Of a DNA stretch of 64,000 bases, positions 1-64,000 are shown in pieces (the stretch's first letter is position 1; each line of letters opens with the position of its first letter). Under the pieces are notes generated by a model that was given only the letters and a program-made list of their open reading frames with translations, ran no database searches and was not told the origin of the DNA. The DNA comes from Malacoraja senta (taxonomy: Eukaryota): the NCBI GenBank assembly GCA_038087875.1, contig CM075994.1, positions 372,001 through 436,000 on the forward strand, read 5' to 3'. Made by a program: the position numbers and the translations under genes.

Positions 1-136
1 CTTCTGAACAAGGGTCTCGACCTGAAATGTTAACCGAAACGTGAAGGAATTTCCTGCCTGTCTGTGTGTATATTTCAGATAGAAGCAAAATGCTGGAATA
101 ACTCAGCAGGACAGGCAACATCTCTGGAGAGAAGGA

Positions 137-380
137 ATGGGTAGACATAAAGGCGTAGACTTTTTTCTAAATGGGGATTGGATTCAGAAATCGGAGGTGC
201 AAAGGGACTTGGGATTGCTGGTGCAGAATTTCCAAAAGGTTAATTTGCAAGTTCAATCGGTAGTGAGCGCAATGTTAGCATTTATTTCGAGAGGACTAGA
301 ATATAAAAACAAGGATGTAATGCTCAGGCTTTAAAAGGTGCTGGTATGATCGCACTTGGCGCATTGTGAGCAGTTTTGGG
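137..380 (+). mobile_element. CR1 LINE ORF2 C-terminal fragment (degenerate)
   Basis: ORF EVQRDLGLLV...MLAFISRGLEYKNKDVMLRL matches the CR1 ORF2 copies elsewhere in the window. Confidence 0.85.
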
Positions 381-384
381 CCCA

Positions 385-660
385 GGACCGCACAATGTTT
401 CCTCCTCTACCCTCAAGCTCTGTGCTGAACAACTGGCACCAGCCTACACAGATATTTTCAATCGGTTCCTGCAAACCTGCACTGTCCCTGCCTGCTTCAA
501 AGTCTCCACTATTGTTCCCCTACCCAAAAAGCCAAGGATTACTGGTCTTAATGACTAGAGGCCTGTCGCACTGACCTCTGTAATCATGAAGACCCTTGAA
601 AGACGTGCTGGCCAGACCCCCTACAGTTTGCATACCGGGCAAATAGATCAGTGCCCTTGT
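385..660 (+). mobile_element. Rex1/Babar-like LINE RT fragment
   Basis: LKLCAEQLAPAYTDIFN...[39 protein letters not shown], typical of the start of a Rex1-type RT. Confidence 0.75.
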
Positions 661-1264
661 CCTGAGGCGAGAGGGGCTGAACATTTTCACAGACGCTGCC
701 TGTGACTACTTTACCCCCTCCCCCCCCACCAACCCGTGACTCAGACTCTGGCGATGACCAGGGAGAGACACAAAGCTGGCAGAATGCTTCCCCTCCTCCG
801 GCACTGGGTGGAAAATGTGCAGTCTGACCTTACGGACAGAGTGGGGTATGGAGAACAAGGTTAGGAATTGGTGCTTGTCTCGTGAATAAATGGGCGCCGT
901 GATTTGGGTGAGCTTTCCGTGTGGGAACATGGACGTGGAACGGGAAGGGTAGTGGATAGATTCTTGAGGCTCTACTGAAGTAATGACGTGTACTTGGATG
1001 AGAAGCTACTCCAGGTAGCTCCTGGTTCTGGCAAGCCACGGGCGAGGGGGATGGCAGCTAGCGGGTGAGGGTGGGGCAGCATTGAGGAAGCAAGGTGTGG
1101 TATGAAAGGCTGTGGGAAGGTGAGGCAGGAGAAGGAGGGGGAATTAGACGAATGGATTGTTTATGGGCTGAGTGAAACATTTGCACCCTCTATTGGGAAC
1201 AGTTGGAATGGTTATCATCTACTTATTGGGAGTCAACCAATATTTCATATGAGAAAATATTCCT

Positions 1265-1905
1265 TCAGTCTTTTTTCCAGCACGTTTCCCAACCATTGGA
1301 CCTCCGTTTGACTCCCATGGTAGCATTCTCATTATTTGATACCTTTTGTATTAACTCTGCCCGTTCCTTTTCTTCACCCAGTGTCTGAATTCGCTCCATG
1401 AACCCGGGCCTCGCCTCTCCTTTTTCAAACTGAATCATGAGGTCAATGTAAGCTGGGATGGATAATGGGTTCGGCCTCAGAACTATTTCTTCAAGTCGTC
1501 TAATGCAAAAGTCGCCAGGATCTGAATGTTTTCTGTAATATCTCTTCCAAACATAGAAAGAATCGAATCAAAGACATATTTCTGTGTGTGAGTCAGGCGA
1601 GCCAGGGAGGCTTGAGTAACAAAACACACGTCGTCGATCTGATCAACACCCTGTGCAGAAGTGAAGAACTCGCGGATTTGCTCAGTGATCAGTTTATCCC
1701 GGCTGATGCCCCTTGTGTCTCAGAATCCTGGCGTGCCAATGATCATCAGAGAGTAATCGATGTTAAATCCTACCTGATGGTGGAGGTGGTAGGCAGTGAT
1801 GGAGGATGTCTGACTCTCAGCCTGGGATTTTCCTGTCTCTTCCCGTATTAACTTGTATCTGAAGTAGTCTCCCCATTCTACACCCAAGATGTAGTTGATC
1901 ATCCC
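1265..1905 (-). pseudogene. Pseudogene of a septin/AIG1-like P-loop GTPase domain protein (fish family with GMINYILGV and LRPNPLS motifs)
   Basis: Minus strand reads GMINYILGVEWGDYFRYKLI...SQAESQTSSIT...IIGTPGF*DTRGISRDKLITEQIREFF...CFVTQASLARLT, frameshift, QKYVFDSILSMFGRDITENIQILATFA, then jumps to CIRRLEEIVLRPNPLSIPAYIDLMIQFEKGEARPGFMERIQTL. In-frame TGA at 1720-1722; no Walker A. Family recognised from recalled motifs. Confidence 0.8.
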
Positions 1906-2366
1906 CGAAACTAACAGAGTTGTAGTCACTATCGTAAGATTGGTTGAGGCTCCCGTAGAGACATTAGCATGGGTAACTTAATGCCGCCCCAGTCAGAAAC
2001 CTGTTCTGAAGCAGAAAGCTTTTATCATTAGTGATAAGAGCAGATATCAAGGCAGGGATGTGTTCTAACTGCGAAATTATTTCAATAGGGAAATCAACGT
2101 GAAACCAACTGAAACTGAATGCCACATGTATCCTCAGAGATCACAGCCTTGCTATTCACTGCTGTAAAAAGCAAACGCCTACAGTCCCTGCTTTATCTGC
2201 TTATGTAGAGATATGTGCAGCTAATTATATTGCAACGTTCTGATCATGTTGTCACTCCGCAGACTACTTGTACTATGTTGGACACTGAATGGAAGGACCA
2301 TAGTCAGTGCTGTGGTCGTGATGAATCCATGCCTTCAGCAGTAAAAACCCAACATGTACAGAGCTA

Positions 2367-3380
2367 TTAATGATTTGGAAAAGGGATATTAATGATTTGG
2401 AAGAGGGAATTGGGAGCAACACTAGCAAGTTTGTGGATGACACAAAGCTGGGTGGCAGTGTGAACTGTGAAGAGGATGTTAGGAGGTTGCAGGGTGACCT
2501 GGACAGGTTGAGTGAGTGGGCAGATGCGTGGCAGATGCAGTATAATATAGATAAATGTGAGGTTATCCACTTTGGAGGCAAAAACAAGGGGGTAGATTAT
2601 TATCTCAATGGGGTTAGGTTAGGTAAGGGGGAGGTACAGCGAGACCTGGGTGTCCTTGTACACCGGTCAATGAAGGTTGGCGTGCAAGTACAGCAGGCAG
2701 TGAAGAAGGCTAATGGAATGTTGGCCTTCATAACAAGAGGATTTCAGTATATGAGTAGAGAGGTTCTTCTGCAGTTGTACAGGGCTCTGGTGAGACCACA
2801 TCTGGCGTATTGCGTACAGTTTTGGTCTTCTAATTTGAGGAAGGACATCCTTGTGATTGAGGCAGTGCAGCGTAGGTTCACGAGATTGATCCCTGGGATG
2901 GCAGGACTGTGATATGAGGAAAGATTGAAAAGACTAGGCTTGTATTCACTGGAGTTTAGAAGGATGAGGGGGGTCTTATAGAAACATATCAAATTATAAA
3001 AGGACTGGACAAGCTAGATGCAGGAAAAATGTTCCCAATGTTGAGCGAGTCCAGAACCAGGGGCCACAGTCTTAGACGAAAGGGGAGGCCATTTAAGACT
3101 GAAGTGAGAAAACAAGGGGTTGCTGTCTGCTCTCTTTTTCACCCAGAGAGTTGTGAATTTGTGGAATTCCCTGCCACAGAGGGCAGTGGAGGCCAAATCA
3201 CTGGATGGAATTAAGAGAGAGTTAGATAGAGCTCTAGGGGCTAGTGGATTCAAGGGATATGGGGAGAAGGCAGGCACGGGTTATTGATTGGGGAAGATCA
3301 GCCATGATCGCAATGAATGACGGTGCTGGGTCGAAGGGCCGAATGGCCTCCTCCTGCCCCCATTTTCTATGTTTCTATGT
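2367..3380 (+). mobile_element. 5'-truncated CR1 LINE
   Basis: ORF 2370-2912 (SKFVDDTKLGG, LVRPHLAYCVQFW), premature stop, 3'UTR ending in TTCTATGTTTCTATG. Confidence 0.95.
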
Positions 3381-3548
3381 TCATAAACCCTCATAAATGC
3401 ATATAACACAAAGTGCTGAACAGGCAGCATCTGAGGAAAGAAATAGACATGACATACAGAATTCCTCCAGCGCTATTTTTTACAAGATACTCGCTGGTTT
3501 ACTCCTTTGTGTTTCTCTCGGTCTAGGACATGCATCTGATTCACTCAC

Positions 3549-3900
3549 CGGTCGAGGAAGTGACGGCCTGTAGGGGGATTGCAATTTTGACAATGGGATA
3601 AATGGTGTTGCTGGGAGCCCACCCCTGCACTGTCAGCCCTGGTCAAACCCTGAACAGCGGACTGACTACTTGCCCTGCGCTGGAAGCTCTGATGTGCCGC
3701 CATATCTTTAACAAATCCCAGAGTCGACTCCAATGCCAACGGTGATCTGTCGGGGAAGGATATTCTGAACCTGTTCAAGTGCTGCCGCGGGTTCCTCTCC
3801 GGAGACTGGACTGGAATGCGGAAGGTATTCTATGAGTTTCAGTCTTACTGACTGGAGAGACCGAGCAACTACTCGCATAGCATCAAACCACAAAAGCGAC
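3549..3900 (-). other. Putative 5' exon ending in a CG|GTGAGT donor
   Basis: Non-TE sequence; donor at 3548-3543 conserved in the paralog at 12166-12161; ATG at 3703 present only in this copy. Confidence 0.45.
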
Positions 3901-4537
3901 AAGCGACGTGTGATAACAGAAGGGGTAGCAAGCCGACGGGAGAGTTGTGTGGATGCACCTGGCATAATATTCCCCGATTTAAATCGGAATTCCGATTTTT
4001 TTGTTTTCCTAGAACAATGTTCAGTTAACTCAGTAAACAATGTTATAAACGAGAAAACAAAATGGGGTGTATGAATATATAACTATATAAATATATATAT
4101 GTGTGTGTGTGTGTATATATAATATATATACCCACACACATAATTTCCCTCCTGGGATTAATAAAGTTCTATTGTATGGTATCGTGTGTGTAGGATGGAA
4201 CTGCAGATGCTGGTATAAACTGAAGATAGACACAAACATCGGGAGTAACTCCACAGGTCAGACAGAATATCTGGACGAAGAGAAAATATTACGTTTTGGG
4301 TTGGGTCTGAAATAGGTTTCTGCACACCTTTGGAATGTGAAAGGAAACAAGAGCACCCGGAGAAAACCGAAGCGATCAAGGGAAAAGGAGCAAACTCCAT
4401 ACGGACAGCACCCATATTCAGGATCAATTCCGGGTCTCTGGCACTTTTAGGCAGCAACTTTATGGCCAATGTACTGCCCCATAGTCTTGAACTTAATTAA
4501 AACATACAGTAGCTGTAAAGGGGGCATAGCGTCACTT

Positions 4538-6936
4538 GATTTGATTTGATTTGATATCTTTTATTTCGAACGAACGATTAAAAAAAGAAAAGAAAAGATG
4601 AAAATGAATAATAAATAAAGGAAAATTATATATATACATATATATATATACATAAATACATACACACATACATACATATACATGTACATATATACATACA
4701 TATACACACATACACATATACATAACATATATGTACATACATAAATTAAAAAATCAAAAGCCAATTTCAACATAATACACAGACTCGTTCGAAAAGGGAT
4801 AGGAAGAAGCCTGTGCTTGTCAAGTCCTACCCCCATTCTTCACCATTAACAAATGCAAATTCAATAAAATAAACTAAACAGACAATTCAAATAAAACTAC
4901 TCCAATCAAGCTATTAAGAAAAAAAGAACAAAAAAAGAAAAGAACAGAAAGAACAAGCACCATTAACATCTGTGAGATTTACATTCTCCTCCTTCCTCAT
5001 TACTGTACTTTTCAAAGATATATCTTTCGTACATTTTTTTAAATTGCATTATATTCATACTTTGTTTAATCGTTTCATCAAGACCATTCCACAAATGGAA
5101 ATACACATACTTTTTAAATTGGTCCGAGCATAATGCTGTTTCAAGTTTAGTTTCCCTCTAAAGTTATAACCCCCCTCTCTATCTCTGAACAGTTTTTGTA
5201 TGTTTACAGGTAGCAGTTTATTTTTTGCTTCATAAATTATTTGTGTAGTCTTAAATTCTACCAGATCCTAAATCTTTAAGGTGTGTAATTTTAAATACAG
5301 TATATTGGTGTGTTCATGATATCCTACATTGTTTACTACACGAATAGCTCTTTTTTGTAGTGTGCTTAGTGATTGTACGGTGGTTTTGTAGGTGTTGCCC
5401 CATACTTCCACACAGTAATTTAAATACGGTAACACAAGTGAGCTGTACAGAATATACAGTGCTCTCTCATTCAAAACATGCCTTGCTTTCCCCATCACTC
5501 CAATACTCCGTGCTACTTTTGCTCTCACATGTTTTATATGGGGTTTCCAGCAGATTTTGTGAGCAAGAATCACACCCAGAAATTTATTTTCATACACTCT
5601 TTCTATTTCAACATTATTTATCATTACTTTTACTTGCGTATTTATTTTGCATTTTCCAAACAGCATAAGTTTGGTTTTGTTTCAATTTAATGATAATTTA
5701 TTCAAATCAAACCATGTTTTTAGTTTACTCATTTCTGCTGTGACCACCTCCAAAAGCTGCTGCAAATTGTCCCCATCACAGAAAATATTAGTGTCATCTG
5801 CAAATAACACAAATTTCAAGAGGTTTGACACCCTACATATATCATTAATATACAGAATAAATAATTTGGGGCCCAAAACCGACCCCTGTGGGACTCCACA
5901 AGTTATTTCTAAGCATGTTGATTTGCAGTCCCCTATTTGCACAAACTGATGCCTTTTACTTATGTAGCTTCTCATCCACTCTAGTACAACCCCTCTGATT
6001 CCATACTTTTCCAGTTTTTTGATTAGCAAATGATGATCAATTGCATCGAATGCTTTTTTCAAATCTATAAATACACCCACTGCATATTTCTTGTTATCTA
6101 TAGAACTGGTAATGTCTTCAATTAACTCCATTAATGCCATGGATGTCGATCTGTTTGACCTGAATCCATATTGACTATCAACTAGCAATTCGTGCTTCTT
6201 GATAAATTTATCTAATCTACTTACATACAGTTTTTCTAATATTTTTGAGAACTGAGAGAGTAACGACACCGGCCTGTAATTTGTAAATTGATTTCTGTCT
6301 CCAGCTTTGTATAGTGGGATGACTTTGGCAGTTTTCGTTTTACATGGAAATACACCAGTTTTGAAAGATAAATTGCAAATATAAGTTAAGGGTTTTACAA
6401 TTACACCAATGACTACCTTGATTAAAGCCATATCAATGTCATTCCAGTCTGTAGACCTTTTATTCTTACAATTACTAACAATGTAAATAATCTCCTTTTC
6501 ATCAGCTGCTTTCAAAAACATTGAGTTTGGGTTGCTGTCTAACAAATCCACAACCTTCCCCTCTCTTTCTTCTGACTGTGGATTATCGATTTCTTCTGCC
6601 AGTTTTGGTCCACACTTACAAAAAATTTGTTAAACCCATTAACACATCATTCATATCGCTTACAGTTGTATCATTGTCTTCAAAATTCTGAGGGTAGTTT
6701 ATATTCATTGATCCATTCCTGATAATATTATTTAACACATTCCATATGCCCTTAATATTATTTTTATTATCGTTTAATATTTTATTATAATAATCTTTCT
6801 TACATGTCCTCATAATACTAGTCAATTTGTTTTTATATCTTTTGTATTTACTTTCTGCTTCTATAGTTCTAAATTTTATGAATTCTTTATAGAAGATATT
6901 CTTTTTTTTGCATGCATTTTGTAGTCCTTTTGTCAT
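4538..6936 (-). mobile_element. 5'-truncated L2/Crack-like LINE (RT, frameshifted)
   Basis: ORFs 6616-6936, 5682-6551 ([32 protein letters not shown]) and 5268-5666; (ATCAA)n tail near 4540; absent from the paralogous site near 40190. Confidence 0.85.
4628..4745. repeat. (TA/TACA)n microsatellite
   Basis: Seen directly. Confidence 0.9.
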
Positions 6937-7011
6937 CTTGGAGATTTAAAACTGAAAATGGATATTTTTAGTAAGCAAAGTTATCAACGTATATTTTTTT
7001 GTAACAAAATA

Positions 7012-7232
7012 TAGTGGCACAGCTGGTAGACTTGCTGCCTCACATGCCAGAGATCTGTGTTCGATCCTGTCCTCGGGCACTGTCTGTGTTGAATTTGCAC
7101 ATTCTCCCTGCAAGCGTGTGGGTTTCCTCCCACATCCCAAAGACGCATTGGCTTTGTAGGTTAACTTGCCTCTGTAAAATTGCCCCTAATGTGTAGGGAG
7201 TGGGTGAGGAAAGTGGGATAACAGAACTTGTG
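7012..7232 (+). mobile_element. tRNA-derived HE1/V-SINE-like SINE
   Basis: A-box-like TGGCACAGCTGG, B-box GTTCGATCC and V-SINE-like core; inverted relative at about 4325-4480. Confidence 0.7.
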
Positions 7233-7237
7233 TGAAT

Positions 7238-8278
7238 GGGTAGACAAAAATGCTGGAGAAACTCAGCGGGTGAGGCAGCATCTATGGAGCGAAGGAAATA
7301 TGCGACGTTTTGGGTCGAGACCCTTCTTCAGACTGATGTGAGGGTGGGGGGATGGGAAGAAGACAGGAAGAGGCAGAGACAGTGGGCTGAGGGAGAGCTG
7401 GGAAGGGGAGGAGAAAACAGGGATAACCTGAAATTGAAGAAGTCAATGTTCATACCGCTGGGGTGTAAACTGCCCAAGCGAAATATGAGGTGCTGCTCCT
7501 CCAATTTACGGTGGGCCTCGCTCTGGCCATGGAAGAGGCCCAGGACAGAAAGGTCACCAATGTAGATCAGCTGAGCAGTGGATGCAATAGATGAGGTCGG
7601 AGGAGGTACAGGTGAACCTCTGCAGCACCTGGAAAGACTACTTGGGTCCTTGAATGGAGTCAAGGTAAAGCGACAAGTGTAGCATTTCCTGCGGTTGCAA
7701 GGGAAGGTGCTAGGAGAGGGGGTGGTTTGGGTGGAAAGGGACGAATTGAGCAGGGAGTTACGGAGGGAGCGGTCTCTGCGGAAAGCCAACAGGGGAGGAG
7801 ATGGGAAGATGTGGCCAGTAGTGGGATCCCATTGGTAGACAATGCTGGAGAAAATCAGCGGGTAAGGCAGCATCTATGGAGTGAAGGAATATATGACGTT
7901 TCGGGTCGAGACCCTTCTTTAGATTGATGTCGGGGGGGGACACACGAAAATGAAAGGAAGAGGCGGAGACAGTAGGCTGTGGGAGAGCTGGGAATGGGAG
8001 GGGAAGGAGGGAGAAAGTAAGGACTACCTGAAATTAGAAAAGCCAATGTTCATACCGCTGGGGTGTAAACTACCCAAGCAAATATGAGGTGCTGCTCCTC
8101 AAATATGCGGTGGGCCTCACTCTGGCCATGGAGGAGGCTCAGGACAGAAAGGTCGGATTCGGAATGGGAAGGGGAGTTGAAGTGTTGAGCCATCGGGTGA
8201 TCAGGTTGGTTATTGCGAACTGAGTGGAGGTGTTATGCGAAGTGATCGCCAAGCCTGCACTTGGTCTCTCCGAGGTTG
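7238..8278 (-). mobile_element. Tandem Penelope-like (GIY-YIG) 3' fragments
   Basis: RKLEEQHLIFRLGSLHPSGMNIDF C-terminus plus terminal repeat with degenerate hammerhead motif, two units. Confidence 0.8.
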
Positions 8279-9126
8279 ATCATACGCTGAATAATCCAAC
8301 CACATTTTTGTTTGGAAGTGGAAAGTAATAATAGAAATTGCATTCATTGCAATGTGTAAAAAGAGTTGAGATACTGTATTATAATTTTGCTGCATGTCAT
8401 TGTGGTATATATCATGTCTTGATTGGTGAATATGTTTAGTTTGTGATTTTATTTGAAGCAGAAATAATATGTGAATGTTTCATATTGTGTTTTTGATTTT
8501 TGTTTTTGGATTTAATTCTATCTTTAATTTGTGTTCTGGTGATGTCTTTGCTATTTATTTCATTCCGCTTATATGTTTCTACACTATTTGTTAAACTTTG
8601 TAAGGTGTCCTTGAGACTTTGTGAAAGGCGCCCATAAATAAAATCTATTATTATTATTATTATTGAGCATAATTCCAACTGGTAACTACGCACTTCGTCC
8701 ATATTATCGCACGCGTCATGCAAGCCGTCTTAAATGACCACCTAAACTGTCAACTTAAAAGCTGCCAAGGTTGCCCGGCTGACAACGGAGAAAAAAAATT
8801 AAGTGAGAGCCCTGCAAGGTGTATAATATTTTTGACACTGCCATAGGCCTTTCTTACATATGTTGTCACAACGCACTGTAGTCTCTAAACAACCCTTCAG
8901 TAATTTTCCTTGCCCTCCATTTCAGAATAATAGTGTTTTAATCCAATAACTCAACACTAGCACTGGCAATAAATAAATAAATAAAAACGCAGCTTTTTAG
9001 CCCCTTATCTCATTGGCCATGCTCGCTGCAAATCGGTGTCAATCTGGTGGACCATCTTCCTCTAGTCGGGGGTGGGGAATTGGGAGGGGCCTCACAAGTG
9101 GAACAGCTTAGGCCCTCTCTTCATCT

Positions 9127-9865
9127 AAATCCGGCCGTGACTAAACCTCGCCTCAACTACGAAACCTCGCCTCGACTAAACTCCACCTCACACTCAAACC
9201 TCAACTCACCAAACCTGCCTCGACTAAACTCCACCTCACACTCAAACCTCAACTCACTAAACCTCGCCTCGACTAAACTCCACCTCACGACTAAACACCT
9301 CTCGACTAAACTCCACCTCTCGACTAAACTCCACCTCTCGACTAAACTCCACCTCACGACTAAACTCCACCTCACGACTAAACTCCACCTCACACCTAAT
9401 CCACGCCTCGACAAATCACCGCCTCTCTGTTCCCGTGGGGGGGGGACTCGGGGTCAACGTCAGCGCCAGTGCGCCTCTCCCCTCCCCTCCCACCGACTCT
9501 CTCGGGCAAGGCGCCTGCGCCGCTCTTGGCCCTGCACCCCAGGTTGGAGCCGCTCCGCTCACGTGTGGCGCCGCCAATGATTGGGTTTGGGGGGGGGGGT
9601 AGAGGCTAGAAATTGCGGGGGCGGGTGAGAGCCGGCGATTAGTCGATGCGTGGATTAGGTGCGAGGTGAAGTTTAGTCGTGAGGTGGGAGGTTTCGTTGA
9701 GGTGAGGTGTGAGGTGAAGTTTAGTGAGGTGTGAGGTTTCTTTGAGGGGCGAGGTTTAGTGAGGCACAGTTTAGTGGAGGCGAGGTTTATGTGTGAGGAG
9801 AGGTTTGGTAGTGAGGTATCGTCGAGGCGAGGGGTTTAGTGAGGCGAGGGGATTAGTCGAGGTGT
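9127..9865. repeat. Foldback structure: minisatellite arms in inverted orientation around a GC-rich core
   Basis: ACTAAACTCCACCTC(A/T)CG units at 9138-9395; complementary GAGGTGAAGTTTAGT-type units at 9650-9865. Confidence 0.75.
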
Positions 9866-10084
9866 ACGTGTGTAGGGGAGGTGAGAAGAAGTGAGCGTCC
9901 GAGCTCAGAAAGGGAGACCGAGGTGCTGCTGAAGGAGGCGAGACCTCTGCCTTCTGTGGCAGAGAAATCCGCAAATTCACAACTCTCTGGGTGAAAAACA
10001 TTTTGCTCATCTCTGTGCCAGGCAAAGATGCCATTTCAAGTAACATTTTGTGTAAAGATTTTTTTAGTTGTATGAAGTAATTTA

Positions 10085-10365
10085 TTGAAACATATAAGAT
10101 TATTAACGGGTTGGACACGCTAGAGGCAGGAAACATGTTCCCAATGCTGGGAGAGTCCAGAACAAGGGGGCATAGTTTAAGAATAAGTGGTAAGCTATTT
10201 GGAACGGAGATGAGGAAAACTTTTTCACACAGAGTTGTGAGTGTGTGGAATTATTTGCCTCAGGAGGCTGGTTCTCTGGATGCTTTCAAGAGAGAGTTAG
10301 ATATAGCTCTTATGGATAGCGGATTTAAGGGATATGGTGAGAAGGCAGGAACGGGGTACTGATTG
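10085..10365 (+). mobile_element. CR1 3' fragment
   Basis: MFPMLGESRTRGHSLRI...GYGEKAGTGY*. Confidence 0.85.
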
Positions 10366-10966
10366 TGGATGAAAAAGTTCAGAGTCCACAAACACCCCCT
10401 GGTCCGTTTCTATCAATCCATCATTGAAAGCATCATCACCTCCTCAATCACAGTCTGGTACGGAAACACTGACAGTCACTCACTACACAGAATACAGCGC
10501 CTTGTCTCCAAGGCCTCTAGGATCATCAACTCTCCCCTCCCCTCAATCCATACCATTTACCTCTAACGTACCTTAAAACGGGCAATAAAGATCATCTCGG
10601 ACCCCTCCCATCCAGCAAACCACCTTTTCCAGTCTCTCCCTTCAGGGAGGCGCCTTAGGTCACTTGCTACAAAATCCACCCGCAACAAAATCCCCTCAGC
10701 AATAAGAACACTCAATTCCCTCCAATAACAGACAATACTAAGGACTTTTAGTGTATACAGTGTCTTGTCTATGGTCTTGTCTGTTCTTTTGCACTATGTA
10801 TTGTTGGTGAGATTTGTGATTTGTGATGTGGTATGGATGCACTTTATTACTATGATCTGTGTTGTTATTAGTGTTAATGTGACAAAAGCAGTGTACCATC
10901 ATGTACCGAACCCAATTACCACCAACCCTGGTCGTGTGGCAAATAAAGATTCTATCTATCTATCTA
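10365..10966 (+). mobile_element. Rex1-like LINE 3' fragment
   Basis: LVRFYQSIIESIITSSITVWYG...; ends AATAAAG followed by a (CTAT)n tail. Confidence 0.7.
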
Positions 10967-11699
10967 ATGGCGGTGCTGGCTCGAAGGGCCGAATGGCCTA
11001 CTCCTGCACCTATTATCTATTATCTATTTCATGAAATATATATATATATATCTGTTGGCGTTTATTTTACTGGTTATGTGTTAAAAAAAATCTAAGCTTC
11101 TGTTATGTAAACTACCAGCAGAAAGCTTGGGAATCACTTTCAATTTATGCTTCTTCTTGCGTATGGTGTGCACAGCCTAAAGTTGTAGGACAACTTGTTC
11201 TATTTGATCTTATTTGATTGTGCACGCCGGGTTGATTGCATTCGTCGAAACAGGGCGGACCACGTGAAGGTTGCAATCTTCCACCCCTTTAATTTATTGA
11301 AAATGCAGGAGCCCGCCGGGGACCTAGCCGGCCTCCTGGACCCCCCCGGCCAATACTTTCTACTTTTTTTTCTGGAGTTCAAAATCATGCCTGACGCACT
11401 CATCCTCCACACCCACAATAATCAGTTGACCCTGCCAACGATTAGAGAGTAGTCCTCAGCCACTCTCGACCTCATTAGAAACCCTCGGACTACCTTTCAT
11501 CGGACTCTACTGGACTTTATTTTGCACTTGGCATTATTCACTTTCTTCCTTTAATCCGTATTTGTACATTGGGGATGTCTCGATTGTAATCATGTATAGT
11601 CTTTCCGCTGACTGGTGAGCATGGAATAAAATTGTTTCACTGTACCTCGGTAGAAGTGACAATAAACTAAACTCAGATTCAGGTTTCTTTGAATCAGAA

Positions 11700-12515
11700 G
11701 CGATAAGAGCAGTTACCAAATGGAAAAGTATTTCGATGGCGAAAACAACATGAAACAAACTGAAACATATTGCAACATGTATCCTCAGAGATCACAGCCC
11801 TGCTATTCACAGCTGTAAAAAACAAATGCCTGCAGTCCCCGTTTTATCTGGTTATGTGGAGATATGCGCAGCTAATTACACAGCAACTTTCTGATCATGT
11901 TGTCACAACGCGGAGTTACTGCACACTGAGCGGAAGGAACATGGTCAGTGCTGTGATGGCGACGAATCCCTGCATTCAGCAGTCAAATTCGAACATGCAC
12001 AGAGCTGGATACACACACGCATGACATAGATAGCCCCGTAAAGGCGCAGAACACAAAGTGCTGAAGGAACAGGTGACGTAAAGAGTTTCCCCGTGGTTAT
12101 TATTTACAAGAATCCCGCAGATTTCCTTTTTTGTTTTTCCCGGGAACATGCATCTGATTCACTCACCGGTCGAGGAAGCGTCCGTCTGCAGCTGTAGGGG
12201 GGTTGCAGCATTGACGATGGGACGAACGGTCTCGCTGGGAGCCCCCTCCTGCACTGTCAGCGCTGAGCCTCACCGGACTGACACAAACACCGCGCCGGGA
12301 GCTCTGATGTGCCGCTGCCTTTAACAAATCCCAGAGTCGACTCCAATGCCAGCGGTGATATCTGTGGGGGAACGATATTCTGAACCTGTTCGTGCAGGAC
12401 TGAAAGACTGGACTGGAATGCGGAAGGTATTCTATGAGTTTCAGTCTTACTCACTGGAGAGACCGGGCAACTACTCACATAGCACCAAGCCACAAAAGCG
12501 ACAACTAACGTCATA
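11700..12515. repeat. Local duplication, copy 2, including the putative 5' exon (12167-12500, minus strand)
   Basis: Collinear with 2030-3910 without the CR1; donor GTGAGT at 12166-12161. Confidence 0.85.
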
Positions 12516-12801
12516 AGGTCATTGGCAATAGTAGCAGAATTAGGCCATTCGATCCATCGTCTTCTCCGCTGTCATTGGTACTAATTAAGAATCTATCTAT
12601 ATCTACCTTTAAAATATCCATAGACTTGGCCTCCACAACTTTCTGTGGAAATATTTCCACAGATTCACCACCCTCTGACTAAAGAAATTCCTCTTCATCT
12701 TCCTAAAGGAACTTCTTATAATTCTGAGGCTAACCTTAAATCCTAGATTCTCCCACTAGTGGAATCATCCTCCCCACATCAACTCCATCCAAACCTTTCA
12801 C

Positions 12802-14270
12802 TGTACATTCCAAAAGTGAGGAGAAATGACGGTAGATAGAAGCGGGAGCTGAAGGGACAACAACAGCCAAAGTGCTTGGCGAACATTGGCCGTTTGCTCA
12901 CTGCATTTCATCAACAGTAAGGCATTATTTGTGTTTTTTTTTAATTCCTTTGGCATCTAGAAAGTTTCAGAAGTGATAAATCTGGTTGTCAAATTTTAAA
13001 ATCGCCCATTGTTCTCAAGTGGGTTTTTACTTACAAAAAGAAAACGCATCTGAAGCAAAATTTACAGCCAGATTTATCACTTCTGAGACTTTTAGATACC
13101 AAAGGAATCAAGAAAAAACACAAATAATGTCTTACTGCTGATGAAATGCAGTGAGCAAACGCGATAATTCCCAATATTTTCAATTCCGATATCTGCACGG
13201 CCAATGTTCGCCAAGCACTTTAGCCGTTGTTGTCCCTTCAGCTCTCGCTTCTCTTTACCTTCATTTCGCTTCACTTTTGGAATTCTGAAGTTGGGTACAT
13301 GTCTCTCACGCTTACCCTGGCTTCCACATTTTTACAGCGCAAAAATTCAACATTTTGGCGGTTTTTAACAGGTAGGAAAGTACGCGTTTCGTGTATTAAC
13401 AACATATAGGGAGGTTTCACGGCAGTCGGGTCACGAACCATGACCCGTACTGTTGCTACGCTACGCCAAGTGGATTACACGCGATGAACTGCAGGTAAGT
13501 ACTTAGCGTTGTTTCCAGCGTAGCGGGCCCGTTAAAACCCGCCGAAATTGTCACATTTTTGCGCTGTAAATAATTATGGAAATCGGGATAAGCGTGGGAG
13601 ACATTTAGCCTACTTCAGAATTCAAAAAGTGAGGAGAAATGACGGTAGATGGAAGCGAGAGCTGAAGGGACAACAACAGCCAAAGTGCTTGGCGAACATT
13701 TATTTGCCTTGCTCACTGCATTTCATCAACTAAGGTATTATTTGGTTTTTTCTTTATTCCTTTGGCATCTAAAAAGTTTCAGAAGGGATAAATCTGGCTG
13801 TAACATTTTAAAATCGCCCCTGGTTCTCAAGTGGGTTTTTACATACAAAAAGAAAACGCCTCTGAAGCAAAATTTACAACCAGATTTATCACTTCTGAGA
13901 CTTTTTAGATACCAAAGGAATCAAGAAAAACCACAAATAATGCCTTACCGTTAATGAAATGCAGTGAGCAAACGCGATAAATCCCAATATTTTCAATTCC
14001 GCTTCTCTTTACCTTCATTTCGCTTCACTTTTGGAATTCTGAAGTTGGGTACATGTCTCTCACACTTACGACGACTTCCACAATTTTTTACAGCGCACAA
14101 ATTCAACATTTTGGCGGTTTTTAACAGGTAGGAAAGTACGTGTTTCTTGCATTAATAACATATACCGGAAGTTACGGATGTCCTCCAGATGGATTGAGCA
14201 GCTCCGTGCGTCAAGCCCTATGACCCGGTGACCTTACGTGCAACCCCCCTATACCGGAAGCTGCGATGTC
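12802..14270. mobile_element. Palindromic non-autonomous DNA transposon; a complete copy (13409-14249) nested in another copy
   Basis: Termini GGGAGGTTTCACG...CGTGCAACCCCCC flanked by TATA (13405-13408, 14250-14253); flanks are the same family. Confidence 0.8.
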
Positions 14271-14274
14271 CATC

Positions 14275-15960
14275 GGTTTTAAATTTGTGTGAAAGGAGAC
14301 CATGTTTTGGAGAATTGGTCTGATTTATCAGCCAAAACAAGCCTTATTTTTTTCTAAATGTAGTGTCTCGGTCATTTCTGTGATCCACATCTTCACTGAG
14401 GGAGCTGTTATCTTTTTCCAGAATTTGAGTATATGTTTTTTCGCGGTTATTAAGCCGTAGTCAAGGAAACGTCTATGGAATGTCGTTAACTTAGAGCAGC
14501 CCTCTGACATTCCTAAAGTTATTAGTTCTGCATCTGACTCCAATTGAATTTTTAGTGTTTTAGAGATGATATCGAATATTCCCATCCAGAAATGTTGTAT
14601 TTTTATACAGGATGCAAAGGAATGGGTTAAGGTTGCTTCTTGGAGGTGACATTTATCACAGATAGGGGAGACAGTTGGAAAAATCTTATTCAATTTGGTC
14701 TTTGAATAGTATAACCTATGCAATATTTTGAATTGTATCAGGCAATGCCTGACATTTAAAGAACAGTAATGTATGTGTAGTAGGCTTTCCTCCCATATAT
14801 CTTTTGAAATAGGTAAACCCAACTCGTCTTCCCATGTCGCCTATACATCTCAGAAGGTGGGGTATCAATATTTAAGAGAGTGTTACAAATGTAGGATATC
14901 AACTTACTTGTATCGGCATGTCTATTCAAACAATTGTCTAATATATCTGGACCCATAAAAGGGCAATCTTGTGTGTATGTTTTCACATAATCTTGGTTTT
15001 AAAGGTATCTAAAAAGATTGTTTTCGTTCAAGTGGTATTTCTCCTGAAAAGAAAAGAGAGTCCCTTTCTTATAGAGGTCTCCCACAGTATTAATTCCCAG
15101 GTTTTTCCATTGAACAAACACCCTATCTAAAGTAGATGATTTAAATGAGGGATTGTTTGCAATAGGCAGAAGGAGAGACAAGTTTCTCAGTTTAAGACTT
15201 AATTTCAACTGTTTCCAGATACATAGATTACTGTATATTATCAGATTTTGTTAATTCATTGACTTATTCAAATGTATTGGTGAAAGGAGAATCAAGCCTA
15301 TATTATAAAGGCAATCTTCCCTCTCCATTTTTAACCAATTTACCTGTTGACATGTATCGTCCAACCAGAAGATTATGTTTTTAATGTTAGTTGCCCAGTA
15401 GTAAAAAAGAAAGTGAGGAAGAGCTAATCCTCCATTTTCTTTGGATTTACACAAGTGTCTTTTGTGTACTCTATGGGTTTTGTAGTCCCAAATAAAATTA
15501 GTGATAGTAGAATCAATTTTTTTTTTTTACTTTTAGGGAGATATATCGGTATTGATTGAAATAAGTAAAGGAAGATCATCTTTATGGCATTTACTCTACC
15601 TATAAGGGAGATAGGAAGTGTTTTCTAAAATTGAATGTAGTCATACAATTTAGTAATTAATGGTGGAAAATTTGTTTTAAATAGAGAGGAGTGTTTTCTA
15701 GTCACGTAAATTCTGAGATATCTAATCTATTCGGTAACAATTCTGAAAGGACATTTTTGGAGTTGAGAAGGGTCTTGAGCTTTTATTGGCATAATTTCAC
15801 TTTTATTCCAATTTATTCTATAACCTGAAAAAGCACCAAATTGTTCTATAATGTTTAGTACATTTATGATACTAACTTGGAAATTAGTGATGTATAAAAG
15901 TACATCATCTGCATATAACGAAATCTTATTGGTGGTATATTTAGTATTATATCCGTGACT
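14275..15960 (-). mobile_element. Degenerate fish-type LINE-1 ORF2 fragment
   Basis: KISLYADDVLLY, GYRINWNKSE, LIQFKILHRLYYSK...ICDKC; many stops and frameshifts. Confidence 0.9.
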
Positions 15961-16249
15961 ATCGGACTTTATCTTGCACTGAATACCTTTTATTCTGTAT
16001 CTGTACACTGTGGACGGCTTGATTGTAATCATTTATAGTCTTCTTATTGATAATAGCATGCAACAAAAAAGCTTTACACTGTACCTCGGTTTTTTTTGGA
16101 TGGCGATAGCCAGGGCTGGATTTATGTATAAGCTTGACAAGCTTAAGCTTAGGGCCTCGAGATCAAGGGGGGCATCGCAGAGCCAGATTTACCACTAGGC
16201 TTCATAGGCTGAAGCCTAGGGCCGCGAAATCTAGGTGGCCTCCGGCCAA

Positions 16250-17365
16250 GGCAGGACTCCTGCCTTTCAACTCTGGGCGGGTCCCCTCTCTATCTCTCTC
16301 TCTCTCTCTCTCTGTCAATCTCCGTCTCCGTCCGCCATCCGTATCTGTGTCCGGGATGCCGGTCTCCGCTCTCCACTCGCTCCTCATCCGCCGGCACAGC
16401 AGGACGCCTTGCACATGCGCACTGCTACGGCCAGCACATCCCCCCTGCACATGCGCACAACCACGGCCAGCACATCATTGGCTGCACTGCGCATGCGCAC
16501 AACCACGGCAACTGGTCGGCGCTGGGCACTTTCTCCCTTGCTTTGAATTGTGGGAGATCTGGCCGTCATTGCTGTCTGGTCGCCGCCTCGCCACGGCCGC
16601 TGAAAACCAAAGCAGAATCACTCCCTGACCCTGGATCTGGAGTAACTCCCTGGAGTAACTCTTGCTTCTGGTTTCCTGGTCCTCCATTAATATTCTAAAT
16701 GGAATTTAAACTGGAGGTGGTGGAGGGCTGAACAATAACAGCCTATTGCATTGTATCTGTTTATTTATTGTGTATATATATGGTCTATGGTATATAAACA
16801 CACTGAACTTTTATCTCCTGTTCTGTATTATGTTTACATATTCTGTTGTGCAGCAGCATGCAAGAATTTCATTGTCCTATCTGGGATACATGACAATAAA
16901 ACTCTCTTGACTCTCGACTTGGACTTAAGCAAAAAAGGGTTCTTGGGGAAAAAAGAGGTACCTTAAATTTAGTTGCGTCTGGTTGGGTAACTATGGTAGG
17001 GTGAAGACTATTCCATGCTTTAATTGTGCGTGGGAACTCCATGGAGCAGCCAGCAACTCTGGATAGAAGAAATTGGGTGATGTTTCGGGTAGAGATCCTT
17101 CTTTAGACTCCCTCTGGGTTTAGTGTTTTTAGTTTAATTTAAAGATATAGCGTGGAAACAGCCCACCGAGTCCACACCGACCACCGATCACCCATACACT
17201 AGTTCTATCCCACACATTAGCGGAGTAAGTCAAGAGTCAATAGTGTTTTATTCTCTGACGTCCCAGTTAGAACAATGAAATCCTTACTTGCAACAGCACA
17301 ACTGAATATATAAACATAGTACTCTGTAAACGATGTTATAAACGAGAAAACAAAATGGTGTATAT
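16250..17365 (+). mobile_element. Left part of composite hAT (copy B)
   Basis: Aligns with 36530-36546 joined to 38672-39720; preceded by a different CAGGGCTGGATTT hAT-like end at 16111. Confidence 0.75.
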
Positions 17366-18359
17366 TTATACATGTCATGCGTGGTTTGAAGAGCAAAAAC
17401 TTGTAGTTTACAATGACAAAATTGAAAAGTTGAGGAAAAACAAGGTGTACAGACTTGCTTATTGGTTACAATCTGAGGAGTATGATGCTATTGATTATGA
17501 TATGCCAATGTACCAGGTAGCAACTGATCTTCTCCATAAAGGCTTGGTCTATTGCTAGAAATTGTAATGTATTTACCTATCTGTTATGGACTTACAGCAC
17601 ATAATACAATAATATTAAAGTTCTGATCTTGAGAATATCACATTTTTGAATTTTCAAGGCAGTCTGGGTGTTTATTACTATTTCAATTTTGTAATTAGCT
17701 ATAATTAGGTAACTAACTAATTATAGGCTTTAATTTCAGGTCATCCAAATAAGATGTTTTATATTTGCTTCAGAATGCATCAATCTATAATAACTGAAAA
17801 TTTCATTCAGTTGTCTTAATTTTTAAGAAAGTTATGGGCTTTTGATTTTCCTCGGTCACAGCTTTTGTGTAAAGTCAATGGAAAAGCAATAGGGAACAAG
17901 ATGCTAATTTCCGAGTATGAAAATGGCCATAACTCTTTTAATAGTGAAGATATGAAAAGTAAATTAGGTGTCAAATTAAACTTCTTTTTATGCTTTATCT
18001 GATGGGATAAATTGCAGACTTGATTTTTTAAATCTCAAAATTTTGTAACATTGCTAGAATATGGGGCTTGCGGACTGCCTATCAGGAGGTGAAGTCCTGG
18101 GTGGAACGTTCGTGTCTCCGTGGGTTTTGTTCCCCAGGTGTTTACCTTCTTTGCCTCCTTGCTCCCCTTCATTTGACCCTCCCTACCCCCACCTGCGTTC
18201 TGCGCAACCCCAGGGTCCCCTGACTCAACTACAGGGGTAGTGGAAGTGGGGGGAGCGTGGGTTGGGGGCTTAGCGGCACCGGAGGCAGAGGCCTCCGTCC
18301 AGGATTTGGGGCAATTCCTCTGAATATGCCCCACTTCCTTACAGGCATGGCACCTTGTA

Positions 18360-19976
18360 CAGTGGCTTGCAAAAGTATTCATACCCCTTGAACTTTTCCA
18401 CATTTTGTCACGTTACAACCACAAACGTAAATGTATTTTATTGGGATTTTATGTGATAGACCAACACAAAGTGGCGCATAATTGTGAAGTGGAAGGAAAA
18501 TGATACATGGTTTTCAAATTTTTTTACAAATAAAGAACTGAAAAGTGTCACGTGCAAAAGTATTCAGCCCCCTTTACTCTGATACCCCTAAATAAAATCC
18601 AATGCAACCAATTGCCTTCAGAAGTCACCTAATTAGTAAATAGAGTCCACTTGTGTGTAATCTAATCTCAGTATAAATACAGCTGTTCTGTGAAGGCCTC
18701 AGAGGTTTGTTAGAGAACATTAGTGAACAAACAGCATCACGAAGCCCAAGGAACACACCAGACAGGTCAGGGATAAAGTTTTGGAGAAGTTTAAAGCAGG
18801 GTTAGGTTATAACAAATATCCCAAGCTTTGAACATCTCACGGAGCACTGTTCAATCCATCATCCGAAAATGGAAAGAGTATGGCACAACTGCAAACCTAC
18901 CAAGACATGGCCGTCCACCTAAACTGACAGGCCGGGCAAGGAGAGCATTGATCAGAGAAGCAGCCAAGAGGCCCATGGTAACTCTGGAGGAGCTGCAGAG
19001 ATCCACAGCTCAGGTGGGAGAATCTGTCCACAGGACAACTATTAGTCGTACACTCCACAAATCGGGCCTTTATGGAAGAGTGGCAAGAAGAAAGCCATTG
19101 TTGAAAAAAAGCCATAAGAAGTCCCGTTTGCAGTTTGCCACAAGCCATGTGGGGGACACAGCAAACATGTGGAGGAAGGTGCTCTGGTCAGATGAGACCA
19201 AAATTGAAGTTTTGGGCCTAAATGCAAAACGCTATGTGTGGCGGAAACCTAACGCTGCACATCACCCTGAACACACCATCCCCACTGTGAAACATGGTGG
19301 TGGCAGCATCATGCTGTGGGGATGCTTTTCTTCAGCAGGGACAGGGAAGCTGGTCAGAGTTGATGGGAAGATGGATGGAGCCAAATACAGGGCAATCTTG
19401 GAAGAAAACCTGTTAGAGTCTGCAAAAGACTTGAGACTGGGGCAGAGGTTCACCTTCCAGCAGGACAACAACCCTAAACGTACAGCCAGAGCTACAATGG
19501 AATCGTTTAGATCAATGCATATTCATGTGTTAGAATGGCCCAGTCAAAGTCCAGACCTAAATCCAATTGAGAATCTCTGGCAATACTTGAAAATTGCTGT
19601 TCACAGACGCTCTCCATCCAATCTGACTGAGCTTGAGCTATTTTGCAAAGAAGAATGGGCAAAAATTTCAGTCTCTAGATGTGCAAAGCTGGTACAGACA
19701 TACCCCCAAAAGATTTGCAGCTGTAATTGCAGCGAAAGGTGCTTCTACAAAGTATTGACTCAGGGGGGCTGAATACTTTTGCACGCGACACTTTTCAGTT
19801 TTTTATTTGTAAAAAAATTTGAAAACCATGTATCATTTTCCTTCCACTTCACAATTATGTACCACTTTGTGTTGGTCTATCACATAAAATCCCAATAAAA
19901 TACATTTATGTTTGTGGTTGTAATGTGACAAAATGTGGAAAAGTTCAAGGGGTATGAAAACTTTTGCAAGCCACTG
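18360..19976 (+). mobile_element. Full-length Tc1 DNA transposon (1617 bp, IR/DR-type TIRs)
   Basis: TIRs of about 210 bp starting CAGTGGCTTGCAAAAG with an inner direct repeat; TA duplication at 18358-18359 and 19977-19978. Confidence 0.97.
18739..19758 (+). pseudogene. Tc1 DDE transposase, lightly disabled
   Basis: GRPPK, WSDET, FQQDN and SPDLNPIE motifs; ACG in place of the start at 18739; apparent frameshifts near 18815 and 19705. Confidence 0.92.
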
Positions 19977-20759
19977 TAGCTGGTGAAATCTCGCCCAACT
20001 TGATGGACACAGGAGCACCCGTCAACTTCCTCCTCCTGGTCTAGCAGCATCGTCAGCTGGCACCGGGGGGGAAGAATGTGCCGCAGCTCCTTCTTGTGGA
20101 ACTACTGGGATATCGGGGTGATGTCCGTGAGGACCTTTCCCAGTGTGTGAAGGTGGGGAAGAAGGGCCTCATTTGTGATGCAGGGCAGGATGTTGGACAG
20201 GACCACCCGCTGCGCGGTGGACTCCAAGGGCTCAACCTGCAAAAAATATTCCCCCACTGTGACCCCTTTACTCACGGCCGCGTTCACCCCCTCAACGGAC
20301 TCGAGGAAGAACACGGCCTTCCCGAACATCTTCCCCACGTACAGGACGCCTGCGGGCTAGGTTGCCGCCACAACAGCCATGGCAGCCGTGCAGTCCTCCA
20401 GGGTCATCTGGAGAGGGAAGTAGCACCTTATCCCATGCTCAAAAGGCACGTTCTTCATGGGGAACTGGGCCCCAAGGAGCAGCCGAAGCAGCTGAAGCAG
20501 CCGCCTTTGCATAGCTCCTGGGAGGCCCCGATCCCCCAGAACACTGACCCTGCATGACATCAGGCACTACAATTAAACAAAACAATTAAATAAAATACCA
20601 CACAGACATAGACAGTCCAAATGGCACGGGGCCAAGTCCACACACAAAAACAAATATGGAACCGTTCGAGGGAGGCGAGTGATGTTGCCTCGAACGATGA
20701 TAATGGCAGCTCCCAAAAACTGCTGTGTCACCACCTCTGTTATATTGAATACTGAATAT

Positions 20760-21655
20760 TGACCTCTAACTTTGTAACCCTTGCTTTCCCTCTCTCTCCA
20801 CCCCTCTCCCTTCCTAGTTCTCTGACCAGTCTGACAGTCCCCTGATTAAATTTTATCTCTGTATGCTTTGTTGTCGTGTTCTCCTCGGTAACAATGATCT
20901 ATTCTAAATATTGTGTAGGAAGGACCTGCAGATGCTGGTTTAAACCTTTTCTTCCTTTCAGGTTAGGCAGAGGTTCACTTATACCTCATCCAATCTTATC
21001 TACTGTGTCCATTGTTCAAGATAAGGACTCTTGTACATCGGCTAAACAAAACGTAGACTGGGCGATCGTTTCACTCAACACCTTTGCTCAGTCAGCCTGG
21101 ACCTACCTGATCTCCCGGTTGCTAAACACTTTAATTCTCCTTCCCATTCCCACACTGACCTTTCCGTCCTTGGTCTCCTCCATTGTTAGAGCAATGCTAA
21201 ACGCTAATTGGAGGAACAGCACCTCATATTTGTATCATTGCTTTCACTTACTGTGGCTGTACGGTAACTCAAATTTCACTGTACCTTAGTTGGTTAAGTG
21301 AGAATGAACGCAAACTTGAACTAGAACTTGATATTACGCTTGGGCGGCTTTCAGCCGAATTGTTGATTTCTCTAACTTCAAGTAACCCCAGCATTCCCTT
21401 TCTCTCCAACCCTCCCGCACCCAAGTCGCACTAGCTTCTCGTTTTCACCTAACCAACAGCTAACAATGGCCTGTTCCCCTTTATGATCATTACTTTTTTG
21501 CATATCTTTCATTCATTGTTCTCTATCACTCAACATCCTCATTTATACTTCTCATTTCCATTTTCGCTAACTGGTTTGAAGAAGGGTCTAGACCCGAAAC
21601 GTCACCCATTCTTTCTCTCCAGAGATGCTGTCTGAGTTACTCCAGCATTTTGTGT
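20760..21655 (+). mobile_element. Degenerate Penelope-like 3' fragments
   Basis: Same family as 7238-8278 in the opposite orientation; degenerate hammerhead motif near 21575-21605. Confidence 0.7.
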
Positions 21656-21799
21656 CCGATTTCTTATGCTTTTTTCTATCATCTTCAAGGTAATCTTCAA
21701 ACCATTACATATGAGGTCAGTGCCCAAGTAAGTCCACAATGTACATTAATTGTATATTACCCCAGACCTGTGTACCACTCCTGCTCTGCCTTAGAGTAG

Positions 21800-22746
21800 T
21801 TGCAGCATGGACTATCCCAACGTTTAAGATAGAGTTGGACAGGTACATGGATAGGATGTGCCGTTTGAGAGGAAAAAAATTACGGGACTGCTTTCCATTT
21901 CTGGACATAGAAACATAGAAAATAGGTGCAGGAATAACTTCCATCCAGCACCGCCATTCAATATGATCATGGCTGATCATCCAGTCTTAGTAACCCGTTC
22001 CTGCTTTCTCCCCATATCCCTTGATTCTGTTAGCCCCAAGAGCTAACTCTCTCTCTTGAATACATCCAACTCTCTCTTGAATACATCCGTTGAATTGGCC
22101 TCCACTGCCTTCTGTGGCCTAGAATTCCAAAGATATGGCAACCGTAGTTATTCCACTCCTGCTCCCATATTTCCTCGTGATTGTTGTTCCCACGAGTAAA
22201 TGAACATTCTTCTCCTCTCTTTGTCACAGAGTCGTTGAGTGATACAGCATGGAAACAGTCCCTTCAGACCAACTTAATTACAGGCCAATATGCCCAGCAA
22301 CACTAGTCCCATCTGCTTGTGTTTGGTCCATATTCCTGCAAACCTGTCCTATCCATGTACCTGTCCAACTGTATCTTATACGTTGGGATAGTCCCTGCTG
22401 CAACTACCTCCTCTGGCAGCTTGTTCTATCCACCAACCACATTTTGTGTGAAAAAGTGACCCCTCAGATTACTATTAAATCTTTCCCCCTTAACCTTAAA
22501 CCTATATGCTCTGGTCTTCGAGTCATCTACTCTGGGCAAGAGACTCTATTCCTCTCATGATTTTATACTCCTCTATAAGATCACCCCTCATCCTCCTGCG
22601 CTCCAAGGATATAGTCCCAGCCTACTCAACCTATATCTCAGACCCTCTAGTCCTGGCAACATCGCAATAAATGTTCTCTGTACCCTTTCCAGCTTGACAA
22701 CATTATTCCTGTAACTTGGTGCCCAGAACTGAACACAATACTCTAA
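21800..22746 (-). mobile_element. Cluster of CR1 3'-end fragments; the last resumes at 24028-24052 and 25768-25797
   Basis: CR1 3' motifs; AACACAATACTCTAA continues as ATGCAGCCTCACCAACGTCTTATA after the insertion. Confidence 0.75.
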
Positions 22747-22876
22747 AGGGCCTGTCCCACTTTGCGATTTTTGCGGCGACTGCGAGCGTCAGTGACTGAC
22801 GCACGTAGTCACCCTAAAAACTGTCAAGTTGTACTACATACACGCTGACGTATGCTGTCCTGCGGGTGACGCCCGG

Positions 22877-22906
22877 TTAGGGTTAGGGTCAGGGCTAGGG
22901 TTAGGG
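22877..22906 (+). repeat. Telomere-type (TTAGGG)n, five units with variants
   Basis: ttaggg ttaggg tcaggg ctaggg ttaggg. Confidence 0.9.
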
Positions 22907-23099
22907 GCCGCAGATGGGCTGTAACATATTCTTCCTTCAATGCATGGATTTTAAACATTAATATATTAAAATTAATACAATAAAATCAATTGTGCAAATG
23001 AAAAGATGTCTGAGTAGTTCAGTTTTATTACAGATGCACTGGTCCGCTTCCAGATCCAATCACTGTCTCTAACTTTTCACAGGGATGGATTCAGCAACC

Positions 23100-23335
23100 T
23101 CTCCCCTCCACCCCCCTCCCGCCCCCATCCCTCCTTCTCCACTCCCCCCTACCCTTCTCCCCTCCCCTCTCCCCCCTTCCCCCCTCTTCCTCCCTGCTCC
23201 CTGCTCCACTCTTCTCCCCCTTCTCCACACCTCCTCTCTGCTCACATCCCCTTCTCCCCCTCTCCATCCCTTCTCCCATTCTCCAACCTCCCCCCCCCCT
23301 TCCCCCGCCGCCCCCTTGCCTTGCTTCAAAATGGG
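23100..23335. repeat. Polypyrimidine (C/T) low-complexity tract
   Basis: Seen directly. Confidence 0.9.
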
Positions 23336-23707
23336 TGATGGGTATTTAGAGGCCGGAGCAGGTGGGTGGCACTGGTACATTGACAACATTGCCTGTACCC
23401 AGTTGAAAAGCCCGCTGTCTCTGGGGGTTTGGAGAGACCATTGGAAGAGAGATCTGCCTCTGGGACAACTCGTGGCCAACAGTTTAGTTCCCATGAGGAG
23501 CAGGCAGAACATTAGGGGTTTGATTCCAATGCCTGGGGCCCCTGTGTCACATTTAGTTCAGAGACACAGTGCCCTTTGGCCCACCGAGTCCACACCGACC
23601 AGCGATCCCCGCACACTAACATTATCCCACACAGCTAGGGACAATATATACTTATACCAAGCCTATCAACCTACAAACTTGTGCACCTTTGGAGTGCAGG
23701 AGGAAAA

Positions 23708-23802
23708 CCTAACCCTAACCCTAACCCTAGCCCCTAGACCCTAGCACCTAGCATTAACCCTAACCCTAACCCTAGCCCCTAGCCCCTAGCCCTAACCCTA
23801 AC
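23708..23802 (-). repeat. Telomere-type (CCCTAA)n with CCCTAG variants
   Basis: Seen directly. Confidence 0.9.
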
Positions 23803-24052
23803 CGGGCGTCACCCGCAGGACAGCATACGTCAGCGTGTGACAAGGCGCACGACATGATGAGACACCCATATGTCGCCTGAAGATTTTGAACTTTCTAAAA
23901 TCCAGGGGTGGCAGGGAGACACTGCGCGTCACTACAAGCTTCACTTCGCGTCACGCCACGACCACGCTGCGACAATCTCTTTTCAGGCTGTCGCCGAAAA
24001 TGTGGCCCAAGTGGGACAAGCCCTTAAAATGCAGCCTCACCAACGTCTTATA

Positions 24053-25767
24053 GGGGGGTTGCACGTAAGGTCATCGGGTCAAAGGGCGTGACACACGGAG
24101 CAGCTCAATCCATGTGGAGGACATGGCGGCCTCGTACACACTGTTAACACACGAAACGCGTACTATATTTCCTGTTAAAAACCGGCAAAACGATCATTTT
24201 TTGCGCTGTAAATAATTGTGGGTGCGGTCATTGAAAGCAGGAAGGCATCAAGTTTAAACTGGTGTTATTTCATGGTGTCGCGTCTTTTACAATCCGCGAC
24301 TAATAGCCGCAATCATTGTCGTGTCCAGAGAGACAGCACCACCACGATAAGCCTTCACTAAATAAAGCGAACTCAAAGTCAGAGCAATTTGATTGCAATA
24401 TTGTGGGGTTATTTTTTGGGGTGACTGAGCGCTCAGAACCAAATGCTCCAGTATCTTTGCTCTGAACCCGAGCACCAAGGTGTAAGCTGCATAAGGAGCG
24501 CATCCCTCGGGACAGCCCCCACTCTCCCCCCCCCCGGGACAGCGCTGTCTGGCCACGGCCGCCCTCCGCCCAGTCTCCCCTTGTGGGCCGCACTGTCAGG
24601 AGCTGTGGGTCGGCAGCGCGGGGCTGGGTGGAGCGGGTCCGGGTGGAGCGGGGACGGGGCTCCGGGCAACGTCAGCTGCAGCAAAGTTGGGGACGGTCTG
24701 CTTCCTCCGCCCACCCAAAGTCACTGACTGCGCTGCACCGACACCCCGACCTCATCCTCTCCCCCCATCCCCCCATCCCCGGCCGCGGGGGCAGATCAAA
24801 AGGACCTCGATACAATGGTTGAGTGGTCACACCAATGGGGCATGCAGTTCAACCCTTCCAAATGTGAAACCATTCGTGTCACCAGAAAGAGGAATCCAGG
24901 CGAAACATCGTACAATATACTTGGTACCACCCTTGAAGAATCCAAACAAACCAAGTATCTTGGCATAAAATTGCAGAATGATCTGCATTGGAATGGTCAG
25001 ACTCATCATGCAACGGTGAAAGCAACAGGTGTCCCTAAATTTTCTGAAGCGCAACTTTCATCATTGTTCAACTTCTGTCAAGGAGAAGCTATACTTCACT
25101 CTCGTTAGACCTCATTTGGACTAGCAGTTGCAGCATGGGACCCATACACAAATAAAAACATTTATAAAAAGACAGGCAGCTCGATTTGTTACTAACACCT
25201 ATGAGACAGAAGCGAGTGTTACCAAACTTCTGAATTCTCTGGGGTGGAACCCTCTCCAAGACAGACGTGAAGCTCACGTTTGACCTGTTTTTACAAAATG
25301 TTAAATGGTCAGCTCAACATAGATTACAAGACCAACACCAAACCCAAACCAATTAGGAGCAGACGAGGGCATTCGATCCAATTTGTGATTCCAGCTACCA
25401 AGACAGATGTGTACAGCAATTCATTCTTCCCCCGCTCAATTAAAGCATGGAATAATCTCCACGCTACTATAGTTACCCAACCAGACGCAACTAAATTTAA
25501 GGTAGCTCTTTCTTCCCAAAAACCCTTTCTGGCTTAAGTCCTCCCTCCACCACCTCCAGTTTAAATTCCATTTGGAATATTTTGGAGGACCAAGAAACCA
25601 AGAAGGCCCAGGGTCAGCGTTGAGTCCGGATGGTGGGACAGAAGAAGGGCCCGGTTACTGGCAGCCATAAGAAGTACTTACCTGACGTTCACCGCGTGTA
25701 CTCCAGAAGGCGTTGCCTGGCAACAGTACGGGTCACGGGTCGTGACCTCGACTGCGTGCAACCTCGC
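24053..25767. mobile_element. TATA-flanked DNA transposon (family of 13409-14249) with a nested LINE
   Basis: Termini GGGGGGTTGCACG / CGTGCAACCTCGC; TATA at 24049-24052 and 25768-25771. Confidence 0.85.
24790..25605 (+). mobile_element. 3' fragment of a divergent CR1-group LINE
   Basis: EWSHQWGMQFNPSKC, LVRPHL, SFFPRSIKAWNNL; CCAAGAAA-type tail; its 3' end recurs inverted near 16660-16727 and 39000-39066. Confidence 0.8.
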
Positions 25768-26576
25768 TATACAACTGCGACATGACCTCCCAACTCTTCC
25801 ATTTGAACCTCCTAGTCGATTCTAAGTTAAAATTGTTTCCATTAATTCCCTCAAATTGTCAGCGCCACAGACCCGTGGGTGTTGGCGATGAAAGAAGACC
25901 AAACGATGCAAGTTCTAACACTGGACATTTTTGTGGCATCAGCTGAACTTGTTCGCCCGGATCGCCCGGCCGGAGGGTTCACATTGTCGAGGAGTGGGGC
26001 TCATTTCTCAGGAGAAATTAAAGGACGTTTGTTTTTTAAGGTGGTGGGACTAGGATTGTTTTGCTGAAACCGTCTGCGCGCCCACACGGACACACGGGAC
26101 AATTTACACTCACACCAAGTGTAAATGCACCGTCCAGAAGACCACCCATAGTCATGAGACCACCCGGCCGTGCAGAAATGCACCCATACCCGCGGGTCTC
26201 TGACCCTGCAAGGCAGCAACTCTACCGCAGTGTCGCCGAGCGGTGGCGCTGGGTTCTGGTATCTGAACAATTTTCAGCAAAGATCCTATAGCGAGCGATA
26301 GGACCTTTGATTTTCAGATCAGAGCCAAAGGGCGATCTGCTTTTACCGGCCGGACACCCGTCCAACTCGATCTCACGGACTAGACTTCCTCGCCAGCGAG
26401 CTGGACAACCCGGTGTAAAGGTCAGCAGCGACCAAGACTCCGGAGGCATCGAATCTGGTGAACAAATAACGGAGAGGGTGTTAACGAAGGAACTGCAGAT
26501 GCTGGAAAATCGAAGGTACACAAAAATGCTGGAGAAACTCAGCGGGTGCAGCAGCATCTATGGAGCGAAGGAAATA

Positions 26577-26612
26577 GGCAACGTTTCGGGCCGAACCCCT
26601 TCTTCAGACTGA
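26577..26612 (-). ncRNA. Minimal hammerhead ribozyme motif in a Penelope-like terminal repeat
   Basis: Minus strand CUGAAGA-a-GGGGUUCGGCCC-GAAACGUU; both core boxes intact. Confidence 0.6.
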
Positions 26613-27168
26613 TAGGGAGGGGGGGGGGGGGCGGAGAGAAGAAAGGAAAAAGGAGGACGAGGAGCCCGTAGAGAGTTTTGTTGTTTGGGAGTCTGATGTC
26701 GCAGTGTGGATTCTGCAAACGGCTTTCAAAATCTATCTTTAATAATTCAGCGTTTGACAAATGCAAAACGTAATTGAATTTCACCCTCCGAGGGAAAGGA
26801 AAAGTGAGTTTAACGCCCTTCTGACAGTGTTTTCACAAATGTTGTGTTAACCATCTGGCTGTTTTCATGTGTTTCTGTTCAATTCCCATTTTGGAGCAGG
26901 CGTTGGCAAAATGTCGTCATATTCTCCTTCTTTCCTGTTACCCCTTAAACAACACCGATTGTCCAAACCGAGCAAAATCCCAAATTAAAAATTCTCCTGT
27001 GTTCAAGTAATCGATTGTTCCTTTGTTCCATTTGTTCATTTTTCTTTTCTTCCTTAACACCAGTTTAGGCTGTTAAACGTCTCCACTCTGCTCAGAAGGG
27101 AGACACAAAATACAGGAGTATTGTATCCAGGGTAAGGCTTTGTATTGTATCCAGGGTAAGGGGGGAGA

Positions 27169-28102
27169 ATGAGGGCCAGGGCAGTTTACTGCTCTGGATG
27201 TCAGATGTGGGAGGTCATGGAGTCTGATACCCCTCCAGACGTTCACATCTGTGTCAGGTGCGTAGAGATGGGGTTCCCAAGGGACCGTGTTAGGAACCTG
27301 GAGCAGCAGCTCGATGACCTCTGTCTGATCAGGGAGAGTGAGGAGGTCATAGAAAAGAGTTATAGGGAGGTGGCCACTCCAAGACCACAGGAGGCAGACA
27401 AGTGGGTCACGGTTAGGAAGGGCAAGGGGCAGAGGCAGGGACTAGTGAGTACCCCAGTGGCTGTACACCTTGAAAATAAGTACTCCTGTTTGAGTACTGT
27501 TGAGGGGGACAGCCTTCCTGCAGGTAGCAACAGCGGCCGGGCCTCCGGCACAGAGACCAGCCCTATTGCTCAGAAGGGTAGGGAAAAGAAGAGGAGGGCA
27601 ATAGTAATAGGGGACTCTATGGTTAGGGGGTCGGATAGGCGATTCTGTGAACGCAGTCAGGAGACCCGGATGGTAGTTTGCCTCCCTGGTGCCAGGGTCA
27701 GGGATGTGTCTGAACGCGTCCAAGATATCCTGAAATCGGAGGGAGAGGAGCCTGAGGTTGTGGTACATATAGGTACCAATGACATAGGTAGAAAAAGAGA
27801 AGTCTTGAAAGGAGAATTTAGGGAGTTGGGAGGAGAGTTAAGGAGAAGGACTACAAAGGTAACAATCTCAGGATTACTACCTGTGCCACGCGACGGTGAG
27901 AGTAGGAATGGAGTGAGGTGGAGGATAAATGCGTGGCTGAGGAACTGGTGCAGCGGGCAAGGGATTCAAATTTCTGGATCATTGGGACCTCTTTTGGGGA
28001 AGGTGTGACCTGTACAGAAAGGACGGGTTGCACTTGAACCCGAGGGGGACCAATATCCTGGCGGGGAGATTTGCAAAGGCTACTGGGGAGACTTTAAACT
28101 AG
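27169..28102 (+). pseudogene. CR1 ORF1 (Cys-rich N-terminus, coiled coil, SGNH esterase-like), one frameshift near 27960
   Basis: CSGCQMW...CVRC, IGDSMVRG, VVVHIGTND, and DGLHLN in the shifted frame. Confidence 0.9.
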
Positions 28103-28107
28103 AACGG

Positions 28108-31053
28108 TTGGGGGGAGGGACTCAAATAGAGAAAGCTAGTGGAAAATGTGGGAGGCAGGAGGCAGAGAAGGGAAGCACTCGGACCCAAAATGTAGGGGAG
28201 AAAGAAGAAAAAGATAATAAACAGAGAATAAGTGGTGGTGGGTTTCTTAAATGTGTATATTTTAATGCTAGGAGCATTGTAAGAAAGGTGGATGAGCTTA
28301 GAGCCTGCATTGACACCTGGAAGTATGATGTTGTGGCGATCAGTGAAACATGGTTGCAGGAGGGCTGTGATTGGCAAATAAATATTCCAGGATTTCGTTG
28401 CTTCAGGGGTGATAGAATTGGAGGGGCAAGAGGTGGGGGTGTTGCATTGCTTGTCAAGGAAGATATTACAGCAGTGCTTTGGCAGGATAGATTAGAGGGC
28501 TCGTCTAGGGAGGCTATTTGGGTGGAACTCAGAAATGGGAAAGGTGTAGCAACACTTATAGGGGTGTATTATAGACCGCCAAATGGGGAGCGAGAATTGG
28601 AAGAGCAAATATGTAAGGAGATAGCAGATATTAGTAGTAAGCACAAGGTAGTGATTGTGGGAGATTTCAATTTTCCACACATAGACTGGGAAACACATTC
28701 TGTAAAAGGGCTGGATGGTTTGGAGTTTGTAAAATGTGTGCAAGATAGTTTTTTGCAGCAATACATAGAGGTACCTACTAGAGAAGGGGCAGTGCTGGAC
28801 CTCCTGTTAGGAAATGAGACAGGGCAGGTGGCGGAGGTATGCGTCGGGGAGCACTTCGGGTCCAGTGATCACAATACCATTAGTTTCAATATAATTATGG
28901 AGAGGGTCAGAACTGGACCTAGGGTTGAGATTTTTGTTTGGAGAAAGGCTAACTTTGAGGAGATGCGAAAGGATTTAAAAGGAGTGAATTGGGACATGTT
29001 GTTTTATGGGAAGGATGTAGAAGAAAAATGGAGGACATTTAAGGGTGAAATTTTAAGAGTACAGAATCTTTATGTCCCTGTTCGGTTGAAAGGAAATAGT
29101 AAAAAATGGAAAGAGCCATGGCTTTCAAGGGAAATTGGACACTTGGTTCAGAAAAAGAGAGAGATCTACAATAATTATAGGCAGCATGGAGTAAATGAGG
29201 TGCTTGAGGAGTATAAAGAATGTAAAAAGAATATTAAGAAAGAAATTAGAAAAGCTAAAAGAAGATATGAGGTTGCTTTGGCAAGTAAGGTGAAAGTAAA
29301 TCCAAAGGGTTTCTACAGCTATATTAATAGCAAAAGGATAACAAGGAATAAAATTGGTCCATTAGAGAGTCAGAGTGGACAGTTATCTGCAGAGCCAAAA
29401 GAGATGGGGGAGATATTGAACAATTTCTTTTCTTCGGTATTCACGAAGGAGAAGGATATGGAATTATGTGAGGTAAGGGAAACAAGCAGAGTAGCAATGG
29501 AAACTGTGAGATTCAAAGAAGAGGAGGTGCGGACACTTTTGAAAAATATGAAAACGGATAAGTCTCCAGGTCCTGACAGGATATTCCCTAGGACATTGAG
29601 GGAAGTTAGTGTAGAAATAGCAGGGGCTATGACAGAAATATTTCAAATGTCATTAGAAACGGGAATAGTGCCGGAGGATTGGCGTACTGCGCATGTTGTT
29701 CCGTTGTTTAAAAAGGGTTCGAAGAGTAAACCTAGCAATTATAGACCTGTTAGTTTGACGTCAGTGGTGGGCAAATTAATGGAAAGGATACTTAAAGATA
29801 ATATATATAAGCATCTGGATAAGCAGGGTCTGATTAGGAACAGTCAACATGGATTTGTGCCTGGAAGGTCATGCTTGACTAATCTTCTTGAATTTTTCGA
29901 AGAGGTTACTAGGGAAATTGATGAGGGTAAAGCAGTGGATGTTGTCTATCTGGACTTCAGTAAGGCCTTTGACAAGGTTCCTCATGGAAGGTTGGTTAAG
30001 AAGATTCAATTGTTGGGTATTAATGGTGGAGTAGCAAGATGGATTCAACAGTGGCTGAATGGGAGATGCCAGAGAGTAATGGTGGATGGCTGTTTGTCAG
30101 GTTGGAGGCCGGTGACTAGTGGGGTGCCTCAGGGGTCTGTGTTGGGTCCACTGTTGTTTGTCATGTACATCAATGATCTGGATGATGGTGTGGAAAATTG
30201 GATTAGTAAGTATGCAGATGATACTAAGATAGGTGGTGTTGTGGATAATGAAGTAGATTTTCAAAGTCTACAGAGAGATTTAGGCCATTTGGAAGAGTGG
30301 GCTGAAAGATGGCAGATGGAGTTTAATGCTGACAAATGCGAGGTGCTACATCTCGGCAGGACAAATTAAAATAGGACGTACACGGTAAATGGTAGCGAAT
30401 TGAGGAATGCAGTTGAACAGAGGGATCTAGGAATAACTGTGCATAGTTCCCTGAAGGTGGAATCTCATGTAGATAGGGTGGTAAAGAAAGCTTTTGGTGT
30501 GCTGGCCTTTATAAATCGGAGCATTGAATATAGAAGTTGGGATGTAATGTTAAAATTGTACAAGGCATTGGTGAGGCCAATTCTGGAGTATGGAGTACAA
30601 TTTTGGTCGCCTAATTATAGGAAGGATGTCAACAAAATAGAGAGAGTACAGAGGAGATTTACCAGAATGTTGCCTGGGTTTCAGCAACTAAGTTACAGAG
30701 AAAGGTTGAACAAGTTAGGTCTTTATTCTTTGGAGCGCAGAAGGTTAAGAGGGGACTTGATAGAGGTCTTTAAAATTATGAGCGGGTTAGACAGAGTGGA
30801 CGTGGATAAGCTTTTCCCATTGAGAGTAGGGAAGATTCAAACAAGGGGACATGACTTGAGAATTAAGGGACAGAAGTTTAGGGGGGACATTAGGGGGAAC
30901 TTCTTTACTCAGAGAGTGGTAGCTGTGTGGAATGAGCTTCCAGTGGAAGTGGTGGAGGCAGGTTCGATGTTATCCTTTAAAAATAGATTGGATGGGTATA
31001 TGGACGGGAAAGGAATGGAGGGTTATGGTCTGAGTGCAGGTAGATGGGACTAG
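28108..31053 (+). pseudogene. CR1 ORF2 (APE endonuclease + RT), one premature stop at 30367-30369
   Basis: NARSI, VGDFN, SDH, GVPQGS, YADD; the same frame continues to 31053. Confidence 0.95.
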
Positions 31054-31414
31054 GGGGAAGTATTTATTTTTAATTTAATTTTAAAAAAATGTTCGGCACG
31101 GACTTGAAGGGCCGAGATGGCCTGTTTCCGTACTGTTATGGTTATATGGTTATATGGTTATATAGGAGTAGCTCCGCGGGACAGGCAGCGTCTCCGGAGA
31201 GAAGGAATGGGTGAGGTTTTGGGTCGAGACCCTTCTTCAGACTGAGGGTCGGGGAGAGGGAGACACAGAGATATGGAAGGGTAAAACGAGACATCAAAAG
31301 AGATGCAGAACAAGAAAATGTAAAATATATCATTGTTAGCTTGGAGCAGCTGACAACAACGCACACAGATATAATGTGAGAACTGGGAAGTGAGAAGGAT
31401 GGAGAGAGAGGGAA

Positions 31415-34400
31415 TACATAGAAATTAGGTGCAAGAGTAGGCCATTCGGCCCTTCGAGCCTGCACCGCCATTCAATATGATCATGGCTGATCATCCAACT
31501 CAGTATCCCGTACCTGCCTTCTCTCCATACCCTCTGATCCCCTTAGCCACAAGGGCCACATCTAACTCCTTCTTAAATATAGCCAATGAACTGGCCTCAA
31601 CTACCCTCTGTGGCAGAGTTCCAGAGATTCACCACTCTCTGTGTGAAAAAAGTTCTTCTCATCTCGGTTTTAAAGGATTTCCCCCTTATCCTTAAGCTGT
31701 GACCCCTTGTCCTGGACTTCCCCAACATCGGGAGCAATCTTCCTGCATCTAGCCTGTCCAACCCCTTAAGAATTTTGTAAGTTTCTATAAGATCCCCTCT
31801 CAATCTCCTAAATTCTAGAGAGTATAAACCAAGTCTATCCAGTCTTTCTTCATAAGACAGTCCTGACATCCCAGGAATCAGTCTGGTGAACCTTCTCTGC
31901 ACTCCCTCTATGGCAATAATGTCCTTCCTCAGATTTGGAGACCAAAACTGTACGCAATCCTCCAGGTGTGGTCTCACCAATACCCTATACAACTGCAGTA
32001 AAACCTCCCTGCTCCTATACTCAAATCCTTTTGCTATGAAAGCTAACATACCATTTGCTTTGTTCACTGCCTGCTGCACCTGCATGCCTACTTTCAATGA
32101 CAGGTGTACCATGACACCCAGGTCTCGTTGCATCCCCCCTTTTCCTAGTCGGCCACCATTTAGATAATAGGCTACTTTCCTGTTTTTGCCACCAAAATGG
32201 ATAACCTCACATTTATCCACATTATACTGCATCTGCCAAACATTTGCCCACTCACCCAGCCTATCCAAGTCACCTTGCAGTCTCCTAGCATCCTCCTCAC
32301 AGCTAACACTTCCCCCCAGCTTAGTGTCATCCGCAAACTTGGAGATATTGCCTTCAATTCACTCATCCAGATCATTAATATATATTTTAAATAGCTGGGG
32401 ACCCAGCACTGAGCCTTGCGGTACCCCACTAGTCACTGCCTGCCATTGTGAAAAGGACCCGTTTACTCCTACTCTTTGCTTCCTGTTTGCCAGCCAGTTC
32501 TCCATCCACGTCAATACTGAACACCCAATGCCATGTGCTTTAAGTTTGTATACTAATCTCTTATGTGAGACCTTGTCGAAAGCCTTCTGGAAGTCCAGAT
32601 ACGCCACATCCACTGGTTCTCCCCTATCCACGCTACTAGTTACATTCTCGAAAAATTCTATAAGATTCGTCAGACATGATTTACCTTTCGTAAATCCATG
32701 CTGACTTTGTCCAATGATTTCACCACTTTCCAAATGTGCTGCTATCCCATCTTTAATTACTGACTCTAGCAGTTTCCCCACTACCGATGTTAGACAAACT
32801 GGTCTGTAATTCCCCGTTTTCTCTCTCCCTCCCTTCTTAAAAAGTGGGATTACGTTTGCTATCCGCCAATCGTCAGGAACTACTCCAGAATCTACAGAGT
32901 TTTGAAAGATTATTACTAATGCATCCACTATGTCTGGAGCTACTTCCTTAAGTACTCTGGGATGCAGCCTATCTGGCCCTGGGAATTTATCGGCCTTTAA
33001 TCCATTCAATTTACCCAACACCACTTCCCGACTAACCTGGATTTCACTCAATTCCTCCAACTCCTTTGACCCGCGGTCCGCTGCTATTTCCGGCAGATTA
33101 TTTATGTCTTCCTTAGTGAAGACGGAACCAAAGTAGTTATTCAATTGGTCCGCCATATCCTTGTTCCCAATGATCAACTCACCTGTTTCTGACTGCAAGG
33201 GACCTACATTTGTTTTAACTAATCTCTTTCTTTTCACATATCTATAAAAACTTTTGCAGTCAGTTTTTATGTTCCCTGCCAGTCTTCTTTCATAATCTAT
33301 TTTTCCTTTCCTAATTAAGCCCTTTATCCTCCTCTGCTGGTCTCTGAATTTCTCCCAGTCCTCCGGTATGCTGCTTTTTCTGGCTAATTTGTATCATCAT
33401 CCTTCGCTTTGATACTATCCCTGATTTACCTTGTTATCCACGGATGCACTACCTTCCCCGATTTATTTTTTTGCCAAACTGGGATGAACAATTTTTGTAG
33501 TTCATCCATGCAGTCTTTAACTGTCTTCCATTGCATATCCACTGTCAACCCTTTTAGAATTAATTGCCAGTCAATCTTGGCCAATTCACGTCTCATACCC
33601 TCAAAGTTACCTTTCTTTAAGTTCAGAACCATTGTTTCTGAATTAACAATGTCACTCTCCATCCTAATGAAGAACTCAACCATATTATGGTCACTCTTGC
33701 CCAAGGGGGCACGTACAACAAGACTGCTAACTAACCCTTCCTCATTACTCAATACCCAGTCTAAAATAGCCTGCTCTCTCGTTGGTTCCTCTACATGTTG
33801 ATTTAGATAACTATCCCGCATACATTCCAAGAAATCCTCTTCCTCAGCACCCCTGCCAATTTGATTCACCCAATCTATATGTAGATTGAAGTCACCCATT
33901 ATAACTGTTTTGCCTTTGTCGCACGCATTTCTAATTTCCTGTTTGATACCATCTCCAACTTCACTACTACTGTTAGGTGGCCTGTACACAACACCCACCA
34001 GTGTTTTCTGCCCCTTAGTGTTTCGCAGCTCTACCCATACCGATTCCACATCCTCCATACTAATGTCCTTCCTTTCCATTACGTTAATCTCCTCTCTAAT
34101 CAGCAACGCTACCCCACCTCCTTTTCCTTTCTCTCTATCCCTCCTGAATATTGAATATCCCTGGATGTTCAGTTCCCAGCCTTGGTCACCCTGGAGCCAT
34201 GTCTCCGTGATCCCAACTATATCATAGTCATTAATAGCTATCTGCACATTCAACTCATCCACCTTATTACGAATGCTCCTTGCATTGAGACACAAAGCCT
34301 TCAGGCTTGCTTTTACAACACTCTTACCACTTATACAATTATGTTGAAAAGTGGCCTTTTTGATTTTTGCCCTGGTTTTGTCTGCTTGCCACTTTTACTT

Positions 34401-35927
34401 TTCACCTTGCTACCTATTGCTTCTACCCTCATTTTACACCCCTCTGTCTCTACGCTCACACATTTAAGAAACCCTTTCCCTTTAACTCCATCCTCCACTA
34501 TCCCATTCGACACCCCACCCCCCTTATTCAGTTTAAAACCACCCGTGTAGCAGTGGCAAACCTGCCTGCCAGAATGCTGGTCCCACACCTGTTAAGATGC
34601 AATCCGTCCCTTTTGTACAGTTCCCCCTTACCCCAAAACAGATCCCAGTGATCTAAGAATCTAAATCCCTGCCCCGTGCACCAGTTCCTCAGCCACACGT
34701 TCAGGTCCCGTATCTCCCTGTTCCTGCTCTCGCCAGCACGAGGAACTCGAAGCAAACCGGAGATAACAACCCTGGAGGTCCTGCTTTTCAGCATTTTCCC
34801 GAGCTCTTTAAAGTCACGCTGCAGAATATTCAACCCCTTCTTTCCTACTTCGTTTGTGCCGACATGCACTACCACTTCCGGATGTTCACCTTCGCCCTTG
34901 AGGATTTTCTGCACTCTGTCCGTGACATCCTGGATCCTGGCACCAGGAAGGCAGCACACCATCCTCGCATCCCGTCTGTTGCCGCAGAAACCCCTGTCCG
35001 TACCTCTCACAATGGAGTCTCCCACTACAATGGCGTTGCCTGCCTTAGGCCTTTTTGGTTTTGGCTCAACAGCCCTATTCGCATTGCAAGCCAGTCCGCC
35101 GCTCAGTGTAAACACATCTTCTGTCCCAACAGCTTCTAAGTGGGTGAACCTGTTCACAAGAGGTACAACACCCGGGGACGTTTGCATTCCACGCTTCCCT
35201 CCCTTTCTCACTGTCTCCCACCTTCGATCTTCCAGTACCTTAGGTGTAACAATCGTACTGTAGGACTTGTCGAGGAACGACTCCGTTTCTCGGACGAACC
35301 GGAGGTCATCCACTTGCTTCTCCAGTTCCCCAACACGGCCCTTCAGGAGCTCTACCTGGATGCACTTCTCGCATTTGTAGCAGCCAGAGGCACCAGCGGT
35401 GTCCTTGACCTCCCACATAATGCAAGCATCGCACTGAATCAGCTTGCCTGACATCTCCTTCTTTCGTCTCTACCTCTCAAGCGTATTGCGTGGTCCCCTC
35501 TCGTCACCCTCCTCGCCGAAGACTCGCACTTTTCTCTCAGGGCACTTCCCTCACAAGGCCGCTCACTCACTGCCGCTCGCTAAGAGCCGTCTTGCTTAAA
35601 TTGACTGATAAATTGCCTGATTTACCAATTTACAAACCAAATTCCTCAGTTTTCAACTGTTTTCCCGGCACTGACTCACTTCTCTCCTCCCACTCGGGCT
35701 AGAGCCAATCAGTCGTATCTCTTGCTAATCTCCTGCTGCTGTTGCTCCCAAATCTACAGCAGTTCTGAGTAAAGTCTGCCTGTGCTTGGCTTCTACTTTT
35801 CAACTGTTTTCCCCCCTCTGACTCACTTCTCTCCTCCCACTCGGGCTAGAGCCAATCAGTCGTATCTCTTGCTAATCTCCTGCTGCTGTTGCTCCCAAAT
35901 CTACAGCAGTTCTGAGTAAAGTCTGCT
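31415..35927 (-). mobile_element. Full-length CR1 LINE, subfamily A (ORF2 frameshifted)
   Basis: 5'UTR, ORF1, ORF2 in pieces (33426-34295, 32359-33237, 31597-32268) and 3'UTR. Confidence 0.97.
34528..35454 (-). CDS. CR1 ORF1p, intact 308 aa (SGNH esterase-like)
   Basis: ATG to stop uninterrupted; CDACIMW, VGDSIVRG, HVGTNE, DGLHLN. Confidence 0.92.
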   Translation of the reverse strand: MSGKLIQCDACIMWEVKDTAGASGCYKCEKCIQVELLKGRVGELEKQVDDLRFVRETESFLDKSYSTIVTPKVLEDRRWETVRKGGKRGMQTSPGVVPLVNRFTHLEAVGTEDVFTLSGGLACNANRAVEPKPKRPKAGNAIVVGDSIVRGTDRGFCGNRRDARMVCCLPGARIQDVTDRVQKILKGEGEHPEVVVHVGTNEVGKKGLNILQRDFKELGKMLKSRTSRVVISGLLRVPRAGESRNREIRDLNVWLRNWCTGQGFRFLDHWDLFWGKGELYKRDGLHLNRCGTSILAGRFATATRVVLN

Positions 35928-36428
35928 GTAAATACAATGGTTACTTGTAGTTAGTGAAGTCAATGATCATACCGCTGGGGTGTCAGCTGCCCAAGTGTAA
36001 TATGAAACGCGAGGAGGCCCAGGTCAGAAAGGTCAGTGTGGGAATGAGAGGGGTAGTTAAAGTGTGGGAATGGGAGCGGAGGGGGAGGCAACCGGGAGAT
36101 CAGGTAGGTTTAGGCGGACTGAGCGGAGGTGTTCAGCTAAACGATCGCCGAGCCTGCGCTTGGTCTCGCCGATATATATGAGTCCACACCTGGAACAGTA
36201 GATGAGGTTGGAGGAGGTGCAAGTCAACCTCTGCCTCACCTGAAAAGATTGTCGAGGTCCTTGGACGGAGTCCAGGGAGGGGGTGTAGGGTTCTTAGTCC
36301 CAGTCAGCAGAGTGTGTCCAACAGTCCTGCATTCTGCATCATATTATATTCTTTTGTTTGTAAACTGAGGTACTTTAACAACATTTAAAAGACATTGGGA
36401 CTTGTACATGGATAGGAAAGGTTCAGAG

Positions 36429-39400
36429 CAGGGCTCAAAATTAACGGTTGCCCGGGTGCCAATGGCGACCTAACGTCCTGCTGGGCAACCTAAAAGTCGT
36501 GTAATTTTGCCTGGCTTGTCAAGCATCCGGGACACCTGCCGTTCAATATGCAATGGAAGGCATTTAAAGACTGCATGGATGAACTACAAAAATTGTTCAT
36601 CCCAGTTTGGCAAAAGAATAAATCAGGGAAGGTAGTGCATCCGTGGATAACAAGGGAAATCAGGGATAGTATCAAAGCAAAAGATGATGCGTACAAATTA
36701 GCCAGAAAAAGCAGCATACCAGAGGACTGGGAGAAATTCAGAGACCAGCAGAGGAGGACAAAGGGCTTAATTAGGAAAGGGAAAATAGATTATGAAAGAA
36801 AACTGGCAGGGAACATAAAAACGGACTGCAAAAGTTTTTATAGATATGTGAAGAGAAAGAGATTAGTTAAAACAAATGTAGGTCACTTCCAGTCAGAAAC
36901 AGGTGAGTTGATCATGGGGAACAAGGATATGGCGGACCAATTGAATAACTACTTTGGTTCCGTCTTCACTAAGGAAGACATAAATAATCTGCCGGAAATA
37001 GCAGGGGACCGCGGGTCAAAGGAGATGGAGGAACTGAGTGAAATCCAGGTTAGTCGGGAAGTGGTGTTGGGTAAATTGAATAGATTAAAGGCCGATAAAT
37101 CACCAGGGTCAGATAGGCTGCATCCCAGAGTACTTAAGGAAGTAGCTCCAGAAATAGTGGATGCATTAGTGATAATTTTTCAAAACTCTTTAGATTCTGG
37201 AGTAGTTCCTGACGATTGGAGGGTAGCAAATGTAACCCCACTTTTTAAAAAGAGAGGGAGGGAGAAAAAGGGGAATTACAGACCAGTTTGTCTAACATCG
37301 GTAGTGGGGAAACTGCTAGAGTCAGTTATTAAAGATGGGATGGCAGCACATTTGGAAAGTGGTGACATCATTGGACAAAGTCAGCATGGATTTACGAAAG
37401 GTAAATCATGTCTGACGAATCTTATAGAATTTTTTGAGGATGTAACTAGTATAGTGGATAGGGGAGAACCAGTGGATGTGTTGTATCTGGACTTTCAGAA
37501 TGCTTTCGACAAGGTACCACATAAGAGATTAGTATACAAACTTAAAGCACACGGTATTGGGGGTTCAGTATTGATGTGGATAGAGAACTGGCTGGCAAAC
37601 AGGAAGCAAAGAGTAGGAGTAAACGGGTCCTTTTCACAATGGCAGGCAGTGACTAGTGGGGTACCGCAAGGCTCAGTGCTGGGACCCCAGCTATTTCCAA
37701 TTTATATTAATGAACTGGATGAGGGAATTGAAGGCAACATCTCCAAGTTTGCGGATGACACTAAGCTGGGGGGCAGTGTTAGCTGTGAGGAGGATGCTAG
37801 GAGACTGCAAGGTGACTTGGATAGGCTGGGTGAGTGGGCAAATGTTTGGCAGATGCAGTGTAATGTGGATAAATGTGAGGTTATCCACTTTGGTGGCAAA
37901 AACCGGAAAGCAGACTATTATCTAAATGGTGGCCGATTAGGAAAAGGGGAGATGCAGCGAGACCTGGGTGTCATGGTACACCAGTCATTGAAAGTAGGGA
38001 TGCAGGTGCAGCAGGCAGTGAAGAAAGCGAATGGTATGTTAGCATTCATAGCAAAAGGATTTGAGTATAGGAGCAGGGAGGTTCTACTGCAGTTGTACAA
38101 GGTCTTGGTGAGACAACACCTGGAGTATTGCGTACAGTTTTGGTCTCCAAGTCTGAGGAAGGACATTATAGCCATAGAGGGAGTACAGAGAAGGTTCACC
38201 AGACTGATTCCTGGGATGTCAGGACTTTCATATGGAGAAAGACTGGATAGACTCGCTAAAATTTAGGAGATTCAGAGGGGATCTTATAGAAACATACAGA
38301 ATTCTTATGGGGTTGGACAGGCTCGATGCAGGAAGATTGTTCCCGATGTTGGGGAAGTCCAGGACAAGGGGTCACAGCTTAAGGATAAGGGGGAAATCCT
38401 TTAAGACCGAGATGAGAAAAAACTTTTTCATACAGAGAGTGGTGAATCTCTGGAACTCTCTGCCACAGAGGGTAGTGGAGGCCAGTTCATTGGCTATATT
38501 TAAGAGGGAGTTAGATGTGGCCCTTGTGGCTAAAGGGATCAGGGGGTATAGAGAGAAGGCAGGTACGGGATACTGAGTTGGATGATCAGCCATGATCATA
38601 TTGAATGGCGGTGCAGGCTCGAAGGGCCGAATGGTCTACTCCTGCACCTAGTTTCTATGTATCTATGTATCTAACTCTGAGCGGGCCCCCTCTCTATCTC
38701 TCTCACTGTCACTCTCCATCTCCGCCCGCCATCCATATCCGTGGTTCTCCGCTCTCCGCCGCTCCTCATCCGGTGGCACGGCCGGCCGCCTTGCACATGC
38801 GCACTGCCACGGCCAGCAAATCATCGCCCGCCCTGCACATGCGCACTCTCACGGCAACTGGTCGGCACTGGGCACTTTCTTTCTCCCTTTGCATTGTGGG
38901 AGATCTGGCAGCCATTGCTGTCCAGTCGCCGCCTCGTCGCGACCACTGAAAACCAATGCAGAATCACTCCGTGGAGCTGGAGTAATTCCCTGGAGTAACT
39001 CTTGCTTCTTGGTTTCCTGGTCCTCCAAAAATATTCTAAATGGAATTTAAACTGGAGGTGGTGGAGTGTCCATCACGTAACTCTGAACAATAGCAGCCTA
39101 TTGTACTTTATCTGTTTATTTATTGTGTATATATATGGTCTATGGTATATAAACACACTGAACTTTTAAATCCTGTTCTGTATTATGTTTACATATTCTG
39201 TTGTGCTGCAGCAAGCAAGAATTTCATTGTCCTATCTGGGATACAGGACAATAAAACTCTCTTGACTCTTGACATGGACTTAAGCAAAAAAGGGTTCTTG
39301 GGGATAAAAGAGCTACCCTAAATTTAGATGTGTCTGGTTGGGTAACTATGGTAGGGTGAAGACTATTCCATGCTTCAATTGTGCGGGGGAACTACATGGA

Positions 39401-41653
39401 GCAGTCAGCATCTCTGGATAGAAGAAATTGGGTGATGTTTCGGGTAGAGACCCTTCTTTAGACTCCCTCTGGTTTTAGTGTTTTTAGTTTAATTTAAAGA
39501 CACAGCATGGAAGCAGGCCCTTCGGCCCACCGAGTCCACGCCGACCACCGATCACCCGTACATTAGTTCTATCCCACACATTAGCGACGTAAGTCAAGAG
39601 TGTTTTATTCTCTCACGTACGTTAGAACAATGAAATCCTTACTTGCAGCAGCACAACAGAATATGTAAACAAAGTACTCTGTAAACAATGTTATAAATGA
39701 GAAAACAAAACAGTGTATATTTATTATGAATATATAGCTATATAAATATAAATATATGTGTGTTTGTGTGTGTATGTGCATATAATATATATACACACAC
39801 ACACAATTTCCCTCCTGGGATTAATACAGTTCTATCGTATAGTATCGTGTGTGTAGGAAGGAACTGCAGATGCTGGTTTAAACTGAAGATAGACACAAAA
39901 AGCTGGAGTATCAACAGGTCAGATAGAATCTCGGGAAAAAAGGAAAATATTACATTTTGGGTTGGGTCTGAAATGGGTTCCTGCACACCTTGGAACGTGG
40001 AAGGAACAAGAGCACCCGGAGAAAACCCATGCCGTCAAAGGGAAAAGGAGCAAACTCCATACAGACAGCACCCATATTCAGGATCAATTCCGGGTCTCTG
40101 GCACATTTAGGCAGCAACTTTATGGCCAATGTACTGCCCCATAGTCTTGAACTGAATTAAAACATACAGTAGCTGTAAAGGGGGACACTTAGAAATTTAA
40201 GACTGAAAATGGATAGTTTCTTGTTTTTAGTAACCAAAGTTATCAACGTATAATTTTTTGTGTGTTGGAAAACAAAATATAGTGGCATAGCCGACTTGCC
40301 TCACATGCCAGAGATCTGTGTTCGATCCTGTCCTCGGGCACAGTCTGTGATAAATTTGCACATTCTCCCTGCAAGCGTGTGGGTTTCCTCCCACATCCCA
40401 AAGATGCATTGGCTTTGTAGGTTAAACTGTCTCAGTAAAATTGCCCCTAATGTGTTGGGAATGGGTGAGAAAAGTGGGATAACAGAATTTGTGTACATGG
40501 GTAGACAAAAATGCTGGAGAAACTCAGCGGGTGAGGCAGCATCAATGGAGCGAAGGAAATACGCGACGTTTCGGGTCGAGACCCTTCTTCACACTGATGT
40601 AAGGGTGGGTTGGACGGGAAGAAGAAAGGAAAAGGCGGAAACAGTGGGCTGAGGGGGAGCTGGGAAGGGAAGGTGAAAGCAGGGACTACCTGAAATTGGA
40701 GAAGTCGTTGTTCATACCGCTGGAGTGTAAACTGCCCAAGTGAAATATGAAGTGCTGCTCCTCCAAGTTCCATCTCCTCCTCTGCCGAAAGCCGACAGGG
40801 GAGGAGATGGAAAGATGTGGCCAGTGGTGGGAACCCAATGGTAGACAAAAAAGCTGGAGAAATTCAGCAGGTGAGGCAGCATCTACAGAGAGAAGGAATA
40901 GGCGAAGTGTCGGGTCGAGACCCTTCTTCAGACTGATGTTGGGGGGGACGAGAAAAATAAAGGAAGAGGCGGAGACAGTAGGCTGTGGGAGAGCTGGGAA
41001 TGGGAGGGGAAAGAGGGAGAAAGCAAGGACTACCTGAAATTGGAGAAGCCAATGTTGATACCGCTGGGGTGTAAACTACCCAAGCGAAATATGAGGTGCT
41101 GCTCCTCCAATATGCGGTGGGCCTCACTCTGACCATGGAACTGGCCCAGGACAGAAAGGTCAGATTCGGAATGGGAGGGGGAGTTGAAGTTTTGAGCCAG
41201 CGCGAGATCAGGTTGGTTATTGCGAACTGAGTGGAGGTGTTCTGCGAAGCGATCACCAAGCCTCCGCTTGGTCTCACCGAGGTTGATCATACGCTGAATA
41301 ATCCAACCAAATTTTTGTTTGGAAGTGGAAAGAAATAATAGAAATTGCATTCATTGCAACGTGTAAAAAGAGTTGAGATACTGTATTATAATTTTGCTGC
41401 ATGTCATTGTGGTATATATCATGTCTTGATTGGTGAATATGTTTAGTTTGTGACTTCATTTGAAGCAGAAATAATATGTGAATGCTTCATTGAGTATAAT
41501 TCCGACTGGTAACTACGCACTTCGTCCGAACACATTTTCGCACGCGTCATGCAAGCCGTCTTAAATGACCACCTAAACTGTCGTTTGGCAACCTAAATTA
41601 CTACCTAGGTTGCCCGACTGGCAACAAGGAAAAAAAGTTAAGTGAGTGCCCTG
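36429..41653 (+). mobile_element. Composite non-autonomous hAT (copy C, both ends), about 3.1 kb plus a nested CR1
   Basis: Termini CAGGGCTC / GTGCCCTG; left flank GTTCAGAG, right flank TCAGAG (partial TSD); the flanks rejoin as one CR1 3' fragment. Confidence 0.75.
36547..38671 (+). mobile_element. 5'-truncated CR1 subfamily A
   Basis: 572-aa RT ORF, frameshifted C-terminus, TTCTATGTATCTATGT tail. Confidence 0.97.
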
Positions 41654-41756
41654 TCAGAGGTACATGGGCGAAATGCAGGCAGGTAGGACTAGAGTAGATG
41701 GAACATCTTGATCATAGAGTCATTGAACCATAGAGCGATACAGTGTGGAAACAGCC

Positions 41757-43182
41757 CAGGCACGTGCCGTCAGGGTAGGCAAGGTAGGCACTGCCTACCC
41801 TCACTAAAATTATGAAATGGTAATTATTAAATATAAATAGTAAAGGCATGGGAGAATTATGCTTATCTAAGAGATTGATCTCTTAGGTAGGCATAATTCT
41901 CCGTGCCTTTCAACCGCAGCACTTTTAACACGCAAAAGTCTGTGCAGCCCACGTGCCGTCGGCGCTGCTTCAAGCCGTCAATGACAAGCGGGGCTGAAGG
42001 CAGCTGAAATTCTGCCTATGCAGTACTGCGCATTCGCAGCAGCCTACTGCGCATGCGCAGCGCAAGTTTCTTGGCGGGTCTTTCAAATATGGATTGTCAT
42101 TATTTTAAGAGTATCTTAGGAAACAAAAAGAGAAGAATGGAGTTCATGTACCGATAATGTGGTAAGTACATTTCTTGGTGTTTTATGTTTTTAAATACTG
42201 TATTTCGCAGGGTGGGGAAGAGCTCCTTTCACAGTCTGGCCCGGGGTAAACTTGCAGGGAGGGCAGGACAGTTGTGAAGGAGGGGATAGGGGCCAGTAAC
42301 CCACTTGCGACGCTCCGGGCACGGAGCCACCGCATTGTAGCCGGGGAGTGAATTAGCTTGGGTGGCTGCGAGTGGCCGCCGGGACCGGACAGCCCCTTCT
42401 GCCGGTCCCCGCACACCTCTGGCAGTGCTCTCTGTCTGAAAACCTCTCTCCTGCCGCTCGCCAGCCTCACTCATGTCAGCCGCTTCCAGCAAATCCTTAA
42501 ATTCCGACAGCGCGATCAAGGGACCAATTGAGGTTACTCAGCTGTGGGAATTTAAGGATTTGCGGGAAGCGGCTGACATGAGTGAAGACGGTGAGCGGCA
42601 GGTGAGAGGTGTTCAGACGGAGAGCACTGCCAGAGGTGAGCGGGCAGGCAGAAGGCGCTGAAGTGGCAGCCGGTTCTGCTGTCAGGTCCCGGCATCCGCT
42701 CGCAGTCACCCAAGCTGCTTCCTTCCCTGGAAGTGGCGGCCAGTTCTGCTGTCCGTGCCCGGAGCGCTGCGGCAGCGGTGAGTGAGTCGGACTTGATCTC
42801 CGACCCTCTCCTTCTCAACACTCCTGCCCTCCCCGCATCTTTAACCCCTGGCACAGACTCTCCACATGCTGTGAAAGGCAAAGATCCTATAGGTCTCCCT
42901 CCAATTGGTCCCTTGAATTAGTATTGTCATTCAATAAGATGACAACTGATTCAACGTGCTCCCGTTTTTCCCACCTTCTCTCCACCTGCCTTCCTCCTCC
43001 GTCCCCCACCCATTCAGTAATTAGAAAATGAAGGAGATTTAGAAGCCTTGGGCAAATTGAATTGTTACTTATTTCTATTTTTTATTTTTACGGAGTGAAC
43101 AATCTGCGCATGTGCGGTTTAAGATTTTTTTTTAAAGCCGACTGACTGCCTACCTTGAGTAATTACTCACGGCACATGCCTG
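41757..43182. mobile_element. Non-autonomous hAT element
   Basis: TIRs CAGGCACGTGCCGT / ACGGCACATGCCTG; 8-bp TSD AAACAGCC / AAACAGGC. Confidence 0.88.
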
Positions 43183-43189
43183 AAACAGG

Positions 43190-43587
43190 CCCTTCACCCT
43201 ATCTTTCCCACACTGGCCAACGTCTCAGCTACACCAGTCCCAACTGCTTGTGTTTGGCCCATATCCCTCTAAACCTGTCCTATCCATGTACCTGTCTAAC
43301 TATTTCTTAAACGTTGGGATAAACCCTTCCTCAACTATCTCCTCTGGTAGCTTGTTCCACACACCCACCACCCTTTGTGTGAAAAAGTTACCCCTCAGAT
43401 TCCTGTGAAATCTTTCGCCCTCCATCTTAAACCTATGTCCTCCAGGCCTCGATTCACCCACTCTGGGCAAGATACTCTGCACATCTACCCGATCTATTCC
43501 TCATAATTTTTACATCTCTACAAGATCACCCCTCATCCTCCTGCTCTCCAAGGTATAGAGTCCCAGCCTACTGATCCTCTCCCTATA
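43190..43587 (-). mobile_element. CR1 3' fragment
   Basis: PRVGESRPGGHRFK...RGNFFTQRVVGVWNKLP. Confidence 0.85.
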
Positions 43588-45790
43588 GGGGGGTTGCATG
43601 TAAGATCATTGGGTCAAAGGGCGTGACGCACAGAACAGCTCATTCCATGTGGAGGACATGGCAGCCTTCGGCATACACTGTTAATACACGAAATGCGTAC
43701 TTTCTTACCTGTTCAAAAACACAGCAATTGTCAATTTTGCACTGTAAATAATTGTGGAAATTGGGGTAACCGTGAGAGGCATTTATCCTACTTCAGAACT
43801 CCAAAAGTGAGGTGAAATGGTGGTAGAGAGAAGTGACAGCTGAAGGGACAACAACAGCTAAAGTGGTTGGCGAACATTGGCCGTGCAGATATCAAGATTG
43901 AAAATATTGGGAATTATCACGTTTGCTCATTGCATTTCATCAAAAGTAAGGCATTATTTGTGTTTTTTCTTGATTCCTTTGGTATCTAAAAAGTTTCAGA
44001 AGTAATAAATCTGGCTGTAAAATTTTAAAATCGCCCATGATTCTCGTGGGTTTTTACATGCAAAGAAAAAACGCTTCTGAAGCTAAATTTATCGTTAAAA
44101 ACATTGCAAACCATATGTGGGTTTTGAATTACATTTTACTCAGAAGCATTCCAAGGAATGGCATAATTGTTATCTGTTAATTGGGTCTAGTCTACCTGCC
44201 GACCTAGACCCACTGCAGTTCGCCTACAGAGCCAACCGATCCACAGAGGACGCAGTCTCAACAACACTGAACCTCGTACTGTCACACCTTGATCGGAAAA
44301 ATACTTATGCCAGGATCCTCTTCATAGACTTCAGCTCTGCTTTTAATACAATCATTCCGCAGCAGCTGGTGGAGAAGTTGGAGCTATTGGGGGTTGATGC
44401 TGGCACATGTAACTGGGTCCTGAACTTTCTATCGCAACGGCAGCAGACAGTCAGGGTGGGCAGTAGGACATCAAAAACCATAGCCGTGAGCACTGGCTCG
44501 CCCCAAGGCTGTGTCCTAAGCCCCCTGCTGTTTAGTCTGCTAACACACGACTGTACTGCTAGACTCAACAATAACTTCATCAACAAGTTCGCTGAAGACA
44601 CAACAGTGGTGGGTCTCATCAGTGACAATGGTCACAGGATGGTGCAAATCCCACAACCTCATTCTCAACGTGGGAAAAACTAAGGAGATGGTGGTTGACT
44701 TCAGGAGGGCGGGAAAATAACACCATACACCTCTGCACATCGATGGAGCTGATGTGGAAAGGGTCAACAGCGTGAAGTTCCTAGGACTCCACCTGTCAGA
44801 TGACCTGACGTCCACGACCAACACCACAGCACTGGTCAAGAGAGCCCAGCAGCGACTACACCCTCTCCGAAGACTACATAAAGCAGGTCTCCCCACTACA
44901 CACCTATGAACTTTTTATAGGGGGACAATCGAGAGCACATTAACCTACGGCACCATTTCCTGGTTCGGGAGCTGCAAGGCGTAAGGACGGCACCAACTAG
45001 ACAGGATTGTGAAGACCGCCAGCAGGATTATTGGTGCTCCACTCCCTTTCCTGCTGGACATATACAGGAAGAGATGTATCAGCAGAGCCATCTCCATCAT
45101 CAAAGACCCCTACCACCCATCGCATCACATATTCTCCATCCTGCCATCTGGGAAGAGGTACAGAAGCATTAGGTGCAAAACCAGCAGGATGCTCCTCAGC
45201 TTCTTCCCGCAGGTTATAAGACTGATAAACGGACTTTGCCCCCTGCCAAAGTATCGTGCACCAACCACCAACCTGGACACACTGCAGCAGAGCCACTGTC
45301 GTGCCGCTGCCGATCGGAACGCCTGTTGATGTTTAGTAGAGAGTAGAGTGTTAATTTGTTCATGATATATGTATTTTTACTTCTATTTATTTTTTACTGC
45401 ACATTGAAATGGACACTGGTTGAGTAACGTTTTTTTGTTTCCTCTGGGTATGTGAATACTCAGGAAATGACAATAAAGATATACAATACAATACAATACA
45501 ATAATCAAATTCAGCAAATTGACAATTTTGAAAAATAAAACGCTTCTGAAGCTTAATTTATAATTTAAAAAATCTCCAGACTTACGAGTGGTGGGTGGAA
45601 AAGTAAGTTTTCTATCATTATGCTATTGAGATGTATATTTTGGCAAATAATAAAATGTCCTGACAGCTTAAACACCCACTCCCTTTCAAAGATATTGTCA
45701 ATTTGCGGAGGTTGATTATGTCCAATTAACAGCTAACTATTTTGCCATTCCTTGGCTTGCATCTGAGTAAAATATAATTCAAAACCCGCT
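43588..45790. mobile_element. TATA-family palindromic DNA element, interrupted by Rex1; far end not found
   Basis: TATA then GGGGGGTTGCATG; similar to 13409-14249; 44115-44185 is the inverted complement of about 45720-45788. Confidence 0.7.
44185..45502 (+). mobile_element. 5'-truncated Rex1 LINE
   Basis: [49 protein letters not shown] followed by an (ATACA)n tail. Confidence 0.92.
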
Positions 45791-46169
45791 GAGTGTCACC
45801 ACATTTTTTTGTTTTATTTTACATTTCCAGCATCTACAGTTTACTTTTAATTTCATTTTAATATACTTTGTCCCATTGATGCCTTCTTCATATGGCATGA
45901 CAAGCCAATTATTTCCCTCGTCAGATGTAAATGTTAAGATTTGTCTCCTGTAGACTGACTTCTAAGTGTGATTTAAATATTTAAATATTATCTCTAATTT
46001 AAATATCTTCAATCTGAAGAAGGGTCCTGGCCTGTATATTGCCAGTCTATTTCCTCTATAGATGGTGATTGACCTGCTGAGTTTTTCCAGCACTTTATTT
46101 TTTGTGGAACATTCAAGCATCTGCAGTTTCTATTGTGTCTCTTTATCTTTTATTTATTTCAGTTCAAAT

Positions 46170-47283
46170 TATATTAATATAATGACTTCAAAGTATCAAA
46201 ATTGATATGGCCCAGACAATTGCCCAGAGGGGAACTGAAACCTTTCCCAATATTGAATGGGAATATCATAGTGTGAAAGGTTTAGACAGGGTAGAATTTG
46301 TCAAAATGTTTAGGAGAGTTTTCTCCAGCAATATGTAGAGGGCCCCACACAGGAGAGGGCAATGCTTGATGTAGTCTTGGGAAATTGGATGGGGCAAGTA
46401 GATGAAGTGTTCGTGGATGAGCCTTTTGGGATCAGTGACCACTGTTCGATTAAGTTCAAGAGGAGGAGTTTCGGGAACTAAGCTAAACAAGGAAATCAGG
46501 AAGGCAAAAATGGCACACGAGGTAGCTCAAGTAGATAGCATTAAGTATAATCCCCAGAGATTTTACAAGTACATAAACGGAAAAAGGGTAACCAGAGAGA
46601 GAGCGAGTGGGGCCCCTCAGGAATCAAAGCAGTCAACTCTGTGTAGAGCCACGGGAGATGGACAAGGTCCTCAATGAGTATTTCTCCTCTGCTTTTACCA
46701 TGGAGAAAGACAGGAGGCCTGAGGAACTTGAGGAAGTCAATGGAAATGTCTTGAACAGTCAGTGTTACAGACGAAGAGGAGCTGAGGGTCCTGACGTGTA
46801 TGAAGGCGGACAAATCTCCAGGGCCTGATCAGATGTATCCAAGAACACTGAGGGAAACTGGAGGGAAAATTACGGGAGCCCGGGCTGAAATTTACAAGTC
46901 GTCATTAAATACAGGAGAGGTGCCGGAAGACTGGAGAGTGGCAAATGTTGTGCCTCTATTCAGGAAGAGCTGCAGGAAAATGGCTGGGAACTATAGGCCA
47001 GTGAGCTTAATATCTGTATTTGGAAAGTTTCTGGAGAGTATTCTGAGGGATAGGATACACATGCATTTAGATGGACTAGGGATAGTCAGCATGGTTTTGT
47101 TCAGATGTAGTTGATGCAGATGGAGATGTAGTTCCTTGCATCTCCACCTTTATCCTTGGTCTCCTAGTATTTGCCGTATCTTATGGGCTCTTGTCTTTTC
47201 AACCAGTCTTCCGTGTGTGGGTCCTTGTTGAAGGCCTTGCAGAAGCCCATGTAAATCATATCAGCAACACTGCCCTCATCAAT
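46170..47283 (+). mobile_element. Old deleted CR1 ORF2 fragments; the last part (about 47180-47283) is inverted
   Basis: KADKSPGPDQMYPRTL...NYRPVSL; IDEG...KAF on the minus strand. Confidence 0.8.
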
Positions 47284-47494
47284 AAAACAGTCCTGCCCAA
47301 AACACCATCTCCCCACTCCCTCCACATATGCCCGACCCTCTGAGTTCCTCTCATCTAAATATAAATTATAATGTGGGCTATGTATGATATATTGCTCCTT
47401 TTCCTTCTCTCAGTTCTCAGATGAAGTTACCAGGCTACCTTCGTTACCCAATTCCGTTATTTGAATAAGCTGACAGCACCAGCTCCTCTACATA

Positions 47495-47555
47495 ATGATG
47501 ACCTTCGGCTGTTCTATCCTCTGCCTTCTGCAACTTCTCAGCAACAGAATTTCAG
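47495..47555 (+). CDS. Putative signal-peptide exon MMTFGCSILCLLQLLSNRIS with a phase-1 donor
   Basis: Non-repeat sequence; pyrimidine tract with CAG acceptors at 47413 and 47420; CAG|GTAAA donor; hydrophobic 20-mer. Confidence 0.4.
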
Positions 47556-47980
47556 GTAAAATTACTTCTGAGTCTGTGTAAGCAGGCGGTGACTGCAATC
47601 TGGCTCAAGACTGTTCAAGTTGGGGAAAAAAAGAAAATGCATTCGTAGAATATAATTCTAAATTGATCAGTAGAGCATAGGAACAGGTCCTTGATGTTAG
47701 GGCCTGATGTCTGTGTCAAACATGATCCCAAATTAAACTAATCCTTTCTTCGTGAAACTTCCCCCATCTGACCTTCACACTCAGCCCTCTACGATATGAT
47801 ACGATAGATCTTTATTTATCGCAGGAGGGAAATTTGTCTGCCAACAGTCATAAAACACAAGATACATGAAATTAAAGTGACGAGTGGAAAGGATTGGGGA
47901 TTTGCAAAGATTGGGGGAGGGAGGAGAGTCAGTCTACCTCACGACAGAAGGGGGAAGAGTTGTACAATTTGATAGCCACA

Positions 47981-49396
47981 GAGAAATTACAGTTGTGTTT
48001 ATATATAGTTCACCCATTTCAGGGCACCATAATGTTTGGGACACATGGCTTCACAGGAGTTTGTAATTGCCCAGGTGTGTTTAAATGCCTCCTTAATGCA
48101 GGTATAAGAGAGCTCTCAGCATCTAGTCTTTTCTCCATTTTTTCCATCACCTTTGGAAACTTTTACTCCTGTTTATCAACGTGAGGCCCAAAGTTGCGCC
48201 AATGGAAGTCAAAGAAGCCATTATGAGACTGAGAAACAAGAATAAAACGGTTAGAGACATCAGCCAAACCTTAGAATTACCAAAATCAACTGTTTGGAAC
48301 ATCATTACGAAGAAAGAGAGCACTGGTGAGCTTACTAATCGCAAAGGGACTGGCAGGCCAAGGAAGAACATCACAGCTGATGACAGAAGAATCCTGTGTT
48401 TATTAAAGAAAAATCCCCCAACCCAGTCCGACAGTTTAGAAACACTCTTCGGGAGTCAGGTGTGGATTTGTCAATGACCACTGTCCGCAGAAGACTTCAT
48501 GAACAGAAATACAGAGGCTACACTTCAAGATGCAAACAACTGGTTAGCTGCAAAAATTGAATGGGCAGGTTGCAATTTGCCAAGAAATACAGAAAAGAGC
48601 AACCAGAGTTCTGGAAAAATGTCTTGTGGACATATGAGACGAAGATTGACTTATATTAGAGTAATGGCAAGAGCAAAGTATGGAAGAGAGAAGGAACTGC
48701 CCTAGATCCAAAGCATAACACCTCATCTGTGGAACACGGTGGTGGGGGTGTTATGGCCTGGGCATGTATGGCTGTTGAAGGTACTGGCTCACTTATCTTC
48801 ATTGATAATACAACTGCTGATGGTGGTAGCATAATGAATTCTGAAGTGTAAAGACACATTCCATCTGCTCATGTTCAGACAAATGCCTCAACAAAGGAGA
48901 TTTTCAAAGCTAAAAAATGGTCAATTCTTGAGTGGCCAAACCAATCACCTGATCTGAACCCAATTGAGCATGTGAAGAGAAAACTGAAGGGGACTAGCCC
49001 CAAAACAAGCATAAGCTAAAGATGGCTGCAATACAGGCCTGGCAGAACATCACCAGAGAAGACACCCAGCAACTGGTGATGTCCATGAATCGCAGACTTC
49101 AAGCAGTCATTGCATGCAAAGGATATGCAACAAAATACTAAACATGACTACTTTCATTTACATGGCATTGCTGTGTCCCAAACATTATGGTGCCCTGAAA
49201 TGGGGGGACGATGTATAAACACTGCTGTAATTTCTACATGTTCAAACCAAAATGTATAAATATGGCCTTTATTAAAATCTGACAATATGGACTTTAACCA
49301 CATGGGATTTTTTTCTATTACAAATCTCAAATTATGGAGTACAGAGGCAAATATATAAATGATGGGTCTTTGTCCCAAACATTATAGAGGGCACTG
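47981..49396 (+). mobile_element. Degenerate Tc1 element, second family (transposase remnant 48181-49141)
   Basis: TVWNII...GRPRK and WPNQSPDLNPIE motifs; right end GGGCACTG followed by TA; left TIR truncated. Confidence 0.88.
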
Positions 49397-49827
49397 TATA
49401 CCTTTCACAATTTTACAAGCTTCTATCAGGTATTCTCTCAGCTGCCGATGACCGAGAGAAAAACATTTGAATTTACTACCTGATAGTATGCTTTCTACTG
49501 TGCCTATGTAGACAATGATAAGAGTTATTAGAGATATTACTGAACTTGTCCTTTGTCTCTTGAAGAAGTAGAGGTGCTGGTGTGCTACTTTGTTCTTCAA
49601 TCTTCAAATTTCATTTTCATTTTCACTCAAAATCTACAATATTCAATGTGGTTGGTTTGTCCAGGAAAAATTGGTGGAGATATTTTAGTTTTAGTTTAGT
49701 TTAGAGAAACAGCATGGAAACAGCATGGAAACAGTCCCTTTGGCCCATTGAGTCCACGCCAACCAGCGATCCCCGCACATTAACACTTTCCGATACAAAC
49801 TAGGGACAATTTACATTTTGACAATTT

Positions 49828-52800
49828 GAGGGACTCAAATAGAGAATGCTATTAGACAGTGTGTGAGGCAGGAGGCAGAGAAGGAAAGCACTCAGACCCA
49901 ACATGTAGGGAGGAAAGAAGAAAACAATAATAAACAGAGAATAAGAGGTGGTGCGGTTCTTAAATGGGTGAGCAGAGAAACAGAGGGGTGCAAAATGCGG
50001 GCGGAAGCAATAGGTAGCAAGGTGAAAAGTAAAAGTGGCAGGCAGACAAATCCAGGGCAAAAATCGAAAAGAGCCACTTTCCAACATAATTGTATAAGGG
50101 GTAAGAGCGTTGTAAAAACAAGCCTGAAGGCTTTGTGTCTCAATGCAAGGAGCATTCGTAATAAGGTCGATGAGTTGAACGTGCAGATAGCAATTAATGA
50201 TTATGATATAGTTGGGATCACGGAGACATGGCTCCAGGGTGACCAAGGCTGGGAGCTGAACATCCAGGGATATTCAATATTCAGGAGGGATAGAGAGAAA
50301 GGAAAAGGAGGTGGGGTAGCGTTGCTGGTTAGAGAGGAGATTAACGCAGTGGAAAGGAAGGACATTAGCTTGGAGGATGTGGAATCGGTATGGGTAGAGC
50401 TACGAAATACTAAGGGGCAGAAAACGCTGGTGGGTGTTGTGTACAGGCCACCTAGCAGTAGTAGTGAAGTTGGGGATGGCATCAAACAGGAAATTAGAAA
50501 TGCGTGCAACAAAGGCAAAACAGTGATAATGGGTGACTTCAATCTACATATAGATTGGGTGAATCAAATTGGCAGGGGTGCTGAGGAAGAGGATTTCTTG
50601 GAATGTATGAGGGATAGTTATCTAAACCAACATGTAGAGGAACCAACGAGAGAGCAGGCTATTCTAGACTGGGTATTGAGTAATGAGGAAGGGTTAGTTA
50701 GCAGACTTGTTGTGCGTGCCCCCTTGGGCAAGAGTGACCATAATATGGTTGAGTTCTTCATTAGGATGGAGAGTGACATTGTTAATTCAGAAACAACGGT
50801 TCTGAACTTAAAGAAAGGTAACTTTGAGGGTATGAGACGTGAATTGGCCAAGATTGACTGGCAATTAGTTCTAAAAGGGTTGACGGTGGATATGCAATGG
50901 AAGGCATTTAAAGACTGCATGGATGAACTACAAAAATTGTTCATCCCAGTTTGGCAAAAGAATAAATCAGGGAAGGTAGTGCATCCGTGGATAACAAGGG
51001 AAATCAGGGAGAGTATCAAAGCAAAAGATGATGCATACAAATTAGCCAGAAAAAGCAGCATACCAGAGGACTGGGAGAAATTCAGAGACCAGCAGAGGAG
51101 GACAAAGGGCTTAATTAGGAAAGGGAAAATAGCTTATGAAAGGAAACTGGCAGGGAACATAAAAACTGACTGCAAAAGTTTTTATAGATATGTGAAGAGA
51201 AAGAGATTAGTTAAAACAAATGTAGGTCCCTTGCAGTCAGAAACAGGTGAATTGATCATGGGGAACAAGGATATGGCGGACCAATTGAATAACTACTTTG
51301 GTTCCGTCTTCACTAAGGAAGACATAAATAATCTGCCGGAAATAACAGGGGGCCGCGGGTCAAAGGAGATGGAGGAACTGAGTGAAATCCAGGTTAGTCG
51401 GGAAGTGGTGTTGGGTAAATTGAATGGATTAAAGGCCGATAAATCACCAGGGCCAGATAGGCTGCATCCCAGAGTACTTAAGGAAGTAGCTCCAGAAATA
51501 GTGGATGCATTAGTGATAATTTTTCAAAATTCTTTAGATTCTGGAGTAGTTCCTGAGGATTGGAGGGTAGCAAACGTAACCCCACTTTTTAAGAAGGGAG
51601 GGAGAGAGAAAACGGGGAATTACAGACCAGTTAGTCTAACATCGGTAGTGGGGAAACTGCTAGAGTCAGTTATTAAAGATGGGATAGCAGCACATTTGGA
51701 AAGTGGTGAAATCATTGGACAAAGTCAGCATGGATTTACGAAAGGTAAATCGTGTCTGACGAATCTTATAGAATTTTTCGAGGATGTAACTAGTAGAGTG
51801 GATAGGGGAGAACGAGTGGATGTGTTGTATCTGGACTTTCAGAAGGCTTTCGACAAGGTACCACATAAGAGATTAGGATACAAACTTAAATCACATGGTA
51901 TTGGGGGTTCAGTATTGATGTGGATAGAGAACTGGCTGGCAAACAGGAAGCAAAGAGTAGGAGTAAACGGGTCCTTTTCACAATGGCAGGCAGTGACTAG
52001 TGGGGTACCGCAAGGCTCAGTGCTGGGACCCCAGCTATTTACAATTTATATTAATGATCTGGACGAGGGAATTGAAAGCAACATCTCCAAGTTTGCGGAT
52101 GACACTAAGCTGGGGGGCAGTGTTAGCTGTGAGGAGGATGCTAGGAGACTGCAAGGTGACTTGGATAGGCTGGGTGAGTGGGCAAATGTTTGGCAGATGC
52201 AGTATAATGTGGATAAATGTGAGGTTATCCACTTTGGTGGCAAAAACGGGAAGGCAGACTATTATCTAAATGGTGGCCGATTAGGAAATGGGGAGGTGCA
52301 GCGAGACCTGGGTGTCATGGTACACCAGTCATTGAAAGTAGGCATGCAGGTGCAGCAGGCAGTGAAGAAAGCGAATGGTATGTTGGCCTTCATAGCAAGA
52401 GGATTTGAGTATAGGAGCAGGGAGGTTCTACTGCAGTTGTACAGGGTCTTGGTGAGACCACACCTGGAGTATTGCGTACAGTTTTGGTCTCCAAATCTGA
52501 GGAAGGACATTATAGCCATAGAGGGAGTGCAGAGAAGGTTCACCAGACTGATTCCTGGGATGTCAGGACTTTCATATGAAGAAAGACTGGATAGACTTTG
52601 CTTATACTCGCTAGAATTTAGGAGATTGAGAGGGGATCTTATAGAAACATACAAAATTCTTATGGGGTTGGACAGGCTAGATGCAGGAAGATTGTTCCCG
52701 ATGTTGGGGAAGTCCAGGACAAGGGGCCACAGCTTAAGGATAAGGGGGAAATCCTTTAAGACCGAGATGAGGAAAAACTTTTTCACACAGAGAGCGGTGA

Positions 52801-52864
52801 ATCTCTGGAACTCTCTGCCACAGAGGGTAGTTGATGCCAGTTCATTGGCTATATTTAAGAGGGA
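49828..52864 (+). mobile_element. Chimeric CR1 (subfamily B head, subfamily A ORF2), truncated at both ends
   Basis: 49828-49965 matches 28115-28255; the rest matches subfamily A; ends in a GT-rich repeat. Confidence 0.92.
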
Positions 52865-52880
52865 GGGTGTGTGTGTGTGA
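49863..52880 (+). CDS. CR1 ORF2p, uninterrupted 1005-aa APE-RT frame lacking about 20 C-terminal residues
   Basis: NARSI, MGDFN, SDH, GVPQGS and FADD, with no stop. Confidence 0.88.
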   Translation: MRQEAEKESTQTQHVGRKEENNNKQRIRGGAVLKWVSRETEGCKMRAEAIGSKVKSKSGRQTNPGQKSKRATFQHNCIRGKSVVKTSLKALCLNARSIRNKVDELNVQIAINDYDIVGITETWLQGDQGWELNIQGYSIFRRDREKGKGGGVALLVREEINAVERKDISLEDVESVWVELRNTKGQKTLVGVVYRPPSSSSEVGDGIKQEIRNACNKGKTVIMGDFNLHIDWVNQIGRGAEEEDFLECMRDSYLNQHVEEPTREQAILDWVLSNEEGLVSRLVVRAPLGKSDHNMVEFFIRMESDIVNSETTVLNLKKGNFEGMRRELAKIDWQLVLKGLTVDMQWKAFKDCMDELQKLFIPVWQKNKSGKVVHPWITREIRESIKAKDDAYKLARKSSIPEDWEKFRDQQRRTKGLIRKGKIAYERKLAGNIKTDCKSFYRYVKRKRLVKTNVGPLQSETGELIMGNKDMADQLNNYFGSVFTKEDINNLPEITGGRGSKEMEELSEIQVSREVVLGKLNGLKADKSPGPDRLHPRVLKEVAPEIVDALVIIFQNSLDSGVVPEDWRVANVTPLFKKGGREKTGNYRPVSLTSVVGKLLESVIKDGIAAHLESGEIIGQSQHGFTKGKSCLTNLIEFFEDVTSRVDRGERVDVLYLDFQKAFDKVPHKRLGYKLKSHGIGGSVLMWIENWLANRKQRVGVNGSFSQWQAVTSGVPQGSVLGPQLFTIYINDLDEGIESNISKFADDTKLGGSVSCEEDARRLQGDLDRLGEWANVWQMQYNVDKCEVIHFGGKNGKADYYLNGGRLGNGEVQRDLGVMVHQSLKVGMQVQQAVKKANGMLAFIARGFEYRSREVLLQLYRVLVRPHLEYCVQFWSPNLRKDIIAIEGVQRRFTRLIPGMSGLSYEERLDRLCLYSLEFRRLRGDLIETYKILMGLDRLDAGRLFPMLGKSRTRGHSLRIRGKSFKTEMRKNFFTQRAVNLWNSLPQRVVDASSLAIFKREGVCV

Positions 52881-52952
52881 GATGGAGGGTGTGTGCATGT
52901 GTGTGTGAGATGGAGGGTGTGTGTGTGTGATGGAGGGTATGTGTGTGTGTGT
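52865..52952. repeat. GT-rich compound microsatellite
   Basis: GATGGAGG(GT)n units. Confidence 0.9.
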
Positions 52953-52958
52953 GCGGGC

Positions 52959-53978
52959 GTGAGCCCACCAGCCGTGAGTGACTGAACTGCGAGCCTACAT
53001 TACGTGAGTGACTGAACTGCGAGGCCACCAGCATTGAGTGACTGAACTGCGAGCCCACCAACTGAGTGACTGAAATGCGAGCCCACCAGCCGTGAGTGAT
53101 CTGCGAGCCCACCAGCTGTGTGAGTGAACTGCAAGCCCACTAGCCATGAGTGAGTGAACTGCGAGCCCAGCAGCCTTGGGTGACTGAACTGCGAGCCCAC
53201 CAGCCGTGAGTAAGCGAACTGCCAGCCCAGCAGCCTTGGGTGACTGAACTGCGAGCCCACCAGCCATGAGTGAGTTAACTGCGAGCCCAGCAGCCTTGGG
53301 TGACTGAACTGCGAGCCCACCAGCCGTGAGTAAGCGAACTGCCAGCCCTCCAGGCGTCAGTGACTGAACTGCGAGCCCACTGGCCGTGAGTGAGTGAACT
53401 GCGAGCCCACCAGCCGTGAGTGACTGAACTGCGAGCCCACATTCCGTGAGTGACTGAACTGCGAGCGCGCCAGCCGTACGTGAGTGAACTGCGAGCCCAC
53501 CAGCCGTGAGTAAGCGAACTGCCAGCCCTCCAGGCGTCAGTGACTGAACTGCGAGCCCACATTCCGTGAGTGACTGAAGTGCGAGCCCACCAGCATTGAG
53601 TGACTGAACGTCGAGCCCACCAGCCGTGAATGAATGAACTGCCAGCCCACCAGCTGTGAGTGACTGAACTGGGAGCCCACCAGCCGTGTGTGACTGAACT
53701 GCGAGCCCACATTCCGTGAATGACTGAACTGCGAGACCACATTCCGTGAGTGACTGAACTGCGAGCGCACCAGCCGTACGTGAGTGAACTGCGAGCCCAC
53801 CAGCATTGAGTGACTGAACTGCGAGCGCACCAGCCGTGAGTGAATGAACTGTGAGCCCACCAGCTGTGACTGACTGAACTGTGAGGCCACCAGCCGTGAC
53901 TGACTGAACTGTGAGGCCACCAGCCGTGACTGACTGAATTATGAGTCCACCAACCGTGAATGACTGAACTGTGAGTCC
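52959..53978. repeat. 30-bp minisatellite, about 34 units
   Basis: Consensus GCGAGCCCACCAGCCGTGAGTGACTGAACT. Confidence 0.97.
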
Positions 53979-54179
53979 AAGAATCCATTTGGCCCACAAT
54001 GTCCATACTAGCCCCATGGAAACCAGTCCCTTCAGCCAACAACACCCATACTAGCACTCCAGAAAGTCTAGTTAACCTACAAACCTGTAAGTATTTGGAC
54101 GGTGAGGGGAAACTGAAGTTCTTGGAGAATGTACAAGCGCCGTACAGTCAGGATTGTGCCCGGGTCTCTGGCACAGTAA

Positions 54180-54566
54180 GGGAGGGGAGAGAGGGGGAGG
54201 GTTCGAGAGGGAGGGAGGGGGGGTAGAGAGGGAGGGACGGGAAGAGAGAGGGATGGGGAGAGGGGGGGGAGTGAGAGAGGGGGGAGAGTGAGGGAGGGGA
54301 GAGAGAGGGAGGGGAGAGACAGGGGGGGAGAGAGAGGGAGGGGTGAGAGAGGGAGGAGGGAGAGAGAGAGGGGGGAGAGAAAGGGTGGAGGGGGGGAGAG
54401 GGAGGAGGGGGTGAGTGGGGGAGAGAGGGGAGGAGAGGAAGGGGAGGGAGGGGTAGAGAGGGAGGCAAAGAAAGAGGTTGGGGAGAGAGAGAGGTAGGTA
54501 GAGAGAGGGCTGTAGAGGGGGAGGGAAAGAGTGGTGGGATAGAGAGAGTGGTTGAGAGGGAGGGAG
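54180..54566. repeat. Polypurine (G/A) low-complexity tract
   Basis: Seen directly. Confidence 0.92.
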
Positions 54567-54889
54567 TGGTCACCTATTCCTTCTCTCCATAGATGTGGCC
54601 TCACCGGCTGAGTTTCTCCAGCATTTTTTTATCTACTTCTGAGTCTTTGTAACTAGACTGTAATCTGGCTCAAGAATGTTCAAGTTGGGGAAAAAAGAAA
54701 GTGCATTCGTAGAAATATAATTCTAAATTGAACAATAGAGTAAAGGAACAAGTCCTTGATGTTAGGATGTGATGTCTGTGTTCAACATGATCCCAAATTA
54801 AACAAATCCTTTCTTTGTGAACCTTCATTTACATGGTATTGCTGTGTCCCAAACATTTTGGTGCCCAGAAATGCGGGACTATGTATAAA

Positions 54890-55539
54890 GGTAGACAAAA
54901 ATCCTGGAGAAACTCAACGGGTGAGGCAGCATCTATGGAGCGAAGGAAATAGGCAACGTTTCGGGTCGAAACCCTTCTTCAGACTGATGTGGGGGGAGGG
55001 GGGGAGGGGGGGAGGGGGGGGGAGGGGGGTGGAGGGAAGTAAGGAAGAGGCGGAGACAGTGGGCTGAGGGAGGGCTGAGAAGGGGAGGAGAGTAGGGACT
55101 ACCTGAAATTAGAGAAGTCAATGTTCATACCGCTGGGGTGCAAACAGCCCAAGTGAAATATGAGGTGCTGCTCCTCCAATTTACGGTGGTCCTCACTCTG
55201 GCCATGGAGGAGGTCCAGGACGGAAAGGTCAGATTTGGAATGGGAGGGGGAGTTGAAGTGCTGAGCCACCGGGAGATCAGGTTGTTTATTGCGAACCGAG
55301 CGGAGGTGTTCGCCGAAGCGATCACCAAGCCTACGATTGGTCTCACTGATGTAGAGCAGCGGATACAATGGATGAGGTTGGAGGAGGTGCAGGTGAACCT
55401 CTGCCTCACCTGGAAAGATTGCTTGGGTCCTTGAATGGAGTCAAGGGGGGGGGGGGTGTAAAGCGACAAGTGTTGCATTTCCTGCAGTTGCAAGGGAAAG
55501 TGCCCGGAGAGGGGGTGATTCGGGTGGGAAGGGACGAAT
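54890..55539 (-). mobile_element. Penelope-like insertion in a Tc1 TIR
   Basis: GIY-YIG remnant (LYISETNRRLGDRFGEHL); TSD TGTATAAA at 54882-54889 and 55540-55547. Confidence 0.88.
54952..54988 (-). ncRNA. Minimal hammerhead ribozyme motif
   Basis: Minus strand CUGAAGA-a-GGGU UUCG ACCC-GAAACGUU. Confidence 0.62.
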
Positions 55540-55919
55540 TGTATAAACACTGCTGTAATTTCTACATGATGAAACCTAAATGTATAAAAATTGTCTTTAT
55601 TAAGTTCTGATAATATGCACTTTAACCACATGGGATTTTTGTCTATTACATATCTCAAATTGTGGAGTAGAGAGGCAAATAAATAAATAAAGGGTCTATG
55701 TCCCAAACATTACGGAGGGCACTGTATGCCTTTCACAATTTTACAAAACTTCTATCAGGTATTCCCTCAGCTGCCGATGTCCGTGAGAAATAAATTTGAA
55801 TTTACTACCTGATAGTATGCTTTCTACTATGCATCTGTAGACATTGATAAGAGTTATTGGAGATATAATGAATTTGTCCTTTGTCTCTTGAAGAAGTGGA
55901 GGTGCTGGCATAATTATGC

Positions 55920-56250
55920 TCTCTGCAGCTTACCTCCATCGCAACCCCAATTACTCAAATATGAGTTTCGTGGCTGAAACAGCTAATTTAGCCAAATACA
56001 GCGTTTTAGAATATCATCCAGGTAGGCCATAACATTGTGTTTTTGAGCTCTGAGCAGCCCAAGCACCGGCTTTAGTAATTTGGTAAATAACCTGGGAGCT
56101 GCAGTTAGCCCATTAGGCAACGCTTTAAACTGTCATAGTTGCCTCATCCAGCCAAATTTCAAATATCTCCGGTGATCCCTGAATGGGAACTGAATAGAAT
56201 GCATCTTTGAGATCGATGCATGCCATAAAGCATCCTTTGGGAATCAATTG
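55920..56250 (-). mobile_element. DIRS/Ngaro-type RT fragment
   Basis: FMACIDLKDAFYSVPI...QFKALPNGLTAAPRLFTKLLKPV...MAYLDD. Confidence 0.85.
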
Positions 56251-56254
56251 TTAG

Positions 56255-57935
56255 GCAGTAATGAAGTTTTCCATTTTACAATGTCTATACTAGAGGTATT
56301 TGGATCCTTTTTAGGATATAGAATAAATTGGAATAAAAGTGAAATTATGACGATAAAACCTCAAGACTCAACACACCTGTTAAAAATCCCTTTTAAAATT
56401 GCTTCAGAAAAATTTAAATATTTGGGAATTGAAATTACTAGAAAATATAAATCTTTATTTAATGCAAACTAAATGCCCTCACTTAATAAATTAAGCGCAC
56501 TGATTAAATTTTGGAAAACTCTTCCTATGTCTCTAATAGGCCGAATAAATGCTATAAAAATGATCTTTCTACCACAAATTTTAAATCTATTACAATCAAT
56601 ACCAATATACTTACCAAAAAAGTTTTTTTTTAAACTGGATGCCGATATCACAAATTTTATATGGGACTATAAATCCCATAGAATTCAAAGAAGACATTTG
56701 TGCAAACCTAAAGAATTTGGTGGATTAACACTCCCTAATTTTTTGTATTATTATTGGGCAGCAAATGTCAAAAATATGATTCACCTGTTGGACAACTCGG
56801 TCCAGCAGGTGGATTGGTTAGTAATGGAGAGAGAGGATTGTTCCCCTTTTAATATAGGAGCGATCCTTCTCTCACCAACAAAATTGAATAATACAATATA
56901 TAGTAAAAATCCAATTATTCATAGTACAATTAGAATTTGGAAACAAATAAAATTAACTCTAAAATTAAGAAACCTATCGCTTCTCTCTCCTATAGTTAAT
57001 AATTCGTCATTTAAACCATCTATTATAGATAAATCATTTACACACTGGAACATTTTTTTATCATTTCACCAATTACAACTTAAATACAATTTGAGAATTA
57101 ATCAATATATTAAATATTTTCAAATCCGTGACTATTTGAAAAAATATACACAAGAATATCCAAATTTATCTCCAGACCTATTAGACGATGCTATGAATAT
57201 AAAGGCGGAATCAACTAATTTAATATCATACTTGTATAATATCATTCTAAATATAGAAATACCATCATCTGATAGAATTAGAAGAGATTGGGAACAAGAA
57301 CTAGCTATAAAAATCTCGAAAGAGAATTGGGATAAACACTTGCTATATGTGCACAAATGCTCGATTAATGTAAGACACATTCTAATCCAATTGAAAACTT
57401 TACATAGACTATACTACTCAAAAACTAAAATAAGTAAATTTTATCCAAATGTTTCTTCCATCTGTGATAAATGTCTATCCCAAGAAGCAACTATAGCACA
57501 TTCTTTTGTTTTTTGTATAAAAATCCAAAAATTTTGGAATGAAATCCTTGAGATTTTTACGAAATTATTTAAAATAAAACTGAAACCGAATGCAGAACTG
57601 ATTATTTTTGGAACAATGGAAGCCAGCTTTGAGCTGACTTCGTTCCAAAAGAGCTTCCTTAATTACGGCTTAATAATGGCAAAAAAATGTATACTTAAAT
57701 TCTGGAAAAACGCTCCAACACCAACGATAAAAATGTGGATTTCTAATATGTCCGAACTGTTACACCTGGAAGACATTAGATTCCTCTTAGCTGGCAAATC
57801 AGACCATTTCCAAAAGATTTGGTCTCCATTTAGCGACTTACTACAAGCATAGGGTGCAATATAACGTTGAAAATAAATGGTTTCAGGACCTGGTGAGGGG
57901 TGTGTAAAGATACGAAGTAGGTACATCCCTTTTAT
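56255..57935 (+). mobile_element. Fish-type LINE-1 ORF2 3' fragment
   Basis: ORF 56473-57852 (SLIGRINAIKMIFLPQ, ICDKC). Confidence 0.92.
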
Positions 57936-57944
57936 CTTGGCCAA

Positions 57945-60129
57945 CGTGAATTAGCCAAGATTGACTGGCAATTAGTTCTAAAAGGGTTGGCGGTGGATAT
58001 GCAATGGAAGACATTTAAAGACTGCATAGATGAACTACAAAAATTGTTCATCCCAGTTTGGCAAAAGAATAAATCAGGGAAGGTAGTGCATCCGTGGATA
58101 ACAAGGGAAATCAGGGATAGCATCAAAGCAAAAGATGATACGTACAAATTAGCCAGAAAAAGCAGCATACCAGAGGACTGGGAGAAATTCAGAGACCAGC
58201 AGAGCAGGACAAAGGGCTTAATTAGGAAAGGGAAAATAGATTATGAAAGAAAACTGGCAGGGAACATAAAAACTGACTGCAAAAGCTTTTATAGATATGT
58301 GAAGAGAAAGAGATTAGTTAAAACAAATGTAGGTCCCTTGCAGTCAGAAACAGGTGAATTGATCATGGGGAACAAGGATATGGCGGACCAATTGAATAAC
58401 TACTTTGGTTCCGTCTTCACTAAGGAAGACATAAATAATCTGCCGGAAATAGCAGGGGGCCGCGGGTCAAAGGAGTTGGAGCAACTGAGTGAAATCCAGG
58501 TTAGTCGGGAAGTGGTGTTGGGTAAATTGAATAGATTAAAGGCCGATAAATCACCAGGGTCAGATAGGCTGCATCCCAGAGTACTTAAGGAAGTAGCTCC
58601 AGAAATAGTGGATGCATTAGTGATAATTTTTCAAAACCCTTTAGATTCTGGAGTAGTTCCTGAGGATTGGAGGGTAGCAAACGTAACCCCACTTTTTAAG
58701 AAGGGAGGGAGGGAGAAAACGGGGAATTACAGACCAGTTAGTCTAACATCGGTAGTGGGGAAACTGCTAGAGTCAGTTATTAAAGATGGGATAGCAGCAC
58801 ATTTGGAAAGTGGTGAAATTATTGGACAAAGTCAGCATGGATTTACGAAAGGTAAATCATGTCTGACGAATCTTATAGAAATTTTCGAGGATGTAACTAG
58901 TAGAGTGGATAGGGGAGAACCAGTGGATGTGTTGTATCTGGACTTTCAGAAGGCTTTCGACAAGGTACCACATAAGAGATTAGTATACAAACTTAAAGCA
59001 CACGGTATTGGGGGTTCAGTATTGATGTGGATAGAGAACTGGCTGGCAAACAGGAAGCAAAGAGTAGGAGTAAACAGGTCCTTTTCACAATGGCAGGCAG
59101 TGATTAGTGGGGTACCGCAAGGCTCAGTGATGGGACCCCAGCTATTTACAATTTATATTAATGACCTGGATGAGGGAATTGAAGGCAACATCTCCAAGTT
59201 TGCAGATGACGCTAAGCTGGGGGGCAGTGTTAGCTGTGAGGAGGATGCTAGGAGACTGCAAGGTGACTTGGATAGGCTGGGTGAGTGGGCAAATGTTTGG
59301 CAGATGCAGTATAATGTGGATAAATGTGAGGTTATCCACTTTGGTGGCAAAAACAGGAAAGCAGACTATTATCTAAATGGTGGCCGATTAGGAAATGGGG
59401 AGATGCAGCGAGACCTGGGTGTCATGGTACACCAGTCATTGAAAGTAGGCATGCAGGTGCAGCAGGCAGTGAAGAAAGCGAATGGTATGTTAGCTTTCAT
59501 AGCAAAAGGATTTGAGTATAGGAGCAGGGAGGTTCTACTGCAGTTGTACAGGGTCTTGGTGAGACTACACCTGGAGTATTGCGTACAGTTTTGGTCTCCA
59601 AATCTGAGGAAGGACATTATAGCCATAGAGGGAGTACAGAGAAGGTTCACCAGACTGATTCCTGGGATGTCAGGACTTTCATATGAAGAAAGACTGGATA
59701 GACTTGGCTTATACTCGCTATAATTTAGGAGATTGAGAGGGGATCTTATAGAAACGTACAAAATTCTTATGGGGTTGGACAGGCTAGATGCAGGAAGATT
59801 GTTCCCGATGTTGGGGAAGTCCAGGACAAGGGGTCACAGCTTAAGGATAAGGGGGAAATCCTTTAAGACCGAGATGAGGAAAAACTTTTTCACACAGAGA
59901 GTGGTGAATCTCTGGAACTCTCTGCCACAGAGGGTAGTTGAGGCCAGTTCATTGGCTATATTTAAGAGGGAGTTAGATGTGGCCCTTGTGGCTAAGGGGA
60001 TCAGGGGGTATGGAGAGAAGGCAGGTACGGGATACTGAGTTGGATGATCAGCCATGATCATACTGAATGGCGGTGCAGGCTCGAAGGGCCGAATGGCCTA
60101 CTCCTGCACCTATTTTCTATGTATCTATG
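57945..60129 (+). mobile_element. 5'-truncated CR1 subfamily A
   Basis: 578-aa RT ORF, one stop at 59721-59723, intact 3'UTR and tail. Confidence 0.97.
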
Positions 60130-63100
60130 CATACCGCATTTTTCTCCAATGTACCCCCAGATAGCCGGCACTTTCAGGGATGCACAATTTACAGGTATAT
60201 GGTGTTTGCAGCTGTTTCAACCATCACCTCTTCCTGTAATTTTTTTTAAAATATTTTTATTTTATTAGAAGTAAATACAGTGATATGGCACCAAGGTGCC
60301 TAATATATATTGACATGTTGCATTTTATGTACAGCTTCTTATTTTTTTTAAAATAATGAAAGAGAAAAAGAGAGAATAGATAATAAAAGAAAAACGTGTG
60401 ATGTATGGTGTGTGAAAAGGAAAAAGGGGGAAAGAGGGAAAGTGAAGAAAAGAAAAGGAGAGAGTAAGAGAAAGAGTAGAGAGTAGGAAATTAAGAGATC
60501 GTTATTTATATTCTTGACCATCCTTCACCCAGTCCTGAAACAGTTAGTTTCTACGATTTTGTTGCACCATATGCTTCCAAAAAGTCGATAAATGGAGACC
60601 AACTCGTTAAGAATTGGTCTGATTTATCTATTAGGAGGAATCGCATTTCTTCAAGATGTGCGGTGTCCAACATGTTTGAAATCCACATTTTAAGCATTGG
60701 TATGGGTGTATCTTTCCAAAATTTAAGTATACATTTTTTTGCCGTTATTAACCCATAATTAAAAAATGAATTTTGAAATGTGTTCAATTTGTTCCCGTCT
60801 TCCATTACTCCAAATATAATCATTTCAGTATTAGGTTCCATTTTTATCTTGAATAATTTTGTAAATATTTCAAAAATATCACTCCAGAATTTATAAAGTT
60901 TTATGCAGGAAACAAAAGAGTGTGTTATAGTTGCATTTTGAGACAAACATTTATCACAAATGGGGGAAGTATTTGGATAGAATTTATGCAGTCTAATTTT
61001 TGAATAATATAATCTATGTAAAATTTTAAATTGAATTAAATTATGTCTTACATTAATCGAACATTTGTGTATATATATCAAATACTTTTCCCATGTTTCC
61101 TTCGTGATTTTAGCATTAATTCTCGTTCCCAGTCTTCTCTAAGTGCCTCTGTCGATGGTAGTTCTATATTTAAAATATTATTATATAAATATGATATTAA
61201 TTTCTGTGAGTCAGCCTTAATATTCATTGCTTCTTCCAGTGGGTCTAAAGTTATATTTTGATATCTTTGTATGTATTTCTTCATGAAGTCGCAGATGTGA
61301 AGATATTTAAAATATTGGTTCTTTTTTAGTTTAAATTTTAATTGTAATTGTTGTAATGATAACAGATTTCCCATTTTATACATATCACCGATCCTTTTAA
61401 TTCCCATTCTTTCCCATTGATTATATGTTTTATCAATAAGAGATGGTTTAAATGAAGGATTATTCACTATTGGCTTTAACAATGATAGGTTTCTAGATTT
61501 TAAAGATAATTTTATTTGCTTTCAAATTCTTATTGTATTATGTATAATTGGGTTATTCTTATATATTGTGTTGTTTAGTTTTATCAGGGAGAAGAGGATC
61601 GCTCCTATGTTACAAGGAGAACAATCCTCTTTCTCCATTCTTATCCATTCTGTCTGTTGGGTAGGACTGTCCAACCAATAAATTATATTCTTAATATGCA
61701 CTGCCCAATAATAATACAAAACGTTCGGAAGTGAAAGTCCCCCAACGTCTTTTGGTTTACACGTGTTTTCTTTGATTTCTATGTGATCTATAGTCCCAAA
61801 TAAAATTGGTAATATTAGAGTCTAGTTTTTTGAAAACGTTTTTGGGTATATATAATGGTATAGATTGAAGTAGGTATAATATTTGTGGTAAAAAGATCAT
61901 TTTTATAGCATTTATTCTGCCTATTAATGACAACGGAAGTGTTTTCCAGAATTTAATCAACGCATTCAGTTTATTTAATAAAGGCATAAAATTAGCATTA
62001 AATAATGCTTCGTATTTTCTAGTAATTTGAATACCCAAATACTTAAATTTTTCTGTTGCAATTTTAAAGGGGAATTTTAATAGGTGTGTAGATTCTTGAG
62101 GTTTTAACGTCATGATTTCACTTTTATTCAATTTATTCTATATCCAGAAAAAGAACCGAATTCCTCTATTAAATTTAATAAGTTTGGTATGCTCGTTTGT
62201 GAATTTGTAATGTATAGAAGTATATCGTCTGCGTATAATGAAATTTTATTATTTGATTCCTTAGTATTATATCCCCGAATATTCAGATGAATTCTTATAC
62301 TTTCAGCCAAGGGCTCTATCATAAGGGCAAATAGCAGGGGCGATAAAGCACATCCCTGCCTATTGCCCCTCGATAATTGAAATTTTGGAGATAATATATT
62401 ATTAGAAAATTTTCTTGCCGTCGGTTTATCATATAATAATTTTACCCATACAATAAAATTCTCTCCCATATTAAATTTTTGCAGTACTTTATATAAATAC
62501 TGCCACTCTACCTGATCAAATGCTTTCTCTGCGTCCAGAGAAACAATTGATATATCTTCTTCCTCCGTTTTATATGAGTACATTATATTAAACAGGCGTC
62601 TCAAATTATTAAATGAATATCTTTTGGGTATAAACCCCGTTTTATCTGGATTTATCAATTTACTAATGTATTTACTCAATCTTCTTGCTAAAGTCTTTGA
62701 TAAAATTTTCTGATCTGTATTTAAAAGTGATATAGCTCAATATGAGCCGGTTCTTCTAAATCTTTATCTTTTTTGGTATAAGCGTAATAGTTGATTCAGC
62801 TAATATTTCTGGTAGTTTATTTTCTTTAAAGGCATGAGTATATAAATTAAGTAAACGTGCAGCCGTTATTTCATGAAATCTTTTATAAAATTCGTTACTA
62901 AAACCATCTGGTCCAGCTCTTCCTGTAATTAATGCGACGTGGGGTAGTTTATGCTGGAAGCCAGCTCTTCTTGCAGCGGCTTCCCTGTTTGCGAGGGTAT
63001 CACAAACCTTGATGCCATGGCAGGCAATTCTTGAACCTCACGCATGTCATGCATTCCAGTATGTTCCACGGATATACCTCCGAATTCGGAGTCAGTCATA

Positions 63101-63641
63101 TACTGACCCCGTACGCTCCCCTCCTCAGAGTGGGAGATATTAAGCAGCCCTGGACCAGGTGCTGCTGCAGGCTCGCAAGGAGACCTGCGCTGATATGTCC
63201 CCGTTTCATGGAGCATAACATGATGGAGCATCCTTTCCATAAGGTGCTCCATCCAGGATAAACGCCCGAAGACGCCATCCAAGTTTGTAGGAGGAGAATC
63301 CTCCTGGCCTGACTCACCTGAGTACACAGGCCTCTCAGACATCCGTTTGGCTTTGCCCCCTTTCAGGGTCGCCAAAGTCTGAAGTCGCTGTCTGTGACTC
63401 GGACGGCGAAACCGACGGCTGCCGGATACCCGCACTCCCGCGGTCCTCCGTAGCCAGTTTCCCCGCGGCCCCTCTGGATTTTCGCCCTGGATTCATTATC
63501 CGTAGCAATCTGTAAAGAGAAATTTCCCACGAAAAAAACGATCTCAGAATAAGTTAAAAAAACTTACCTGCAGGATTTTAAAACTTACCGCTGAGAGGAG
63601 CGACGCTCCTCCCAGCCACTCACGTGACTTCGAAGTAAAAT
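60130..63641 (-). mobile_element. DIRS/Ngaro-type 5' end and ORF1 remnant, split by L1
   Basis: ...GKPLQEELASSINY continues across the L1 as LQEEVM...HIPVNCASLKVP; candidate terminus ATTTTACTTCGAAGTCACGTGAG. Confidence 0.65.
60242..62916 (-). mobile_element. 5'-truncated fish-type LINE-1
   Basis: SLDAEKAFD, RQGCALSP, LYADD; short polyA; 14-bp TSD CTCTTCCTGTAATT at 60228-60241 and 62917-62930. Confidence 0.95.
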
Positions 63642-64000
63642 TAACAATACTTTACAACACCCCATTCTATAACCAATCCTGATCATGCATTTGCAACCCT
63701 GCTCAGCTCTTTATTCCAACCCCTCATACATATTAACAATAGAGAGGACATCTGGACCTCACCTTGTACATACTTCCTCCCAGGGTCCAGACACCTGGGA
63801 GCCATGACTCATGGTTCTGCAGCTTTTCACAGAAAGAGAACAAGCAGGCTTTGCAAATACAGAGATTCTCCATTTTGTCACATATTTATTTGGCCTATAT
63901 TATCACTGGTGTGCTACTTTGTTCTTCAATCTTCAAGATTTATTTTCATTTTCATTCAAAATCTACAATTTTCAATGTGGTTGGTTAGTCCAGGAAAAAT

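What the first reader, a model, noticed from the sequence alone, without database searches (positions are those of the whole stretch)
22747..24024. Harbinger-type element with inward-facing telomeric repeats on a perfect 49-bp inverted repeat
Seen: TIRs and TAA flanks; 22840-22888 is the exact reverse complement of 23790-23838, and each arm runs into telomere repeats (TTAGGG left, CCCTAA right), while the arms nearer the termini are diverged. The enclosed ~800 bp holds a C/T tract, a SINE piece and a weak possible transposase trace (KLLAT...SLFQ, about 23380-23490, minus). Known: TAA/TTA target duplication is typical of PIF/Harbinger, whose second protein has a Myb/SANT-like domain, the same fold class as TRF telomere binders. 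Inference: a DNA transposon family spreading interstitial telomeric sequence, or telomerase-healed breaks within a MITE.
Basis: partly seen in the sequence, partly recalled or inferred. Interest (0 to 1): 0.7.

Follow-up and report, generated by a model that had tools for sequence, protein, structure and literature searches.

The report
Telomere-repeat-carrying Harbinger mini-transposon family
This is one copy of a common, gene-less jumping DNA element whose arms carry short telomere-like repeats as an inherited family trait, so it scatters such repeats through the genome, most likely as passengers.

Summary
The structure is real. It is a 1,278-bp element with TAA flanks, 16-bp terminal inverted repeats and an exact 49-bp inner inverted repeat, of which 14 bp are telomeric. 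It sits in a CR1 LINE fossil: 265-380 contigs per run show the empty site.

In four related organisms, many copies at unrelated flanks run from the terminal repeat through the same core into a telomere-like tract, and on into the same AT-rich interior. The left tract is therefore a family trait, not a one-off healed break.

The transposase trace failed: Pfam gave 0 families in 6 of 6 frames, and a search of 1.84 billion proteins found no transposase.

Best reading: a non-autonomous PIF/Harbinger element moved in trans, with short degenerate tracts that arose once, were copied to both arms and vary by slippage. No autonomous partner was found. The right tract was not compared with other copies, and nothing shows that the tracts have a function. 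This is a modest variant of a known kind.

The parts
22252..22743 (-). Host site, left: decayed CR1-type LINE piece into which the element inserted
   Evidence: Matches other window repeats, e.g. 22545-22743 to 30586-30791 inside the reverse-transcriptase ORFs at 28009-31053
22744..22746 (+). Target-site duplication TAA, left
   Evidence: empty-site contigs
22747..22762 (+). Left terminal inverted repeat, 16 bp
   Evidence: 84-124 contigs per run have unrelated sequence just left of it (table 7)
22763..22839 (+). Outer left arm with a hairpin and repeated TGACG/GCGAC-type motifs; the variable part of the family
   Evidence: lowest depth (22800-22815) and most listed indels
22840..22874 (+). 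35-bp non-telomeric core of the perfect inner inverted repeat, left copy
   Evidence: high depth in 4 of 4 runs
22875..22906 (+). Left telomere-like tract, about 5 units, G-rich strand pointing inward; family trait
   Evidence: crossed by contigs from other copies (table 8)
22907..23097 (+). AT-rich interior directly behind the left tract; part of the family sequence
   Evidence: Covered in 4 of 4 runs up to 23095, the end of the stretch laid
23098..23320 (+). Low-complexity C/T tract
   Evidence: not compared with other copies
23321..23551 (.). Unassigned sequence holding the KLLAT...SLFQ letters; no protein homology found
23552..23709 (-). Truncated SINE-like repeat that ends where the right tract begins, with a 4-base overlap (AACC)
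   Evidence: 77-86% matches to window copies at 17161, 39517, 40381 and 49728; copies at 7123 and 40384 continue past this point. SINE label and strand are recalled, from no call
23710..23803 (-). Right telomere-like tract, about 15 degenerate units with a 45-bp duplication; G-rich strand pointing inward
   Evidence: not compared with other copies
23804..23838 (-). 35-bp core of the inner inverted repeat, right copy
23839..24008 (-). Outer right arm, longer than the left but homologous to it
   Evidence: 0 of 500 shuffles reached the score
24009..24024 (-). Right terminal inverted repeat, 1 mismatch to the left
24025..24027 (+). Target-site duplication TAA, right
24028..24052 (-). Host site, right: continuation of the same CR1 piece, cut short by another transposon at 24049
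   Evidence: Matches the loose-end consensus of empty-site contigs and the CR1 copy at 30559-30677

Best explanation
A non-autonomous PIF/Harbinger (Tourist-like) DNA transposon copy, inserted at TAA in an old CR1 LINE. Shown: it belongs to a multi-copy family in several related organisms, and its left arm normally runs TIR, variable arm, 35-bp core, short telomere-like tract, AT-rich interior. Inferred from the superfamily: it is cut and pasted in trans by a DDE transposase plus a Myb-like protein that binds short subterminal motifs; the repeated TGACG/GCGAC-type words are the likelier sites. Inferred: the tract arose once in a founder, by telomerase insertion at a break or by slippage from a GGTTAG seed. 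It was then copied to the other arm with the core and has since changed length and sequence by slippage. It spreads as a passenger. The perfect 49-mer needs only a fairly young copy, or recent copying between the arms.
For: [quoted passage not shown] Empty CR1 sites in 329, 380, 265 and 313 contigs; unrelated flanks left of the TIR in 108, 124, 84 and 114 contigs with 0.36-0.38 agreement. Of 32 listed pieces, 15 start in the TIR or outer arm and 12 of these 15 reach at least one telomeric unit. Four pieces in 3 of 4 runs bridge the whole tract with 31 or more letters each side, and one in the fourth run has 30. At 22907 and 22910, just past the tract, 99% or more of depth shows one shared non-telomeric letter, so these are not chromosome-end contigs; depth there is 0.65-1.04 of that in the core. 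Contigs of other copies show tract variants of differing length and sequence (table 5c). Both arms join the tract at the identical base. No coding remnant was found. The two TIRs differ at 1 of 16 bases, so the arms differ at 1 of 65 strictly paired bases.
Against: No autonomous partner was found, so superfamily assignment rests on the termini alone. Only 22640-23095 was laid on other genomes; the right tract, SINE junction and C/T tract were not compared. The piece list keeps the longest records (32 of 50,544), which favours copies like this one; 1 of the 15 (X16 record 17) leaves the reference at 22868 and goes on for 221 unlike letters, so some relatives may lack the tract. The tool drops human-like contigs without notice and says depth is no copy number. 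This copy differs from the majority letter at about 11 listed places outside the core but at none listed inside it (38 rows hidden), which could mean constraint or arm-to-arm conversion. The right flank has one A more than the empty-site consensus. No run held half of the stretch's words, so this locus has no read support.
Confidence: 0.72

Rival explanations
1. Same family, but the tracts are working parts: the partner's Myb-like protein binds TTAGGG-type sites, or host TRF1/TRF2 bind them and help pairing, protection or insertion of the excised element.
For: Tracts are in both arms, in mirror orientation, at the inner edge of the best-kept core. The left one is kept in 4 of 4 relatives. There are 2 and 7 YTAGGGTTR words (TRF half-site, motif recalled) and G4-type patterns. 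The zebrafish Harbinger Myb-like protein binds a subterminal 9-bp motif (PMC9710019 passage). TRF1/TRF2 bind a subset of interstitial repeats (PMC7215372 passage).
Against: The tracts are degenerate, unequal (33 vs 98 bp) and variable between copies. They lie 128 and 221 bp from the ends. The arms have other repeated motifs. No partner protein is in hand and there are no binding data. A shared Myb fold alone does not imply shared specificity (own knowledge).
Confidence: 0.12
2. Nested elements: the 49-bp repeat is the TIR of a separate inner element (core, tracts, interior) that sits in a Harbinger shell and also moves on its own.
For: Depth in the core is about 20-26 times that at 22800-22815 in all four runs. 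One listed piece starts at 22840 with 39 unlike letters before it (X1 record 4).
Against: There is no target duplication around the 49-mer (flanks read CAT and GAC). Shell and core occur together at many unrelated sites in 4 of 4 runs. The low-depth stretch carries most listed indels, and right arms would add depth to the core only. No pile of loose ends at 22839 is among the 24 rows shown (1,207 hidden).
Confidence: 0.1
3. One-off event: telomerase added repeats at breaks inside this copy, with an inverted duplication, as described for short interstitial telomeric sequences in mammals.
For: A horse locus with short inverted duplications and head-to-head tracts is described (PMC7215372 passage). 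The SINE piece stops at the right tract with a 4-base overlap. The right tract is untested.
Against: The left tract and both of its junctions recur in other copies in 4 of 4 organisms. Telomerase extends the G-strand 3' end, which here is the arm side, not the SINE side; that junction is identical in both arms. The idea survives only as the origin in a founder, or as a local extension of the right tract.
Confidence: 0.04
4. The perfect arm or right tract is an assembly artefact.
For: No indexed run holds half of the stretch, and no contig spans it.
Against: The window has no N. The two tracts differ right after the shared 14 bases. The CR1 host is continuous across the element and the left half matches the family.
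Confidence: 0.02

Closest known systems
Non-autonomous PIF/Harbinger elements (Tourist-like MITEs such as rice mPing; zebrafish Harbinger3N_DR)
   Same: 3-bp TAA duplication, ~15-bp TIR, no coding capacity, many copies at unrelated sites, repeated subterminal motifs (passages).
   Different: Longer than a typical MITE (1.28 kb), with an inner inverted repeat ending in inward-facing telomere-like tracts and a captured SINE piece. Partner not identified.
Telomere-bearing elements TBE1-3 of Oxytricha
   Same: DNA transposons whose inverted arms carry the host telomeric repeat as a family trait (PMC4724952 passages).
   Different: TBEs are autonomous Tc1/mariner elements with three ORFs, ANT duplication and the repeat at the very tip of the TIR. 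Here the repeats are 128-221 bp inside, degenerate, and the element has Harbinger ends and no genes.
Short interstitial telomeric sequences of mammals (Santagostino et al. 2020, PMC7215372)
   Same: Short internal TTAGGG stretches; head-to-head forms with short inverted duplications are described.
   Different: Those are single-locus scars of break repair. Here the left tract is multiplied by transposition, and the empty site lacks the whole element, not just the tract.
GGTTAG-rich non-autonomous DNA transposons of bony fishes (recalled, from no call)
   Same: Short degenerate telomere-like runs inside DNA transposon arms.
   Different: Not checked: Repbase and Dfam were not searchable, so neither identity nor priority could be tested.

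Membership tests
PIF/Harbinger (non-autonomous) | 3-bp target duplication, usually TAA/TTA | tested here: met
   TAA on both sides; empty CR1 sites with a single TAA in 265-380 contigs per run; one extra A in the right flank is unexplained
PIF/Harbinger (non-autonomous) | Short (~15 bp) terminal inverted repeats at the element boundary | tested here: met
   16 bp with 1 mismatch; unrelated flanks begin at this boundary in 84-124 contigs per run
PIF/Harbinger (non-autonomous) | Many dispersed copies | tested here: met
   4 of 4 related organisms; only one copy in this window; own genome not held
PIF/Harbinger (non-autonomous) | An autonomous partner with the same ends encoding a DDE transposase and a Myb-like protein | not testable with these tools
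   No genome held; pattern scans of viral, metagenome and prokaryote collections found no copy
PIF/Harbinger (non-autonomous) | Subterminal binding sites for the Myb-like protein | tested here: inconclusive
   TGACG/CGTCA occurs 8 times in the arms; binding not testable
PIF/Harbinger (autonomous or deletion derivative with coding remnant) | Transposase or Myb-like coding sequence | tested here: not met
   0 Pfam families in 6 of 6 frames. Flagged frame: 4 hits among 1.84 billion proteins, all tandem-repeat proteins with no tblastn hit back to the window. One plus frame: 0 of 140 candidates (weak test). The other four frames were tested by Pfam only
TBE telomere-bearing elements | Telomeric repeat at the tip of the TIR, ANT duplication, Tc1/mariner transposase plus two ORFs | tested here: not met
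   Repeats are internal, the TSD is TAA, no ORFs were recognised
Short ITS from telomerase-assisted break repair | Single-locus insertion whose orthologous or paralogous empty site lacks only the tract | tested here: not met
   Left tract recurs across copies; right tract not tested
Short ITS from telomerase-assisted break repair | In-register bases at the 3' break end of a tract-less ancestor | not testable with these tools
   The core ends in GG in register with GGTTAG, but no tract-less ancestor was seen

The most novel reading that the evidence does not exclude
A vertebrate Harbinger family whose Myb/SANT partner reads TTAGGG-type sites like TRF proteins, or whose arms recruit host shelterin, so that the tracts are selected parts of the transposon. 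The family would then be a main source of short interstitial telomeric sequence in this lineage and a sink for telomere proteins.
Probability: 0.1. Interest if true: 0.75.

Novelty: new variant of a known kind. Interest (0 to 1): 0.33.

Why it matters
It gives a third route to short interstitial telomeric repeats in a vertebrate, besides chromosome fusion and telomerase-assisted break repair: multiplication as cargo of a DNA transposon. Counts of such repeats in these genomes should therefore not be read as scars of fusions or breaks without checking for this family. If the tracts proved to be binding sites, the family would offer a direct test of whether Harbinger Myb domains and TRF proteins share targets. 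As it stands, the tracts are short, degenerate and probably neutral.

Tried and rejected
Own genome: none is held, so there was no genome-wide copy alignment and no partner search. No second copy lies in the window.

Pattern scans: 0 loci in viral contigs for two patterns and 4 loci for a 19-mer; 0 in metagenome contigs twice; 1 in prokaryote genomes. None of the 5 loci matched the window beyond the seed, so all were dropped as chance.

Transposase trace rejected. The 4 protein hits are tandem-repeat proteins, one of them cadherin-like, whose scores are summed over 6-13 weak stretches.

Rfam: 0 matches. ARAGORN: 0 genes. A whole-element DNA fold only pairs the two arms and had no shuffle control; not used.

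Sequencing runs: 20 of 21 listed hold 22-30% of the words and none holds half. Only 4 runs were laid, on the left 456 bp; the other 17 carry no weight here. Depth over 22864-22911 is dominated by ordinary telomeric contigs and was not used.

Literature: ten searches listed no paper whose title or abstract start describes a TTAGGG-bearing Harbinger element in a vertebrate. Passages of PMC9498494, PMC6947457, PMC9071541 and PMC7397244 held nothing on it. The library lacks most subscription papers and all repeat databases, so this does not show absence from print.

Earlier scan notes: nothing by place or sequence, nor by the first word search.

Full report
Observation. The element spans 22747-24024 between two TAA triplets, with 16-bp TIRs that differ at one base. 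22840-22888 is the exact reverse complement of 23790-23838 and cannot be extended. Of these 49 bp, 35 are non-telomeric and 14 are the start of the tracts. All 11 of 11 window matches to a two-unit telomeric pattern lie in the two tracts, against 0.26 expected. The left tract is about 33 bp (3 TTAGGG, 1 CTAGGG, 1 TCAGGG). The right is about 98 bp (6 TTAGGG, 6 CTAGGG, a 45-bp duplication). The outer arms, 77 and 170 bp, are homologous but gapped; 0 of 500 shuffles reached their score. The window is otherwise LINE-, SINE- and transposon-rich animal DNA. I take it for a cartilaginous fish (skate or ray) from recalled repeat sequences; no call names the organism.

Insertion site. The flanks are two parts of one CR1-type LINE fossil. 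A query with the element and one TAA removed aligns straight through with the CR1 copy at 30559-30677 at 70% over 120 bp. In four public runs of related organisms, 329, 380, 265 and 313 contigs leave the reference behind 22747 with a consensus that matches the window's right flank. These are empty paralogous sites. The window's right flank has one A more than that consensus, which I cannot explain.

Family test. No whole genome is held and no second copy is in the window. A run search listed 21 runs; 20 of them, from 7 coded organisms in 9 studies, hold 22-30% of the words and none holds half, so they are relatives. I laid 4 of them, one each from organisms A, B, E and F, on 22640-23095 at 80% likeness. 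First, 108, 124, 84 and 114 contigs have unrelated sequence left of 22746 (agreement 0.36-0.38), which marks a mobile family with this boundary. Second, of the 32 pieces listed, 15 begin in the TIR or outer arm and 12 of those reach at least one telomeric unit. Two of the other three appear to end with their contig, and one (X16 record 17) goes on for 221 unlike letters after 22868. Third, four pieces in three runs bridge the whole tract with 31 or more letters on both sides, and a fifth, in the fourth run, has 30. Fourth, at 22907 and 22910 at least 99% of the depth shows one shared non-telomeric letter, and depth at 22907 is 0.65-1.04 of that in the core. Core depth is about 1,500-2,600 times that of a single listed contig; the tool warns that this is no copy number, so I read it only as 'many'. 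Other copies show tracts of other lengths and variant units (table 5c). Limits: the list favours long matches (32 of 50,544 pieces), human-like contigs are dropped unseen, and nothing right of 23095 was laid.

Interior. 22907-23095 is family sequence. The C/T tract, the unassigned 23321-23551 and the SINE-like piece were not compared with other copies. The SINE-like piece matches four window copies at 77-86% and stops at the right tract with a 4-base overlap, whereas two other copies continue. That fits a deletion or a truncated insertion joined by microhomology (inference).

Transposase trace. Six frames of 22907-23707, stops read as X, gave 0 Pfam families. The flagged minus frame (80 aa) gave 4 hits among 1.84 billion proteins. 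All four are tandem-repeat proteins, none has a transposase domain, and none hits the window by tblastn. One plus frame gave 0 hits among 140 candidates, a weak test. The trace is best taken as chance.

Mechanism. Shown: termini, target duplication, multi-copy status, and the left tract as a family trait. From the literature (passages only): PIF/Harbinger elements need a transposase and a Myb-like protein, leave a 3-bp duplication that is usually TAA, have ~15-bp TIRs, and the zebrafish Myb-like protein binds a 9-bp subterminal motif (PMC2836001; PMC9710019). Inferred: this element is moved in trans by such a pair. TGACG or its complement occurs 8 times in the arms and is the likelier class of binding site. 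Both arms meet the tract at the same base, so the tract arose once and was copied with the core; two separate healing events are not needed. Its first origin may have been telomerase insertion at a break in a founder, as described for mammalian short interstitial repeats (PMC7215372 passages), or slippage; the data cannot separate these. The perfect 49-mer fits a young copy (1 difference in 65 strictly paired bases). However, this copy differs from the relatives' majority letter at about 11 listed places outside the core and none listed inside (38 rows hidden), so constraint or arm-to-arm conversion is not excluded.

Rivals. Functional tracts (0.12): mirror placement, retention and TRF-type words (motif recalled) speak for it; degeneracy, unequal length and lack of any binding data speak against. 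A nested inner element (0.10): the core is about 20-26 times deeper than 22800-22815, but it has no target duplication and travels with the shell at many sites. One-off healing (0.04) is refuted for the left arm. Assembly artefact (0.02): no read support exists for this locus, but the host LINE is continuous and the left half is family-typical.

Comparison and novelty. It works like a Tourist-type non-autonomous Harbinger element and meets the end-sequence criteria; the partner criterion could not be tested. Telomeric repeats in transposon arms have a precedent in Oxytricha TBEs, which differ in superfamily, position of the repeat and coding capacity (PMC4724952 passages). An unchecked note of this scan reports a similar arrangement in a diatom. 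I recall GGTTAG-rich DNA transposons in bony fishes, from no call. Ten paper searches listed no description of this family; repeat databases and most subscription papers were out of reach, and I opened no supplements. Verdict: a real, family-level feature and a new variant of a known kind, with interest 0.33. The bold reading, tracts as selected binding sites, has probability 0.10 and would merit 0.75.

Noticed in passing
window 9142-9862: Foldback-like element with two mirror arrays of a 17-18-bp GC-rich unit around a 199-bp core; the inner arms are 61 bp at 90%. Termini not worked out.
   Followed up: partly
window 18351-19985: Tc1-like element with 229-bp inverted repeats (94%) and a 319-aa open frame resembling a Tc1 transposase by eye; apparently young.
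   Followed up: partly
window 24049-25771: Another DNA transposon 24 bp right of the element, with 17-bp inverted ends flanked by TATA; its left end recurs at 14078-14253 and 43584-43757, and it holds LINE-like coding fragments.
   Followed up: partly
window 49830-52880, 36494-38266, 57921-59723, 31597-35469, 27160-31053: Several young CR1-type LINE copies with long open frames (up to 1,016 aa) and exact shared stretches up to 113 bp.
   Followed up: no
window 52961-53979: Minisatellite of 30-bp units, 34 copies, next to a CR1 3' end and a long G/A tract.
   Followed up: no
window 21796-21856 and 22347-22407: 61-bp inverted pair at 95% identity within the LINE-derived left flank.
   Followed up: no
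window 22830-22839 and 23847-23855: With the commonest letters of other copies at 22832 and 22835, the left arm reads GCACGACAT just outside the core, the same word that the right arm has in direct orientation just outside its core; possibly a repeated binding motif.
   Followed up: no
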